Shown piece after piece: positions 1-64,000 of a stretch of DNA of 64,000 nt (positions within the stretch are counted from its first letter, which is position 1; the number at the start of each line of letters is the position of its first letter). Origin of the DNA: an uncultured virus (IMG/VR IMGVR_UViG_3300010352_001897) (Duplodnaviria > Heunggongvirae > Uroviricota > Caudoviricetes); IMG/VR virus record IMGVR_UViG_3300010352_001897, one strand, 5' to 3'. The notes beneath the pieces are model-generated. The model had not been told where the DNA came from. It searched no databases and was given only the letters and a program-made list of their open reading frames with translations. Position numbers and translations under genes: made by a program.

Positions 1-1
1 A

Positions 2-1204
2 AGCACAACTAGCACAACTCCTGTGCAGGTAATCCCTTTCACCAGATACAACTATGTGACTGGCGGAAACAGACAGTTGAAGCTAAATGAAGTTACTAAG
101 AGCAACACCATTGTTATTGGTATGATTAATGAAGGCTTCACTTCTCCTTGGATCGGTCAGGTTCCATATGTTATTACCAGAGCACCTGCAAATGGTTCTG
201 TGATTTCGAGATATGTCACTTCTCCAGTATATCTACAGCTTTTGGGAGGCACTACTGTAACTGATACTTCTACTTTTGACTATGCTAAGGGCTGGTCATT
301 GTTTAAGGATATTAGTGCCGTCAACCTTAACCTCCTATGTGCCGCAGGTACTACTGTAGGTAATTTCGGAAACAGATATGAGGCATTTGAGACTATCAAT
401 ACTTCAGTAATCGTTTCCATGTTGGAAGTTTGTACTGCAAGAAAAGATTGTGTTGCAATCTTTGATCTACCTAAGAGACAGAACATCAGTGATTTGATTG
501 AATTGGTTGAACAGTATGTTCCAAGCATTGGACAGGAATCTGGTGGATCTAATGCTACCTTTGAAAGCTTCTGGGGTGGTATGTTTGACGGTCGTCAGAT
601 GATGTTTGATACCTTCAATAAGAAAGACGTTGAAGTAGCAATTACTGCATTTGTTGCCCAGAATTACACTAATGTATATTTGAAGAATTTCCCTTGGAGT
701 ATTGTTGCGGGTACTACTAGAGGTAGTATTGCTTACCCTTCAAATAGCACTAAGTATCCACGTAGCTACCCTGAGGAAGTTGGGGCATTGTCCAGTGCAA
801 GAATCAACTCTTGCAGAATGTTTGATGGTCAAATTCTTTGGAGTGAAGCAACTCTTCAGGCAAAGAATACTGCATTGAACAGAATGCACGTTGCTTCCTT
901 GCTAGCATACATTTACGGAAAACATCGTAAACAGTTGACTCCATTCATATTTGAACTTAATACCCCTGAGCTTAGGAAGACTGTAACCAACCTAGTCGAG
1001 AGCAACATGGATTACATTAAGTCCAATAAGGGTGTGTATGAATATGTTGTTATCTGTAATGATACTAACAATACTCCAGAGACAATTGACAACAATCAAC
1101 TGATCGTTGACTTGGCAATTGAACCAGCTAAGGGTGTTGAAGTCATCACTTTCAGAAGCACCATATATCGTACAAACGGAATCATTGAAGCAGGCTTACT
1201 ATAA
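2..1204 (+). CDS. gp18: Tail sheath protein, C-terminal part (5' end outside window)
   Basis: Sheath C-terminal motifs (RKDCVAIFD; ALNRMHVASL; FELNT; VICNDTNNTPETIDNNQLIVDLAIEPAKGVEVI); frame open from base 2; followed by tube genes. Confidence 0.93.
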   Translation, partial: STTSTTPVQVIPFTRYNYVTGGNRQLKLNEVTKSNTIVIGMINEGFTSPWIGQVPYVITRAPANGSVISRYVTSPVYLQLLGGTTVTDTSTFDYAKGWSLFKDISAVNLNLLCAAGTTVGNFGNRYEAFETINTSVIVSMLEVCTARKDCVAIFDLPKRQNISDLIELVEQYVPSIGQESGGSNATFESFWGGMFDGRQMMFDTFNKKDVEVAITAFVAQNYTNVYLKNFPWSIVAGTTRGSIAYPSNSTKYPRSYPEEVGALSSARINSCRMFDGQILWSEATLQAKNTALNRMHVASLLAYIYGKHRKQLTPFIFELNTPELRKTVTNLVESNMDYIKSNKGVYEYVVICNDTNNTPETIDNNQLIVDLAIEPAKGVEVITFRSTIYRTNGIIEAGLL

Positions 1205-1252
1205 GTGAGCCTTTTATTTGGTAAAAATAAATAAAAGAAAGGGAAGTTAAAA

Positions 1253-1924
1253 ATGGCATTAGACAAAAGAAATGGATACTTTGTAACGGCAATGTCCTCA
1301 CTTAGGGATCCTATACGCACCTCTCACTGGAGACTCCGTTTTAACGTACCTTTAATCAAGGCCGAAATCGGAGGGGATTTGATTCCTGACGTTAACACTG
1401 ATGATGATATTGCCGTAATGGTAAAGACTTCATCAGTGCCTAAGGTAATTATTAATTCTGTTGAATCTTGGTATATGGGTCAGAAGATTTATTTCCAGAC
1501 CAACACTGAATACGATAAGGAGAGTAACTTCAACATTCAGGAAACTGCAGATGTTAGAGGTTTCAGATTCCTAGGACAGTGGAGCGAACTAGCCCATAAC
1601 ACTGACCTATATCAGCTTGGATCACTAGGTACTTCGGTAATTAATCCAAATACTCAGAGAGGTGTTAACTTGGGCTCTGCTAAGTTCCCAGGAAATGCTG
1701 ATGGCGGTAGAAGTGTTGTTAGGAATAGTGGCTGGATGTTTCTTGAGCTATATGATTACACTACTGGTGAAACAATCCTTAGAGTTGAATACATTAACGT
1801 GTGGCCTTCTTCTTTGGGTGGTTTTGAGCTAGCGTATGAGAATCCTGATCTTGCCAAGTATACTGCAACATTTACTCACGATTACTATCGAATAATTCTT
1901 CCGAATAACGGAGTAATAGTCTAA
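1253..1924 (+). CDS. gp19: Tail tube protein (probably the main tube subunit)
   Basis: Directly after sheath; gp19-like pattern (DPIRTSHWRLRF...YINVWPSSLGGFELAY...FTHDY); TAAATA promoter at 1228-1233, purine-rich leader, own terminator. Confidence 0.85.
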   Translation: MALDKRNGYFVTAMSSLRDPIRTSHWRLRFNVPLIKAEIGGDLIPDVNTDDDIAVMVKTSSVPKVIINSVESWYMGQKIYFQTNTEYDKESNFNIQETADVRGFRFLGQWSELAHNTDLYQLGSLGTSVINPNTQRGVNLGSAKFPGNADGGRSVVRNSGWMFLELYDYTTGETILRVEYINVWPSSLGGFELAYENPDLAKYTATFTHDYYRIILPNNGVIV

Positions 1925-1925
1925 G

Positions 1926-1949
1926 AAAACCCCCGCAAGGGGGTTTTTT
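1926..1949 (+). terminator. Rho-independent terminator
   Basis: AAAACCCCC-GCAA-GGGGGTTTTTT. Confidence 0.9.
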
Positions 1950-1972
1950 ATTTCTAGCAATAAATATAATTA

Positions 1973-2722
1973 ATGCATCTAAACAAGAAAAATGGATATT
2001 TTGTTAGTTCACTTGAAAAAGTAGGTGACCCTATCAGGACTAACCTTTTTAAGGTCCATTTTGATTTCACTGAATTGCGTAGATATGAAGAAGCCCTAGG
2101 AACTAACTTTAATATTTTTGACAGTGAAACTCTTTCACTTATGATTAAGGATTATACTCCACCTGTGGTAGAGATGCATACTGACACTATCTATTATATG
2201 GGAGGTGCCAAAAAGGTACTACCTACTACTCAAGAAGTTGAAGACAGTATGACTCTCACTATTCAAGAAAATAGTAATTTAACTGGATATAAAAACATCA
2301 TGAGATGGATGCAATATTGTGTTAATAATTATTCATATTCTCCTGAAAAAATAGGAGAAGAGGTTTTGCTATTAGGTAGTAACAAGTACAACAATGCAAT
2401 CGGATATGGGGCTCCAATTTATAAGAATAAAGATGATCTCAATATTGCTAATTTTTTCATAAACACCCACACTATGTGTGTTGATATGTATGACTATACT
2501 AGTGGAGAAGCAATAATGCGAGTATCTTATGTTAATATCTTTCCAACTAAAATAACTCCTCCAAAATTAGAATATAATTCAGCAAATTTATATCAATTTC
2601 AGGCGGAATTTAAATATAGTAGATATGTATATACAATCCCAACAAACGTTGCCGATTTCGTATCTAAAAACAATTCAAGCTATTTGGCACAAGCCCCTGC
2701 CCAATGGGGGAATAGTAATTGA
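1973..2722 (+). CDS. Tail tube-like paralog 2
   Basis: Clear paralog of 1253..1924 (KNGYFVSSLEKVGDPIRTNLF vs RNGYFVTAMSSLRDPIRTSHW; YDYTSGEAIMRVSYVNIFP vs YDYTTGETILRVEYINVWP). Confidence 0.8.
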   Translation: MHLNKKNGYFVSSLEKVGDPIRTNLFKVHFDFTELRRYEEALGTNFNIFDSETLSLMIKDYTPPVVEMHTDTIYYMGGAKKVLPTTQEVEDSMTLTIQENSNLTGYKNIMRWMQYCVNNYSYSPEKIGEEVLLLGSNKYNNAIGYGAPIYKNKDDLNIANFFINTHTMCVDMYDYTSGEAIMRVSYVNIFPTKITPPKLEYNSANLYQFQAEFKYSRYVYTIPTNVADFVSKNNSSYLAQAPAQWGNSN

Positions 2723-2731
2723 AGGTTGGGG

Positions 2732-2739
2732 TATAAATA
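2732..2739 (+). promoter_or_regulatory. T4-type late promoter TATAAATA upstream of tnpB
   Basis: Exact T4 late consensus; TAAATATAATTAATG is identical to the sequence before the 1973 gene. Confidence 0.75.
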
Positions 2740-2745
2740 TAATTA

Positions 2746-4026
2746 ATGAAAATTAACGGTTATAAACTTGAATTAGCCCCGAATAAAATACAAGAAATGT
2801 CTTGTATTAAAAGTGCTGGAACTACACGCTTTGCATATAATTGGAAATTAAAACAACTAAATGAACAATATTTAACTACCAAACAAATTAATAAAATTAA
2901 GAATAAATTAGGATCTTCAATTGATTGGCATAAGGACTGGGTCCTTTTAAAAAAAGATCTTCCTTGGATTCGTGAAACATCCAAATGTTGCGGACAATTT
3001 GCATTAAGAAATCTCCAAACCGCTTTTCAGAAATTTTTTTCTAAAAAATCAGGATATCCTAGATTTAAAAAACGAGGAATAAATGACTCCTTTACTGTAA
3101 GTGGACAAGTTATAATAAATTCAAGGTTTATAAAACTTCCTATAATTGGTAAAATTAAACTTAAAGAAAAGAACTATCCAATTCTTGAAGGTAGACTTAA
3201 ACTAAATCAAGCCACAATATCAAGACATTCTGATCGATGGTATGTTTCATTTATTATAAAAGAAGAGATTGATTTACCAAATTTAAATAAAATTCAAAAC
3301 ATTGAAGAATGTGATATTCTAGGCATAGATTTAGGCATTAAAGAGTTAGCAATCACCAGTGAAGGTGAAACATTTGAAAATCCTAAAGCATACAAAAAAC
3401 ACCTCAAAAGATTAAAAAAGTACCAAAGGATGGTTTATCGTAAAGCTAAAGGAAGTAATAACAAGAAGAAAGCAATAACTAAATTGTCAAAGATTCACAA
3501 GAAAGTTGCGGACATCCGTAATGATACTGTGCATAAGCTGACTACATCTTTGGTGAAAGCCAAACCTAAGGTCATAGTTATTGAAACCCTAAAACCGAAG
3601 AATATGTCCAAGAATCATAAACTAGCTTCGGCTGTTTTAGATTCTAGCTTTGGTAAGATTAAGGATACTTTGAAATACAAGTGTAGTTGGGCAGGAATCC
3701 ATTTAATCAAGGCCCCAACCTTCTATGCTTCATCGAAATATTGTTCAATCTGTGGACATAAACACAATGAATTAAAACTATCAGACAGAGAATGGAATTG
3801 TGGTTTTTGTGGAACACATCTCGATAGAGATGTCAATGCCGCAAAGAATCTACAATTCTTAGGTCTTTGGATGATAGATAAACACTTGAGTGAAAGCTCA
3901 ACTAGCGTGAGTTCCACGCAAAGTTACGCTTGTGGAGATGAAAGGTTACAGTTCCTCATGGAACAGTGTTCGTCTATGAAACAAGAATTCAAATCTAAAT
4001 ATTTGTTAGAACGGAATAGTAACTAA
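2746..4026 (+). CDS. tnpB: RNA-guided endonuclease TnpB (IS607-like), catalytic residues intact, no adjacent transposase
   Basis: N-terminal HTH (AGTTRFAYNW), RuvC-I GIDLGIKELA, RuvC-II VIVIETL, Zn ribbon CSICG...CGFCG, RuvC-III DRDVNAAKNL. Confidence 0.95.
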   Translation: MKINGYKLELAPNKIQEMSCIKSAGTTRFAYNWKLKQLNEQYLTTKQINKIKNKLGSSIDWHKDWVLLKKDLPWIRETSKCCGQFALRNLQTAFQKFFSKKSGYPRFKKRGINDSFTVSGQVIINSRFIKLPIIGKIKLKEKNYPILEGRLKLNQATISRHSDRWYVSFIIKEEIDLPNLNKIQNIEECDILGIDLGIKELAITSEGETFENPKAYKKHLKRLKKYQRMVYRKAKGSNNKKKAITKLSKIHKKVADIRNDTVHKLTTSLVKAKPKVIVIETLKPKNMSKNHKLASAVLDSSFGKIKDTLKYKCSWAGIHLIKAPTFYASSKYCSICGHKHNELKLSDREWNCGFCGTHLDRDVNAAKNLQFLGLWMIDKHLSESSTSVSSTQSYACGDERLQFLMEQCSSMKQEFKSKYLLERNSN

Positions 4027-4030
4027 TGTC
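3880..4030 (+). ncRNA. omegaRNA copy 1 (scaffold to 4014, guide from 4015: AATAGTAACTAATGTC)
   Basis: Overlaps tnpB 3' end; similarity to copy 2 stops sharply after TTTGT(T/C)AGAACGG; hairpins 3886-3901 and 3905-3919 covary with copy 2; 5' boundary approximate. Confidence 0.8.
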
Positions 4031-4805
4031 ATATTCTTCATCTGATCTAATTAATACTGGTCGTTATTTTAAGGTGTCTTCTGGATATGTTCCTAACCAA
4101 TTCACTGTCACTATTATAAAAGACGGCGTAAGTGATCAGACGCAGGCGAGTGGCGGAAATCCCCTATATCTACTTAATCTAGAGCCATGGGTAATTGAGG
4201 ATGTGACTCTTCCTCAAGTTAGATTACATATGGCAAATGATATATACATGGACCCCGACACATTAATAAAACCGGACTACATTTTAAATGTAGAAACTAT
4301 GGGGAGATTAGAATTAACAATTAGAGAGAAGAGTGACCTAGCCATCCATCGTTCATTAATTAGGTGTCATAAAGAATTTTTTAACTCTGCATATGAGGGG
4401 ACGGGATCTCTTGGTACTGAATATAGTATTGAAGTCAGATTAAAGGCACAAAGATTTGATGACAATGCCGAAAATGGAGATATTATTCTTGGAGATAATG
4501 TATTCGTATATGGTCGAGCCATTCTTAGAGAAATAGGGAATCCAAAACATGCGTATGGTGAAAAGAATTTTCTACGATATAATGTAGTATTTGACGTTAA
4601 CTGCATGGCAGAGACTTTTCAATTAGACCCTACAATTAAGATGAAAGGGTTCTTAGAAAAGGATAAGAAAGAGAAGATCAGGAGTACAATAGGTAATAGA
4701 ATCATTACCAATAATCCACAACCTCCTCCTCCAACAACTGCAGAAAAAGTGGGTACAGGTGTGGTCAAAACATTAATAGGTGGACCTTTAGGACTTTTGT
4801 TCTAA
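4026..4805 (+). CDS. Tail tube-like / tube initiator (gp54-like) protein
   Basis: Tube-fold-like pattern (PNQFTVTI...IEDVTLP...LELTIRE...YNVVF); position in tail operon; TAATG overlap with tnpB stop. Confidence 0.55.
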   Translation: MSYSSSDLINTGRYFKVSSGYVPNQFTVTIIKDGVSDQTQASGGNPLYLLNLEPWVIEDVTLPQVRLHMANDIYMDPDTLIKPDYILNVETMGRLELTIREKSDLAIHRSLIRCHKEFFNSAYEGTGSLGTEYSIEVRLKAQRFDDNAENGDIILGDNVFVYGRAILREIGNPKHAYGEKNFLRYNVVFDVNCMAETFQLDPTIKMKGFLEKDKKEKIRSTIGNRIITNNPQPPPPTTAEKVGTGVVKTLIGGPLGLLF

Positions 4806-4840
4806 AAATTAGCTTTAGATTTTATATCTAAATATTGTAC

Positions 4841-5728
4841 ATGGGAATAACTGGTGGCGTTTTAGATGACAATATTGATCTTAGTAGGCTTAGAAATGCA
4901 GGACTAAGTGATGCTCAAATTTCTAATATTTTACAAGGTAGCCGAGAGACTATAAGTGTACGTCCTGAAGAAAAGGATCCTTATGTAGAAATTAAGGGAC
5001 TGCCCTCCGGAAGTAGATATTACAAAAATCAGATGGGAATTCCTGTTAAGTTAAAGGGAATGCCATTAAAAGTATCTGATGCCATCACTCTAGAAGCGAT
5101 GGACAATTCAGGTGATGAGTCACTACTTGATGACATATTTAAGGCTCGAATTAAGGGAGTTGACCCTGGACAGATACTTGTTGGGGATGAAACTTACATA
5201 AAGGCATGGCTTAGGGAGCAGACTTTCATTAAGACTCCGTTAGTTAGATCATTTGAATGTGATAAGTGTGGACATTTTAATGAGAGTCGAATAATCACCT
5301 CTAATGATTTCATTGTCTATTATTTGCCTGAGAATATTACTGACCCAATGACGTGCATCTTACCTATTTCACAAAAAGAAGTGAAGATTAGGTTCATGAG
5401 ACGCCACGATAGGGTTAGGATCGAGAATCATGTTAGAGAAAATGATTTTATGAGAAAGCTTACCATTGTTGACACTAAGATATATGAAATAGCGTCTGTA
5501 ATGTATGGAATGAGTATTACTGACGCAACTGAATACATAAAATCATTAAATCCAACTGATTTTGCAGTATTGAATACTTTCTTTCTAAAAATGAATTTCG
5601 GATTCACTGAAAAGGCATTCATCAAGTGCGAAAAGGAGGAGTGCGGTTATTCTTCAATCGTACCCATTCCCTTTCAACCAGGATATTTTCTTCCCAAAAT
5701 TGGACCTGACCTATCTAACCAGGATTAA
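4841..5728 (+). CDS. gp26: Baseplate hub assembly protein / tail assembly chaperone (gp26-like)
   Basis: LPSGSRYY, GDETYIKAWLR, CDKCG and CEKEECG Zn motifs, ILPISQKEVKIRF; ATG 4841 lies 6 nt after TAAATA. Confidence 0.75.
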   Translation: MGITGGVLDDNIDLSRLRNAGLSDAQISNILQGSRETISVRPEEKDPYVEIKGLPSGSRYYKNQMGIPVKLKGMPLKVSDAITLEAMDNSGDESLLDDIFKARIKGVDPGQILVGDETYIKAWLREQTFIKTPLVRSFECDKCGHFNESRIITSNDFIVYYLPENITDPMTCILPISQKEVKIRFMRRHDRVRIENHVRENDFMRKLTIVDTKIYEIASVMYGMSITDATEYIKSLNPTDFAVLNTFFLKMNFGFTEKAFIKCEKEECGYSSIVPIPFQPGYFLPKIGPDLSNQD

Positions 5729-5873
5729 GGCAATATTAGCTAAAGAGCTTAACACATCAGTTATTGATTTTAATAATATGTTCTTTTTTGAAGTGTATGA
5801 GTATATTAAGTATGTTGAGGAAGAAAGAGATAAGGAAAGAATGAAAATGTTACAGAAACAAGCTCAGGGGTAA
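5700..5873 (+). CDS. Small gp51-like protein (57 aa, absent from ORF track)
   Basis: LDLTYLTRIKAILAKELNTSVIDFNNMFFFEVYEYIKYVEEERDKER...; overlaps the gp26 end in the +1 frame; resembles the small gene that follows gp26 in T4-like phages. Confidence 0.6.
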   Translation: MDLTYLTRIKAILAKELNTSVIDFNNMFFFEVYEYIKYVEEERDKERMKMLQKQAQG

Positions 5874-6153
5874 GATTTAGATACCAAGTTGAATTTAAAC
5901 TCTTTAATATAATTGAAATCTTCAATCACCTTTTCAATTATTTTTGTAGTTGAAGGCAACCCTTCGTCAATGAAGTCATATTCCTCATCATATTTGCATC
6001 TGCCATTAAAGTAATATTTTAAGAATAGCATGTCAGATATGGTAGATTCGAACCAAGGGATTGTTGTACCATATCCTGCAATCCAATCTAATGAATTTCC
6101 TGTTGAGCTAATTATTGATTGTAGATTTGAAATATTTCCAATTAGACACGACC
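5864..6153 (-). pseudogene. C-terminal half of a split caspase-like (DUF6642-type) peptidase gene
   Basis: Begins (G)SCLIGN right after the omegaRNA end; continues DWIAGYGTTIPWFESTISDMLFL, resembling the GY...W.ES tail of DUF6642-type proteins. Confidence 0.65.
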
Positions 6154-6310
6154 GTTCTGACAAATCTATGCAAAACTATACAAGCCTGAATTTTGTGATT
6201 TGAATTCTTGCTTCATAGACAAACACTGTTCCGTGAGGAACTGTAACCTTTCATCTCCACAAGCGTAACTTTCCGTAGAACTTACGGTAGATTGGCTTTT
6301 GCCAATGTGT
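6136..6310 (-). ncRNA. Orphan omegaRNA copy 2 (scaffold ends 6152, guide from 6151 downward: TCGTGTCTAATTGGAA)
   Basis: Homologous to 3880-4014; perfect hairpins at 6291-6306 and 6273-6287; same AGAACGG terminus. Confidence 0.78.
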
Positions 6311-6477
6311 TTATCTATCATCCAGAGTCCGAGAAATTGCAAGTTATTCGCGGCATTCACATCCCTATCGAGAGGTGTTCCGCAAGAGCTACAAGTCCAT
6401 TCTCTATCTGACAGTTTTAAGTCATTGTGTTTATGTCCACAGATCGAGCAATACTTTGATGAAGCATAGAATGTAGG
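6166..6477 (-). pseudogene. tnpB: tnpB 3' remnant (Zn ribbon, RuvC-III and omegaRNA only)
   Basis: PTFYASSKYCSICGHKHNDLKLSDREWTCSSCGTPLDRDVNAANNL, close to the intact TnpB C-terminus. Confidence 0.92.
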
Positions 6478-6863
6478 AGGAATAATTTGAGTATGAATTA
6501 AATCATATGCATTATCAATTCTTTTAATGAAGTCATCTACATTATCTGAACCATATAAATCACTTTCATCTCCAGCTAATCCTAGAAGATCTAATATTAC
6601 TTTAGTATTTCTATCGGCAAAATTTACAGAAGGATTTTTGTGAGCATTTTTTCATCATATTCAGTATGGGCATTATACCATAATTCTTCTAATCTATTAG
6701 CTTCATCTCTATCAAAACCTTTTGTGCTAATATATTTCATATATGTATCATACATATCATTAATTCTAGATAATTCGTCACTATCATCTTCTACATTAAA
6801 TGAAAAGGTAGTACTTTCCAATATAACTGATTCGTAAATATGTCCTTTATATATAATTTTCCT
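6478..6863 (-). pseudogene. Decayed cargo gene with KIIYKGHIYE N-terminus, fused in frame to the tnpB remnant
   Basis: Start codon position reads AGG (6863-6861) behind an AAGGA SD; frameshift in the A6 run near 6647-6652; downstream frame runs without a stop into the tnpB remnant. Confidence 0.6.
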
Positions 6864-7265
6864 GTTATTCCTTTTAATATCTATGGAATATGTTTAAAAA
6901 AATAATGTATATCTTGGTCTTCATTATATACATAAAATATGGAGGCTTGGCTTGGCGTATATGTAACTTTATGGGGCACCCAATTAATTGTTTCAATACC
7001 TTCGCTTATGTAAAAATATTTCAATACCCCTTTTAACATTTTCTTTGGATAACTATTATGATCGATATATTTTTCAAACTCTTCTTTTGAAATTTCAGTT
7101 GAATCATGTAGATCATTTTCATCAGGATCATATACTTTTTGAGCCATTTCTGTAGCATCTCCAAATATTTTACATATTGGAGCATTACTGTTAGAATTAC
7201 CGACACTCACACAATTGCCAATATATTTAGATGCCTCGTAAATATGTCCTTTATATATAATTTTC
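6832..7265. repeat. Exact 30-bp direct repeat (6832-6861 and 7236-7265) encoding KIIYKGHIYE on the minus strand
   Basis: TCGTAAATATGTCCTTTATATATAATTTTC occurs twice. Confidence 0.95.
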
Positions 7266-7267
7266 AT
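6881..7267 (-). CDS. Hypothetical protein with MKIIYKGHIYE N-terminus
   Basis: 128-aa ORF with AAGGA SD, immediately downstream of the ART gene. Confidence 0.8.
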   Translation of the reverse strand: MKIIYKGHIYEASKYIGNCVSVGNSNSNAPICKIFGDATEMAQKVYDPDENDLHDSTEISKEEFEKYIDHNSYPKKMLKGVLKYFYISEGIETINWVPHKVTYTPSQASIFYVYNEDQDIHYFFKHIP

Positions 7268-7270
7268 TAA

Positions 7271-7963
7271 TTATTCCTTATTAACATTAGGAGTGTTAGA
7301 AAATTCTCCACTATTCTCAACTGATTTTATTTGTGAACTAGATAATACAGTCCATTCATCCGTACCATAAGATAGTCCACCTGCACCCATGGCGTATACT
7401 CCATCGTACTTATTTTCTTTAATAATATCGTCAATAACTTCACCCATCATACCATAAGCTAATTCTTCTTGTTCTTCATCATATCTTTCATTAAGTTCAG
7501 ATATATTAGTTTCATCAGTCAAATCATAAAGATTAGTTATCTTTAAGTAATATTTCTTTAGTCTACCGAATCTTTTAGCATATTCTTCATTCTTAGTAAA
7601 ATAGAAACCTACTCCTAAATTACCACCATTATATCCTTCAGAGTAATCATTATCTGCGTCGAAATCTTCTCTATCCCAAATATGTTGAAATTCATCAAAA
7701 TCAGTATATGTGCCGTGATAAAATACAACAGGTTGCCCTTTTTCGTCAACTGTAACCGAATTACCGAACCAATTCCAGAAATTAGAGATACCTTCTGGAG
7801 TTTTGGCAATAGGTAGACCTAATGAATTAGTAGTTGGTTTAGAGTTATTATCTACTTCTAGAGTAGGCACAACAGACATATTATTAAAGTTGCCTCTATT
7901 AAACCTAATAATATGTCTATCTTCCAGTTGTTCATAAACATAACCCTTATAGATAACTTTCAT
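7271..7963 (-). CDS. ADP-ribosyltransferase, ART-PolyVal-like, stand-alone
   Basis: FWNWFGNSVTVDEKGQPVVFYHGT, GVGFYFT, YDGV...DEWTVLSSSQIKS signature; ATG 7963 lies 5 nt after TAAATA (7974-7969). Confidence 0.75.
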   Translation of the reverse strand: MKVIYKGYVYEQLEDRHIIRFNRGNFNNMSVVPTLEVDNNSKPTTNSLGLPIAKTPEGISNFWNWFGNSVTVDEKGQPVVFYHGTYTDFDEFQHIWDREDFDADNDYSEGYNGGNLGVGFYFTKNEEYAKRFGRLKKYYLKITNLYDLTDETNISELNERYDEEQEELAYGMMGEVIDDIIKENKYDGVYAMGAGGLSYGTDEWTVLSSSQIKSVENSGEFSNTPNVNKE

Positions 7964-8109
7964 GACTATATTTATTAATGGCCTCATCTATAACTTCGTT
8001 TTTTAAATTTTTAAGTCCTATTACTATTTTAAACAGAGTAGTCAGGTCTTCTCCTCCATAATAACTTGGTAGCATCTGCTTTGTTTCATACAGAAGTGGC
8101 TTTCCTACT

Positions 8110-8452
8110 CTATCAATATTCCTTTTTACCATAAAGAACCTTTTTATTTGTAGGAAAGGTTTTAACTAATAATGATTTCAAATTAATATCCCCCTCCAAT
8201 TTCAGATCTAAGTCTTGTAGTATTGTTACTTTTAACTCCATGACCTGCAATGTAACATATTGAAGTATTTTTTGTTTTTGCGAAAATGCCTAACCAATGT
8301 TCTAGGTCTTTTGCATCATTATAGTTTCGTTACGATACCTCTAATCCCAATTCATGAGTAAGAGCTTCAATGAATGACCTTACTGATGAATTTTTTGCAA
8401 TGTCTGTACTCCAAACTCCTTCTAAAATTATAATGTCAGGATTGGTTTTCAT
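8110..8452 (-). pseudogene. N-terminal half of the split caspase-like (DUF6642-type) peptidase gene
   Basis: MKTNPDIIILEGVWS...SVRSFIEAL...VS*RNYND..DLEHWL...ICYIAGHG...GILI(G); TAA at 8332-8330 and two homopolymer frameshifts; TAAATA 6 nt upstream. Confidence 0.65.
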
Positions 8453-8515
8453 ACATATTATTTAAAGAAAATTTTCTTAAACTTAATATTTAAAAAATCA
8501 AATAAATATAAATTA

Positions 8516-10420
8516 ATGGCTATTTCTAACGAAGAACTATTACGTAGTATCAATTTAATGACTAAGGCGTTGACTGATTTCCAATATCAGTCTAAGTTGA
8601 ATGGTACTAATTTGGTTGATAGTTTAGAACGAACACATAGAATGCTGGCAAGAGCGGCAATTGAAACTGGATTTTCTCCAGAAGCTCTTAATAAATTATT
8701 GCTTAAGTTCGTAAAAAGTAATTCTGCAGTTGGTGATCAGGCAAAGTTAACACAAGTATTGACTGAATTTAATAAGAGAATTCCTGATTATGAGAGACTT
8801 GCTAATATTATGTCAGCAGAGGAATTTAATAAATTCGTCAATAGGGCGTTAGAGAAGATTAAGAATACTCCAATTAAATTAAATACGAAAGAAAATATTT
8901 CTTTTTTAAGTAAGGCAATAGCTAGGGCCAATAGGGAATATGCAACTACTGGGTTTGGCAGAATTGCTAGTGATTTCTATAGAAACGCAACAACTGCTCA
9001 GTTACGCGAATTGAGATTAATGCGACAGTCTATTGAATCTGGAAATAAGATAGGCGATAATAAAGGTGGAATGCTTAGTGGATTGCTCGCAGGTACTGCC
9101 GCACAAATGGGTGACATTATTATGGAAAATGCCGGATTCGGTCAGCTTCCAGGTAAGATGATGGGAGTAATTGATGCCTTTAATAAATTAAGAGAGGCTA
9201 GAAAACTTGATAAAGATCAAGCCGCAAATGAAAGAAATGCGGCTCTTCTTGCTAATAGTAGAAAAACTGAAGCCGCATACGGTGAACAGAAAAGAGTTGT
9301 TACTGAGAGTAAAGACATTCTTGTGGATGTTGGAATGCAAAGAGATGAACTTACTGGAAGTCTCCTTGATGCATTTAAGGATGTTCTATCTAAGACTGAT
9401 TTGAGTGAAAAATTAAAACAGAAATATGAACGAGATCTTATGGCAGGAACTTTGACTGAAAATCAGTTAAAGAAAATTACCGCAAGCTGGAAACGCGCAC
9501 TTGGGGATGATATTACTCCAGAAGATAAAAAAGAAATGACCCAATTTAGGTCCAATATTATGGCGGATATTGCATCATTGAATGAAATGAATAAGTCTAT
9601 TGAAGAGGCTACTCAGATTTATAATGAAGAAGCTAAGAGAGAACTTGATGCATTAGTTACTGCAACTAAGGCTAGGGCTGACGTTGATAATATGATATTC
9701 AGTGAACTTGAGGGTCAGTTTGCTAGAATTGATAAAGAATTAAAGGGAAGTACTTTCAAAAACCTATCAGCAGATGAATTAACAGCACTTAGAGAGCAAT
9801 TACAGGCAGACGTAACTGAGAGTGTAAGTAAGAAATATGGAATAAATGTAAGTGAATCAAAGGGAATGTACAATGATCATACTGAGCGTGTTAATCAGAA
9901 TTTAACTGAATTGGGAATTGAAGCGTCTGATGAATTAAAGGCCGCATTGGATTATAATAAACAGTTCGCTGAAAGATTAGCTGGATTGTCAAGAATATTT
10001 CAAAATACTGAACGCGAACCTAGAGTAAGAATTCCTGAAATTAGAAGTGCAAGTATTTCGACCAGAGTGACACCAAGACCTATATCTTCAACCAGAAATA
10101 CAGTATACACTGAACCTGACCTATTATCCTTTGAGGGAGTTCCTGCGTTGTCGGGTAGCGGACTTTCAGTGCCTTCAGATCGAGTAGCAACACCTCAGCC
10201 AAGTAGATCAAGTGAAGCTGAAATTCAAAATAGACAAGATGCGTTGGAAACAATTAGAACTTCTGAAAGAAGATCTGACGACACCTTTAAATTGCTTGAA
10301 AAAGTGTTTGGTCAAAATGCAGATAAGCCAATTAAGGTTCAAGTAACGAACTGGCCTGCTCCAAGTGTTTCTCAAAACCTAAGCAGTAATGAGTCACCAA
10401 CTGTGCCGTTGATAAGTTAA
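8516..10420 (+). CDS. Probable tape measure / hub protein (gp29-like)
   Basis: 634 aa, predicted alpha-helical and charged; lies between the gp26/gp51-like genes and the gp48/gp53-like genes. Confidence 0.55.
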   Translation: MAISNEELLRSINLMTKALTDFQYQSKLNGTNLVDSLERTHRMLARAAIETGFSPEALNKLLLKFVKSNSAVGDQAKLTQVLTEFNKRIPDYERLANIMSAEEFNKFVNRALEKIKNTPIKLNTKENISFLSKAIARANREYATTGFGRIASDFYRNATTAQLRELRLMRQSIESGNKIGDNKGGMLSGLLAGTAAQMGDIIMENAGFGQLPGKMMGVIDAFNKLREARKLDKDQAANERNAALLANSRKTEAAYGEQKRVVTESKDILVDVGMQRDELTGSLLDAFKDVLSKTDLSEKLKQKYERDLMAGTLTENQLKKITASWKRALGDDITPEDKKEMTQFRSNIMADIASLNEMNKSIEEATQIYNEEAKRELDALVTATKARADVDNMIFSELEGQFARIDKELKGSTFKNLSADELTALREQLQADVTESVSKKYGINVSESKGMYNDHTERVNQNLTELGIEASDELKAALDYNKQFAERLAGLSRIFQNTEREPRVRIPEIRSASISTRVTPRPISSTRNTVYTEPDLLSFEGVPALSGSGLSVPSDRVATPQPSRSSEAEIQNRQDALETIRTSERRSDDTFKLLEKVFGQNADKPIKVQVTNWPAPSVSQNLSSNESPTVPLIS

Positions 10421-10434
10421 AATAAATATATTCA

Positions 10435-11346
10435 ATGTCATTAATAGTTGAAATAACACCTCATCACGTAACTGGAATCCAAAACTCTTTACAAAAGTTG
10501 GCCAATTCAGTTAATAATGTTTTTGGCGGAAACAATACTAAACAAACTATTACTAATACTGCATGTAGAGGTATTTTACAAAATGACATTAACATCACTT
10601 TTACAAATAGCTATAGTCAGACGGCATATCAAGGGATATATGGTGCATTAGAAACAGCTTCAAAAACTCAAGTGTTAGGTGCGACATTCGGTGCAAGCTT
10701 ACAATTAATAAAAGCCACTGCAGACGTATCTCAAACTGCTTTGAATATGGGAGGTGTTAGTTTAATAGGTGCAGGTGCCGCATCGACTAGATTATATCAA
10801 GGATCTACGATGTCAGGGTTTACTACTACAATGAAGTGGTATACTCCTAAAGATGATAGTTATATTAATTCATTAAAAGCTTTGATGATATTAGGATTCC
10901 CATCATTAAGAAATCCCAAGACAAATACTTCAGGTATTCTTGAGGATTTAAGTAAAGATAGTGATCGAAAGGACAATTTATTTGGATCCTTCATTAATAA
11001 AGTTCCACTAGTAGGTCAACTTCCAACTTTAGTCACTGACATATACGATTCATTATCAACACTCGCATCATATAATCCACCAGTGATTAAGGTGACTATT
11101 AAAGATAATAATGGAAAAGTAATCTTTAACTTACTTCCATTAGTAATATCAAATATAACATTAAATTGTTCAAGAGAAACATTTTTATTAGGTAAAGGAG
11201 CCAATGCTCGTAGAATTCCTGTAGTTATTAGTGCTACAGTGTCATATGAATTCTATCAAATATATGGAAACAATGGATATGCTGAAGATGAATTGGTTAT
11301 TGGTGGAGTCTCACTCTTAGGCCCAATGGATCCTAAACATGGATAA
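10435..11346 (+). CDS. Baseplate tail-tube cap (gp48-like)
   Basis: Synteny; RLYQGSTMSGFT, YNPPVIKVTI, VISNITLN, P..ISATVSY pattern. Confidence 0.55.
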   Translation: MSLIVEITPHHVTGIQNSLQKLANSVNNVFGGNNTKQTITNTACRGILQNDINITFTNSYSQTAYQGIYGALETASKTQVLGATFGASLQLIKATADVSQTALNMGGVSLIGAGAASTRLYQGSTMSGFTTTMKWYTPKDDSYINSLKALMILGFPSLRNPKTNTSGILEDLSKDSDRKDNLFGSFINKVPLVGQLPTLVTDIYDSLSTLASYNPPVIKVTIKDNNGKVIFNLLPLVISNITLNCSRETFLLGKGANARRIPVVISATVSYEFYQIYGNNGYAEDELVIGGVSLLGPMDPKHG

Positions 11347-11695
11347 GTCGTATTTAATAGAAACTAAAAATGGACTATATGACCTACTTTCAGATAGTGT
11401 AAAATTTGAATTTAATGAGCCGCCGTTGGCTATTCACGTTGTGAACCAAAGTGGACTTGGTAGGCCAGATTTGCTAGCATATAGTTATTACGGAAACCAT
11501 AATCTGTGGTGGGCTATATTAAAAGCCAATAATATACGCTATCCATTCAGAGCATCTCTAGTACTACGAAAAGCTAAATTTGAAGACCCAAATAAGCATC
11601 TAATTAGTGACATATTTCCAGGCGCATACATTAAGATCCCTACAATTAATGACATCAATAATCACTTAAATATTATAAAAGGCAATAATGTATGA
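11339..11695 (+). CDS. gp53: Baseplate wedge protein (LysM-like)
   Basis: GRPDLLAYSYYGNHNLWWAILKANNI...G..IKIP motif. Confidence 0.85.
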   Translation: MDKSYLIETKNGLYDLLSDSVKFEFNEPPLAIHVVNQSGLGRPDLLAYSYYGNHNLWWAILKANNIRYPFRASLVLRKAKFEDPNKHLISDIFPGAYIKIPTINDINNHLNIIKGNNV

Positions 11696-12963
11696 GATCA
11701 TCATGTGTGGCGGCGATTGGTAACATTGATAATGGTGGGGTTGTTTTCACGAATGACCAAATACTATCATGTACATTTATTGAAAATCTAAGTACGTTAC
11801 CAAATGGAAAAATAAAAATTAAGGTACCTTCATTGGGACTTGACGAACTTATTAATTTACCGTCAGGTGTTTCTATCAAAATTACAATAAGTAATTTTGA
11901 AGATCCTGATTCCATTCCTAAGGAAACTACTGTTACATTAAAAGGCACAGTAGTGAAGCATTATAGTTCAAATGGCGGAAATGGTGTAATTTTTGGCCAG
12001 TTCTCAACATATGTGATTGAATTTATTGTTGCTGGGCCTGACATGTCTCATTTGCAGTTATTGAAAGGCCAAGCATTGCTTACTGATTCATTTGGCGCAA
12101 TTAAAAAGCTTGGCAAGTTGAGTAATGCTACAATATTGTTTGACGATTCGTCAATCAAAACTCAAGATAACATGAAATGGTTAATTGTAAATAGGAACCT
12201 AGTGACTGGTCTTGATTTTATTGCTAGTAGATCTTATATCAATGCTAATGATGCTCTGTTTGTTAGCTATAAGATTGACGGAACTGTCAGGGTTGGTTCT
12301 ATTCAGACCTCATTCAACAAATCAAAAGAAATAGGTTATGTATATGCAAACTCTAGATTTAACATAGTAAATACTCCAACTACAACTAATAAATCTAAGG
12401 GATTGATATATGGCGCATTTTCTATAAGTCATGCCTCGGCAATTAAACAATCTATGGCATCAACAGGTATGACAATGTTATCCTTACCAACCAGCAACTC
12501 AAATAAGACAACTACTCAGCAAAAAGGTATTGCGCCCACTGGAACTAGTGTACCTGGAAATAATAAGATTAACGGAAACACTGTAAATCTAATAGCCAGA
12601 AAAGATGCTTATATTAAAACACATCCGAATACTCACGATTATTATGATATGGCACCTATAATAAGGAATGCAGTATTCTCTAACTATTCGCATCAAGTAG
12701 ATATTCTAGCATCAGGTGAAAGTGTAGTAAATGTTGGAGATGTCATCACTGTCATGATTCCAACTAGTGGAACTGTTGAGAGTGGCAATGATGTCTCGTA
12801 TTCTAAAGTATTATCTGGCAAATACTTCGTACACTCAAAACTATACCATGTCGATGTGGGCGACATCTTCTATGTGAGATTGACCTTAGTTAAGAGTGAT
12901 ATTAATTATGACACTGCAGATTATAAAACATTGTTTGGTATTGATCCTTCGAGGGTGAAATGA
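11692..12963 (+). CDS. Baseplate hub (gp27-like)
   Basis: Between gp53 and gp5; C-terminal VNVGDVITV...LSGKYFVHS...LTLVK hub-like pattern. Confidence 0.65.
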   Translation: MRSSCVAAIGNIDNGGVVFTNDQILSCTFIENLSTLPNGKIKIKVPSLGLDELINLPSGVSIKITISNFEDPDSIPKETTVTLKGTVVKHYSSNGGNGVIFGQFSTYVIEFIVAGPDMSHLQLLKGQALLTDSFGAIKKLGKLSNATILFDDSSIKTQDNMKWLIVNRNLVTGLDFIASRSYINANDALFVSYKIDGTVRVGSIQTSFNKSKEIGYVYANSRFNIVNTPTTTNKSKGLIYGAFSISHASAIKQSMASTGMTMLSLPTSNSNKTTTQQKGIAPTGTSVPGNNKINGNTVNLIARKDAYIKTHPNTHDYYDMAPIIRNAVFSNYSHQVDILASGESVVNVGDVITVMIPTSGTVESGNDVSYSKVLSGKYFVHSKLYHVDVGDIFYVRLTLVKSDINYDTADYKTLFGIDPSRVK

Positions 12964-13604
12964 TAAATGCACAGAAGAACATACAATTAGATAATATTGA
13001 AGATCTTAGGAATGAAATATTCCCTAGGGAACTAATGTATCTAGAAGGAACTTACAGTGCAACTGTTACCAGATGTATTGACAAGGGGCGTCCAGGGTGG
13101 ATTAAGGTTAGTATCTATGGATTGACTGACGATTTACCTTTAAAAGATCAGCCATGGGCAGAACCGCCCCCAATGCAAAATTTCCAAGTACCTGATCCTG
13201 GTGCGAGTGTTCTAGTTACGTTTAGGGATGGAGATATTCATTATCCAATTTGGCACACTGCAAGTTCTCAGAATAATGGTAAATTCTTTCCCACTCATGA
13301 ATATACTGACGACTATCCAAACAACCATGTAATATATAATTCAGCAGATGGCTCAATTATAAAAAATAATAGAAAAACCGGAAATTTTGTAATTGAACAT
13401 TCAAGTGGGACAAAAGTAACAATTGATAAGGATGGATTGATGACTGTCACTAAAGAAGGCATAACTGCCGCCGCATATAAGAAATACAAGGTAGTTACAA
13501 GTGCGGCATTCTGTCCTTTCTTAGCTTCATTAGGAGTAACCCCTCCAATTCATCCAACTGGGATAGATCCTATACTAAGTATTGATGATATTGGGCTTAC
13601 CTAG
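12960..13604 (+). CDS. gp5: Baseplate central spike (gp5 OB-fold, no lysozyme domain)
   Basis: GWIKVSIYGL...PWAEP...VPDPGASVLVTFRDGDIHYPIW; YPNNHV; IEHSSGT. Confidence 0.85.
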   Translation: MINAQKNIQLDNIEDLRNEIFPRELMYLEGTYSATVTRCIDKGRPGWIKVSIYGLTDDLPLKDQPWAEPPPMQNFQVPDPGASVLVTFRDGDIHYPIWHTASSQNNGKFFPTHEYTDDYPNNHVIYNSADGSIIKNNRKTGNFVIEHSSGTKVTIDKDGLMTVTKEGITAAAYKKYKVVTSAAFCPFLASLGVTPPIHPTGIDPILSIDDIGLT

Positions 13605-13637
13605 TTGTTGTCTAAAGATACTTAATAAATATTCTTA

Positions 13638-15029
13638 ATGACGGCTAAAACTACAGTATTTGATTTAGTTTCGCAAGGGGCAACGTGGGTTATTGGCTCT
13701 AGTAATTCTGGTGGTTCAACTGGACTTCCATCTATTATAAAGAAAGTCTCTGATTTTAGTGATTCTCTTACGTTTGAAAAATGTTCACAGTTTGCTAATC
13801 AAGGATTAGATTTTATTGGAATTGGTGAATGTAATCCTAATGTTCAAACTACGTTAGGTAAGTATTTAAAAAATAACAGTGCTACTCGATTCTTAAATAA
13901 ATTTACAGACGCATATGGTAAAATAAAAAACACCATCGATAATACAATTGATGCTGTTAAGGAAAATTTTCAAAAAAGCTATTATTGTACAACATTAGCG
14001 CCAATGTTCAACATTTTGGTTAATCTGTTAGAACAACTAATTGAGAAACCTAAGATGATATTGGCCATGATATATCGATATTTGGAAAAGATATTGGATA
14101 TTATTAAGAATCTAGTGAATAGATTGTTTTCATGTTTTGAGTCTGCAATCAACCGATTTAAGTCATTATTAGATGGAATTAAAGTACCTGATTTTCTTAA
14201 TTTTCTTAAGGGGATAACTATTTGGAGTGAGCGATGTGAAGTTATTGCAGGACCTATAGTGTCTATGTTTAATAATTTAGTGAAAGATGGCACAATAAGG
14301 TCCATGTTAGTAAGTCTAGGGACTATTCAAGATGTGAATCAGGAAATTAGATTTGAGTCGATCCAAGAGGTAAATGCGTTCCTACAGATAAGTCTAAATT
14401 TTGCAGATAAGTTGAATAATGAAAAAGATAAATTGCTCAATAAGGTATATGATAGTTCGTTAGTGAAGAATGCGGTGTATGGGTATCAGATGGTTAAAGC
14501 TTATACTCAATATGGAGTTGCAATTGTGACTCAAAAAATACTATCTCCAATTTTGAAGTTGGCTTCTGCGTATAATAACATGTTACATGCGAGATCTAGA
14601 TACTTAGGTATTGTTGTCAATCATGCAATTGGATGGATATTTCCTCCAAAGGGATATAAACATAATTATGAGGACAACATAATATATAGACCTAAGTATT
14701 CAATAGTGGATGTGTTGATTATATGTGATTCTTTAAATGATTGTAATGATTACCTCTGCGGCGGTATTCAAAATAGAATCAAACAAATGTTTTCTGAGTT
14801 GAAATTAAGTAGAAAATGTTGGTGGTTAAATCCTTTCATTGATGCCAATCAATTTATGGATAAGATGATTAATAACTTAGATGCCGCATATAAGAATGCA
14901 TTTGAACCTTCACAGCCTATTGAAGATAGAATAACTACATATTTCGATGTTGAGTTTATTAAGTCGATCAGATCATTCAGTAATTCACCATATCAAGTCC
15001 AAATGTCCACTCCAGGATTGAGTAACTAA
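13638..15029 (+). CDS. Hypothetical helical, Cys-containing tail/baseplate-associated protein
   Basis: 463-aa ORF with late promoter; position within baseplate cluster. Confidence 0.6.
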   Translation: MTAKTTVFDLVSQGATWVIGSSNSGGSTGLPSIIKKVSDFSDSLTFEKCSQFANQGLDFIGIGECNPNVQTTLGKYLKNNSATRFLNKFTDAYGKIKNTIDNTIDAVKENFQKSYYCTTLAPMFNILVNLLEQLIEKPKMILAMIYRYLEKILDIIKNLVNRLFSCFESAINRFKSLLDGIKVPDFLNFLKGITIWSERCEVIAGPIVSMFNNLVKDGTIRSMLVSLGTIQDVNQEIRFESIQEVNAFLQISLNFADKLNNEKDKLLNKVYDSSLVKNAVYGYQMVKAYTQYGVAIVTQKILSPILKLASAYNNMLHARSRYLGIVVNHAIGWIFPPKGYKHNYEDNIIYRPKYSIVDVLIICDSLNDCNDYLCGGIQNRIKQMFSELKLSRKCWWLNPFIDANQFMDKMINNLDAAYKNAFEPSQPIEDRITTYFDVEFIKSIRSFSNSPYQVQMSTPGLSN

Positions 15030-15030
15030 T

Positions 15031-16800
15031 ATGTCTAGACCTTCAAAATATTTTAACATTGAAGAATTAACACCTCCAGGGTTTCATAGTTGGAATTATC
15101 TGGATCAGCGTTTAGTTGACTTAGTAGATAAACTCCGTGAACTCAATGGAGCACCTGTACGTTGTAATTTTGACGGACATAATCATCGAGGGTACCGCGA
15201 GCCAGCTAGTACTGTAGGATTGCCAAACAGTGCCCATAGGAGAGGCATGGCGGCTGACTTGTTCTTCTACGACACGAACGGTCAACGAATAAACAAGTCC
15301 GGCGATGTGGCTTCTGCAGACGCAATGCGAGCCAGAATTAATCAATGGAAAGCCCAAGGATTGCTTCCTCAGCTAAGTTGGATGGAACCTGGAGTCACTT
15401 GGATCCATGTGCAAGTTTCTGGCTCAAAAACACAAAAAGATTCTGACCCTGATTTATCAATTCAAACACCACAGACGAGCCCAGGTAACCTGGACTTATA
15501 TATTAAGCCAGTTCCTACTTTGGAATCTGATCAGTCTTCCAAGGTAAGTACATTAAAACCTGCCGGAAGGTCAACCTATGGACTGGCCATTGGTAATGAA
15601 ATAATGTTGAGTTCATATGGAAGTGATAAGGGCTCTGTTGAGTTTTTTAGGAAATTATTTACTAAGGCTGGACTTGATAGTAATGAGATATCTAAATTAA
15701 TACCCGCAATTGGAATATCTGAAGGTGCTACCGATGGGTATATTGCAACTACTGATCTTGAGTTGACAAATGAGAAATGTAATAAGCTATTATATGAATT
15801 CATTGATGCTAATAGTGCAAGACTTAAATCAAATTTCGGACTAATTTTAAGTGAACATCCTATAGAAATCAACACTGCATTAGTTTCGTATATTTTTGAT
15901 GTTTCATTTGCTAATGAAAATGTCATAAAGGATATTGCAAATAAAATATCAGAATATCTAGTTAATAAAAAATATGATGACCTAGCTAATTTAATTGAAC
16001 TACAAGGCAAGGGCAAAATATCATCTATTAAGAATAAGAGGATTAATGAGGCTAGATTAATTAGACTTAGAAAATCTGACAGTCCTAATTATTCCAAAGA
16101 TAATAGAAATGAAATAGATCCAGATAGTTTCTTTAATGGTAAACAAGAAAAATTAGACGGAGATGTTGAATCTGCAAGAAACAACATAAGGAATGTTAGA
16201 AATAGTAAAAGTGCTGAAACTAAAGCTAATTCATCCCCAGGCCCCAGGGATGAAACATATCAAGAAATAACAAAAGATGTTTCAGACTCATTTAGTGATT
16301 TAATGTCAAAGCAACAGTTAATCACAGATAGTCATCACAATGAACTAGATAGTGAATACTTAATACGAGTTGATATTAAGAATAGATTTGCAAACCTAAC
16401 TAGAAATTTAAACAAAACATATGCACAGGTAGAAAGTGATCTAGAAAAGGTCAGTAGCACAGACAACAATAGAATATCATATGCGTATTCTTTATTCCCA
16501 TTCGGAAATGGGCTATTTTATGATGTAAAAATGAATGCAGTTAATAGGGCACAATATAGAATTAAAAAGCTAAAGAGTCAGATTGAAAAAGTTGAGGCGG
16601 AAATGCTTGAGTTAGGGGTTACTGACCTCTTAGCTATTTCTACGGGAATTGTTGGAGTTAGTGCAATTGCATTGGCTAGAATAATGACATTAAAGAATGA
16701 ACACGGTGACATTAATAGTAAACTGGCGAACGAAATTGCTAACCTCAATAACCTAATGAAGGATTTAAATCATTACAATAAGAAGAACGTAAACATCTAA
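15031..16800 (+). CDS. Putative virion-associated peptidoglycan hydrolase: peptidase M15 + lysozyme-like domain + coiled coil
   Basis: M15 motifs RGYR...NSAHRRGMAADL...WIHV; central TYGLAIG...ALVSYIF...NKRINEARL resembles GH24. Confidence 0.65.
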   Translation: MSRPSKYFNIEELTPPGFHSWNYLDQRLVDLVDKLRELNGAPVRCNFDGHNHRGYREPASTVGLPNSAHRRGMAADLFFYDTNGQRINKSGDVASADAMRARINQWKAQGLLPQLSWMEPGVTWIHVQVSGSKTQKDSDPDLSIQTPQTSPGNLDLYIKPVPTLESDQSSKVSTLKPAGRSTYGLAIGNEIMLSSYGSDKGSVEFFRKLFTKAGLDSNEISKLIPAIGISEGATDGYIATTDLELTNEKCNKLLYEFIDANSARLKSNFGLILSEHPIEINTALVSYIFDVSFANENVIKDIANKISEYLVNKKYDDLANLIELQGKGKISSIKNKRINEARLIRLRKSDSPNYSKDNRNEIDPDSFFNGKQEKLDGDVESARNNIRNVRNSKSAETKANSSPGPRDETYQEITKDVSDSFSDLMSKQQLITDSHHNELDSEYLIRVDIKNRFANLTRNLNKTYAQVESDLEKVSSTDNNRISYAYSLFPFGNGLFYDVKMNAVNRAQYRIKKLKSQIEKVEAEMLELGVTDLLAISTGIVGVSAIALARIMTLKNEHGDINSKLANEIANLNNLMKDLNHYNKKNVNI

Positions 16801-16811
16801 TAAATATCGAT

Positions 16812-19100
16812 ATGGCTGATTTTTCAAAAACCACACCAACTTACACTAGGACTGAACTAGATTATTCAAAGATTTCATTTGATGAAGTTGTATCTGATAT
16901 TGGTAGAATAGTTAATTTAGGGTCTAACAATTTACAGGATTTCTTTAGGTCATCCACCGGAAGACGTTTGGCTGAAATGTTTGCGGCCACCTTAAACGTA
17001 AACTGGAAATATCTTGAAACTGCGTTCCTGGAAAGTTTTTTAACTTCAGCACAAAATTATAGCTCAATCATTGCAGGATCTAGCTCACTTGGCTACTCAA
17101 TTAGACGCCCGGTGTCCTCAAAAACCACATTTAGGGTTGAGGTTGGTGGATCGGTTGGAACATACAATGGTAAATTCACCATTCCGAAGTTTTCCAATTT
17201 CGATTTTAATGGCTTGAATTTCATATCACTTGATGAATATAATTTTTCATGGGACTATCTAGGTAACGTTACAGGTCCTTCTGAAGGAGCAACAATCATA
17301 CAAGGCCAATTCTTAGTTAGAAGATTTATGGCCAATGATAAGAAAAAGTTCCAAAGATTTAGCTTTAATGATCCTACTTTTTCTGACTATTTTGGGCAAA
17401 ATGATCCGCTAATTAATGACCCTAACCTTTTAAATAGAATCACCTCGGTCACCGTATCTGGAGTACCTTGGGAGATTGATAGAAGAACGTTGTACTCTCC
17501 AACTACAGACAATACTCCTACTGTTTCTAATGGAGTATTGATTGAGAGTACTAATAAAAGAGTATTACTTAGAACTGGAAATGATGGAAATATTGAGCTA
17601 ATTTTTGGCGATGGGATTATTTCTGAAATACCTAGAGGTATTGTTGAAATTAGATACCTTTCAACTAAGGGATCTGCAGGAAACGTAATGAATGCCCAGG
17701 ACGTTGAAATTACTTTCAATGGACCTGAGCCTATTAACTTTATTCCTGCGAGCATTTCTAATGATAATCTTGACATCTATATGAATAACAGTCCTCTCGG
17801 CGGAGATGACATTGAAAGTGCAGAATCTATTAAGTTAAATGCACCTCAGATATATGCCTCACTGGATCGCCTAACCACCAATGATGACTATAGGGCCGGA
17901 CTTTCAACAATGCCAAATGTGAAATACGCAATTGCATACGGCGAAGATAGTTTAGCCCCAGGAGATTATAGATATTCAAACATTATTCAATATTCAGTGC
18001 TAAAAAACATATACATTTCAGATATAAATTCAAGTCAACTAGTTCCAGCAACTCCTGCCCAATATGTCTTTAGTGGAATTAAAACCGTCGATATTGTAAG
18101 AATGATGCAAGATAATTCAGGATGGCCTGTTGATGAATTGTCATCTCAATTTGAATTATCGTATTTGAATAATAACATTGACGACATTGAGAAATATAAT
18201 TCATATGTAACTAACTACGGAACTATCTTTAGATTATCAAAACAAGATCTTGAGCAAGGGTCTGAATTAGCCACAATAAGTAGTGAACTTAGGCGTAAGA
18301 GTCAGTTGACTTGTAGGCATATATACATTCCACCTAAGGTACATAAGTTCAGAATGAAGGTGGAAATATATACCACCCCTATAGTGTCAAAGTCTGAATT
18401 AAAGACTAAGATCGCAAATGAGTCATATCAATATCTTAAAGAGAATACTAGATTCAATTTCCCAATTTATGGGTCTAAAATTATTAAACTAATTGAATCA
18501 AAAACAGGTGTTGTAGGGACACACGTATCTTTTGTTCCCGATGATGAAATTCCAAATGACTCAGTGTTCATCGACATATTAACTTCTGAAAGCATTGCGA
18601 TTTTTTATAATGACCTAGTGCCAACGCTGAAACATATTCAGACTACTCTGTACAATAATACATTAAACACTAAACTATATCCAAAATTTAATGAAGATTT
18701 TGGCGAATATATGTCTTTGTTGTATAATAAATTCTGTAAGTTAAGCAATACTACATTTGAAATTACAAAAATGAATGAGAGAAATATATCAGCATTCCTA
18801 GATACCATTTACAGATATACTCTTGGAAACCTAATATTGAACCCTCTCATATATGGAACTCCAGCAAATCTAACTGCAATAATTAATAACAGTCAATTCA
18901 ACAATCCTAGTACTGGAGAAAATGTGTTTGATATCTTCGTAAGATGGGCGGCACAGTTCAGATTGGATACTAATTATTATTCAGCTAAGGCGCTAATAAC
19001 CCCTGAAGGGGATATTGGTAACTTTTCTATTCCACATGAGATTGCCCAAATTCATATTGATAGTACCAATGACATAACTGTCACCGGAAAAACATATTAA
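16812..19100 (+). CDS. gp6: Baseplate wedge subunit
   Basis: ESFLTSAQ...LGYSIRR, LIFGDGIISEIP, YLSTKGSAGN, GGDDIESAESIKLNAP, RLTTNDDY. Confidence 0.92.
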   Translation: MADFSKTTPTYTRTELDYSKISFDEVVSDIGRIVNLGSNNLQDFFRSSTGRRLAEMFAATLNVNWKYLETAFLESFLTSAQNYSSIIAGSSSLGYSIRRPVSSKTTFRVEVGGSVGTYNGKFTIPKFSNFDFNGLNFISLDEYNFSWDYLGNVTGPSEGATIIQGQFLVRRFMANDKKKFQRFSFNDPTFSDYFGQNDPLINDPNLLNRITSVTVSGVPWEIDRRTLYSPTTDNTPTVSNGVLIESTNKRVLLRTGNDGNIELIFGDGIISEIPRGIVEIRYLSTKGSAGNVMNAQDVEITFNGPEPINFIPASISNDNLDIYMNNSPLGGDDIESAESIKLNAPQIYASLDRLTTNDDYRAGLSTMPNVKYAIAYGEDSLAPGDYRYSNIIQYSVLKNIYISDINSSQLVPATPAQYVFSGIKTVDIVRMMQDNSGWPVDELSSQFELSYLNNNIDDIEKYNSYVTNYGTIFRLSKQDLEQGSELATISSELRRKSQLTCRHIYIPPKVHKFRMKVEIYTTPIVSKSELKTKIANESYQYLKENTRFNFPIYGSKIIKLIESKTGVVGTHVSFVPDDEIPNDSVFIDILTSESIAIFYNDLVPTLKHIQTTLYNNTLNTKLYPKFNEDFGEYMSLLYNKFCKLSNTTFEITKMNERNISAFLDTIYRYTLGNLILNPLIYGTPANLTAIINNSQFNNPSTGENVFDIFVRWAAQFRLDTNYYSAKALITPEGDIGNFSIPHEIAQIHIDSTNDITVTGKTY

Positions 19101-21661
19101 ACACAACTAAACTTTAGATTTCCAATAGTAAATCCGCTAGCCGAATTTCCGACTAGTGAATTTACTGATATTTTTTGATAATCAATAGATGCAAGTGGAA
19201 TCATTGTCCATTCAGTTTCAATTGAATTGTTACTATTTGCTATCCTTAGCTTATAATAAAAAGATCCAGGAAGAGTAATTACTTGGTTAGTATTTGAGAC
19301 TACAGTTATTGCGCCGTCTCCAGGAATGTATTTCAGACTATATGTTACTTTTAAAGTATCTTGAGATGAAACTAACAATTCACCATATTTGTTGTAATTG
19401 TTAGTTTCGTATCTATTTCTCCTAATACCCAATGCATAAACTGAATAATCTATTCCAGAATATGTAGTAGATATTATTGGATGAGTTGCTAGTGAATATT
19501 TTCCAGTGTAGTTATTAAAATCATTAATTAGCGAGTCGAATGAAATTTCTAATATCCCAAGTCCGCTATTACCTAAAACTTCAAAAGTCAGGTTATAATT
19601 AGGATTCATTATTACGTTTCGAGTAATTGATGAATTTTCACTCATAAAGAGTGTATTGTTGCCAACAATAATATTTCCAACCATATCCCAAGGAGAACAA
19701 GCAAAAGAAAACGTAAATGTTTTAGTTGCCACAGCAGAATCATTAAAACCATTCATATGTGAAATTGCCTTAACAATTATGGTAGAATCTCCCCTATTAG
19801 GGAATATGTAATGATCTGCAACATATTTTGTTGAATATTTTGTAGGAGTCGTCCCATCCAAAGTATAATAGATATCTCCCCCTAAATTTGTGATTTCAAG
19901 AGCTAACCTATCAGAACTAATAGCATTACTTGTAACAATTGTTGGAGTAGAAAGAGTATTTGTTTTTACAATGTTCAACGGAAAGGTTATTACGTTACTT
20001 TTTAAATACTCACCATTATATGCAAAGAATTTTAAAGTACATGCGTCGTAAATATTATAAAATGATCCAGAATGTGCAACATAGCAGTTACCTGCAGAAA
20101 TATTTGGAACATCTCCATTTGTAGTGAAGTATATGTCAATTCCTTCAGGGCTAGTAAACTGAATGGTAGTATGGTCATCCAGACCATCTAATGTCAATAT
20201 GTCATATGATACTGAAGGATCTGCGGCCTTTTTGTATACTAGTATTGAGTATGTAATGTTTTCAGAATTCTTTGTCACATTTCCGGTATTTGCGGAATAT
20301 GCAGTAATTACATATGTACCGGGAGTTGTGATATTAATTGGAGTTGAATATGTTCCGCTCGCATATGCGCTCCCATTTTTCGTAATTGAATATTCTATTG
20401 TGGATGGATCTGAATTAATATCCAACATCCCTATCACTAAAGGATCAGTACTCAGACTAACTTCATGATCAACAGGTACGCTATTTACTGTAGGGAGAAT
20501 AATTGGTGAAATGTTCTTGGTTAAATATGCACCAAAATTTACATCAATTGTTGCTGAATCTGAAAATGTTGCAATAATTTCAGAAATATTCATAGTTGGA
20601 ATATCTGAGAAGTCTCTAGATCTAATAACAGGCTTTAATAAAGCCCCATTCGTGTTGATTGCGATTGGGTTTGTGGTATACTTATGTCCATTACATATTA
20701 CGATGAATGAAATTACTTGAATGTTTGATACCACCTTAACTGAAGATATTATTTTAAATGGATTGTTTGAATTAATTGAATATATGTTCTCTACAGTATT
20801 GTGCTCTTTTTTTGGATAAAATATTGCGTTTAATGCTCTATTATTGTTAATAAGTGTATTGTACGATATTAGTCTATTATCATATTTGAAGTTATCCAAA
20901 TATCTGCCATCATAACCTACATTTGACAAATTCAATGGCTTTATATCTTTAGACCCTGCATAGTTGAAACTTAGTTTATCTGTTTCGCCCACATATGGCA
21001 ATATTTCTACATCTTTATCATTGTAATATTTTCCATTTTTCTTATAAACAAGTGTTATTATTCTTTCATCTTCACTAAGCAAGGAAGATTGACATGTTGA
21101 ATCTATTGAATTTCCAATTCTACCGCCAATAGCCCCTCTATTAATTATTTCATCTAGGTAGCTCACTGGATTTCGTATTTTGGATTGATGAGGTGCTTTT
21201 AATAGTACAATTCCTATTTCAATATTGTCATTAGCGTATCCGAAAAAATCTTCCTGTCCTGTATACGAATCCCCTAATAGATCAGTAGAGATTTTTTCAA
21301 ATAAATCAAAACTTCTCATATAATAATTTGTAGCCCTAGAAAAGGAATCAATTGATATTTCAAATGAACTGAGGCCAGATACATTATCCAACATTGTCAT
21401 TGAACTAACACCTGGATTGGTGTATATTTTCCGCTGACCGTCACTTAGCTGATCAGTGGAAGGTTTAAATTCCAAATGATCATTTACAACAATTTTCTGA
21501 CCGAACACTGCAGGCGTTTCAATAAAGGCATCAGTTGATGTGGTTGCACCTTGGGCATTGAAATCAATTTTCCAATTTAAATTGCTTACGGTTTGGCTTG
21601 TTGCAATATCAAAATTGGTTAGTAATTCTGGTATGCTCTCAGTAATAGTTGTAGTTGGCAT
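19097..21661 (-). CDS. Structural protein with chitobiase/Fn3-like (CHB_HEX_C) repeats
   Basis: IYFTTNGDVP and IYYTLDGTTPT...Y motifs; TAAATA 6 nt upstream. Confidence 0.65.
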   Translation of the reverse strand: MPTTTITESIPELLTNFDIATSQTVSNLNWKIDFNAQGATTSTDAFIETPAVFGQKIVVNDHLEFKPSTDQLSDGQRKIYTNPGVSSMTMLDNVSGLSSFEISIDSFSRATNYYMRSFDLFEKISTDLLGDSYTGQEDFFGYANDNIEIGIVLLKAPHQSKIRNPVSYLDEIINRGAIGGRIGNSIDSTCQSSLLSEDERIITLVYKKNGKYYNDKDVEILPYVGETDKLSFNYAGSKDIKPLNLSNVGYDGRYLDNFKYDNRLISYNTLINNNRALNAIFYPKKEHNTVENIYSINSNNPFKIISSVKVVSNIQVISFIVICNGHKYTTNPIAINTNGALLKPVIRSRDFSDIPTMNISEIIATFSDSATIDVNFGAYLTKNISPIILPTVNSVPVDHEVSLSTDPLVIGMLDINSDPSTIEYSITKNGSAYASGTYSTPINITTPGTYVITAYSANTGNVTKNSENITYSILVYKKAADPSVSYDILTLDGLDDHTTIQFTSPEGIDIYFTTNGDVPNISAGNCYVAHSGSFYNIYDACTLKFFAYNGEYLKSNVITFPLNIVKTNTLSTPTIVTSNAISSDRLALEITNLGGDIYYTLDGTTPTKYSTKYVADHYIFPNRGDSTIIVKAISHMNGFNDSAVATKTFTFSFACSPWDMVGNIIVGNNTLFMSENSSITRNVIMNPNYNLTFEVLGNSGLGILEISFDSLINDFNNYTGKYSLATHPIISTTYSGIDYSVYALGIRRNRYETNNYNKYGELLVSSQDTLKVTYSLKYIPGDGAITVVSNTNQVITLPGSFYYKLRIANSNNSIETEWTMIPLASIDYQKISVNSLVGNSASGFTIGNLKFSCV

Positions 21662-21673
21662 TTAAAATATTTA

Positions 21674-23659
21674 TTATAGGATGCCGTCTAGATTATATCC
21701 GTATTTGACGTGAGCCATTTCGTTAGTGTATCTATTAACCCAAGCGAGGTCAATAACTAATTGCTTAGTCTCGTCCATGAAATACGCATATGAATTATTT
21801 GCATCAATTAAAATTCTAGGGTCATTAAATTCAATTTCAGTTTTAAGTTGACTAATTATCTGACTAGAATTAAAGTCTTCAAATACCTCAAACAAATTCC
21901 TAACAATACTAACACCAAAGGCCAAGTTAAAAGGAATGTCTCCAATTGGAGTAGAAAGAATGTTTATTAAAGCCTGATAGATTGCAGTATCATCAATAAT
22001 TATTGTAGGACCTATCCAACCAATGTCCATACTATAGGTTGGTATGTTTGATAGGGTATCCTGTCTAATTTGAGAATTTGTCTTTGAATTAGTTGCAGAC
22101 ATAAAGAATGACCCACCAATTAAGATGTTCTTTTCTGCTATTTTTGAATATCCATAATATTCGTCATTGATCACTGCAAGTACTTTACTATTTTTAGTAT
22201 AAAAAGGGCCTGAATATAGTATTCCTGATGTCATGGGATCTGAACCATCGGTAGTATAGTAGATTTTAGAGGCAGAAGGAATAGCTTTGACTATTTCTAC
22301 TTGAACACCGTTTCCACCCTGATCAGGATAGATTCCATCAATATTTGGAGTTCCTAATACGTTAATTGTTAGTATTTCGACGGGGTATCTTACCAACACT
22401 GTGCTATGAGACATTCCACTTTCGAAACATGTTTGATTTTTTGCTATCGCCTTAACTACATACAATCCGTCGTGAGGGATCTTATACGAACCTCCATTGT
22501 AGACAAATTGAGAGTTTGTAGTAGGTGAAGTATCATCTAATGTAAAATATATAATAGCGTCACTTACTGAGGATGTAAGGGTAATTGTATTCTGAATATC
22601 GTCAAATATTATTGTAGGATTTTCACATTTACAAGTCAACAACACTGTTTCTGAAGATATTTCGCTATCAACAAATCCTGGAGCAACAACATATGCAACA
22701 ATTGTGGAATGTCCGACTGACGATATTATGAGTGGAGAGGTGTATTCTGAATAAGAACCTCCATTAACACTATACATCACAATCCCTAGAATATTTGGGT
22801 TTGAAATGGTGACTGTTATGAAATCTTCATTTTGGTAGTTATTTGTGGATATTTCTGGAGATTCTAATTTCTTAATTGGCAATGCATCTATGTCATATAT
22901 TACGGAATCATTTATTATACAATTCCCAGATGCCATTATTGTGTTGGCAGATATTGAGCCGTTAATTGTTGCTCCATTTAAAGAAACTGTCGCCGTTGTA
23001 TATAGTACGTTAGCGTCTAATGTACCAACAATGTTAAAATTATTATTTTCAAAATTAAATATAATATTCTCTTCAGATAGATTATTTAAAAATGTGAAAT
23101 ATATGTTATTGAAATATATTGTATCTGAACCAATAAAATTCAATATAACCAATGATCCTTGTGGGAAATTAAATACGAAATTAGTACATGTTTGAAGATT
23201 TAAAATATCCTGCGAATCAAGGGTCAGTATATTAATTTCATTATTGCCTATAAATGTGTAAATGTTAGAACTAAAATTCTTTGTACTGTTATCTGTAAGT
23301 GTCCTTAAATATGAGGAGTAGCCTATTAATTGTTCATGCAATGAATCGAATTCGAAGGGATTTTGTTTTAATTTACTATTGAAATTATATATTGTAGGAT
23401 GTGGAGAATCTAGCGATGTTCCATAAATTACAGGTCCATTATATATTGACGTATTGAACAGTGTGCAAGTATTTCCAATAACAGAATATTCTTGATTATA
23501 CTGAGACATTTTCCCAATGATATTTGTTCCATTTCTAATGTTAATAGATTTGGCAACCAAATTTCTAGCAATTGTTAAATTGGTACTAGAAGTCTTCGTA
23601 AATGTATTACAAAATACCTGTAAAGTCTTTATAGTACTTAATGCTTCAGAAATTTTCAT
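21674..23659 (-). CDS. gp25: Baseplate wedge gp25 domain fused behind choice-of-anchor-A-like and CHB_HEX_C domains
   Basis: C-terminal AIYQALINILSTPIGDIPFNLAFG...EIEFNDPRI (gp25); IYFTLDDTSPT, IYYTTDGSDP; ENIIFNF...ATINGSISANT. Confidence 0.7.
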   Translation of the reverse strand: MKISEALSTIKTLQVFCNTFTKTSSTNLTIARNLVAKSINIRNGTNIIGKMSQYNQEYSVIGNTCTLFNTSIYNGPVIYGTSLDSPHPTIYNFNSKLKQNPFEFDSLHEQLIGYSSYLRTLTDNSTKNFSSNIYTFIGNNEINILTLDSQDILNLQTCTNFVFNFPQGSLVILNFIGSDTIYFNNIYFTFLNNLSEENIIFNFENNNFNIVGTLDANVLYTTATVSLNGATINGSISANTIMASGNCIINDSVIYDIDALPIKKLESPEISTNNYQNEDFITVTISNPNILGIVMYSVNGGSYSEYTSPLIISSVGHSTIVAYVVAPGFVDSEISSETVLLTCKCENPTIIFDDIQNTITLTSSVSDAIIYFTLDDTSPTTNSQFVYNGGSYKIPHDGLYVVKAIAKNQTCFESGMSHSTVLVRYPVEILTINVLGTPNIDGIYPDQGGNGVQVEIVKAIPSASKIYYTTDGSDPMTSGILYSGPFYTKNSKVLAVINDEYYGYSKIAEKNILIGGSFFMSATNSKTNSQIRQDTLSNIPTYSMDIGWIGPTIIIDDTAIYQALINILSTPIGDIPFNLAFGVSIVRNLFEVFEDFNSSQIISQLKTEIEFNDPRILIDANNSYAYFMDETKQLVIDLAWVNRYTNEMAHVKYGYNLDGIL

Positions 23660-23667
23660 GAAAATAT

Positions 23668-25551
23668 TTATCCATCATTGCACCTACCGTCCCAAGTATC
23701 TAATTGGATACAGCTAGTAGATACGGTAGTTCTAGTATATGCAGTCATGTGTAACTTAGGATTGTGTAGAAATATGTATCCAAAATTGGCAAGCATTGTC
23801 CCGTAAAAGCCTTGGAATACGGTGTTTATTGGTTTAGTTTTCTTGATTGCTCTGTTTAACAAACTAAACCCTAATTTTCCTCCGTCAAGATCTATTCTTT
23901 GCTTTAGTAGATCCAATTCAACTTTAAAGTGAGGAGAAGGGAACCAGTCATCTAATACTGAACTTGCAATTGAAGGGTTTGCAATTCTCTTGTTCATTAT
24001 TTCCTGAGCCCTAACATAGTCAGGCATGTTCTCATTATCGTATCCTTCAATCAACCTACTATCTACGAAGTCTGCATATCCTGCCTGAGTTGCGTTTCCT
24101 ATTGTGTATAGGTAAATAACCTTACCCACAATCCCAAAACTGAGCAATAGAGACTCTAAACCACTCTGTGTACATTTTATTCTATAGAATTCTGGTAGAT
24201 TTTTAATAATTGCTCTCATTGCATTTTCTTTTTCTTCCTGTGTAGTGTAATATTGATTATTTTCTATATCTTCACTCTGAATGTCAATATTATATCCCAT
24301 TTGAGCCGCAACAAATTGAATATATTCAAAATCTATTACGTTAGGGTCTTTATTATAGGCAATTCTGTGAATTTTTTCCAAAATAGACGATGACTTGTTA
24401 TCTACTCGGTATTTGTTTTGTTCGCTGAATGTATTATAAAAGATAACAGGGTCTTGCCATGCTTTAATTATTTTGAATTCTTTAGATAGTATTGGATAGT
24501 TACCGCTTGGTAGTTTTGTTACGAAGTCAGTATAGTTACTAAATCCTAGTAAGATAGTAATTGCTGAATCGGCATATGCAATGCTATCTAACATTGTAAA
24601 CAGTGAACCTGATCCAGAAATCTTAACTCTAAATCTATCAGTGCCTTGGTTCATTACTGCCAACGCAGATGCCTTATTGGCATATGTCCCACTAATATTT
24701 GATAAGTCAGTGTCGTGGTTGTAAATATCAACCTGTCCATTGAAGATAGGATAAAACTGAGATTCAATTGAGAACGAACCAGTGTATTTAAAATTATTTG
24801 CAAAATCAGTTAGTCCGCAGAAATATAGGTATATTTCAAAATTTCCAGTGTATGTTGGGAATTTTGCCTTAGCTTCACTAATTAATACGAATTGATTATT
24901 CAAATCTGAATTATTAGTAACGTAATTATCAAACGTAGCAATAAACACGTTAAATGGAGTTGTTATTGATTTTCCTTCATTTTCAGATATGAAATCATCT
25001 ACAGAAGTGTAGTACTTATATCTATCATAATAATATGAACCAATATAATCATAGCCGTATTGAGTAATATAATTAGTAAGTGTTTCTTCATCAGTAATAT
25101 ATGTAGCAATATCCCTGGACGCATCATATTCTTCAATATATTTGGTATTTTCAAGGTCCATTGAATTATTCTCTCGATCAATGGACATTTGAATATTGTG
25201 ATCAAATGGTTCTCTTCTGGAGAGTACTTCCTTATTTGTTGATAAACAAGTGTCTTTTATTGTATATGTGATCTTTTTTTCATAATGAGGTATTATCTTA
25301 TAGCCATTATTCAAATAATCCTGAAACATTAGAATTATTTCCATAATGTCCGGTCTGCGCTTTATATGTTCAGGCGTTATTGAATCCAGATCAATGTATC
25401 TTTCAAGTCCCTTACTTGTTGTAGGTTCAACTACAAATGGAAACTTATCTACAACTGTATCTGAAGTTGTAGTAATTGTCTGGTTGTCAGTCAAAACAGG
25501 AACTGTGACTGCAGAAGTATTGAATTTGCCTATATTTGAGATTGAAGTCAT
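23668..25551 (-). CDS. Baseplate wedge protein (gp7 / tail protein I-like); likely start MTSISNIGK at 25551
   Basis: YIQFVAAQMG, LPEFYRIKCTQSGLESLL, KTKPINTVF; the ORF-track extension to 25920 overlaps the divergent gene. Confidence 0.6.
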   Translation of the reverse strand: MTSISNIGKFNTSAVTVPVLTDNQTITTTSDTVVDKFPFVVEPTTSKGLERYIDLDSITPEHIKRRPDIMEIILMFQDYLNNGYKIIPHYEKKITYTIKDTCLSTNKEVLSRREPFDHNIQMSIDRENNSMDLENTKYIEEYDASRDIATYITDEETLTNYITQYGYDYIGSYYYDRYKYYTSVDDFISENEGKSITTPFNVFIATFDNYVTNNSDLNNQFVLISEAKAKFPTYTGNFEIYLYFCGLTDFANNFKYTGSFSIESQFYPIFNGQVDIYNHDTDLSNISGTYANKASALAVMNQGTDRFRVKISGSGSLFTMLDSIAYADSAITILLGFSNYTDFVTKLPSGNYPILSKEFKIIKAWQDPVIFYNTFSEQNKYRVDNKSSSILEKIHRIAYNKDPNVIDFEYIQFVAAQMGYNIDIQSEDIENNQYYTTQEEKENAMRAIIKNLPEFYRIKCTQSGLESLLLSFGIVGKVIYLYTIGNATQAGYADFVDSRLIEGYDNENMPDYVRAQEIMNKRIANPSIASSVLDDWFPSPHFKVELDLLKQRIDLDGGKLGFSLLNRAIKKTKPINTVFQGFYGTMLANFGYIFLHNPKLHMTAYTRTTVSTSCIQLDTWDGRCNDG

Positions 25552-25570
25552 AGTTCGGAAATACCCATTC

Positions 25571-25600
25571 CAAATATTTATTGTGGATCTGCAATAAATA
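25571..25600. promoter_or_regulatory. Back-to-back late promoters
   Basis: TATTTA at 25575-25580 (minus) and TAAATA at 25595-25600 (plus), in an imperfect palindrome between divergent genes. Confidence 0.7.
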
Positions 25601-25608
25601 AAACTAAG

Positions 25609-27159
25609 ATGAAATCCGCTATTACCAATATTGGTCGTCAGTTTGTAACAAATAATACCACAGGTGGAGCGTGGTTTTCTATTACCCATTTTGCACTGGC
25701 TTGGGTAAACGCCGAAGAAAGACTTACAAATCCACCTGCAGATACTGCTACTGAGCTTGTTATCACTCAGCCTAGTGGAAAAAATAATGGGGATTACATC
25801 TTTAATATTTGGCAAACTCCATTTACTTGGGACGCAACAGGTAGGCTCTTCGGTGTTGGTGATAGTAGACCTCAAGGCTATGGGATGTATTTTAGATACG
25901 ACTACGATGGCTGTGAGCAACGAAATAAATTAACAGTCTATCAGGCAGGGATGGAAGGGCTTCCTTCTGGAGCAAGGGTTAATGGCACTGTATATTATGG
26001 CGCTTCTGAGGCGGCATATAGTGCCTCTAGCGGAGCTTATAGTGGAGGATCTGGCAGTGACTTGACGTTAGTGAATATGCCAGCCCCATTAGTCTATAAC
26101 AATGACACTGCAGTCTATCCATATAACACAACAACTACAACCAAATATTTCCCAATTAAGGCATTTAGGGCTGTTGAAGCTACTGATGATACTATAAATG
26201 CAAAAGTTAGTTTAATGGATTACGTTTTAGAATTGCCAGCAATTACTTCAAATACTCAAGATGAATCATATACCCTACAAAATGCAATAGGTAATTTTAA
26301 ATTCAATAGAATTGGACTATATGTAACTAAGAGTTCATCACCTGACCCTATCCCTCAATTAATTACCTCATTAGTTCCAATGGCCGATACTGAGCCTGTG
26401 TTGTTTGCAATAATTGATTTGGCATCTGATGAAATATGTGGAGGTGAAATTCTCAACATATTTAAAACTAGAGACGATAGTGGACTGTCTGCATTTAGTT
26501 TTGATGCCCAGATCCCACTAACAACCATGATTTCAGAAGAAGCATTTGCTTCGGCGGTTTCTCTTTATAGAGATTCTGCGAGAGATGATGCTACCAATGC
26601 TTACTTAAATCAACTTGAATCTACCGCAAATACTGTGGAAGCAATAATGCAACTACAGATGCAAGTTATTCAATTATCTCAATATTTAAAAAATATTTCA
26701 GGAATCAATCCTCTTCAGTCTTCAGCTAGAGGGTTTAATTCATTATTGATGCTACAGCCAAATAATGAATATTCAATAACTAGCCAAAAAAACAATATTT
26801 ACTATCTTAAAGGGGACCTCATTAGAAGTATAGACCCTACCATAGTATCAACAGCTAATGAAATATTTACAATAAGTGCAAGTTCGTCCATTCCTGACGG
26901 AGAATCTATTAAAATAATTATTGATAATTTAGACGGTAGAATTTATTCATCAGGAACTTCAACAAATCCATATTGGACTGGAGCAATATATTTCACCAGC
27001 ATGAGTGGAAGTTCAAAGGTTAAGATTGGAGTGATTGATTATGTCACTCTTCGTGAATATTCCCACGCCAAAGTGTCTGTTGAGCTAATTTATAGTGCAG
27101 TCAGTGGAATATGGATCATATCTGAGATAAATGTTGTTGATGAAAGTTCCCTATACTAA
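25609..27159 (+). CDS. Tail collar / fibre-attachment protein (DUF3751-like N-terminus)
   Basis: AITNIGRQ...ITHFAL...GNFKFNRIGLY...VLFAI pattern. Confidence 0.6.
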   Translation: MKSAITNIGRQFVTNNTTGGAWFSITHFALAWVNAEERLTNPPADTATELVITQPSGKNNGDYIFNIWQTPFTWDATGRLFGVGDSRPQGYGMYFRYDYDGCEQRNKLTVYQAGMEGLPSGARVNGTVYYGASEAAYSASSGAYSGGSGSDLTLVNMPAPLVYNNDTAVYPYNTTTTTKYFPIKAFRAVEATDDTINAKVSLMDYVLELPAITSNTQDESYTLQNAIGNFKFNRIGLYVTKSSSPDPIPQLITSLVPMADTEPVLFAIIDLASDEICGGEILNIFKTRDDSGLSAFSFDAQIPLTTMISEEAFASAVSLYRDSARDDATNAYLNQLESTANTVEAIMQLQMQVIQLSQYLKNISGINPLQSSARGFNSLLMLQPNNEYSITSQKNNIYYLKGDLIRSIDPTIVSTANEIFTISASSSIPDGESIKIIIDNLDGRIYSSGTSTNPYWTGAIYFTSMSGSSKVKIGVIDYVTLREYSHAKVSVELIYSAVSGIWIISEINVVDESSLY

Positions 27160-27187
27160 TTGATTTCATATTTTATAAATATATTTC

Positions 27188-30100
27188 ATGCTACATGAAG
27201 ATCGCATATTAAAGTCAATTGACCTATTAACATATAATGCTAGAGAGACTCTCCTTAAGTACAGCGTATGGGCCACTACTAAGGATTCTGATGTAACTTT
27301 CAATCTATATGATGCGTTGCCTTCATATTCTAACAACGGTGGAACAGGATCTGCAGTATTTCAGAAACCAATAAAAATTCCATCTTTTAATTCCATGGCA
27401 ACTGGAATATTCGGAAGTGTAGGAACTACTTCAAGTAGAGATATTTTCTGGAACTTTAATTTTTCCGCAAACGGCGATGGATGGGTTTTTGACCAGTATG
27501 TTCAAACTAATAACGGAATGCCTGTTGCCAGTGGAAAGACTCCAACATTTCAGGTAAAAACCGACGCTTCGTTTGGAGTACCAGGGACCCCAAAAAAGGT
27601 AAGTTTCTTAAACAGTATCATTAATTACATTTCCCCTGACAGTGAACTCAACATCGATAATTCTAGTTATTTGATAAAGACTCCTATTTTTAGAGTCTCT
27701 GGATCAACTCCAACTTCAGGATTCGCTGAAATAACCAGTAACATTATTAGTATTGGTGATAGTTATTTGAGCCCAACTAACATCCCTTCGGCCACAGTTA
27801 AAATTCTGGGTCAGAATGTTGTACTAACTGCGGCAGTTGCTAGTACATTGGCACAGTACAATGTATTAAATTCAGCCAATGGAATAACAGTAATTGGTGA
27901 TTTCATTTCTAATGTGATAATGCAGTCTCAAAGCTCTGCAATAAAATACTCACAACTAGGAATTTTTGACATTAGTGCTGTGGGTGCAGACGGATTGGAT
28001 AAAATTAATCTATTAAAGTCCATAAACTCTGGACTTAATGTTATTGATGTTTTTGCATTTCAGAGTCTGGGCTCTAGTGTAATTAATAATTTATTCATCG
28101 GCGGACATTCAAGTACTGCAATTTCTTTGGGTAGACTTGCATCAGTAACTAGAGAAGGCTTTCAGTTCTTCTCTAAGAGCAAACTTAATAACTCTACCGA
28201 CACTTCCAACATTAATGAATATTTCGACGCTTGGGTTGATGCAGGTGTTGATGGATCTTCGTCTGCTTCTGCCAGAGAGACATCACAATATTCCTCAGTA
28301 TTGAGTGGATTTGTTGATCCTGGCTTAGTAACCTCAAAACCAAATCCTTACTATTTTAACCTAGGTACAAAGGGAACTTTGAATATATTTGGTGGAGATT
28401 CTGCCAACATTTCTTCAAATAGCACATTAAAGTTCCTAGTTAATAATTCTCCAGAAATTGTGGTTGAAAAGGGATCCGTTACAATTCCTAATTTAAATTT
28501 GCCAAAATATTCAGCATTCTCACTATCAACGATTAGAAAATCTTCATATTTGAGATTTAATCCTCAGGTTAAAGTGTTTCCATTTAGTCAGACAAAGACG
28601 CTTGATAATGGACTAATGGCCACTGGAATGGAAGTTAGCATTGATATTTCTAATGAAAGATCTGTTGCTGAGGAAGATGGATTGTACATATGGTCTACAT
28701 TTACTCACACTGAAACTGGTGAAGATTATTACTATTCATTCTACCTAGTAGATGACGTAAACGACGCGCTCAAGTTAATGTGTACTAGGTACTTAGGTGA
28801 TGGTACTTCGGCTCCAATATATACTTCTAGTTTTGAAACATCAACTGTTGTTACTGGACTACCTAAGTTAGAAGCTAACGGTACTAAGTTTAATCATAAT
28901 AGAATAAAAGTTGTTTCGTCTAGAAAAGCAATATATGTAATTTATGCCACAGGTTCAAATGACCTAACTCTTAGCCTATATGCATTAAAGAATCTTACAG
29001 GAACTACCTGGACAAAAGTAGTTCCTGAATATTATTCTGATAATAGAATGATGAAAATGGACGCATGTGCAATCACAGCTAATGATGTAGCATGTGCATG
29101 TGGAAATAAAGACAAGGTCTGGATTACTATTGAACTTTCATCTGAGCCAGGATATTATTCTCCTACTGTCGTATGTTATAACGAAACTGTTGATTCAATC
29201 GTCTCTCTAGATTTACCTGCAATTTATGATTTTACACTTGATGTAACCACAAGTGATACTTCGTATGTTCGTAGGCCACTATATAGGCCATCGACCTTTG
29301 TTCAGGAATATGATTTGCCAAAGGAACAGTCAAGAGGCGATCAAATATTCTTGCCACTAATTTCAATACCTTCTACTAGCTCATATGATGCATATAGATA
29401 TGAAACAGCAGGGCACTTAAAAATATCTGCAATATTTAATAGTGCAGATAAATTTGACGCATATGTAACTATGGTTCTTAGTGCAGGCACCTATCAAAGA
29501 AAAATAATAAGAATATATAAAATAAATTTTGACACTGCAAATAATATTCTTACTCTGGTCGGTACTAAAGGAACTCCTGGTGCTACTAACGGAGGAGTGG
29601 CTAGCGTATATTTACCTAACCAATTAGTGCTCAGTGAAACCTCTCCTAATAATTTTGCACTACACGCATTAATGAGTCTTTATTATAGTGACGGTACTTT
29701 ATACAGCGAACAGGCTGGCAGATTAGGTACATTTGGGCCTGAATATAGGTGGACTTGGAATGAAACCTCAGGGTTTACTTCTGCAACTGCAGGATCGTCC
29801 GGAAATCCAGCCGCTGAAATTGCCAATTTTAGATATGCAATTGACCAAGTGTGTGGCTGGAGTTCTGACACTGAATATAAGGTTAGAACCCTGGCCACTA
29901 TTGACAATAGCCCACAGTTCAATGGATATATCTATGAAGCAAATAGCACATCAATGGTTGATGCCTTTGTGTTTACTATTGTTGACATGTCAACAGTTGG
30001 TAATGGATTAGTTATTCCGTTCTGGGATAAGGACATATTAGTTGAAAGAGGAACTAATATCCAATATTTGTATAGTAGAGAGGCAGGGGCTTCCTTAAAT

Positions 30101-31300
30101 TTCAACTTGATGCAATCTAAATCTGATGCCATCGTAAAAGCAATAAACTATGCTGACGGATATGCTAAGTATTTTAAATCAGCCTTTATTGATGCCTTTG
30201 GTACCAATGTCATTGGGTTTGAAACTCACTCATCAATATTTTCAAACCCTAAGAGCGGTAAATATTCATACGGAATTGGAAATTATAACGGTAGCACAAT
30301 TCCAGGAAATCCTGCGATTATTGCAAACTATGATGACGGTAATGTTGATAACTTAGTGTTGATTGGAAATAATACTACGGTCAATAATTTCAAAACTATC
30401 AATCTCGCCAAGAGCACTGCAGTAATTAGTGATGGAGTAAACATTACTCTTAACAAAGAGGGTGTTGAAATTGTAGATTATAGTAACGAAAGAGTTCCAG
30501 TCTCAATATTTGGAAAATCTCCAATTGTCGATGAATCGATTGCCGAATCTGGAATATATAGAAATGGGTTATTTAAAAAACTATCTAGAATAAATGACCA
30601 AGGCATTGCATTTAATCCATTTGCATATGGGTTTTCTGGCAGATTCGGACAAACTTCTGGATACATTCCTGTCGAATTAGCATCCATTCTCGCTAAAAGA
30701 TATAGTCAGAGCAATTTTGATAAGATTATTAGATCTGATTTTTCAATTGAACCTGTTGATATTATTCCAGGGTTACTTTCATATACTGTGAACTTAAAGT
30801 TTGCAAAAATATCATGGGAGCCTGACGTAAACTCTGGACACGATTTCCCTTGGATGTTTGATTCCACCTTAAAAAATGAATCAGTGACTAATGATAAAGT
30901 ACTACAGGATAGTAGAAATGCATACTTGGTACAAAATGTAGGTACTGTTCCTGAAAATATTGCGTTTATCCGTACGGTATATGCAGTATATGATTCAGTA
31001 TTCAAGAGAACACATATTATAGTAGTTCCTACAAACTCTGCGCTATATTCATTTAAAATAACTAAAGACAGTATAATAACGTCAGGCTCTATTATTATAG
31101 TGTCCTTTGACAATGAAGTTATTAATCCATTTGATACTAATTTTGATGCAACAATGTGTATTACTAATAATGCAAATAATGTAGTTTCTATTAGAGTAGA
31201 TGGCCATAATACCCTATTAACTAGAACGCTTGGAGTACCTACTCTATCAAGTCTAATTTTAGGGTACACTGAAACCAATTTCGTAGAAAGTAGTTGTTAA
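27188..31300 (+). CDS. Large tail fibre / receptor-binding protein
   Basis: 1370 aa, rich in S/T/G/N beta-type residues; follows the collar gene. Confidence 0.55.
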   Translation: MLHEDRILKSIDLLTYNARETLLKYSVWATTKDSDVTFNLYDALPSYSNNGGTGSAVFQKPIKIPSFNSMATGIFGSVGTTSSRDIFWNFNFSANGDGWVFDQYVQTNNGMPVASGKTPTFQVKTDASFGVPGTPKKVSFLNSIINYISPDSELNIDNSSYLIKTPIFRVSGSTPTSGFAEITSNIISIGDSYLSPTNIPSATVKILGQNVVLTAAVASTLAQYNVLNSANGITVIGDFISNVIMQSQSSAIKYSQLGIFDISAVGADGLDKINLLKSINSGLNVIDVFAFQSLGSSVINNLFIGGHSSTAISLGRLASVTREGFQFFSKSKLNNSTDTSNINEYFDAWVDAGVDGSSSASARETSQYSSVLSGFVDPGLVTSKPNPYYFNLGTKGTLNIFGGDSANISSNSTLKFLVNNSPEIVVEKGSVTIPNLNLPKYSAFSLSTIRKSSYLRFNPQVKVFPFSQTKTLDNGLMATGMEVSIDISNERSVAEEDGLYIWSTFTHTETGEDYYYSFYLVDDVNDALKLMCTRYLGDGTSAPIYTSSFETSTVVTGLPKLEANGTKFNHNRIKVVSSRKAIYVIYATGSNDLTLSLYALKNLTGTTWTKVVPEYYSDNRMMKMDACAITANDVACACGNKDKVWITIELSSEPGYYSPTVVCYNETVDSIVSLDLPAIYDFTLDVTTSDTSYVRRPLYRPSTFVQEYDLPKEQSRGDQIFLPLISIPSTSSYDAYRYETAGHLKISAIFNSADKFDAYVTMVLSAGTYQRKIIRIYKINFDTANNILTLVGTKGTPGATNGGVASVYLPNQLVLSETSPNNFALHALMSLYYSDGTLYSEQAGRLGTFGPEYRWTWNETSGFTSATAGSSGNPAAEIANFRYAIDQVCGWSSDTEYKVRTLATIDNSPQFNGYIYEANSTSMVDAFVFTIVDMSTVGNGLVIPFWDKDILVERGTNIQYLYSREAGASLNFNLMQSKSDAIVKAINYADGYAKYFKSAFIDAFGTNVIGFETHSSIFSNPKSGKYSYGIGNYNGSTIPGNPAIIANYDDGNVDNLVLIGNNTTVNNFKTINLAKSTAVISDGVNITLNKEGVEIVDYSNERVPVSIFGKSPIVDESIAESGIYRNGLFKKLSRINDQGIAFNPFAYGFSGRFGQTSGYIPVELASILAKRYSQSNFDKIIRSDFSIEPVDIIPGLLSYTVNLKFAKISWEPDVNSGHDFPWMFDSTLKNESVTNDKVLQDSRNAYLVQNVGTVPENIAFIRTVYAVYDSVFKRTHIIVVPTNSALYSFKITKDSIITSGSIIIVSFDNEVINPFDTNFDATMCITNNANNVVSIRVDGHNTLLTRTLGVPTLSSLILGYTETNFVESSC

Positions 31301-32016
31301 TGAGCTTCATATCTCCTTTAGAGGCACTAGCAGATAAGTTCAACATAATCAATTTCAACATACGTGAGCTATTGTTTAAATTGGGGGTATGGAGCACTAC
31401 AGATGCCGATAGCGTTCTTATTACATTAAAAACACAAGACGCTCCATACTTTGAAAATTATAAAATTCCATCGATGAAATATGTTGCAATGAATGGAAAG
31501 AAAACCAATTGGGGAAATTTCAAACCTGAAGGTACTAAGAATTGGGGAACTACTATAACTTCTTCAGAGTTTCTAACGTCAAACGGAAACCACGTAATTA
31601 CGATTGATGCACTAGACGGTCCTAAAACTAATTTTATGGAATATGTTGGTAATGGTAATGAGAGGGATGTTCAGGTTACACTAAACAACAGTGGCGCTGA
31701 CACCAATTCAATGTTTGAATTCATATTAACTATTAATCCAAGTTCCACATATCCTACTGGAACTCATTTTGTGTATTTTGTCGATGGAAGTAGTGACACC
31801 GTATTGTTTAAGGTTGGATCTGCTGATCTTGTGAACTTATTAGAGAGCACACCTGTCAATGACGGAAGAAAGTATCCAAAAAAAATAAAGGTATCTTTCC
31901 AGCACATAATTAAGCCAGGAGATATCTCTCCTTCATGGATTTTATTTGACTTATATCAGTTCCCTAGATACGAATACAACGTAGCCACAAGCTCAACTGC
32001 CCCAATTAGATATTAA
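31300..32016 (+). CDS. Tail fibre-associated protein sharing an N-terminal domain with 27188..31300
   Basis: NIRELLFKLGVWSTTDADSVLITL...KIPSM vs NARETLLKYSVWATTKDSDVTFNL...KIPSF; TAATG coupling. Confidence 0.6.
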   Translation: MSFISPLEALADKFNIINFNIRELLFKLGVWSTTDADSVLITLKTQDAPYFENYKIPSMKYVAMNGKKTNWGNFKPEGTKNWGTTITSSEFLTSNGNHVITIDALDGPKTNFMEYVGNGNERDVQVTLNNSGADTNSMFEFILTINPSSTYPTGTHFVYFVDGSSDTVLFKVGSADLVNLLESTPVNDGRKYPKKIKVSFQHIIKPGDISPSWILFDLYQFPRYEYNVATSSTAPIRY

Positions 32017-32038
32017 GTAATACAAATAAATATTTAAT

Positions 32039-35000
32039 ATGAAAATATTTCCTACAAGTTCTACGTTAACCGACTTGGTTAATTATATTAATGCTAAGAC
32101 TGATTCTCATCAGAAAGTATATGACTTCCTAAAAAACTTGATCATTAGTTCGGAGTCCAACTCTTCATTAACTGTTGATTTCACAAATAATCCACAATAC
32201 ATTAATAGTAGATTTCCAATTAATGATTCAGGATATATTAATCAGCCTCAAGACATGTTCGGAGGTTCTGTCAATGTTGACAATCCAATTATCACTACAT
32301 TTAATAAAACAGACACTGTGCCCAACATTATTGATGGAAAATTAACTGATAAAATTTCGGTGGACGGTGATATTCCTAATAGCATATCTTTAACTTCACC
32401 TAATATGTCACAACTATCACACTCCACTTATACAAAGAAGGAAGGAATTAAATACTGGCCTACAATAAAAATAAACGATTTCTTTCCTATTTCAAGCAAA
32501 GTATCTGAATATGAACAAGATAATGTTAATGGAGTTAGTGAATCTGATTCATTATTTTCAATCATCAAACTAATTCCAGGAAAAGATGAAAAATATCATC
32601 ACATTAATATTGAATATTCTCCGTTGGATCCAAAAACAGTAATATTAATGTTGTTGGATGGATCTAATGTTGCAGACGGCGATAGTCTTGAATTCAAACT
32701 AAATTTCATCAACACTACTTCTAATGTAGAGGCAAATTATTGGCCTATTGTAATATTTCTAGATAGTACATATTTGAATTTTTCTATAGAAAATACATTT
32801 AATCTTAATACATTAGCTACAGAATCTCAGTCACTGAACATTGACGGAATACGTTACAAATATGTCCCTGCGGCAATTCTAGACAGTCAGCTATACAAAT
32901 ACTTAAGAGTTCCAAATAACGATCCAATAGGATATTTGGTATCAATTGATACGTTAGACTGTAGTTATTTAAATTCCGTTGGTGAACATTTTATATTAAC
33001 ATTTAATGGTAATGCCAATACAATAACGTACAATAATTATGGATATCTTGACAGTGAAGTGTTGAGAATTGATAATAACTCAGAGCTACTATTAGTTACT
33101 AGACCAGTATTAGGAAAGAACGCTTCAAATATTTTAGAAGATTCTTCCATTGAATTTGGAAAGGATGTTCTTAGATTCGTCACTAGAAACAATTCATGTG
33201 CAGTATTCGGAGCACAAACTAACAAATACTCATATAATATGTCAGGATATTCTACAGGTGCGACTCTTTTAAGTCGAAAAGTTGTGACTGACTACTTGCC
33301 TATAGACTATCCTAAACAGCTAAAAAAAGATATTGTAAATTTTAATAGTGAAATTAATTCTGGATTGTTTTTTACGTTTGACGTTTCGTCTGACCTAATT
33401 GGAAATAATTACTTTGTGCTCAATACGGGACTTCAATTTGTAGATTCATTCTTTAGTATTAGAAAACACTCATCTACTATGATTATTGAAATTGCAGGTG
33501 TTATGAATACTGTTGCACATGTTGATTCTGAATTCTCGGTTGACGTTGGATATAAGAGAGTGACTGATAAGATCAATAAGAGAATACTTGTACGATCTTC
33601 AAACGCCCTAGTATTTGATAGTGGCTGGGTTGCTGATCATGATGTCGATACCTATCCTTGTGATTTAATATCCCTCAGCTCACCTTTCATTGAAAACTAT
33701 CAAATTACAGATCTAGATCTTACAAATAGTATTGGAGTAGTTACTATTTCAAATGTGTTGTTTTTCAACAACTTAGCAAAACATGAAGTAGATTCATTAT
33801 TCAACATTTCGATACTCAATGGAGTATATTCTAGATTCAATAACATTACCACCACAAATCCCAAAGTCCTACCAATTAGTCAGCTAGAAGGACTATTAAC
33901 AATAGTAAATCAATATCCAAAATCAAATGTGGCATTATTGAATGTTAGTCAGAAGAATAATAACTACTCCCCTGTAGAATTTAGAATTGGTTTTACTGTC
34001 CACGAAAATAAAGGAAACTTTTCATATAGAAACCGTAAAGATCCTATTTTAGGAAGTTCTTTATTAGAAACTGTAAGATTGGTGGATGAGTCAAAGTGTG
34101 GCGATTTTGATGAGAATAATACCTTTGCGTCCGCTGATTGTGAAGGTATTCTAAATGCACAAAGGTTACCATATTTTAGTAGTGGAATTGTCAGTAATAG
34201 TGCTAGTTCAGTTGAAGCAAAATCCCCTTACAATTCCTTAATATTAAACAAAAATACTCTAATTTCATTTGGAAAATGTGGTTATTTACCTAAGGTATCT
34301 ACAACTACAACGTATAAGTACTTAATGTCCCATTTCACATTTGACAATGGAATGTTGGCCAGATTTAATCCTGCTTGGAAAACGATTCAATCATTTGAAA
34401 TCAAAAAAAGAGTACTGTCATTGCCTATGACTGACATATCTAATACATTAAATAGAGTATTGTTTTATTTTGATCAAATGCAGACAATAAACAACCAATA
34501 TACAAATCTACATGAGATATTCCAAACAAATTTCGGATCAACTGTAGACATTATGGGTAAAGTTAGCGACAGTGCATACAAATATACAATGGTAGGTGCA
34601 GACATTCCTTTTGAAATCAGGGTTCCTTCGGCAAATGAATCAAACCTTGAGACGTTCGTAAATACAATGTGGCAGATCAGATATATTACTAAAAATATAA
34701 ATCCAGCAACCGCCACATTCTCAGATATTGATTTAGACACTGATACTGTTGTATTTGCAGAACTACCGTTTTTTGTATATCGTTCAGTATACGGAACTTA
34801 TAATTTCTTAATTGCATTTCAGTCAATATCCACTTCAACAAATGTCAATTTTTCTGCAGTCCCTATGCAATATTTAAAAAATGGATATTTAATTACTATG
34901 AAAAATGAATATGATGGACCTTCTGTTGCAATTCCTACAGATGGTAGTAATTTATATCTATACCAGGGAAATAGATATTATCCTTCGATTGAACTAATTC

Positions 35001-35218
35001 TTGAAAGAAGTGTACCTGTTTACGATGAAACAATAACATATGATAAGGCCCCAATTGCACCAGTTCCTAGGTTTTCAGACATTCAGTCTTTGATTCCAAA
35101 GGGTACTATCGATTTTAGAACTCTTAATACTGAATATATTCCATCATATGAGGATTTCCCTACAATTAATAGGATGATGGTAAGTACCTTTTACCAAATT
35201 CCAAAATATTCTAAATAA
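32039..35218 (+). CDS. Large structural / tail fibre protein
   Basis: 1059 aa, beta-rich composition, late promoter. Confidence 0.5.
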   Translation: MKIFPTSSTLTDLVNYINAKTDSHQKVYDFLKNLIISSESNSSLTVDFTNNPQYINSRFPINDSGYINQPQDMFGGSVNVDNPIITTFNKTDTVPNIIDGKLTDKISVDGDIPNSISLTSPNMSQLSHSTYTKKEGIKYWPTIKINDFFPISSKVSEYEQDNVNGVSESDSLFSIIKLIPGKDEKYHHINIEYSPLDPKTVILMLLDGSNVADGDSLEFKLNFINTTSNVEANYWPIVIFLDSTYLNFSIENTFNLNTLATESQSLNIDGIRYKYVPAAILDSQLYKYLRVPNNDPIGYLVSIDTLDCSYLNSVGEHFILTFNGNANTITYNNYGYLDSEVLRIDNNSELLLVTRPVLGKNASNILEDSSIEFGKDVLRFVTRNNSCAVFGAQTNKYSYNMSGYSTGATLLSRKVVTDYLPIDYPKQLKKDIVNFNSEINSGLFFTFDVSSDLIGNNYFVLNTGLQFVDSFFSIRKHSSTMIIEIAGVMNTVAHVDSEFSVDVGYKRVTDKINKRILVRSSNALVFDSGWVADHDVDTYPCDLISLSSPFIENYQITDLDLTNSIGVVTISNVLFFNNLAKHEVDSLFNISILNGVYSRFNNITTTNPKVLPISQLEGLLTIVNQYPKSNVALLNVSQKNNNYSPVEFRIGFTVHENKGNFSYRNRKDPILGSSLLETVRLVDESKCGDFDENNTFASADCEGILNAQRLPYFSSGIVSNSASSVEAKSPYNSLILNKNTLISFGKCGYLPKVSTTTTYKYLMSHFTFDNGMLARFNPAWKTIQSFEIKKRVLSLPMTDISNTLNRVLFYFDQMQTINNQYTNLHEIFQTNFGSTVDIMGKVSDSAYKYTMVGADIPFEIRVPSANESNLETFVNTMWQIRYITKNINPATATFSDIDLDTDTVVFAELPFFVYRSVYGTYNFLIAFQSISTSTNVNFSAVPMQYLKNGYLITMKNEYDGPSVAIPTDGSNLYLYQGNRYYPSIELILERSVPVYDETITYDKAPIAPVPRFSDIQSLIPKGTIDFRTLNTEYIPSYEDFPTINRMMVSTFYQIPKYSK

Positions 35219-35222
35219 TTAA

Positions 35223-35816
35223 ATGGGATTAGGAGCTAAACCTGACAGCGTATTTAATAGTCTAGTACAAGGTACTGTTGTATTATCGTTTTCAAGAATT
35301 CCAATTGAGCTTGATAACGAAATTTCAACAACCTCTCTCCAATGTAATATTCAAAAATATTCTCTCCCTGATTTTATAGCTGAAATGTCTTTTGACCATG
35401 GCCCAATGGGAAGTTTTGCAGTTGTTCCGAACGCTTCGCAAAATGATTTTAGTAGGACAGAACTAAGTGTAGATTTCATTCTAGATTCTAATATGAATAA
35501 TTATAATCTACTGTATAGATGGTTAGATGTCTATAAAACACAAAAATATAGAAGTGAAAAAAATACGAAAGATGATAAGCATTGGGACGCCAAGCAGGCA
35601 TTTTGTCCACACGTTGATCTTGCAATATTCGATAACAGAAAGACTATCAAAAACCTTATAAGATTCCATCAAGTGTTCATTAATACTGTTGGTGGCTTCT
35701 CTATGGATTTTACTAGTGATGAACCCATAATATTTACTTGTAAGTTTAATTTCAATCAAATTAAAATGTATAGCAACCCCGATAACATACGAGAAGTTAT
35801 CGGAGATTACATATAG
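35223..35816 (+). CDS. gp3: Tail completion / tube terminator
   Basis: QKYSLPD...LSVDFILDSNMNNYNLLYRWL...IRFHQVFINTVGG...CKFNF, typical of gp3. Confidence 0.8.
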   Translation: MGLGAKPDSVFNSLVQGTVVLSFSRIPIELDNEISTTSLQCNIQKYSLPDFIAEMSFDHGPMGSFAVVPNASQNDFSRTELSVDFILDSNMNNYNLLYRWLDVYKTQKYRSEKNTKDDKHWDAKQAFCPHVDLAIFDNRKTIKNLIRFHQVFINTVGGFSMDFTSDEPIIFTCKFNFNQIKMYSNPDNIREVIGDYI

Positions 35817-35871
35817 AATTCATAATCTCAAACAATAAACTAATAAATAAATTTCAAGGAGATATGAAAAC

Positions 35872-37221
35872 ATGTCATATATTAACTCAATGAAGGCGAC
35901 TGAAGATATTCTAACCCTTGTAGAGTCATGGGACGAACAAAATAAGACAGGATTAGAGACTTCTGAACCTGTTGGGGGTGGCAGTTCAGATTCCGATCCA
36001 TTTGGAACTGTTTCACTTGACGACATTAACAATACTGTCGAAACTGATGATAATTTTAAGGAACCAGAAAATTTGCTAGGTGACGCCGAGATCACCCTAA
36101 CCGCACAGGAAAAGGCTATCGTTAGAGAGAATTTGGCCAACATGTTGGCTGAACTCAAGGGCGATGACGTTTCTGATGTTGCTTTGGAAGTCATCATTGG
36201 CGAAGTTGCAAAGAACTCTGCAGTTCTAACTGAAGCTGATGAAAATACCTTTGAAACCCCTGCTGAGAAGTCTCAGGTTTTGGATGAAAAGGAAAAGGCT
36301 ATTGATGCTTATATTCGTGAACTTCTTCAGGTTGCGGCTGAGAATGATGGAGTTCTTCCTGCAGAAGGTGGAGATGAAACTCCTTCCGAAGAGAATCCTG
36401 AGACTCCTTCTGAAGAGAAGACTGAAGAAAAGAGTGAAACTCCTGCTGAAGAGAAGACTGAAGAGAAGGCTGAAAAGGACGAAGAGAAGAAACCTGAATC
36501 TGAAGCTGTTGACAGCAACAAGGAAGAGATTGTTGAAACTGTCGTAGAAGAGGGTGTTGCTCCGGTCGAAGAAGGCACTTGCACTGAATGCGACCAGTCT
36601 GGTATTGTTGAAGTTCCAGAAGAGGAAGTCATTCGTGTTGTTGATGACTCTGAAGTTGAGCCAGTTGAGATTGGCGAAACTCCAGTTGGTGATTCCGATG
36701 ATGGCAAGTACGCCACTAAGGAAGATGTCGAAGAGCTTAAGAATCTAATTCTTTCCCTTGGTAAGAGTCAGACCACCGTTCTTGAGGCTATTGGACTCAT
36801 CAAGGGTGCAGACGTAAGTGCTAAGAACATGGAAGGCGGAACTCCTTCAATGGGAACTCCTAAGCACTCAAGTGCTCAGAAGACTGCCGCTCCAGCTATC
36901 GCAAAGCCAGGATTCAAAATTGCAACTCTAAAGAACTTGACAGACGCTCCAACCAAGCCTGAATCAAATGCTCCATTTGGTAAGGAAAATGATGCAGAAG
37001 TTAAGAAGTCTTTGCAGTTTAAGAAGGGCGAAAAGGATCAGGGTAAGTCTCAGACTGAACCTGAGGGCGGAATTCCTGGAAGCGTAACTCCTAAGAAGGC
37101 AAAGGAAACTCCTGCTCCAACAGACCCTGTAAAGGCCGCAGTTGTTCGTGAGTCCGTGACTGGCAATCCAACTAAGACTTGGCTAGCAGAGGCCGCAAAG
37201 CTAATTAGAGGCGGAAAGTAA
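35872..37221 (+). CDS. Highly acidic probable prohead core / internal head protein
   Basis: Glu-rich; ETPSEE/EEKTEE repeats (~36376-36480); LVE-S, LTE-A, VLE-A, VRE-S possible gp21 sites; AAGGAG SD and own terminator. Confidence 0.55.
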   Translation: MSYINSMKATEDILTLVESWDEQNKTGLETSEPVGGGSSDSDPFGTVSLDDINNTVETDDNFKEPENLLGDAEITLTAQEKAIVRENLANMLAELKGDDVSDVALEVIIGEVAKNSAVLTEADENTFETPAEKSQVLDEKEKAIDAYIRELLQVAAENDGVLPAEGGDETPSEENPETPSEEKTEEKSETPAEEKTEEKAEKDEEKKPESEAVDSNKEEIVETVVEEGVAPVEEGTCTECDQSGIVEVPEEEVIRVVDDSEVEPVEIGETPVGDSDDGKYATKEDVEELKNLILSLGKSQTTVLEAIGLIKGADVSAKNMEGGTPSMGTPKHSSAQKTAAPAIAKPGFKIATLKNLTDAPTKPESNAPFGKENDAEVKKSLQFKKGEKDQGKSQTEPEGGIPGSVTPKKAKETPAPTDPVKAAVVRESVTGNPTKTWLAEAAKLIRGGK

Positions 37222-37250
37222 GCCCAACACTATAGAGCTTTGAGATTTTT

Positions 37251-37277
37251 AAGGGCTAGGGCAACCTAGCCTTTTTT
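37251..37277 (+). terminator. Rho-independent terminator
   Basis: AAGGGCTAGG-GCAA-CCTAGCCTTTTTT. Confidence 0.9.
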
Positions 37278-37317
37278 ATTTTGGTAAAATAAATAAACAA
37301 TAAAGGTGGTACACTAG

Positions 37318-37779
37318 ATGAATAAGTTCAATATTAATCAAACAGGAGATTTGGCGATTATTAGAAATGCAATTTCAATATTTGAGGCTGACGAAGAGAC
37401 TCAAGAACCTGAGACTCCCACTGAAGAAGCTCCAGCCCCAACAAATGTCGAAATTGCACCTCCACCTGAGGATACTATTAAGAACTCTGACTTTTTTGCG
37501 AACAATAAGATTAGAAATTCAATAATCGATAATGACCCTGCAGTTACTAATTTGATTAAGATTATGAGTGCTGATATGTTAGACGAAGAAGCAGTAAAGC
37601 CATACATAGATGTATTTTTTACTAAATTAGGACTAAACGACATTGATCCTGAAAAATTCAAAATGTTGTCGGCTGACATTTGGGATAGACTAGATTCTAT
37701 GAGCAATATGGACAATAGAACCTCTCTAGCGGACTTTATTACTTGGACAAAACTTAAGATTGATGAATATAATAAGTAA
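37318..37779 (+). CDS. Hypothetical acidic protein
   Basis: 153-aa ORF after TAAATA; IFE-A motif. Confidence 0.7.
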   Translation: MNKFNINQTGDLAIIRNAISIFEADEETQEPETPTEEAPAPTNVEIAPPPEDTIKNSDFFANNKIRNSIIDNDPAVTNLIKIMSADMLDEEAVKPYIDVFFTKLGLNDIDPEKFKMLSADIWDRLDSMSNMDNRTSLADFITWTKLKIDEYNK

Positions 37780-39302
37780 TGTTATTTCCAACTCCAAATG
37801 TATATACTGACTACAGTACCTCATATGCTGATCTTAGTTCGGCATATGTAAAAATTTATGGTGAGGCTTCTAATAAACTATCCTCACTAACTCCATCATA
37901 TGTCCCATATGCTCAACACATCTTAAATTTTATAGACCAATGGTGCAAGGTAAATTCAGAATACAAATATGAATTAGTATGTACTAGAAGATCATGGCAT
38001 AGTCAAAAAAAAGTAACTACTATTAGTGACGACGAAAAGAATGGACTTAGCTGGTATTTGTACGGTAATGCAGTATCAATTAATGTTTATAAGGCAGTTC
38101 AAAATAAACTATTTGAAGGTGGAGAGGTTGGAGATTCATTACATGAAAGTTTGAATTTTAATGACGGAAGTGCTAAAAAGTTTATAGTAGATGCTCAAGA
38201 ATGGTTCATTAACAATCCAATTTCAATCAATGGTTCGTCTAGAATATTGAAGATTTTTGGACTATACCCTAGTCTATCTAAATGTATCAATGTGCCAGTT
38301 AGTACTTTGTTTTCAAAATACTTACACGATGAAGATGTAATATATTGGGGAGGTATTTTCTCATCAGGTGCTAATTTTTCACATTGGGAGTGGCACCCAG
38401 GATATATGCCAAATGAGATATGGAAGATCAGAGAAGATTTCTTAAATAATGCATTTTATGGGTTTGATTTTGATTCGTTATTGGATGAAGAAATTCAAGG
38501 TACTACTTTTATTAAGAAATTCCTGTCAGGAAACAAGGAAATAATTGAAGAAGACTTTCTATCACTAATTAAGCTAAAAATTAAGATAAATCTATCTAAG
38601 GAATATTCTATTCTTGATCTATTCAATTGGGCCAAGGATAATCCAAAGTCACTAAACCAGATGATAAATTTTTATAAAATATCTGGAGATTATAATAATC
38701 ACAATCTATTTCAAATTATTAATGTTACTGCATCTTCCGCTTCAATTTCATATGACGTTGAAGGTAATTTGGTACTGTCTGTCGGAGGTTTATTATCTGC
38801 CATCAATACTGACCAAGGCACTTCGTATTACGAATTTTATAATGAATTTGGAGAGAAAATACAGTTATCTTCAGATACAACTTACATACTACCTGTTGAC
38901 CATAAACTATTAGATATTGATTTTAATTTGACCGAATTAAATATTGATGAAGATTTTAAATCAGCATATTCAGACACAATGTCTGACGTTTCTATGGCAC
39001 AGGTCATTAAGAACATTGACGATACTGCCAATTTAAATCCAAATGTTAAGTTTGATATTAATGAACATGGAATGTTGGGTGACATTTCAATTATGCCTGA
39101 AAAACTTCTAACGCTAGAAGAGATGAAGAGTATGGCAATGAAACAGTATGTATTTGAAGAGATGATCACACCTCCTAATCAAGTAATTATTAGTTCAACA
39201 AAAAATCCTAGAATTATAGATCTGAATAAGTTGCTCGTTAACAAAAATGTTAAAATAAGCAATAAAGTGGATGAGATGATAAATCCTTCGGAACTTTCAT
39301 AA
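37779..39302 (+). CDS. Protein with degenerate peptidase M15-like domain
   Basis: CTRRSWHSQ...LSWYLYGNAVSI...WGGIF...SHWEW; Zn ligands of SxHxxGxAxD replaced. Confidence 0.5.
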   Translation: MLFPTPNVYTDYSTSYADLSSAYVKIYGEASNKLSSLTPSYVPYAQHILNFIDQWCKVNSEYKYELVCTRRSWHSQKKVTTISDDEKNGLSWYLYGNAVSINVYKAVQNKLFEGGEVGDSLHESLNFNDGSAKKFIVDAQEWFINNPISINGSSRILKIFGLYPSLSKCINVPVSTLFSKYLHDEDVIYWGGIFSSGANFSHWEWHPGYMPNEIWKIREDFLNNAFYGFDFDSLLDEEIQGTTFIKKFLSGNKEIIEEDFLSLIKLKIKINLSKEYSILDLFNWAKDNPKSLNQMINFYKISGDYNNHNLFQIINVTASSASISYDVEGNLVLSVGGLLSAINTDQGTSYYEFYNEFGEKIQLSSDTTYILPVDHKLLDIDFNLTELNIDEDFKSAYSDTMSDVSMAQVIKNIDDTANLNPNVKFDINEHGMLGDISIMPEKLLTLEEMKSMAMKQYVFEEMITPPNQVIISSTKNPRIIDLNKLLVNKNVKISNKVDEMINPSELS

Positions 39303-39311
39303 ATATTAATA

Positions 39312-40484
39312 ATGAATGAATATGTAATATATAGGGGCAAGGTATACATTTCAGAGGCAACTGCCAATAGAAATGCAAATACTGCAGTAGATACTTCAGC
39401 CTTAGCGAGTGCCCTAAATGCTAGAGCGTCAATGGCTAACCTACTTACCCAGTCACCTCCTACAATTGATATTACTGATAAGAAGAGTCAATTAAAGCTT
39501 GTAGGTGCCCAACTTGCCAAAATGGATCTTTGGAATCCTGTATTGGAATATTTCGCAAAAACCTTTATTGATAGTGATTCTAACGATGTATTAAGTGAAC
39601 TAAGTAATGTCCAAAAGACATTGCTTGACAAAATCAATAAATTGGGTATTAAGGTTGCAAATGAATATCGTGAACTTAGAGGCAAATACGTATCAGATGA
39701 ATATCGTACCAAAGATGATACTCAGTTTAGAAAAGTAACTACAATTTTTAAACATTACTTGTATTTCGTTGCATTGTACAATTTAGAATTCTTAGAATAT
39801 CTAGATATGAATGTTAAAAATGGAAAGATATTTACTAAGGAGTTTTCTGATAAACTCCCAACACTATACGATCCACCTAAGCCAATGTATATTGAAAGCG
39901 ACTACCTAAATCCTAAATCTAATTCTGAATTTAATAATAAAGTATTAGATCGTGCAGGATGGGATGCTGAATTGGATGAAAAAGCTAATGAAGTTTCGTC
40001 TGGATTTGCCAAGAGTGAGAAGTGGGATTTTGATAGATTAAAGGAATTGTATATTGTAGGATTGCCTGTTCAGGGAGTGACTAATAACAAAGGCGTTCCT
40101 GTATATATTGAAGTCGGTGACGAGAACCATTCTGATAGGAAACAAGACATTACTGAAATTAACAATCTTATTAACAATATACACAGAAACATTGTTGATA
40201 GCTTAATCAGGCTCAAGCCAAACTTGATCAGAAGCAGTATGAAGAACATTAGTAAAGAAACTGATTCAATTGATCTTGCAAAAAAAGAAATTGATAAAAA
40301 GACTAGTAAGGTGAAAGATCCATACCAGACGGTAGATGATTTGAATAAGATGAAATCTGCATTTGCAGGTACTGCTCAGACAAGTAAAGATAATGAAACT
40401 GTCAAAAACGCTACAGATTTTCAGCTTGAGAAAAACTCATTAACTAATAGGATTAAGCGTAGATTATCTGGAGGAAATAAATAA
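39312..40484 (+). CDS. Hypothetical protein, probable internal head protein
   Basis: N-terminus MNEYVIYRGKVYISE-A resembles the IYKG.(I/V)YE motif. Confidence 0.6.
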   Translation: MNEYVIYRGKVYISEATANRNANTAVDTSALASALNARASMANLLTQSPPTIDITDKKSQLKLVGAQLAKMDLWNPVLEYFAKTFIDSDSNDVLSELSNVQKTLLDKINKLGIKVANEYRELRGKYVSDEYRTKDDTQFRKVTTIFKHYLYFVALYNLEFLEYLDMNVKNGKIFTKEFSDKLPTLYDPPKPMYIESDYLNPKSNSEFNNKVLDRAGWDAELDEKANEVSSGFAKSEKWDFDRLKELYIVGLPVQGVTNNKGVPVYIEVGDENHSDRKQDITEINNLINNIHRNIVDSLIRLKPNLIRSSMKNISKETDSIDLAKKEIDKKTSKVKDPYQTVDDLNKMKSAFAGTAQTSKDNETVKNATDFQLEKNSLTNRIKRRLSGGNK

Positions 40485-40488
40485 AACC

Positions 40489-41229
40489 ATGGCTAATATC
40501 TATCAATTACGCGAAGCTGAAGGTGAGATTGAACTATTTGAACCTCAGAATGAAAACAAATTCATTAAGCACAATAAACAATACATTGAAGGTCTTGTCA
40601 ATGGATATGTTAAGACAATTGATAGATTAATTGAAGTTGCCAACATGTCCGAAACCTTAAGCACCAAGAGCAGGGCAAAGCTTTTAGCTCTAATGGTTGG
40701 ACTAGTGATTGATAAGGATGATGCGGCGGAAATCAAGAAGAATAGTAAAGTTGATTATTCTTCAAAGATAATTCCAAACATGACTGAAATCAATTATGTC
40801 AATGACATTCCTTTTGATCTTGATGTGATTGAGGCGGTATTTAAATATGTAACTCAGATCCTAAAAGATGAAGGTCAAGTTGAAGGTAGTGCCTTTGGTG
40901 ATTCCACAGGTGTTACTTTTGTAAACATTAAAGACTTGAATCAAGTATATAGTATTGAAACTATCGGATTCCCTACTAAGAAAGAGTTAGCTCAGGATCT
41001 ATCTGTCTTTAAGAAAAAGAATGATATGATCAGAAAGAGACTGTTTGATTTTGTTAATTCTGGTAAAGTTCCTGAAAAGAGAATTGAAATCAAAATTAGA
41101 AGAAATTTCAAGTTTAATCCTGAGGTTCAGAGCTACCAGCGTAGAAAGAAGCCAATTGCTAAGAAGGTATATGACCTACTTGCCAACCAGTTGCTTGTTG
41201 CTTATGAAGATCTATTCGAGTCAATCTAA
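40489..41229 (+). CDS. Hypothetical protein (head module)
   Basis: 246-aa ORF, TAAATA 5 nt upstream, LRE-A near N-terminus. Confidence 0.7.
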   Translation: MANIYQLREAEGEIELFEPQNENKFIKHNKQYIEGLVNGYVKTIDRLIEVANMSETLSTKSRAKLLALMVGLVIDKDDAAEIKKNSKVDYSSKIIPNMTEINYVNDIPFDLDVIEAVFKYVTQILKDEGQVEGSAFGDSTGVTFVNIKDLNQVYSIETIGFPTKKELAQDLSVFKKKNDMIRKRLFDFVNSGKVPEKRIEIKIRRNFKFNPEVQSYQRRKKPIAKKVYDLLANQLLVAYEDLFESI

Positions 41230-41271
41230 TCTTCAGTAGATCTTCGATTTTTTAGTTTTATAAATAATCGA

Positions 41272-43113
41272 ATGAGTATTAAAGACCCATCCTTTAGAAA
41301 AAATAGTTTTGCTTCGTCTGAAGACCTTTCAAATAATCCTAAAAAAGGCGAATTTGATAGATTTAGGAAGGTTGATACTGAAAAACAGGCCGAAGTTCTT
41401 AGGCATAAGGTAGGTCAATCTGAACGTGCCGTTCTTGCTCCAACTATTGGTATGCAGAGCGGAAACAGTATTGTATATGGTGGCACATATGATACGATGA
41501 GCCCTGAAGATAGACATCGTAAAATTGCAGATCGAATAGTAGAAGACAATTACATTAGAAACAAGCAACGCTTATTGTCGTATCGATCAATGGCTAAAAC
41601 CGCCGAAGTTGCGGAAATTCTCGAAAACGTTGCCAATGAAGCTATTATTGAAAATGATAAGGGTCAGATCGTATCTTTAAATGTCAAGGATAATTTCCCA
41701 GACATTGCTATTGGTGAAGTTACTAGAATCAAACTACAGCAAGACTTTAATCACTTAATACAAGAAATATTCAATTTCAACGAATATGCCAATACTTACT
41801 TTTACAAATTCCTTGTTGAAGGTGCAATATTTTGGGAAGTCTTGTACAATGAAGATAAGAATAAGATTATTGGAGTTAACCAATTACCTTCCTATAATAT
41901 GTTAACTATTGTGGACAAGGGTGAAGTTGTTGGATATCGTCAGATCATTGACTCTGAATACGGCGGAATGAATCTTAATACCAACAATATTATGCAGAAT
42001 GGTTCATATCGTTATATTGATTACCATGTAAACCAGATCCTAAAATGGGATTATGGTATGTGGGGAAATGGAATCAATGATAGATATTCTTATTTGGAAC
42101 CTGCTAGAAAGCTAGTGAATACTCTAGGAAATATGGAAGATGCATATTCCAAATATGTCATAATGAGAGGTCACGAAAAGAGAGTCTATTATATTGCAAC
42201 TGGAAAAATGACTCCTGCTAAAGCTGAAGAGCATGTGAAACGCCAAGAACAAGTATTAACTAGAAGAATGTTTTATAATGCCGAAGACGGTACAATTGTG
42301 GGCAATGAGAGGATACAGGCAATGTCTGAAGACTTTTATATTCCACTCCCTGACGGTAGCCAACCTTCAAGAATTGAAACTCTTCAGGCTGGTATGAATC
42401 TTAGTGAAGTAACTCCTCTTAATTACATTCGTGAAAAAATATATCAAGCACTAAAGTATCCAAGAAGTCGTTCTAGGTTAAATCAGCCAACTCCTTCAAC
42501 ATATTCTACAGGAAAGCCTGGAGAGATTGATAGAGAAGAAATTACTCTTACTAGATTTATTGAAAATATGCAGAATAAACTAGGTTCTGTATTGATTAAT
42601 CTTTTCATAATGTACCTTGAAACTAAGGGCGAGTATGGTGAAGAGCTTAAAAACCCTAAGCTTTACAATGTAGTATTTGAACAGTCAAACTTGTTCAAAT
42701 TATACAAAGAGGCTGAAATCACTTCACTAAGACTTGACATCTTATCAAAGGCCCAGCCTTTCATTACCGACCATACTGGAGGGCCTAATGATATATTTGC
42801 TCTTGAGATGGTATTGAAGGATTTCTGTAGATTAAGCGACGAATCTTACTTGAGAAATAAGGAATTGAAAGAAAAAGAACTTGTCCAATTCTTTAGAATG
42901 AAAGAGCGCAATGACGAGTTAAATCGACAGAATCAAGCTCTACAGACTCCTGAAGATAATCCTGACGGTGGGATGGGAGGAGGTTCTTTAGGTGACCTAG
43001 GTGGAATGCCACTAGGAGGCGGAGATATGGACCTAGGAGGGCCTACTGAAGCCCCTCCAGTAGAAGCTCCTACCCCAGGAGCAGAAGCCCCTACAGAACC
43101 CCCAAAAGTTTAA
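41272..43113 (+). CDS. gp20: Portal vertex protein
   Basis: YRSMA...NEAII, SYLEPARK, MEDAY...R..EKRVYYI.TGKM, EDFYIP, IETLQAGMNL, EIDREE. Confidence 0.95.
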   Translation: MSIKDPSFRKNSFASSEDLSNNPKKGEFDRFRKVDTEKQAEVLRHKVGQSERAVLAPTIGMQSGNSIVYGGTYDTMSPEDRHRKIADRIVEDNYIRNKQRLLSYRSMAKTAEVAEILENVANEAIIENDKGQIVSLNVKDNFPDIAIGEVTRIKLQQDFNHLIQEIFNFNEYANTYFYKFLVEGAIFWEVLYNEDKNKIIGVNQLPSYNMLTIVDKGEVVGYRQIIDSEYGGMNLNTNNIMQNGSYRYIDYHVNQILKWDYGMWGNGINDRYSYLEPARKLVNTLGNMEDAYSKYVIMRGHEKRVYYIATGKMTPAKAEEHVKRQEQVLTRRMFYNAEDGTIVGNERIQAMSEDFYIPLPDGSQPSRIETLQAGMNLSEVTPLNYIREKIYQALKYPRSRSRLNQPTPSTYSTGKPGEIDREEITLTRFIENMQNKLGSVLINLFIMYLETKGEYGEELKNPKLYNVVFEQSNLFKLYKEAEITSLRLDILSKAQPFITDHTGGPNDIFALEMVLKDFCRLSDESYLRNKELKEKELVQFFRMKERNDELNRQNQALQTPEDNPDGGMGGGSLGDLGGMPLGGGDMDLGGPTEAPPVEAPTPGAEAPTEPPKV

Positions 43114-43134
43114 AAATAAAATAAATAATTAGTA

Positions 43135-43299
43135 ATGCAATCAAATATTGAAAAAGTAAAAGAAAAAGTACTATTAGAGTCTTTAGTCAATAAAGACTTT
43201 GATAGTTTTTCCAACATTTTTAATGATATTATTAATGAACAATACGAAACAATTGTTCAAAATATGGTTAATAGCCAGATGGGGATTTCAAATGTCTAA
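43135..43299 (+). CDS. Small prohead core protein (gp67-like; absent from ORF track)
   Basis: MQSNIEKVKEKVLLESLVNKDFDSFSNIFNDIINE...; between portal and protease; TAAATA at 43122-43127. Confidence 0.6.
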   Translation: MQSNIEKVKEKVLLESLVNKDFDSFSNIFNDIINEQYETIVQNMVNSQMGISNV

Positions 43300-44020
43300 A
43301 CTAAAGCTACAGGAATATTCTAAAGAGGTTTCAACACTAAGTCCAATGTATGAAAGCATTGGATTAGATTCTCCTGGTACTCCTGGTAAGAGACTAAAAC
43401 TTGAAGGAGTTGCTATTGTTTGTGACACTCCAGGTATCAATGGTAGAACTTATACTAGTAGATTAATGAGCAGAGAGTGTACAAAATATACAAATAATTA
43501 CATTAAAACTGCAAATTCCCTTGGAGAATTAAATCACCCTCCAGTAGATGAAGAGGGCAATTCAATCCTATTACCAGTTACTGAAATAAATCTTGAGAAG
43601 GTTTGTCATATTATTGAAAAATTAGAAATGCGCGGAAATAAGATGTATATCAAGTCGAGAGTTATAGAAAAACACCCATGTGGTGCTATAATTAAGGTCT
43701 TGGTGGATGACAATATTCCAGTAGGTAATTCTTTGCGAGGTCTTGGTTCGGTGTATCGCGAAGGTGGTCATACCTACGTTGCAGATGACTATGAACTAAT
43801 AACTGTTGATATTGTTGGCCGTCCATCATATGGAAACAATGCAATGTTACATTCATTAACTGAAGCAATCAATAGTCACAAAATTCCACTATTGACTGAA
43901 GCAGTAGAGATTGCAGTTAAAGAGTTTAGAAGTGAAATTGATACTGCATATTCAAATCACACTTTTAAGCCTACTGCATATTATAGCCTTAATAAGTTGT
44001 TAGAGAATATAGGGAAGTAA
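43292..44020 (+). CDS. gp21: Prohead core protease
   Basis: NGRTY, SLGELNHP, INLEKVCHII, GNSLRGLGS, LITVDIVGRPS; likely start MSKLKLQE. Confidence 0.93.
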   Translation: MSKLKLQEYSKEVSTLSPMYESIGLDSPGTPGKRLKLEGVAIVCDTPGINGRTYTSRLMSRECTKYTNNYIKTANSLGELNHPPVDEEGNSILLPVTEINLEKVCHIIEKLEMRGNKMYIKSRVIEKHPCGAIIKVLVDDNIPVGNSLRGLGSVYREGGHTYVADDYELITVDIVGRPSYGNNAMLHSLTEAINSHKIPLLTEAVEIAVKEFRSEIDTAYSNHTFKPTAYYSLNKLLENIGK

Positions 44021-44021
44021 T

Positions 44022-44792
44022 ATGAAAATAACGCCTGAGATCCAAAGCATAATTGATTCTGAAGTTTCTAAGATAGAGACTGTTTTGGAGGCTAAGTATA
44101 GAGAGCATTTCGTTGGACTAAAAAGCGAAATGTATTCTACTCTGAAAGACTATGCAAATGAGGCGTTATCAAAAAACATAAAACTAGAATCAATAGATAA
44201 TACCTGTGAGACTAAGATATACAAACCAATTGTGGAAGGGATTCTTTCACTCTTCAAATCAAATGGAATAAAAGTTAATTTAAATGAATCTATCAATGTC
44301 GATAGTTCAGAGTCTGACCTAAATGAAGCTAGGATGTTACTGATGGAAGCCACTCGAAAAATTCAGGAGATGAGAGATATGATTAAGATACATGAAATAA
44401 TTCAAAGTTCATTGACAGGACTTAAGCCTGAAATTGTTGAGCAGGCATTAGCTCGTTTTCAGAATGATCCAAAATATAATCAAATGGCTAAGGAAGATAT
44501 TTTAAAAGATGTGGCTAAGTATGTTATTAGTCTTAATGGGACTCAGAAGAGAACTCAATTAGAATCAGAAGGAATTGATACTTCTGAACTTGATAGTATT
44601 AATACTATGCTAGAATCAAAGACTGAATCAGGAGATCCTTTCACTTCACCTTTTAAGCCAGCAAACACTTTTAAGGTTTCTACACTAAAAAGAACTGTGC
44701 TAGATGAAGCCTATGGCATTAGAAATACTCAAAATACAAAAAAAGTCTCAGACGACCCTGCACAGGAAGTCTTAGATATACTAGGAATGTAA
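44022..44792 (+). CDS. gp22: Prohead core scaffold protein
   Basis: Between protease and major capsid protein; helical, with many LE-S / NE-S / DE-A sites. Confidence 0.75.
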   Translation: MKITPEIQSIIDSEVSKIETVLEAKYREHFVGLKSEMYSTLKDYANEALSKNIKLESIDNTCETKIYKPIVEGILSLFKSNGIKVNLNESINVDSSESDLNEARMLLMEATRKIQEMRDMIKIHEIIQSSLTGLKPEIVEQALARFQNDPKYNQMAKEDILKDVAKYVISLNGTQKRTQLESEGIDTSELDSINTMLESKTESGDPFTSPFKPANTFKVSTLKRTVLDEAYGIRNTQNTKKVSDDPAQEVLDILGM

Positions 44793-44890
44793 TCCTATAC
44801 ACATTTTTGAGTAATTTTTAGTTTTCGTTTTAGCGTACTTCTAAATAAAGACAGGATTTAAATAATCCATAACTAAAAGGAGTCGCTAAA

Positions 44891-46159
44891 ATGAAACCAC
44901 AGCTAAACCAGTCCCTAATCAAGAAGTGGGGCGCGGTTCTTGAATCCAATATTGGAAAGCCAATCAAGAGCCAGAGTGAGGCGCACGTTGTTGCGTCTAT
45001 GTTAGAAAACCAGTACAAGCTCAACAAGGGTTACCTTGGTGAATCTGCTAACTTGACCTCTGATATGGCAACATATCAGAACTACGCTCTACCATTGGTT
45101 AGACGTATGTTCCCTGAGTTGCTTGCTATGAACGTTACTAGCGTTCAGCCAATGACCCAGCCATACGGACTTGCATTCTCACTTCGTTTCCGTTACGACG
45201 ACTGTGGAGTTAACTCCTTCTCAGATCCAGAAATGGGATATAACTATGTGCGTCCTCAGTTCACTGGTACTGGTACTTCTGGCAATCCTTCCGGCTGGAA
45301 CACTGCCGACGGTGAATTGCTATCCAACTACATGGAAAACTGTGCAGGTGGATTGGTAACCCCAGCTAACCAGATCGCAAGAGGGAAGCTTACCATTGAG
45401 CAGGCTTCTATTCAGGCTAAGACCCGTAAGATCAAGACTTCTTACACCCTTGAAATGCAACAGGATCTAGCATCCGTGCATGGACAGGATGTTGAGCAGT
45501 TGATGATGGAAGCTCTTCAGTATGAACTCCAGCAGGAGCTTGACCGTGAACTTCTTGGCCGTATGCAGATTGCCGCCGCAAACCCAGCATTGGGTGGCGC
45601 ACCAGCTTACACCATTGACGTTACTCCAAACCTAACTCCAGGTGTATCTGGAACCACTGTCACTTCTGACGGTAGATTCTCCCAGGAGAAGTTCGCAACC
45701 ATCGCTAACGCCATCGTTGCCGCCGCTCAAAAGATCCGTATCACCACTCGTCAGGGTCAGGGTAACTTCGTTATCTGTAGCCCAGGTGTAGTCGCCGCTC
45801 TCCAGTCCTTGAACAACGGTATCTTTACTCGTAACGATACTTCTGTGAACGGATCTCAGATGGGTGTTAAGGTCGGTACTCTTCTTGGAAGCCAGATTGA
45901 CGTTTACGTTGACACCTTCGCAACCCAGGAATACGCTCTCGTAGGATTCAAGGGTGAGAAGATTGGTCAGGCCGGTATCATGTACATGCCTTACGTTCCA
46001 TTGGTTGTTCAGAAGACTATGGGCGCAGAAGATGCATCCCCAAGGATCATCCTAAGCACTCGTTATGCAATTCTCGACAACTTGTTCGGATCTGGCTTGT
46101 TCTACCGTCAGTTGAACTTCGTCGGTCTAAACGCATACTTCCCAGGTCTTGGGTTCTAA
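44891..46159 (+). CDS. gp23: Major capsid protein
   Basis: LIKKW..VLE, LENQ, LPLVRRMFP, VQPMTQPYGLAF, AKTRKIK..YTLEMQQDL..VHG, YMPYVPL, TRY. Confidence 0.97.
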   Translation: MKPQLNQSLIKKWGAVLESNIGKPIKSQSEAHVVASMLENQYKLNKGYLGESANLTSDMATYQNYALPLVRRMFPELLAMNVTSVQPMTQPYGLAFSLRFRYDDCGVNSFSDPEMGYNYVRPQFTGTGTSGNPSGWNTADGELLSNYMENCAGGLVTPANQIARGKLTIEQASIQAKTRKIKTSYTLEMQQDLASVHGQDVEQLMMEALQYELQQELDRELLGRMQIAAANPALGGAPAYTIDVTPNLTPGVSGTTVTSDGRFSQEKFATIANAIVAAAQKIRITTRQGQGNFVICSPGVVAALQSLNNGIFTRNDTSVNGSQMGVKVGTLLGSQIDVYVDTFATQEYALVGFKGEKIGQAGIMYMPYVPLVVQKTMGAEDASPRIILSTRYAILDNLFGSGLFYRQLNFVGLNAYFPGLGF

Positions 46160-46164
46160 AAATT

Positions 46165-46233
46165 AGGCGAACAATGTTCGCCTTTTTGAAGAAAATCTCT
46201 CAAAGGGCCAGCGTAAGCTGGTCCTTTTTTTTT
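46165..46233 (+). terminator. Tandem Rho-independent terminators after the major capsid gene
   Basis: AGGCGAACA-A-TGTTCGCCT-TTTT (46165-46187) and AAAGGGCCAGC-GTAA-GCTGGTCCTTTTTTTTT (46202-46233). Confidence 0.88.
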
Positions 46234-46258
46234 ATATTAAAAAAAACAGGAGGTGCTT

Positions 46259-46615
46259 ATGATAAACTTTAATAGCCTCAGCAGTGTCGAAACCTACCTC
46301 ATAAAGAGTCGTTCAATTCTGGAAGAGGATGTAACCGATTCCCTAATTGAATACTATATTGAAGGATATCGAGATTCAATGAATGGCAATCTAGTGAACG
46401 AACACTGTTCTAAGGTCGATCTTATTACTTCTCTGGAAGAGTTCGCCTATGTAATTGGATATAAAGTAGGCACCCTTGATTATAAGATTGGACATTGCAA
46501 TGATTGTAATGCCAGTTTTTCCGAAGGACATAAAAAAGCCATCAAAATTACTCTGATGGCTTTTTACCTTGACGAATCTGTAAGTGAACTTAATAGTTGG
46601 CTAATGATCGTATAA
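46259..46615 (+). CDS. Hypothetical protein
   Basis: AGGAGG SD before ATG 46259. Confidence 0.65.
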   Translation: MINFNSLSSVETYLIKSRSILEEDVTDSLIEYYIEGYRDSMNGNLVNEHCSKVDLITSLEEFAYVIGYKVGTLDYKIGHCNDCNASFSEGHKKAIKITLMAFYLDESVSELNSWLMIV

Positions 46616-47366
46616 CTGCTTCAAAAAGAACAGCTTCATGGAGTTTACTCTTAGGAAGCCCTCTTTCTTGATAAAAATTATATAGTCCAGAGATGTTTCC
46701 AGTTTCCTTAGTTGGGACATGTCTTTTGAATCTATCATGCTCAATTGCACCTTTTAGCATGTCGTCTGCACTTGGCTCCTTTTCAGGAGTTCCCAATTCC
46801 TCGGCACCATATACTAACTTTTCAGATATTTTCTTCAATACTGGAATTAGTCCTTCAGGTCCAAGTAGCTGATCAACATGCTTGCTCTGTCCTTGTAAAG
46901 TATTATGGTCCTTAATGGCCTCTAGGGAGGTCCTTAGTGCGTTCAATTCCTTGTTGTACGCAACTACTGGACTTATCTCTTTATAGTCCTGTAGGATATA
47001 CTGGAACCAGTATTTCACAAGGGATTTCAACCTATCTCCGCCAACAACCTCTTTAGAGAGGAGATTGATGGCCTTTTCTAGTGCAGGTGCGTTGGATACC
47101 AATCCACCAAGTGCTTTAGTCTTATTTTGTATGGCTAGTAAGTCAGAAATTCTTAGATTGTTTGCGGCACTGTTCTTGAAAAAGAACATGACTTCATCGA
47201 TCATTGAATTTAGTTTTTCTTTAATACCTTCAGTTAGAACATATTCTGAACTGATAGCTTCAAAGAATACTTTCTTATACTTGTCCATGGGTGGAGGGGT
47301 TCCAACTCTATGGTTTGAACTTTCAAATAGTAATTTATCAAACTTGGATTTGCTATAGTATTTCAT
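46590..47366 (-). CDS. Hypothetical protein, probable processed head protein
   Basis: AAGGAG SD; repeated LFE-S, FFE-A, LTE-G, LHE-A, LFE-A motifs. Confidence 0.65.
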   Translation of the reverse strand: MKYYSKSKFDKLLFESSNHRVGTPPPMDKYKKVFFEAISSEYVLTEGIKEKLNSMIDEVMFFFKNSAANNLRISDLLAIQNKTKALGGLVSNAPALEKAINLLSKEVVGGDRLKSLVKYWFQYILQDYKEISPVVAYNKELNALRTSLEAIKDHNTLQGQSKHVDQLLGPEGLIPVLKKISEKLVYGAEELGTPEKEPSADDMLKGAIEHDRFKRHVPTKETGNISGLYNFYQERGLPKSKLHEAVLFEAVIRSLANY

Positions 47367-47377
47367 GAGTACTCCTT

Positions 47378-47405
47378 CAAATATTTATTTGGAATAAATA
47401 TTTTG
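47378..47405. promoter_or_regulatory. Back-to-back late promoters in a palindrome
   Basis: CAAATATTTATTTGGAATAAATATTTTG between divergent genes. Confidence 0.7.
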
Positions 47406-47414
47406 GAGGTTAAA

Positions 47415-48176
47415 ATGTTCCTAACTAGAAGTCAAATTGCTGAAAGTATCTTGTATAAGCTAGCATATCCCGTAATAAATGTCGATCTAAAATTACTGGG
47501 AGATGCCCAATCTCCTAGAAACCACCTAGATGAAGCAATTAATCAGACATTAGATTTCTTTTTCAGACATAATGTAAATGAATCTTCATATATGGCCTGG
47601 ATTACATTTGAAGCAACTCCTGGACAGTCAATTTATAAGATGCCTTATTGGGTTGAGGAAGTGGTCGAAGTATACTCATCTTTTAATGGACTACTGGCCA
47701 ATCCTTTTATGATGTTAGATGTTAATTCTATGGAATCATTTGTGAGCTTAAATGTAAATTATAGTGATTGGAATTTGGTAGGATATACTGCCGCTAGGAT
47801 GAATCTTGGAGAAATTAATAAATCCGTAGGTGCCCAATATTACGCTAAATTAGTTTTCAATGAAAAAGGTGAAAAAGAATTACATCTATCACCTCCCCCA
47901 AGATATGATGGAACCTCAGGTTCTAGATTCTTAGTCGGTAGGGTATATAGAAGAGCACCTCTAGGGCAGGTATTTGGACACCCTTTGTTTGTAGAAATTG
48001 CGGCGGCTAGATTAATGGAAGTTTGGGGAATGTCATTGAATTTATTTAACGGAAATTTGCCTGGAGGTGGCTCTGTAAATGGTCAGTGGATATATGACCA
48101 AGGAGTATCTAGACGAGAAAAATATGAAACAATGTTATTGGGAGAAAGTGCTCCGGCTATGATGAGTTATGGCTAA
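47415..48176 (+). CDS. gp13: Neck protein / head-tail adaptor
   Basis: ILYKLAYPVINVDL...HLDEAI, WGMSLNLF.GNLPGGGSVNGQWIYDQG. Confidence 0.88.
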   Translation: MFLTRSQIAESILYKLAYPVINVDLKLLGDAQSPRNHLDEAINQTLDFFFRHNVNESSYMAWITFEATPGQSIYKMPYWVEEVVEVYSSFNGLLANPFMMLDVNSMESFVSLNVNYSDWNLVGYTAARMNLGEINKSVGAQYYAKLVFNEKGEKELHLSPPPRYDGTSGSRFLVGRVYRRAPLGQVFGHPLFVEIAAARLMEVWGMSLNLFNGNLPGGGSVNGQWIYDQGVSRREKYETMLLGESAPAMMSYG

Positions 48177-48217
48177 TATTCCAACGTATAAATAAATAAA
48201 GGTAAAGGAATATTGAG

Positions 48218-49219
48218 ATGGCAAATATTGCACTTCGTGGAAAATTAAGATTTAGTAATCAAGGCGGAGTTGTATTTGGTGACACCGTTGCAAATGAAAC
48301 TATATTGCCAGAGGGGTAGTTAGCCATTAATACTGATAAGGATACTCTTAGTGTACATGACGGAAATACATTAGGAGGAATATTATTACCTAAAATACCT
48401 GCAACGGTGGATGACTCGAACAATGTAAAGTTTTTAGGAACTGTTGTAGCTTCATTTCCGACATATACTACTAAAAATAGTATGATTGATGATATGAACG
48501 CCGGGAAATTCACAGAAGGCTGTCGCGTTCTACTAACAGACCCCGTCTACGATTCCCGTGGTAACGGTGTTATGTATGAATATGACGCAAGTAGATCACG
48601 TATGGTTCGAGTGTTGAATTATCGCAATTATGCAAAACTTGGTTGTGCTAGTGGTAGCTCGATCTCATTCGTTCCAACCACGTCGTACACGCTTGTACCA
48701 TTTCCCACAATTTCCCCCAATGGCGGCACAAAAAAGATAGCCCGAGGGCTTTATCGCGATCTGAGCCCCGAAGGTTCGCGAACAACTCCAGGGTGGAGAG
48801 TAGTAGTTCGTTTGGATTGGGCAGTGGTAAAAATAAACACTAATCAATTATCATTGGATTTGCGTTTAGGTGGACAGTCATGTGGAAGCTTACAAATTGA
48901 TCTGACAGGTGTTACGCTTGATGCTACTAATGGGAATAGCATAATTGCTTGGGCCGAGTGGTCAGTACATCCAAATGGTAACAATAATGCAAGTTCATAC
49001 ACTTTCGATAGTCACGCAAAAATCAGATATGGAGCGGCATATTATCAGGCGAACGGAACTCAGGTACAAGACATAACAAAGACTCGTTGGGCGTTTCCTA
49101 CAATTTCTGATGGAACTGATTCGAACCCAATACACCCCGAATTTGAATTATATTGCAAGTACACGGGAAATGCAAACACTTTATATATTGATAATATGTT
49201 TATTCAGGAATGTGATTGA
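48218..49219 (+). CDS. Mtd-N-type fibre protein interrupted by one in-frame TAG (48317-48319)
   Basis: LPEG*LAINTDKDTLSVHDGNTLGG matches the G(E)L..TD...VHDG...GG motif; ATG 48218 has a late promoter and SD and is in frame with 48407..49219. Confidence 0.65.
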
Positions 49220-49227
49220 CCTACCAC

Positions 49228-49256
49228 AAAAAAGGGCCTCAATGAGGCCCTTTTTT
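49228..49256. terminator. Bidirectional terminator between convergent genes
   Basis: AAAAAAGGGCCTC-AAT-GAGGCCCTTTTTT. Confidence 0.92.
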
Positions 49257-49605
49257 ATTGATTTGCTTCTCGTTCTTTTATCATTTTTAGTACTCCGTTA
49301 TGTAGCACCAAAATATGATTTAATAGATATTGGTAATCTGAATCTAGAATTATGATATTTCCAATACCATCAATTAATACTACAGTTTTCTCAATTGGTT
49401 GAATATATTCAACAAATACTGCACCGTCCGCATTTGCCACTGATATGTTAATGTACTTGTCTCTATATTCAGTGGAATTATTAAAGGACTTTATTCCACT
49501 TTTAATGCAAATATCATTATCATAGTCAACCTGCCTATTTGCAGGATGGTATGTTGCTATGAATACACACATATCAATGAAGGCTTTATCGTGTTTGCTT
49601 ATCAT
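49255..49605 (-). CDS. Hypothetical protein
   Basis: 116-aa ORF, ATGA-coupled within the sigma operon. Confidence 0.6.
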   Translation of the reverse strand: MISKHDKAFIDMCVFIATYHPANRQVDYDNDICIKSGIKSFNNSTEYRDKYINISVANADGAVFVEYIQPIEKTVVLIDGIGNIIILDSDYQYLLNHILVLHNGVLKMIKEREANQ

Positions 49606-49976
49606 TCTATTCCTGTAATTTCTGTAGTTTCTTTGAGAGTGACTCCAGTATTTAGGACTCGGGATTGTTCAAAAATCCTATCAGAATGTCTTGTAAAATC
49701 CCTTTCAACTCCAAACCTATTAATGATTTTTAAAGATCTTATGAAGTGTTTTAGATCCTTAGCATAAATGTGATGAGTAGTCTTCAGATTTAGAATTGTC
49801 ACGTCGTTCTTACTATAGTGTAATGTATTATTATAAGTGAATTTTAGTCCAGTTGTTGCTGGAGCTTTTGTTTTATGATGTGTGGTTAAATATCTAGTTA
49901 CTTTGTCTACGTCAGAGGCTCCTGTATAGGTTTTGCTTTTAGGGGATTCTTTAGCGTCATTTGTGGGTGTATTCAA
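49602..49976 (-). CDS. Hypothetical basic protein
   Basis: 124-aa ORF directly after the sigma factor gene. Confidence 0.6.
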   Translation of the reverse strand: MNTPTNDAKESPKSKTYTGASDVDKVTRYLTTHHKTKAPATTGLKFTYNNTLHYSKNDVTILNLKTTHHIYAKDLKHFIRSLKIINRFGVERDFTRHSDRIFEQSRVLNTGVTLKETTEITGIE

Positions 49977-49977
49977 G

Positions 49978-51180
49978 TTAGTTGCTCTCCAAGATTAGAT
50001 TCCAGTTGTTGAACCTATTACTACTCTCAAACGCATCTTTCAATAACCTAAAGGCGTTCATTTTAATCTTATTATATTCATATGATTTTATCCTCAATGA
50101 TGTCATAATTTCTACATTTGTCATTTTTTCATTTTTTTCATTAATTCCATATAATGAAGTAATTATTAATTTTTCTTTTTCAGGCAACGCCTTTATGACA
50201 TGTCCAACGTTTGAACATAGCTCATTTACAATAATGTTCTCCAACGCTCCAATTGTTTTCTTATCTTCCAATACTTCAGATAAACACAGTCTACTATTAC
50301 GACCGTCATTGGCAATTGGCTGATTTAGTGTTAAATATCTAAACTTAACATCAGTAATAAACTTAACTTGTTCTTCATCAGGAACTCCACCTTTTTCAAT
50401 AATTGCCTTGACTTCGTCCACTGTCTTATAGTATTTTGCAAGAATGTTACAGGGAACACTAATCAAACCAGATGAATTATCAATAGCCCTAACAATTTCA
50501 GCGAAAATCCATCCGGTTGCCATTGTTGAAAATTTGGTTTTTAGGTAAGGGTTGAATTTTTCAACAGCCTTATTGAGGCCAATCATTCCTTCCTGAACTA
50601 AATCTCCAAACGCCAAGGTGTCAGACTTACGACTAAGTTTAGTAAATTGATAAATGACTAGTGCATAATTATGTTCACAAATATTTCCTCTGTAAGTGTC
50701 AATAATACTGAGTTTATCCTTTAGATGTACTTTATTGGCAATGTCGTCAGGAGTATTCTTAACAATAGTATTGAAAAGTTCGTTTGATAATTTTACCGCC
50801 GAAAGTGTTGATATTAGTTCATCTACCGTGGAGCAGTTCTCACATATCTCAAAGTAAGTATGGTAGTTCTCAATAATTTCACTGACTGATAGGTCGCCCA
50901 TCTCATCCACGTTGAAATGGACCAAATACATGATGTCTTCTGAATACAATGCTTCAGAAATGAGTTGGATCAAATAATCAAACATCACTTTATGTGTAAT
51001 TAATTCACAAATAATTGAATTCTGAATTTCAATAATCTTCTCAAACATCACTCTTTCTTCACATCTGGAAAGAAAACCATACCTCTTGATCGTCTTATCA
51101 TACATTCTGAGATCTAATTTGTCAGTAAGGCTAGAAATATACATTCGATTCGAAGCTTCAAATTTCTCAAAGTCTTGCAT
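49978..51180 (-). CDS. Sigma70-family RNA polymerase sigma factor (RpoD/RpoS-like)
   Basis: Region 2 FGDLVQEGMIGLNKAVEKFNP...KFSTMATGWIFAEIVRAI; region 3 LTLNQPI; region 4 LPEKEKLIITSLYG; region 1.2-like LRMY...LSRCEE. Confidence 0.9.
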   Translation of the reverse strand: MQDFEKFEASNRMYISSLTDKLDLRMYDKTIKRYGFLSRCEERVMFEKIIEIQNSIICELITHKVMFDYLIQLISEALYSEDIMYLVHFNVDEMGDLSVSEIIENYHTYFEICENCSTVDELISTLSAVKLSNELFNTIVKNTPDDIANKVHLKDKLSIIDTYRGNICEHNYALVIYQFTKLSRKSDTLAFGDLVQEGMIGLNKAVEKFNPYLKTKFSTMATGWIFAEIVRAIDNSSGLISVPCNILAKYYKTVDEVKAIIEKGGVPDEEQVKFITDVKFRYLTLNQPIANDGRNSRLCLSEVLEDKKTIGALENIIVNELCSNVGHVIKALPEKEKLIITSLYGINEKNEKMTNVEIMTSLRIKSYEYNKIKMNAFRLLKDAFESSNRFNNWNLILESN

Positions 51181-51279
51181 TAAGTCCCCAGCTAATTGAT
51201 GTTAATATAATGTGCGACTTATTCTACCTAAAATCTCCTCGGGTGGGGGGAGTGGGCTTATTACGAGGAATCTAAATTA

Positions 51280-51308
51280 ATAGTAAGAAAAAATAAAGAC
51301 ACTGTCAA
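51280..51308 (-). promoter_or_regulatory. Host sigma70-type (early) promoter driving the phage sigma factor
   Basis: TTGACA (51308-51303), 17-nt spacer, TACTAT (51285-51280). Confidence 0.8.
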
Positions 51309-51335
51309 ACCCCGCCTGACAAATAAATAGTTTTA

Positions 51336-51959
51336 ATGACACCTATCATGGATTACGATATTTTAAAATTTACAGGAAAAGCTAGTCATAGTACTGTAGT
51401 AAATTCAATATCGTTTAAAAGCGTCGATACTGCCACATTTTTAGATGATCGCGATTCGATGAACTACCCGATATACGAACCATACCTTAACCCAGTGTCA
51501 TTATCATATGAAAATTGGACCAAGTTTAGGCTAAAATTAGACCCAGAATATGTAGATAAGATATCTTCTAGGGGATTGACTGTAGAAAAATATAACTGTG
51601 GCTTTAGATACAATGTAACATACACTAAAATAAAAAACATAGCATTCTGGTTCAATACCAAGCCACTAGATGATGTCAAAATTACTGTCGGAACTACGAA
51701 CATATATACTAAGCCAGTAGATTCCAAAAGCATAATTGCAGTAGAAGATGTTACTACATATTACAATAAAGATGGCATTTTTAATGATGAAATCAAATTT
51801 CCTATATACTTCAACGGGAAATCAGAGATACTAATAAATCAACTCGAAGGTGCAATTTCTGATGACTTCTACGTCTGGCAACTTCAACTATTATCTGGAA
51901 TAAAATATCAGCTAGATCCTAGACTTGTTGGATTTAAGCTACATTATGACCTTGAATAG
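51336..51959 (+). CDS. Hypothetical late (structural) protein
   Basis: TAAATA 6 nt upstream; LSYENWTKFRL. Confidence 0.65.
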   Translation: MTPIMDYDILKFTGKASHSTVVNSISFKSVDTATFLDDRDSMNYPIYEPYLNPVSLSYENWTKFRLKLDPEYVDKISSRGLTVEKYNCGFRYNVTYTKIKNIAFWFNTKPLDDVKITVGTTNIYTKPVDSKSIIAVEDVTTYYNKDGIFNDEIKFPIYFNGKSEILINQLEGAISDDFYVWQLQLLSGIKYQLDPRLVGFKLHYDLE

Positions 51960-52593
51960 TTTTTAACACCAGTCTGATATAGATTATTCTTTCATTACCC
52001 ACATCCCTACTTAGCATAATAGGCGCTACTAAAAATTTATTAGTTTTTATAGTTTTTTGAACTACTGCATTCGCAATTAATTGAATAAGATTTTCATCAG
52101 TAATATTATAACTATTTGAATCTGCAATAAAGTATATTTCAGGGACATTGAATGTCTCAACGTATATGTCATTAATATCATAGTGTGAGTTTTTTAATAC
52201 TGTGTTTACTTTTATCCTACTAAGGGCAGGTTGCGTGTTAAAAATTCTACATATCAAAGGAAGTGCAATATTCTGTAAATCTATATTATGTTCAAGAATA
52301 TATCCACTTTCTACCAAATATCCCTTGTTGAGTTTAAATTGTTGTTCAAGGAAATATGCCACCAATTCTCGTCCAGAAGTGTCAACGTTTTTTAGCACAG
52401 ATGACCCTAAAACAACTTTCCACTTATCAACTAGGCGGTTACACTCATTATCACTAATTTGAATAAAAGTTGGAATGTTCTTAAGTCTGCTAATTTCATC
52501 AGCATTTACATTACTTATGGTAGGTTGATCTATGAGTTTTTGTAGTTCAAAAATAATCTTTTCAATACTTTCTTTCATTGGCAAAGGTATCAT
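51934..52593 (-). CDS. Truncated major-capsid-protein paralog (N-terminal region only)
   Basis: LVDKWKVVL...LEQQFKLNKGYLVES...LQNIALPLICRIF aligns with MCP LIKKWGAVL...LENQYKLNKGYLGES...YQNYALPLVRRMF. Confidence 0.75.
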   Translation of the reverse strand: MIPLPMKESIEKIIFELQKLIDQPTISNVNADEISRLKNIPTFIQISDNECNRLVDKWKVVLGSSVLKNVDTSGRELVAYFLEQQFKLNKGYLVESGYILEHNIDLQNIALPLICRIFNTQPALSRIKVNTVLKNSHYDINDIYVETFNVPEIYFIADSNSYNITDENLIQLIANAVVQKTIKTNKFLVAPIMLSRDVGNERIIYIRLVLKTIQGHNVA

Positions 52594-52624
52594 GCGCCCC
52601 CCTAAACCTGAATTTTATCAAATG

Positions 52625-53314
52625 TTAGACATGAAATTTGTATGTTGGGTGAGTTAAGGTTGGCTCAGTTTTTTTCTTCTTACCTCCACCAATAATTGCC
52701 TCAAGGGAATGTTCAGGAATGTCCTTAAAAAGGTCATCTGGAAAAACTTGAAACTTCTGATAGTGTTGTTCAAATCTCATTAGCTGTGCAATCCAGAAAG
52801 CGTCAACAAGGTCACTTTTAGGGGATTCAAAATCTTTTAAACTCTCTGAAATTGTAATGTTTAGTTTATTGAATGCAATTCCCATTTCAAGCTTATCAAC
52901 ACCTCCTTTTCCGGTAGCAAATTGCTTAATGGATGAAGGTGGATATTTCTTATAAGGGATATTCCTAACATACAGTTTTTCTTTTATGGCTCCGCATACT
53001 TCGGCAATATTGAAGACAGCACCCGTTGCACCATATGCATAATCTTCAACAGCAAAGACATCAACAACACTAAGGTCAATATACTTTTCAATTGCATTAA
53101 TAATTATTTCCCCTCTATGGTGATAGGGAATATCTGCATAAGATTTATCTAAAAGGCAAATATTAAGATATTCAGAATGGGTTTCATTCTTCTTTACCTT
53201 AGTAAATCCTAAAAACTTAGTGTTCGTAACTTTTAGTGTCTGGTCGTCACACTGCAACAAACAAACACCTGAGCCGTTAATAGACAAATCTAAACCTAAA
53301 ATTTTCATGGTCAT
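52625..53314 (-). CDS. ruvC: Holliday junction resolvase, RuvC-like
   Basis: ILGLDLSINGSG, AVEDYAYG, FNIAEVCGAIK, PSSIKQFATGKG, DLVDAFWI. Confidence 0.88.
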   Translation of the reverse strand: MTMKILGLDLSINGSGVCLLQCDDQTLKVTNTKFLGFTKVKKNETHSEYLNICLLDKSYADIPYHHRGEIIINAIEKYIDLSVVDVFAVEDYAYGATGAVFNIAEVCGAIKEKLYVRNIPYKKYPPSSIKQFATGKGGVDKLEMGIAFNKLNITISESLKDFESPKSDLVDAFWIAQLMRFEQHYQKFQVFPDDLFKDIPEHSLEAIIGGGKKKKTEPTLTHPTYKFHV

Positions 53315-53349
53315 ATTATTTAGCCAGAAATATTTTAGGTTTCGTCCAC

Positions 53350-54111
53350 TTACTTGAAAATTTTTAACAATTCGCTGAATGTTTCGATCTTGAAATTATA
53401 ATCAAACTCCTTAACGAACGGATCTCCTATCCAACTACTCTTTGCGGCCCTTTTGACCCATACTGTATTCAGACCTGCAGTACTTGCCGCAATGATGTCG
53501 TCAGAGGGTGAGTCCCCTATCATCCAGGTATTTTCTAGGGTTCCTCGTATACTCTTCACAACTCCAGAATATACGTCTGGGTTCTTATTCGGAACAATAA
53601 AAACGCCATTAAACACTTTTGATAATTGTTGGATTTTTCTAAGTTGAGTATAGAAATCTCCCTTAGTAAGAATCCATAGCCTATATCCCCTAGTGTTTAA
53701 TTCATCAAGAGTTTCATTCACAGTAGGATATATTGTATAAGGTGCTGAATTAAAAACACTTTCAGCTAAACTTCTAATCTTATCACTGGAACTATTGCTA
53801 TTGTGAGCATCTATAAAATAATCTGCACATAATGACATAGTATCAATTAAATAGTTTTTATCGTGGCAAGTATTTTTGCAAGCCTCATTCATAGTTTTCA
53901 AAAAAACTTCTGGAAAGGTCTTTGATGAAAATGCGTCAATAGAATGCAATCTTTCGAACTCATATTTTTCTAATAAGTTAGTTATTTCCTCTTCTGAAAG
54001 TGGGGATAGTTTTTTTAAATATTTTACTAGATTTGTTTTTGCAAATTGGTAGTATATGTTACATACAACCATTGTATTATCTAAATCTATCAGGAGATTT
54101 TTGTTTTCCAT
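53350..54111 (-). CDS. HAD-family hydrolase (probable nucleotidase)
   Basis: LIDLDNTMV, LTKGD, MIGDSPSDDI..A..AGL. Confidence 0.88.
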   Translation of the reverse strand: MENKNLLIDLDNTMVVCNIYYQFAKTNLVKYLKKLSPLSEEEITNLLEKYEFERLHSIDAFSSKTFPEVFLKTMNEACKNTCHDKNYLIDTMSLCADYFIDAHNSNSSSDKIRSLAESVFNSAPYTIYPTVNETLDELNTRGYRLWILTKGDFYTQLRKIQQLSKVFNGVFIVPNKNPDVYSGVVKSIRGTLENTWMIGDSPSDDIIAASTAGLNTVWVKRAAKSSWIGDPFVKEFDYNFKIETFSELLKIFK

Positions 54112-54113
54112 AA

Positions 54114-54686
54114 TTAATCCATGTTAAAAGAATATAGTTTTAATAATTCGTCTATTTGATATTGTAGAGTTGGAATGTCAGTTCCTTGGTTATTGTAGAT
54201 CAGCCCATCTACAAGCTCTTCCTTGATCCCTGCCTCGGAGATGTGGGTCTTAGCCTGTTCATCCATGCCATCCCTATCCCTGTCAGAGATGACCTTTAGG
54301 TTCTTCCCGCCGAGATCTCTAATCCATTCCGCTTCATTATCAAAGCGAACATCAGGTATGCAGAAATTTTTAATCCCATTTTTACGAAAGATGGAATATA
54401 CCCAAGCCTCTATACAATGAATCCAAACATTTTGACCATATACATTTCTACCTTTTTCAGTGCCAATGATTTGGAGTTCGTGTCTTACGTGAGGAGGCTT
54501 TGTGTAATATACTTCTTCATATGTGAAAATTCCCTTACCCACCACGTCATTTTTAAAGTGGTCCGCCATTGAAATTTTGAAGTAATTACTAAGACAATTA
54601 GTCCCAATAAAATCCTTACCACTACCAGCTTTACCTGTTAGTCCGATTATTTGAATGCCATCTTCCGGCTTGAAAAGACCTATCAT
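54114..54686 (-). CDS. gp1: Deoxynucleoside monophosphate kinase
   Basis: IGLTGKAGSGKD, MADHFK, LQIIGTE.GR, IPDVRFDNEA, HISE; GGAGG SD before ATG 54686. Confidence 0.88.
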   Translation of the reverse strand: MIGLFKPEDGIQIIGLTGKAGSGKDFIGTNCLSNYFKISMADHFKNDVVGKGIFTYEEVYYTKPPHVRHELQIIGTEKGRNVYGQNVWIHCIEAWVYSIFRKNGIKNFCIPDVRFDNEAEWIRDLGGKNLKVISDRDRDGMDEQAKTHISEAGIKEELVDGLIYNNQGTDIPTLQYQIDELLKLYSFNMD

Positions 54687-55767
54687 TATTACCATCCTCC
54701 ATACTAAAACCAAACTTGGCATAGTGCATTTCAAATGCTAGCAAATTTTGCAAAGTGGGTTTCATGACGTGTTTTATGATGTACTCATACGGAATTTGTC
54801 CATTCTCATCAATAATGGCATCACAATATCCAGTCATTACAAGTTGATTTAGGTCAATTTTGTTTTTTATCTTATCCCTAAGTTCCATCATTTCATCACT
54901 CCATACAAATACGGAGATTCCTGAACGTAGGGCCTGATAAGAAGCTTTTATTCCGTCCCTATCACCATCAAAAAACAATACTAGATTCTTGTGATATTTC
55001 TTATCAATTGTTTTAAGGAGCGTCCTAAATTTAGAGGCTCCACCGCAAGCAATGGAGTTGTTCACGAATAATGAATCAATTGTTCCTTCAAACACAAAGA
55101 AGTGTATGTTCTTATCTACAAAATTTAGATTATATGTTTCTTGCTGAAGACCTGTTGGATACTTGTATTTCATAAAAGACTTATCAGTCAAATCTCTCGC
55201 TTCAAAGTATTTGAAATTACCGTCTCGCAGATAATGAGGAATAATTACTCGATTAGAATACTTATTTTCTTCATATTCTGCACAGTATAGAAAATTCTTA
55301 GCAATCTTCTTAGGAATTCGTCTGTGTTTTATAAATTCAATTGCCTTCTTCCTCACTGATTCACATATAACAAATTCACTCTTTTCTCTTAATGGGAGAA
55401 ATTTAGAATAGTCAATAGGAGTAATTGTGGGTACAGGTTCTTCAATTTTTATTATCTCATTCATTCCGTTCATAAAGTATACTTCAGCTATCCACGCCTT
55501 AAATAGGTCAGGATAGATTTTCTTTAATGTATTATAGAATGAATCTTTATAGTCACAATTAAGACATCCCATTGTGGCATGTCCATCATTATTTGTTAGT
55601 AACCATCCACGCTTCTTAAATGTATTATTACTAGAATCTCCACAAATAGGACATCTAAAAACAAACTTGGCTCCACTTTGAGTGATGGAATCCTTGTCTG
55701 TGATTTTCTGCAGAAATTCTTTATATTTGTGGAGAGGGACGAATATTTTGTGTTGAATGCTCGCCAT
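54631..55767 (-). CDS. gp61: DNA primase
   Basis: FRCPICGDS...KKRGW...CLNC Zn finger, RVIIP, TOPRIM FEGTIDSLF, FDGD.DG. Confidence 0.92.
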   Translation of the reverse strand: MASIQHKIFVPLHKYKEFLQKITDKDSITQSGAKFVFRCPICGDSSNNTFKKRGWLLTNNDGHATMGCLNCDYKDSFYNTLKKIYPDLFKAWIAEVYFMNGMNEIIKIEEPVPTITPIDYSKFLPLREKSEFVICESVRKKAIEFIKHRRIPKKIAKNFLYCAEYEENKYSNRVIIPHYLRDGNFKYFEARDLTDKSFMKYKYPTGLQQETYNLNFVDKNIHFFVFEGTIDSLFVNNSIACGGASKFRTLLKTIDKKYHKNLVLFFDGDRDGIKASYQALRSGISVFVWSDEMMELRDKIKNKIDLNQLVMTGYCDAIIDENGQIPYEYIIKHVMKPTLQNLLAFEMHYAKFGFSMEDGNNDRSFQAGRWHSNNRTNR

Positions 55768-55776
55768 TCATGAATA

Positions 55777-56325
55777 TTAGCAATATTTTGATAGGGAATA
55801 GTGAAGATGATATCTAATTTTCTTCAAGAGCTTCAGTGTCATTTCATTTTTTTTAATTTCCATAACGACAGTACATAGCTTATTTTTTATTGCGGATTCT
55901 GAGCTTCTAATTAATCTGGCAGATAGACAGTTTCTACTTGCAGTACTGTTAATATCAAACTGCGTCATGGCTATCGCCAACGACTGTTCGGCTCCAGATT
56001 CCAAATTAGATTCGTATTTTTGCTTAACAAACTCAGAATATGTATTTTTAATTTTTGCGTAATCTAGTTTAACATTCTTATAGTCAAAATTATAGATATC
56101 TACCACATTCTTAATATTGATTCGCTTAGTTTCTATTATTTTCAATAATTCAACTAGACTTTCTTTAGTTATTTGTAAGTCATATTCCATTGTGTTTTTT
56201 ATAAATCTTCTTAAGTTAGATTTATAATTTCTAGAAGAAGTTTTAGGAAACTTATCTAATAGATTATTATATGTAATATCTAACAACGTGTTTAGTTTTT
56301 GTATTTCAGGTAGGTTATTTGACAT
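55777..56325 (-). CDS. Hypothetical protein
   Basis: 182-aa basic ORF in the replication operon. Confidence 0.65.
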   Translation of the reverse strand: MSNNLPEIQKLNTLLDITYNNLLDKFPKTSSRNYKSNLRRFIKNTMEYDLQITKESLVELLKIIETKRINIKNVVDIYNFDYKNVKLDYAKIKNTYSEFVKQKYESNLESGAEQSLAIAMTQFDINSTASRNCLSARLIRSSESAIKNKLCTVVMEIKKNEMTLKLLKKIRYHLHYSLSKYC

Positions 56326-56328
56326 ATT

Positions 56329-56357
56329 AAAAAAGGAGAGGTGGTTGACCTCTCCTT
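56329..56357 (-). terminator. Rho-independent terminator after gp32
   Basis: Minus strand AAGGAGAGG-TCAACCA-CCTCTCCTTTTTT. Confidence 0.8.
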
Positions 56358-56382
56358 AATATTTAGATTAACTTTTTACGAA

Positions 56383-57357
56383 TTAATCTAGCCAATCGTC
56401 GTCGCTACCTGCAGTCTCCGTGGCAATAGTTGGAACTACTGCTACAAGAGGGGAGGCGACAGCGGCTGGGGCTGGAGCTTTAGTTGAGAGAGTAGACGTA
56501 GCCTTACTCATAGTAGTTGGGGCTGGAGCACTCTCTTCTGCAAATACGGTATTTGCATTAATTGGGGTCGAGTCTACGATAATTCCACCTGAAGTGACTC
56601 TCTGGAACCTCTTGTTGAGGTCCTCGTAGCTCTTATAGGTAGAAAGACCAGTGAACTCATCCAAATCAATCGCCTTGGTAAGAATTTCAATGATTTGCTC
56701 ATCGGTTTCGGCAAGACGTTCAGGGTCTAAGAATTCAGATCCATCATAGTTTGCATATCCCGAGGCTGGATTGTGCTTGAGAACAAGCTCAAGAGAATAT
56801 CCATTAATTGGGCAGTAAGGGTTGCTACTTGCCCTCTTCTTGGATTCTGGCTTCCACTTAGCCTCAATCATCTTATAAATTTCGACAGGCATGTTCCAAT
56901 ACATTACCTTGCCGTTATTTTCAGGATGCTGAGGATCCTCAATGACATAGATGTTAGTCACATAGGACTTCTTAACCTTACGGCTTCTTGCCCTTGCAAT
57001 GAGAACATCCTGCCCTGACTTGTGGTCTTGCCTATTTTGTTCACAGGCTGGGCAACGATGATCCTTGTTATTGTTCTTAATGTTCAATAGTGTTGGACAG
57101 TTTTCAAAGTACCATTGGCCATTTTCAGTGAAAGAATGAGACCAGCGTTCTAGCGTATAAGGCTTGGATGGCCCCATACCTGGAACAGTCTGGGGAATGA
57201 ACCTTACCACTGCTCGGTATTCTTTCTTTTCATTCTTAATTGTTGGCCTGAACTGCCTAGGGTCCTTCTCATGAGTTTGCTTTTTAGGGCCTCTCTGAGA
57301 AAGTCCATTTAAGGTCTGTTCGATTGAATCAATGTTTAGTGTTAGTTTGGACGACAT
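56383..57357 (-). CDS. gp32: Single-stranded DNA-binding protein
   Basis: DPRQFRP, AVVRFIP, WSHSF..NGQWYFENCP, CPACE, NIYVIEDPQHPENNGKV, NYDGSEF, acidic tail DDDWLD. Confidence 0.95.
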   Translation of the reverse strand: MSSKLTLNIDSIEQTLNGLSQRGPKKQTHEKDPRQFRPTIKNEKKEYRAVVRFIPQTVPGMGPSKPYTLERWSHSFTENGQWYFENCPTLLNIKNNNKDHRCPACEQNRQDHKSGQDVLIARARSRKVKKSYVTNIYVIEDPQHPENNGKVMYWNMPVEIYKMIEAKWKPESKKRASSNPYCPINGYSLELVLKHNPASGYANYDGSEFLDPERLAETDEQIIEILTKAIDLDEFTGLSTYKSYEDLNKRFQRVTSGGIIVDSTPINANTVFAEESAPAPTTMSKATSTLSTKAPAPAAVASPLVAVVPTIATETAGSDDDWLD

Positions 57358-57431
57358 GTTTTCTCTTTCTTTTTGGTTTAGTGCCTATTCGGCAGTAGTA
57401 TTTATGTAAGCAAATCTTAGCATTATGTGAG

Positions 57432-57725
57432 CTACATTTTCCTAATTTTGGGTATTTTGAGGTTGTTTTCCTCTACCATATCTCGCGTCAATATTGCCTT
57501 ATTATGGTCATCTAGTAGCTCATAAAGTTCTTCAATTTCATAGTGATCTTTTAGTGACAAAATCACATGTTGAAATCTTTTATTAGGGTGTTCCGCTAGT
57601 AGATCTCTGAACATTTCATTAACATACACCTTATGTTTAAGTAAAACGCTCTTATCAGTCTTTAGAGATAATCCTCGACTAATCCACTTATCTTCTATTA
57701 ATTTTACCCAATCAACGATTGCCAT
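57432..57725 (-). CDS. Small protein, possibly a gp33-like late transcription co-activator
   Basis: Size, position next to gp32 and C-terminal pattern (ILTRDMVEENNLK) only. Confidence 0.3.
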   Translation of the reverse strand: MAIVDWVKLIEDKWISRGLSLKTDKSVLLKHKVYVNEMFRDLLAEHPNKRFQHVILSLKDHYEIEELYELLDDHNKAILTRDMVEENNLKIPKIRKM

Positions 57726-59073
57726 CTGTTAGTACCTCAACATTGTCACCAGAATCATCAACAACGTTCTGAATGTTCATTGAAGATAATGCAGTTTCAG
57801 TTTCGGCTCTAGTGGCGTCAACGATTTTCATTATTGGCATATTGCCCTTGAGATAGAACTGCTTATCATTTGCACCGTATCTATTCTTAAGGATTTTTAC
57901 CAAGAATAGATCCTTACTCTTCATCATACTGTCTCTCATAATTGCATATCCGTTTGCACAGTACTTAATAATATCAATAGATTCACCGATATTTTTTGCA
58001 GAGACTTCAAGTGTCCCATATCCATCCCTATTAAGCTGAGAACAGCTAACAATTGGAAGATCACATTGTTTTGCTACATTCTCCAGTTCCTTCATAATGT
58101 ATCCTAGGTCTTCGTGACGCTTCCCTCCACTTTCCTTAGAGGAAACCATACAGTTGACATAGTCAATGAATATGATATCTGGTATAAATTTTTCTTTATA
58201 TGAAAGCTCTTGCAGAATGTTTCTTAAATCGTGTGCAGTCATTTCGAATGATGGATATTCAATAATTTTCAAGTCTCCAGTACATAAACTGTTAATCTTG
58301 TTTTTAACGTCAACAATGTTGCAATGCTTTAATTCATTAACTTTAACTTCTAGAATATTTGCGGCGATCTTCTTAAAAATTTCGAAGTCAGGCATTTCTA
58401 GTGTGATATATAATGCATTGAATCCGTTGCTTATTGCGAATGCCGCATCGTTACATAAAAAAGTAGTCTTACCGATATTCGATTCACCAAAATACATTGA
58501 CACTGCTTTAGCCGGATGTCCTCCGTCAATTAAACAATTCAATGCCTTATAAGGTGAAGGTACTTTTTTAATCTTCAACTGTAAATAATTCATCAACGAG
58601 TCGAAATCTTTTTTGACTGACACTCCCATCTTAGTTTCAATGGTGAAGTTGACAGCTTTCTTTATCTCTTCAACTGCATGATTTATTTGATGGAAATTGT
58701 TTGACTTCCAAGTGCTGAAAGTACTTTGCATTGCCAACAGCGTCAACTTACCTCTAAGGAAGTTTTCAATCTGTTTAACAAGAAAATCATCAGCATAATG
58801 TGAAAGATTTATTTTACCAATTTCCTCAAATCGGTCCTTAGCAGTTCCTTCCAAATAAAAATCAAATAATTCTCTCGTTCTTGGATATCTGTCCTTCTCA
58901 TCATAAAATTCTCTAATTTTTTTAACTATTTTCTGATTATCATCTGAAAATAATTCTGGCATGAGAATGGGAAAGACCTTGTTACCTATTTCTGTTTTCT
59001 TAAAACAGGCTTTAATAACAAGGTCTTCAATATCATTCGGACTCATATTCTCAAAGTCGTCAGTGCTCATCAA
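57712..59073 (-). CDS. gp41: Replicative DnaB-like helicase
   Basis: Walker A GESNIGKT, YITLEM, IFIDYVN, SCSQLNRDG, LKNRYG. Confidence 0.95.
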   Translation of the reverse strand: MMSTDDFENMSPNDIEDLVIKACFKKTEIGNKVFPILMPELFSDDNQKIVKKIREFYDEKDRYPRTRELFDFYLEGTAKDRFEEIGKINLSHYADDFLVKQIENFLRGKLTLLAMQSTFSTWKSNNFHQINHAVEEIKKAVNFTIETKMGVSVKKDFDSLMNYLQLKIKKVPSPYKALNCLIDGGHPAKAVSMYFGESNIGKTTFLCNDAAFAISNGFNALYITLEMPDFEIFKKIAANILEVKVNELKHCNIVDVKNKINSLCTGDLKIIEYPSFEMTAHDLRNILQELSYKEKFIPDIIFIDYVNCMVSSKESGGKRHEDLGYIMKELENVAKQCDLPIVSCSQLNRDGYGTLEVSAKNIGESIDIIKYCANGYAIMRDSMMKSKDLFLVKILKNRYGANDKQFYLKGNMPIMKIVDATRAETETALSSMNIQNVVDDSGDNVEVLTDGNR

Positions 59074-59085
59074 ACTCCCTTTAGG

Positions 59086-60198
59086 TTATTGCTCCAAGTC
59101 TAACACTTCCTCTTCAACATAATCTTCGGATGCCAATCCAGAACCTCCGAAAGAAAATCTTTCCTTTACCTTCTCATTGATCAATGGTAGGATTTCCTTG
59201 ACAACCTCAGGATGCTTCCAAACTACCCCTTCGATAGTTGGGTACTCTCCCTTGGCATTTGCACCCTTATATATTAACAAATATTCAGTACTTCTTGGCG
59301 ATTTCCTCTTAATAATCGTCTCGTCTTCCAAAAATGCATCAAGCCCGTAGTATTGGTTAATTCCGTTTTCAAAGTTCAAATAAATGTCAACTTCAGAATT
59401 CTCAAGAGTCTTTCTAGACTTTGGATTCTTAGCGGTAATGAAAATACCAATCTGCTTCTTATCATCATTCTTTGCGGCTTTCTTTTTCAAAGAGATGATA
59501 GTACTTGCACCGTACTTTCCACCACCTCCACCAGAAACAGCCTGAGTAGGAACATATGCACCAATGACTTCATAAACATGGTTTACTGGAATAAGAGGAA
59601 TCTTAAGAACGGATAGATCCACACATAAATCCCTAAAGAGTTCTCTGAGTTGCTGTTGCTTGCTCATGTCCCTCTTAACTTCGCCCTTGTCAAGGTTCTT
59701 TTCAGCACCCTTAGACGATAACATACCAATAGAGTCAACTACGAGCAACAATTTGAATCTCTGTGCGTAGTTACTTTCATTAACTTCCTTGTTATAATAT
59801 TCCTTATACTTATCAACAATTGCATATGACTGAAGTCTCAAATCCTCAATTGTCTTAACAGGAAGGATTTGATAATGAACATCCTTTATCCATCCAAGTG
59901 GCTTAAAGGTATCTTCATCAACTGCACCTTCTGTTTCAAAGTAAACAACACAATATCCCATCTTCATTGCGTTGTGACAAATAAACTTAGTAAATAGTGA
60001 TTTACCTACCGACTCAATACCTGCAAACATTGTTGCCTTGTTATTAGGTATTCCCTTAAACATATCACCCGAGATCAATGCATTAAGGATATATGAACCA
60101 GTAGAAATCCACTCGTCGGTGATCCCTCTGAGATCACCTGCCTTAGTTAAATATTCGTTACCTGCCGATGCCACTATCTTTGAAAAATTAAACGCCAT
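59086..60198 (-). CDS. uvsX: RecA-like recombinase
   Basis: STGSYILNALISG, AGIESVGKS, VVDSIGML, NHVY, SGGGGGKY. Confidence 0.95.
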   Translation of the reverse strand: MAFNFSKIVASAGNEYLTKAGDLRGITDEWISTGSYILNALISGDMFKGIPNNKATMFAGIESVGKSLFTKFICHNAMKMGYCVVYFETEGAVDEDTFKPLGWIKDVHYQILPVKTIEDLRLQSYAIVDKYKEYYNKEVNESNYAQRFKLLLVVDSIGMLSSKGAEKNLDKGEVKRDMSKQQQLRELFRDLCVDLSVLKIPLIPVNHVYEVIGAYVPTQAVSGGGGGKYGASTIISLKKKAAKNDDKKQIGIFITAKNPKSRKTLENSEVDIYLNFENGINQYYGLDAFLEDETIIKRKSPRSTEYLLIYKGANAKGEYPTIEGVVWKHPEVVKEILPLINEKVKERFSFGGSGLASEDYVEEEVLDLEQ

Positions 60199-60231
60199 GT
60201 TATACTCCTTGTCATAGAAGTATAACAAATA

Positions 60232-63200
60232 TTACTTAGGCTTAAAGAATCTCCTAATAGATTCAGTGTCTCCATCAAAGACATTAGACCATCCATATAG
60301 ATCCAAAATGGTACTCAGAGGTGCCTTAAATGTCTTTGTCCACTGCGTCTCGTAGTCGATACTAAAGTATTTCAATAGCTCAGGAGGGAACGTTTCATTA
60401 TTGTATGAGATTGCCGAAATGTTGAACTTGTTAGGCTCCTTAACGTAGACCCACTTAACTTTAGTTCCTTCATTAATTGGCTCATATTTCTTCAAATCAG
60501 GATCTTCTTCTAATAGAAGATTCCACTTTAAAGCTCCCAATCTAGGTGCAGGATATGTGTTTGCGGCAGTTGGACCTAATGAGTTGATGGATACTGGCTT
60601 AGAGATTAGATGAATATTCTTAGGATCCATAAAGTCCTTTTTCAACATTCCTATTTTCTTTGCAATGATTGTTCTGTTATTCTCCTTAAATAATGACTCC
60701 AGCACTTCTTCAATGTGCATTTTAGACCACTTAGGAGTGTCCGATTTAACAAGCTCAACTCCAACGGCCTTGAGTCGCTTCTTAAACTTCTGATTGATTA
60801 ATAAGTCACCTTCATCGTATTGTAGATAGCAAATATAGTGCGCCTTAGACATTGCGACGAGCACTTCACTACATTTTTCTAACTTAAACCAAAGGTGATC
60901 TTCACGGTAATTATAATCCTTTGCCCATTTCTTAGTGATCTTACCAATAACATCATCAAGAACACAATGATTGAGTCTTAACGTGAACTCCGTTAAAGTC
61001 ATCTTTTCGAAATGCTTATCTGCCATTCCTTCAAAATATTTCGCAATTGCCTCGTTATAATCAGGACTTTCTTTTGAAGAGAATCTATTCTTTACAGCCA
61101 GGTATTCCTCAAATGTTCTTTCCCTATTCTTAAACGGTGCAAAAATATCATTAAAGGTTAAGAAGAATGAGTCAGTATGTGCCAGAACTACTCGACGCTG
61201 TCTTGCTAGCGATGCCCTAACATTCTCATCAAAGGACTTTTCATATTTCTCATCAATCTCACCTTTAATGGTGACATTGGCATATTCACCAAACTCAGTC
61301 TTAAATTGTTCATTGGTTTCGAGCTTAATATCTATCCATTTACATAGATATGATATTACGTGCTGAATGGCCTTATTACCAATCCCAGTGATCGTTGCGG
61401 CATTATGTATGTCGTAGAACTGGAAGTGGTTATTTCCTAACAATCCATATACTGAGTTTGCGAAGATTTTATAGGCGTTCTGCTTTCTCTTATAATAATC
61501 TGAAAGGTCCTTATCATATTGCTTTGATTCTGGGTCAGAATGTAGCTTTTGAAGACGCTTAAATTCACCCCTACCCTTTACAATTGTAGTGAGTAGTTCT
61601 GGAATAATTCCTTGCTTATCGTTGTCGTACCACACGCCTTCGAGAATAGATTGACTAAAGTTGCCTAATGGTTTATCTTTAGATAATACCTTTGTTTCAG
61701 GTGAAATATTGGCAGATCTGGCTATTGAAGGATACCATTCTTTAGCGTCAAATGATACCACATCCAACCATACTTTAGGGTTCATTCGAATGTATGCACC
61801 TTCATATCCCTCTTTAACGAAGTCTTGAAGGTAAGGAATTACTAACCCTTTTCTATGCATGTACGTTAAGAAGAATCCTAAAATTACACGCTTAGAGGTG
61901 AAGAAATATTCAAATGGTATTCTAGCTTCAGCGCAGGTTGCTATTAATGATTCACATAATCCCATCATATAATCTAAAAGAAATGTAAGGTTGGCGTCAA
62001 TAATGTTATACAGTACGAACATATCCCAGTCTTTATCTGCAAGACCAAGTCCACTATCACCGAGCTTAACCTTCCCTACTTCAAGCTCTTCATTTGCAAT
62101 AAAATCTAACTTATTGCTTTCCTTTTGACCTAGATGCTTAGTCATTTGCTTGTATAACACCAATAGGTCAATACAAGACACTCCTGCAATCACGGGGGAT
62201 AGTTCAGGTTTCTTAAATTGTTCATTAAATTTCTCAGTTAGATACACCTTACCGACTGGAGATAGTTTTATGTAATTGTAGCAATTAATCTTTTTACTAC
62301 GGTTTACGATATATGGGAAGTCAAATGCATTACAGTTATGTGTTTTTATTCCATAGTTAGTATTAAAATAATGAGATGTGGTTTCAATATCATACATGAG
62401 TTCATCTGTACTTTTTGAAATATTGTCAATTTTTACATAGTAATAATTGTCATAAAAAATATAATTTTTTAGTTTCGCCTTTGTATTTTTATTTTCAAAT
62501 ATTTCAATATTTGATATTTTGCTATTCTTGGCACCCACACACTTTAACTGTTTAATAAACTTACGATTTATTTCTTTTTTATGAATATGTATTGTTCCCT
62601 TTCCATATCCAAATAAAACTCCATTCCATGAAAGTAACTCCCCAATCTTAATAATATCGTCTCCATTAAAGTTACAGAATCCTATGTTATTTTTTGAAAC
62701 CCAACCATCTCCATCAATTAATCCAGAAAAGAATTCACAAAACTGAACATAAGATAGTCTAGACATATTTTCTAGATCTATGTTTTTTTTATTTTTGTCA
62801 TATATTAATGTCAGGAACATATTCATGAGTGCAGAATTGTGATGTCTAATTCTTCCACATGAATGTCCGTTTGATATGACATTGCTCTTTGACAAGTTTA
62901 GATTGTGTAGGGTGTTTAAATACCATTCCAATATTAGATTATCTTTATTATATAGTGCGATAGTATTTCTTTTATAATCATAGCTTCCGTCAGTATATAT
63001 TAGCCCTAATAATTTAAACACTTCATCTGAAATATTTTCATCTAAGTTAATAGTTGCAGTTGATTTTCCAGATAATATTGTTATTTCTTTTGACTTACTA
63101 ATTACTTCCAATAGATATGAATTATCAACATTAATCAATGATTTTAGATTTTGAAATGAACATTTATGGGCACGTTCTATTGCCCTATTATATCCAGGAA

Positions 63201-64000
63201 TTACCTTTCTTCCTTCAAAAATAATGTTCTTATATTTTTCATATGTACTTTCGTCCAATAATATGTTAAATTTTTCGTTTCTACCTGATTTGATTACATA
63301 CTCAACTAAATCTCGATAGCAATATCCTCTATTTTTATTTTCATTAATATCTACCTTCAAATACACATTATTATCTTCTAACAAGGGAATAATATCAGAA
63401 ACCCTTAGATCATATTCTTTATTGAAGTTAGAGGATTTATTATTAAAATAAACTCCCTTTTTTTCCATTTTTATTGGAAAGATATGGGAGTCGGAAGATA
63501 TTATTTTATGCTTATTAATTGTCTCTATTTTAAATGCTTGTTTAGTTCCAGTATTTGCCTTATTAACAATAGTTCCATCTAATAGAGTATTTTCTCCAAC
63601 TGAAACATTCTTGATTTTTAATATTCTGTCCTTTAACCATACTGACGAATTTTCAGAAATACAATTCCATCCTGAAAATATATCACATTTAACCTGTGAA
63701 CAATATTCAAAAAAATTCATTAACAATTCATATTCAGATGAACAATATACATATTCGTAGTTTTCATGTAATTTCAAGTCACCAAATTTATTATATATTT
63801 TCTTCACTTCATTATAATATCCATTTCTTTCCTTAAGAAGTTCATGTAACCTAACTTCATCTACAGGCTTTGTGCCAAATACTTTGTATTTTTTGTATTT
63901 GGTCGTATATATTGAAATTAGGTTGATTTCCCTTGGAGCGTCTGCTGGTTCTGGAAATCCTTTACCGTTAACCACCTCAATATCAATGTAACCAATATTA
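60232..64000 (-). CDS. gp43: Family B DNA polymerase with intein (5' end outside window)
   Basis: ExoI IDIE at window edge, ExoII GWN/C..FDFPY, ExoIII YNIID, motif A FDAKEWYPS, motif B KIFANSVYG, motif C AHTDS. Confidence 0.95.
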   Translation of the reverse strand, partial: NIGYIDIEVVNGKGFPEPADAPREINLISIYTTKYKKYKVFGTKPVDEVRLHELLKERNGYYNEVKKIYNKFGDLKLHENYEYVYCSSEYELLMNFFEYCSQVKCDIFSGWNCISENSSVWLKDRILKIKNVSVGENTLLDGTIVNKANTGTKQAFKIETINKHKIISSDSHIFPIKMEKKGVYFNNKSSNFNKEYDLRVSDIIPLLEDNNVYLKVDINENKNRGYCYRDLVEYVIKSGRNEKFNILLDESTYEKYKNIIFEGRKVIPGYNRAIERAHKCSFQNLKSLINVDNSYLLEVISKSKEITILSGKSTATINLDENISDEVFKLLGLIYTDGSYDYKRNTIALYNKDNLILEWYLNTLHNLNLSKSNVISNGHSCGRIRHHNSALMNMFLTLIYDKNKKNIDLENMSRLSYVQFCEFFSGLIDGDGWVSKNNIGFCNFNGDDIIKIGELLSWNGVLFGYGKGTIHIHKKEINRKFIKQLKCVGAKNSKISNIEIFENKNTKAKLKNYIFYDNYYYVKIDNISKSTDELMYDIETTSHYFNTNYGIKTHNCNAFDFPYIVNRSKKINCYNYIKLSPVGKVYLTEKFNEQFKKPELSPVIAGVSCIDLLVLYKQMTKHLGQKESNKLDFIANEELEVGKVKLGDSGLGLADKDWDMFVLYNIIDANLTFLLDYMMGLCESLIATCAEARIPFEYFFTSKRVILGFFLTYMHRKGLVIPYLQDFVKEGYEGAYIRMNPKVWLDVVSFDAKEWYPSIARSANISPETKVLSKDKPLGNFSQSILEGVWYDNDKQGIIPELLTTIVKGRGEFKRLQKLHSDPESKQYDKDLSDYYKRKQNAYKIFANSVYGLLGNNHFQFYDIHNAATITGIGNKAIQHVISYLCKWIDIKLETNEQFKTEFGEYANVTIKGEIDEKYEKSFDENVRASLARQRRVVLAHTDSFFLTFNDIFAPFKNRERTFEEYLAVKNRFSSKESPDYNEAIAKYFEGMADKHFEKMTLTEFTLRLNHCVLDDVIGKITKKWAKDYNYREDHLWFKLEKCSEVLVAMSKAHYICYLQYDEGDLLINQKFKKRLKAVGVELVKSDTPKWSKMHIEEVLESLFKENNRTIIAKKIGMLKKDFMDPKNIHLISKPVSINSLGPTAANTYPAPRLGALKWNLLLEEDPDLKKYEPINEGTKVKWVYVKEPNKFNISAISYNNETFPPELLKYFSIDYETQWTKTFKAPLSTILDLYGWSNVFDGDTESIRRFFKPK
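62335..63663 (-). mobile_element. Intein (443 aa) with LAGLIDADG homing endonuclease, inserted in PolB ExoII motif
   Basis: Starts CISENS, ends YDIETTSHYF...KTHN followed by Cys; LLGLIYTDGS and FSGLIDGDGW motifs; removal restores GWNCNAFDFPY. Confidence 0.93.

Follow-up and report, generated by a model that had tools for sequence, protein, structure and literature searches.

A solo TnpB gene between tail-tube genes of an uncultured T4-like phage: a candidate transposase-less, RNA-guided homing cassette

In an uncultured T4-like phage from wastewater (IMG/VR record IMGVR_UViG_3300010352_001897), an open reading frame (ORF) encoding a TnpB protein is wedged between tail-tube gene 2 (tube-2) and a third tube-like gene. 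Within the window, that is, the whole stretch of 64,000 nt that was analysed, the locus comprises the following features.

1973..2722, plus strand: tail-tube paralogue 2, tube-2 (phrog_45 tail tube, E 5.8e-19)
2705..2710, plus strand: G-rich left flank TGGGGG, the presumed TAM by its sequence, which fits the TGGG/GG of IS607-type TnpB and TnpA_S
2709..2718, plus strand: left copy of a direct repeat, GG plus target nt 1-8
2719..2731, plus strand: 13-nt spacer TTGAAGGTTGGGG, the reverse complement of tnpB-internal sequence (repeat search)
2733..2748, plus strand: phage gene-start signal ATAAATA-N6-ATG preceding tnpB, a 16-mer identical to the tube-2 start at 1960-1975
2746..4026, plus strand: tnpB ORF, 426 aa, with RuvC triad D195/E280/D362 and zinc finger, ending on the ancestral tube-2 stop
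3850..4014 (5' limit approximate), plus strand: omegaRNA (guide-RNA) scaffold, overlapping the tnpB 3' end and ending ...UUUGUUAGAACGG
4013..4022, plus strand: right copy of the direct repeat, the element's terminal GG plus target nt 1-8
4015..4030, plus strand: guide template AATAGTAACTAATGTC, covering the ancestral tube-2 end, its stop and the start of the next gene
4026..4805, plus strand: third tube-like gene (ORF list), its ATG overlapping the tnpB stop (TAATG)

Tube-2 is 26% identical to tube 1 (1253-1924; E 2e-29), and the C-terminus of its homologues reads QWGNSN in 7 of 11 and QWGYSN in one of 11. The third tube-like gene found no match in Pfam and PHROG scans; its feature-search similarity of 0.94 to clusters bearing Phage_TTP_2 is to be taken as a lead only. 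An earlier reading of the locus, made from the sequence alone (the sequence-only reading), had described a tube-2 end of WGNSN-stop and, beyond the element, a second NSN-stop overlapping the next ATG. Both were read as described: tube-2 ends TGG GGG AAT AGT AAT TGA (2705-2722), and the DNA 3' of the right end is AAT AGT AAC TAA TG (4015-4028), the TAA overlapping the ATG of the ORF at 4026-4805. The gap between the tube stop and the tnpB ATG is exactly the 23 nt that had been given (2723-2745) and contains TATAAATA at 2732-2739; indeed, every statement on the sequence of the locus held on re-reading.

The tnpB product was matched by Pfam OrfB_IS605 (1.7e-22), Cas12f1-like_TNB (9.9e-21) and HTH_OrfB_IS605 (1.1e-8), and its 280.9 bits against NCBIfam NF040570 guided_TnpB exceed the cut-off of 100. 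The three RuvC acidic residues, earlier said to be intact, were found to be so: in the alignment to ISDra2 TnpB, D195 falls opposite D191, E280 opposite E278, and D362 opposite D361, the third member of the D-E-D triad. In the accessible part of the ISDra2 report, D191A and E278A are dead variants, and the domain order, D-E-D triad, zinc finger (here CxxC...CxxC) and overlap of the scaffold with the 3' end of the gene all resemble the present case (PMC8612924). ISDra2 TnpB is also the best solved natural relative (PDB 8BF8/8EXA/8H1J; E 1.8e-54, aa 6-370). It is associated with a Y1 TnpA, an AT-rich TAM (TTGAT) and subterminal hairpins, whereas the present element has a G-rich flank and a CGG end, and its family carries a conserved C-terminal tail of ~50 aa. 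The present protein deviates at 13 of 216 columns conserved at at least 90%, a range also seen in equally distant relatives, and by this conserved-column comparison a decay signal appears to be absent.

The boundaries of the insert are about 2711 and 4014. Repeat search identified a 10-bp direct repeat, GGAATAGTAA, flanking tnpB at 2709-2718 and 4013-4022 (100% identity, spacing 1304), and the last tube-2 codons, AAT AGT AAT TGA (2711-2722), lie within the inserted DNA. The right end TTTGTYAGAACGG (...AGAACGG) is common to this copy (copy 1), a second copy in the window (copy 2) and loci L004, L005, L007 and L011; the six diverge exactly after GAACGG into six different flanks, and when IMG/VR was scanned by pattern for further right ends, nothing emerged beyond three loci known before. 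The consensus fold of the six scaffolds has 29 pairs, 10 of them with compensatory changes. Scanning 2500-4300 against Rfam with E values of up to 10 gave two chance-level matches only, with neither a family for the scaffold nor a group I intron of the kind that defines an IStron. In copy 1, the last hairpin is without its apical 26-30 nt, a deletion that could weaken the guide RNA; 5 of the 6 DNA copies retain the full hairpin, and 18 of 29 protein relatives show its coding trace, ...LHSFA. With this trimming the family stop codon appears to have been lost, and the tnpB ORF is fused to the ancestral TAATG stop/start overlap, reading through the right end of the element and stopping on the ancestral NSN-TAA. 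Allowing up to three mismatches, the guide template is unique in the window except for one chance-level match.

The absence of a tnpA and of an IS left end was a further claim of the sequence-only reading, which had called for a wider search for an IS607 serine recombinase. Neither a Resolvase nor a Y1 transposase domain was detected among 51 ORFs of the window and four ORFs of the 4 kb upstream (L001), and no left end was recognisable; the 68 kb thus covered are probably only a small part of the genome, and a tnpA may lie elsewhere in it. Among 22 viral relatives, a TnpA with Resolvase and MerR domains lies directly upstream of tnpB in five (L010, at 48% identity, L012, L013, L018 and L023), the same arrangement of serine TnpA and tnpB as in Ma-LMM01, and no Y1_Tnp was detected upstream of the 22 (42 of 57 candidate ORFs scanned). 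IS607-type TnpB uses a TGGG TAM and a scaffold ending UCGG according to the accessible text of 10.1101/2023.11.20.567912, and the rule of a terminal GG with GG or a G-rich motif upstream appears there and in the available portion of PMC13565253. The element, with TGGGGG on its left and GAACGG at its right end, follows this rule, and the G-rich TAM predicted for it matches. In other respects it departs from IS607 elements: these have no target-site duplication beyond GG, whereas here GG plus 8 nt form an exact 10-bp repeat, and in place of a left end with a transposase-binding sequence there are 35 nt only. The protein scores below the NCBIfam cut-offs for both IS607_TnpB (226.7 against 350 bits) and IS200_TnpB (291.4 against 425), and the window has neither the Y1 TnpA nor, its left flank being G-rich, the AT-rich flank of IS200/IS605. 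As part of the homing explanation developed below, and with the moderate confidence given to that whole, the insert would be a stripped-down TnpB-omegaRNA cassette of IS607 lineage from which the serine transposase and left end were lost.

Three pieces make up the 35 nt between the left boundary and the tnpB ATG: the target copy, 13 nt that repeat a stretch inside tnpB in inverted orientation, and the start signal of the phage. These 35 nt do not resemble the left end, ~90 nt long, that L008, L009 and L015 have. Positions 2718-2731 are the reverse complement of 3713-3726 at 13 of 14 positions, with an 11-nt perfect core; this 11-mer occurs at two places only in the 64 kb, where 0.36 matches at up to one mismatch were expected, with the caveat that 104 of 2000 shuffled leaders likewise gave some 11-mer match. 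The ATAAATA-N6-ATG motif occurs 10 times in the window, a number reached by none of 100 shuffles, where 0.81 occurrences were expected; tnpB is provided with this gene-start signal of the phage itself. As the ORF at 6881-7267 begins with 17 nt that are identical in tnpB, capture of the first tnpB codons from a different gene of the phage was also considered; this idea was abandoned, since the N-terminal pattern recurs in L005 and in two protein relatives. The resident left junction reads GGGG+AATAGTAATTGAAGGT, while the target of the guide at an uninterrupted site, TAM side first, would be CAATGGGGG+AATAGTAACTAATGTC; the left junction differs from the 16-nt guide at 5 positions, in agreement with the earlier description of a re-encoded tube C-terminus (NSN-stop) that mismatches the guide.

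Since GGGG and a perfect 8-nt guide match precede the tnpB start signal by 14 nt, TnpB-omegaRNA might bind this TAM-adjacent seed match without cutting and so tune the expression of its own gene or the tail operon, in the manner of the TnpB-derived TldR repressors (accessible part of 10.1101/2023.11.30.569447). TldRs have lost their RuvC catalytic residues, however, and the triad here is intact; binding through an 8-nt match is putative. Flanking repeats of at least 8 nt (upstream of the ATG against after the gene) were found at 21 of 116 TnpB loci compared with 26 and 33 of 116 in controls, and are consequently not a general rule of such loci. Such regulation is considered very improbable. 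Anchored repeats in the window, L005 and perhaps L058 are individual cases, and the repeated words in L005 and L058 are also promoter-like motifs.

The empty site that had been reconstructed from the two junctions was found in a related phage. Contig L002, with a tube-2 that is 67% identical, has no tnpB and an uninterrupted TAATG junction reading CAATGGGGATATAGTAACTAATGTCA, identical to the reconstruction at 24 of 26 bases and to the guide template at 15 of 16. The right repeat copy is the ancestral sequence, as kept in this tnpB-less relative, and the cassette is present in the window and absent from L002 between the same conserved genes, a comparison with a single relative. The expectation that relatives lacking tnpB would carry GGGG followed by the target was borne out in part: L002 has A for G at TAM position -1 and differs at guide position 1, for which reason its site may not be cuttable. 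A search of IMG/VR for an exact match to 20 nt of the reconstructed site was negative, peptide-pattern searches there with tube-2, an alignment of its homologues and the downstream protein gave no usable relative, and named phages showed neither a DNA match to positions 1-8000 of the window nor a tblastn match to tube-2 or the downstream protein.

Two kilobases from the cassette lie the remains of a second element.

6152..6490, minus strand: second, decayed tnpB copy (copy 2), 5'-truncated, with the last ~100 codons, no start codon and a complete scaffold
6136-6151, minus strand: guide template of copy 2, TCGTGTCTAATTGGAA, adjoining the end of its scaffold

Copy 2 is 82% identical to aa 321-418 of copy 1 by tblastn and 85% over 275 nt by blastn. 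Its scaffold retains the full terminal hairpin and could possibly serve the copy 1 TnpB in trans. Standalone omegaRNAs were reportedly described by Altae-Tran in 2021; like these, copy 2 has a complete scaffold with a guide of its own and no working tnpB, and unlike them it is visibly a decayed, 5'-truncated element, as would be expected of an ordinary decaying selfish element. Further insertion contexts are indicated by loose contig ends at 6151/6153 in three sequencing runs. Nothing points to a benefit for the phage, copy 2 is decayed, and the family occupies other insertion sites in the same samples; the term 'domesticated', which the sequence-only reading had applied to the nuclease, is without support. 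Otherwise that interpretation is supported in part, by the empty site, the right end, the agreement of the predicted G-rich TAM with the IS607-type rule, the guide mismatch, the start signal and the recombination genes of the window, with cleavage, TAM and homing as predictions. Copy 2, the start signal, the trimmed hairpin with the read-through of the tnpB ORF, and the patchwork left junction had gone unmentioned in it.

It is also conceivable that TnpB is kept mainly to destroy or delay co-infecting relatives through cleavage of their conserved tube junction, with copying of the cassette as a by-product and the orphan guide at 6136-6151 perhaps providing a second target. The site matched by the guide is constrained, a relative with 67% tube identity sharing 15 of the 16 nt, and 2 kb away is a second scaffold that has another guide; both would suit such a role, for which the PhiPA3 intron endonuclease, reported to act in interference competition, offers a precedent (PMC11620839, accessible part). 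By sequence data alone this proposal is indistinguishable from homing, and the benefit to the phage that it supposes is without support; it is rated as distinctly improbable.

In four runs, each of a different study (2016-2025), contigs span one or both junctions with tnpB present (X2 record 12, X3 records 18 and 20, X4 record 26), and neither junction of the cassette has changed in these strains. Over 1000-7500, no contig of the four runs joins the flanks while skipping tnpB; contigs show presence and not absence, and hence carry no information on tnpB-less strains. Between this phage and the X3 strain, 49 of 1273 nt differ in tnpB-bearing contigs and 28 of 2211 nt in flank contigs, at a contig depth of 3-4x and with contamination by other tnpB copies possible. 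At about three times the divergence of its flanks, tnpB shows the opposite of recent co-conversion. This divergence, together with the missing tnpA, unrecognisable left end, decayed sister copy, trimmed hairpin and overlap of the tnpB stop with the next ATG, is what would be expected of a stranded relic, an IS607-type insertion at the GG of the tube-2 end that lost its tnpA and left end, became immobile and does not home, being retained by drift and because the tube-like gene coupled to it downstream would not be expressed normally if it were deleted. Against this, the 426-aa ORF is intact, its catalytic and zinc residues are all present and its conserved columns are not changed in excess, the scaffold core shows both conservation and covariation, tnpB has acquired a phage start signal, and both junctions persisted unchanged from 2016 to 2025. 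We hold the relic to be an unlikely account of the locus.

The explanation preferred, with moderate confidence and on the strength of sequence comparison, is that the solo TnpB constitutes a transposase-less, RNA-guided homing cassette with predicted activity. Given that the guide matches the uninterrupted junction of a related phage, spread in the manner of a homing endonuclease is probable. The tnpB gene would be co-transcribed with the late tail genes and the RNA processed into the guide. On co-infection with a cassette-less relative, TnpB would cut 15-21 bp beyond the GGGG-adjacent junction, and the break would be repaired from the tnpB-bearing genome by UvsX/gp32/RuvC-type recombination, copying the cassette in; such spread would amount to TnpA-independent 'non-restorative' homing. 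The UvsX-type recombination gene that had been invoked for this is indeed in the window, and with the gp32 and RuvC-like genes it may represent the repair machinery that a homing event would use.

59086..60228, minus strand: UvsX/RecA-like recombinase (Pfam RecA 9e-9)
56383-57357, minus strand: gp32 gene (Pfam gp32 1.1e-32)
52625-53314, minus strand: RuvC-like gene (Pfam RuvC 4.1e-7)

The resident genome would be spared through two separate junction differences: the right end because its guide match is preceded by ACGG and not GGGG, and the left junction because only target nt 1-8 are kept. The same 8-nt copy would preserve the conserved QWGNSN tube C-terminus, and with the old TAATG overlap reused by tnpB, the next gene would remain translationally coupled.

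A variant of homing, tentatively proposed and rather doubtful, would treat the cassette as a phage-adapted, transposase-independent element, the left junction of which is a patchwork scar from imprecise repair of a TnpB-induced break. The TAM and target nt 1-8 would have been retained on the left broken end, the 13-nt filler copied inverted from inside tnpB and the 16-nt start signal copied from the tube-2 gene. Copy 2 lends the idea of a scar no support, as no copy of its guide prefix (at least 5 nt) occurs upstream of its truncated left side.

Among known systems, the homing cassette proposed here most resembles the IS607-family TnpB-omegaRNA of Clostridium botulinum IStrons, CboTnpB, which in the accessible text has the ...CGG end, a left flank ending GG, a guide templated by the first ~16 nt past the right end, and a role in which the empty site is cut, triggering copying by recombination (10.1101/2023.11.20.567912); TnpB relatives of the present protein likewise adjoin a serine TnpA. 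Unlike such elements, it shows neither a serine transposase in 68 kb nor a recognisable left end or a group I intron, duplicates 8 extra target nt at its left junction, encodes a protein under the IS607_TnpB cut-off, and resides in the tail operon of a lytic-type phage with a phage start signal. As with the T-even Seg and Mob endonucleases in the available part of PMC13565253, a nuclease gene is located between conserved genes and is present or absent among relatives, would be expected to spread by cutting the gene-less allele in co-infection followed by recombinational repair, and would have its self allele protected by nearby sequence differences. Seg and Mob are protein-only GIY-YIG/HNH enzymes, whereas the nuclease here is of RuvC type with an RNA guide, and, unlike theirs, its distinction of self from non-self is set mainly by the insertion. 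Transposase-free spread also recalls the 'non-restorative homing' or gene drive of IS605 in plasmids, where TnpB-driven, TnpA-independent spread was reported (PMC11870625; discussed in PMC13565253, Table 1; accessible parts of both). The plasmid case was shown for IS605; phages form a theoretical row only in the table of that review, which, in its accessible part, proposes TnpB as a homing nuclease acting by 'non-restorative homing' into co-infecting phages and plasmids (PMC13565253). RNA-guided homing by TnpB, TnpA-independent spread included, is already in print and has not yet been shown in phages.

Should the patchwork reading be true, junctions with 7-9-nt seed copies beside the TAM would be a general scar of imprecise homing, the loss of left ends by TnpB cassettes with host genes left intact would be explained, and the orphan scaffold 2 kb away would represent a second target for the same nuclease. 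Cas12 descends from TnpB, and what TnpB does in nature is still under study; the experiments published so far concern restorative homing after transposase-mediated excision and drive in plasmids. As a clean natural case for the prediction of transposase-free homing between co-infecting phages, the present locus supplies a defined empty site, a defined guide and a predicted TAM, together with a compact 426-aa nuclease and a naturally shortened scaffold that are directly testable in E. coli. Its resident allele, by sequence, keeps the end of an essential gene and would escape the guide, and with a spare gene end, the start signal of the host phage and a restored stop/start coupling, the cassette would reduce its cost to the phage that carries it.

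The open reading frame beginning at 2746 was identified as TnpB by Pfam, PHROGs and NCBIfam in agreement. Aligned with ISDra2 TnpB, the protein shows a complete zinc finger, and its residues D195, E280 and D362 fall on the catalytic D191, E278 and D361 of that enzyme; the RuvC acidic residues are thus intact, as a sequence-only reading of the locus had stated. The D191A and E278A variants of ISDra2 TnpB are reported to be dead (PMC8612924). What that reading had stated on junctions and spacing was all correct on re-reading the DNA, which also contains a direct repeat:

1973-2722, tube-2 gene, ending TGG GGG AAT AGT AAT TGA
2746, start of tnpB, 23 nt past the tube-2 stop, after TATAAATA
past the right end, AAT AGT AAC TAA TG, whose stop shares bases with the start codon of the following gene (4026-4805)
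GGAATAGTAA, an exact 10-bp direct repeat, copies 1304 bp apart

Not mentioned there was that the tnpB reading frame crosses the right end and terminates on the ancestral NSN-TAA.

The central proposal had been that the left-hand copy of the target re-encodes the end of the tube protein and that the right-hand copy is ancestral. Eleven tube-2 homologues were found, seven ending in QWGNSN and one in QWGYSN, and hence the tube-2 C-terminus is conserved. The only relative readable as DNA was L002, a contig whose tube-2 protein is 67% identical and which lacks tnpB; in its junction, ...CAATGGGGATATAGTAACTAATGTCAATT, the tube stop TAA overlaps the start codon of the following gene, and 24 of 26 bases are identical to the reconstructed site, CAATGGGGG followed by AATAGTAACTAATGTCA. 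By this sequence match, the right-hand copy is ancestral and the left-hand AAT AGT AAT TGA is new DNA restoring the end of the tube protein, so that the proposal holds, on this single relative. Since the mismatches fall on the last base of the TAM (the left-flank motif, presumed TGGGGG at 2705-2710) and on the first guide base, the L002 junction is not necessarily a cuttable target.

The right end had been assumed to lie between 4014 and 4015, and comparison of six copies bore this out. Copy 2, a remnant at approximately 6152-6490 on the minus strand, 2 kb from copy 1, the intact cassette, matches it at 85% of bases along 275 nt and, in protein, at 82% of residues along amino acids 321-418. 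The last bases, TTTGTYAGAACGG, are common to both and to the viral contigs L004, L005, L007 and L011; all six flanks diverge from the first base past this shared end, and contigs of three runs break at exactly 6151/6153 into unrelated sequence, which together place the right end between 4014 and 4015. The guide templates are then:

4015-4030, guide template of copy 1, AATAGTAACTAATGTC
6136-6151, guide template of copy 2, TCGTGTCTAATTGGAA

The 165 nt before the right end share a conserved fold in six sequences, with 29 consensus pairs, 10 of them with compensatory changes. In copy 1 the last scaffold hairpin is without the apical 26-30 nt that the five other DNA copies have, and its basal CAAAU/AUUUG remains; a protein trace of the full hairpin, a ...QNxxLHSFA end, occurs in 18 of 29 protein relatives and is absent from copy 1. 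Since the family's stop codon went with the deleted bases, tnpB terminates on the old TAATG, which leaves the next gene coupled. Copy 2 is 5'-truncated, has no start codon and sits in a decayed stretch beside a 41-nt duplicated gene start, but keeps the complete scaffold with its full terminal hairpin, which could provide a second guide for the intact TnpB of copy 1.

The 41-nt direct repeat (6821-6861 and 7225-7265, 88% identical) duplicates the start of an open reading frame at 6881-7267 (minus strand), and precedes a frameshifted, start-less stretch that also contains the tnpB remnant; this looks like a small decaying region, bounded by the tail genes on one side and by an ART-PolyVal gene (7271-7987, minus strand) on the other. 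In sequencing run X1, summed contig depth was 125-213 at 3387-4037 and 5991-6207 (the tnpB 3' part and scaffold) vs. about 41 on the flanks, and this excess, with diverged contigs there (e.g., 40 differences in 349 nt), indicates several related tnpB/scaffold copies in the same sample.

The best solved natural relative of the protein is the TnpB of ISDra2, an IS200/IS605 element (E 1.8e-54), and under NCBIfam strict cut-offs the protein falls below both the IS200 and IS607 models. The anatomy of copy 1 points to the IS607 group: the element terminates in CGG and is placed after a run of G, resembling the IS607-type CboTnpB, for which a TGGG TAM, a scaffold ending in UCGG and self/target discrimination at position -3 are reported (10.1101/2023.11.20.567912). 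A Resolvase+MerR serine transposase lies directly upstream of tnpB in 5 of 22 related viral loci, and a Y1 transposase in none of the 22 (42 of 57 candidate ORFs scanned); L010, at 48% identity, comes nearest among the five, and the arrangement recurs in Microcystis phage Ma-LMM01. Copy 1 differs from these five loci and from CboTnpB in that no transposase was found among 55 ORFs in the window and 4 kb upstream (the scope of our absence statements), a search that covered serine recombinases and agrees with the earlier claim that tnpA is missing. The claimed lack of an IS left end also stood: the 35 nt from boundary to ATG do not resemble the left end of ~90 nt carried by the closest clade that has one. 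No group I intron was found at the locus. The protein belongs to a large family, with 1513 matches at E<=0.001, more than 100 of them full length and 53-77% identical, and 424 named phage records contain a TnpB homologue; a scan of 185,579 species genomes returned no family member closer than 43%.

Elsewhere in the family, the 299-kb viral contig L012 carries tandem Resolvase+MerR ORFs (1738-2337 and 2387-2989) upstream of one tnpB, and in L007 a truncated tnpB is preceded by a degenerate fragment of a scaffold. In L008 and L015, contigs with 45% identical elements, another scaffold, represented by its last hairpin and ...TAGAACGG end, lies directly upstream of the left end (~2865-2920), indicating that the lineage also inserts immediately behind the terminal GG of older copies.

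At the left junction, GG and target nt 1-8 are followed by 13 nt and then by the start signal. The 13 nt form an inverted copy of tnpB-internal 3713-3726 (13 of 14 positions match over 2718-2731), with an 11-nt perfect core that has no third occurrence in the 64 kb. They resemble filler templated during break repair, but the statistical support is modest: some 11-mer match also arose in 104 of 2000 shuffled leaders. IS607 elements are said to leave no duplication beyond GG (PMC13565253), and the 8 extra repeated bases of copy 1 are therefore unexpected. The only other complete near relative, L005 (60% identical), repeats GG and 7 nt, and here too the final codon and stop of the upstream gene are preserved by the repeat; in L005, however, the repeated word doubles as the start-signal motif. 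Flanking repeats of at least 8 nt were in general no commoner than in controls among 116 complete TnpB loci, and copy 2 has no comparable seed-copy scar. Imprecise repair after TnpB cleavage is the preferred but unproven origin of this junction.

The start signal, ATAAATA-N6-ATG, has 10 matches in the window vs. 0.81 expected, a count reached by no shuffle, while TATAAATA as such is depleted (4 vs. 12 expected):

1960, 2733, 10422, 13625, 27175, 32026, 39299 and 51323, plus strand, examples of the signal
21659-21674 and 25566-25581, minus strand, the signal

In front of tnpB the signal is the same 16-mer as in front of tube-2, which ties tnpB to the expression grammar of the phage itself. The genes carrying the signal suggest that it is late, and its short spacing to the ATG suggests leaderless or near-leaderless late transcripts. 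A clear hairpin and T-run terminator (CCCCCGCAAGGGGG TTTTTT) within 1929-1975 separates tube-1 from the start signal of tube-2; from tube-2 through tnpB to the next gene no terminator-like site occurs, and these three genes are therefore probably co-transcribed. The acquired signal, the intact tnpB and its 13 deviations in 216 conserved columns, which are no excess, all speak, though not decisively, against the main rival explanation, a stranded relic simply not yet decayed, which we consider unlikely.

The anatomy of the cassette is read directly in the DNA, and its activity we infer. We lean towards RNA-guided homing as the way in which this IS607-lineage TnpB cassette, lacking transposase and left end, persists. 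In a relative that has no cassette, TnpB would cut the junction next to GGGG, 15-21 bp from the TAM, the cut positions reported for TnpB (PMC8612924), and the phage recombination system would then copy the cassette into the cut genome. The resident genome would escape because its right-end guide match is preceded by ACGG and its left junction mismatches the guide at 5 of 16 positions. Against homing stand the trimmed scaffold hairpin, the imperfection of the single empty-site relative, and a comparison with the strain of run X3, in which tnpB contigs differ at 49 of 1273 nt and flank contigs at 28 of 2211 nt; this roughly threefold excess, at low depth, is contrary to the prediction of recent co-conversion. 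Use of TnpB as a competition weapon is improbable, and self-regulation by TnpB highly so. The sequence-only interpretation as a whole is partly supported: its empty-site proposal stood, and nothing tested supports the term "domesticated".

The AT-rich window (35% GC) holds a T4-like gene set (portal, prohead protease, gp23-type capsid protein and gp32), a tail sheath with two tail-tube paralogues, and UvsX/RecA-like, RuvC-like, DnaB-like helicase and family-B polymerase genes. No near relative was found among 50,697 named phage records; a JGI metagenome contig (L001) is identical to 1-8719, and the locus is present in runs labelled activated sludge and wastewater. The polymerase (60232-63975, minus strand, 1247 aa) has a weak LAGLIDADG_3 match (aa 414-431, E 2e-4), which may mark an intein or homing-endonuclease insert, i.e., a further selfish element.

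TnpB as a programmable homing nuclease, and the IS607 TAM and scaffold rule, are already in print (10.1101/2023.11.20.567912; PMC13565253), as is TnpA-independent TnpB drive in plasmids (PMC11870625), and one review table row names "non-restorative homing" into co-infecting phages (PMC13565253). A literature search, with most matches judged by title or listing, found no demonstration of TnpB homing between phages. The predicted target of the cassette is well defined and can be tested directly.
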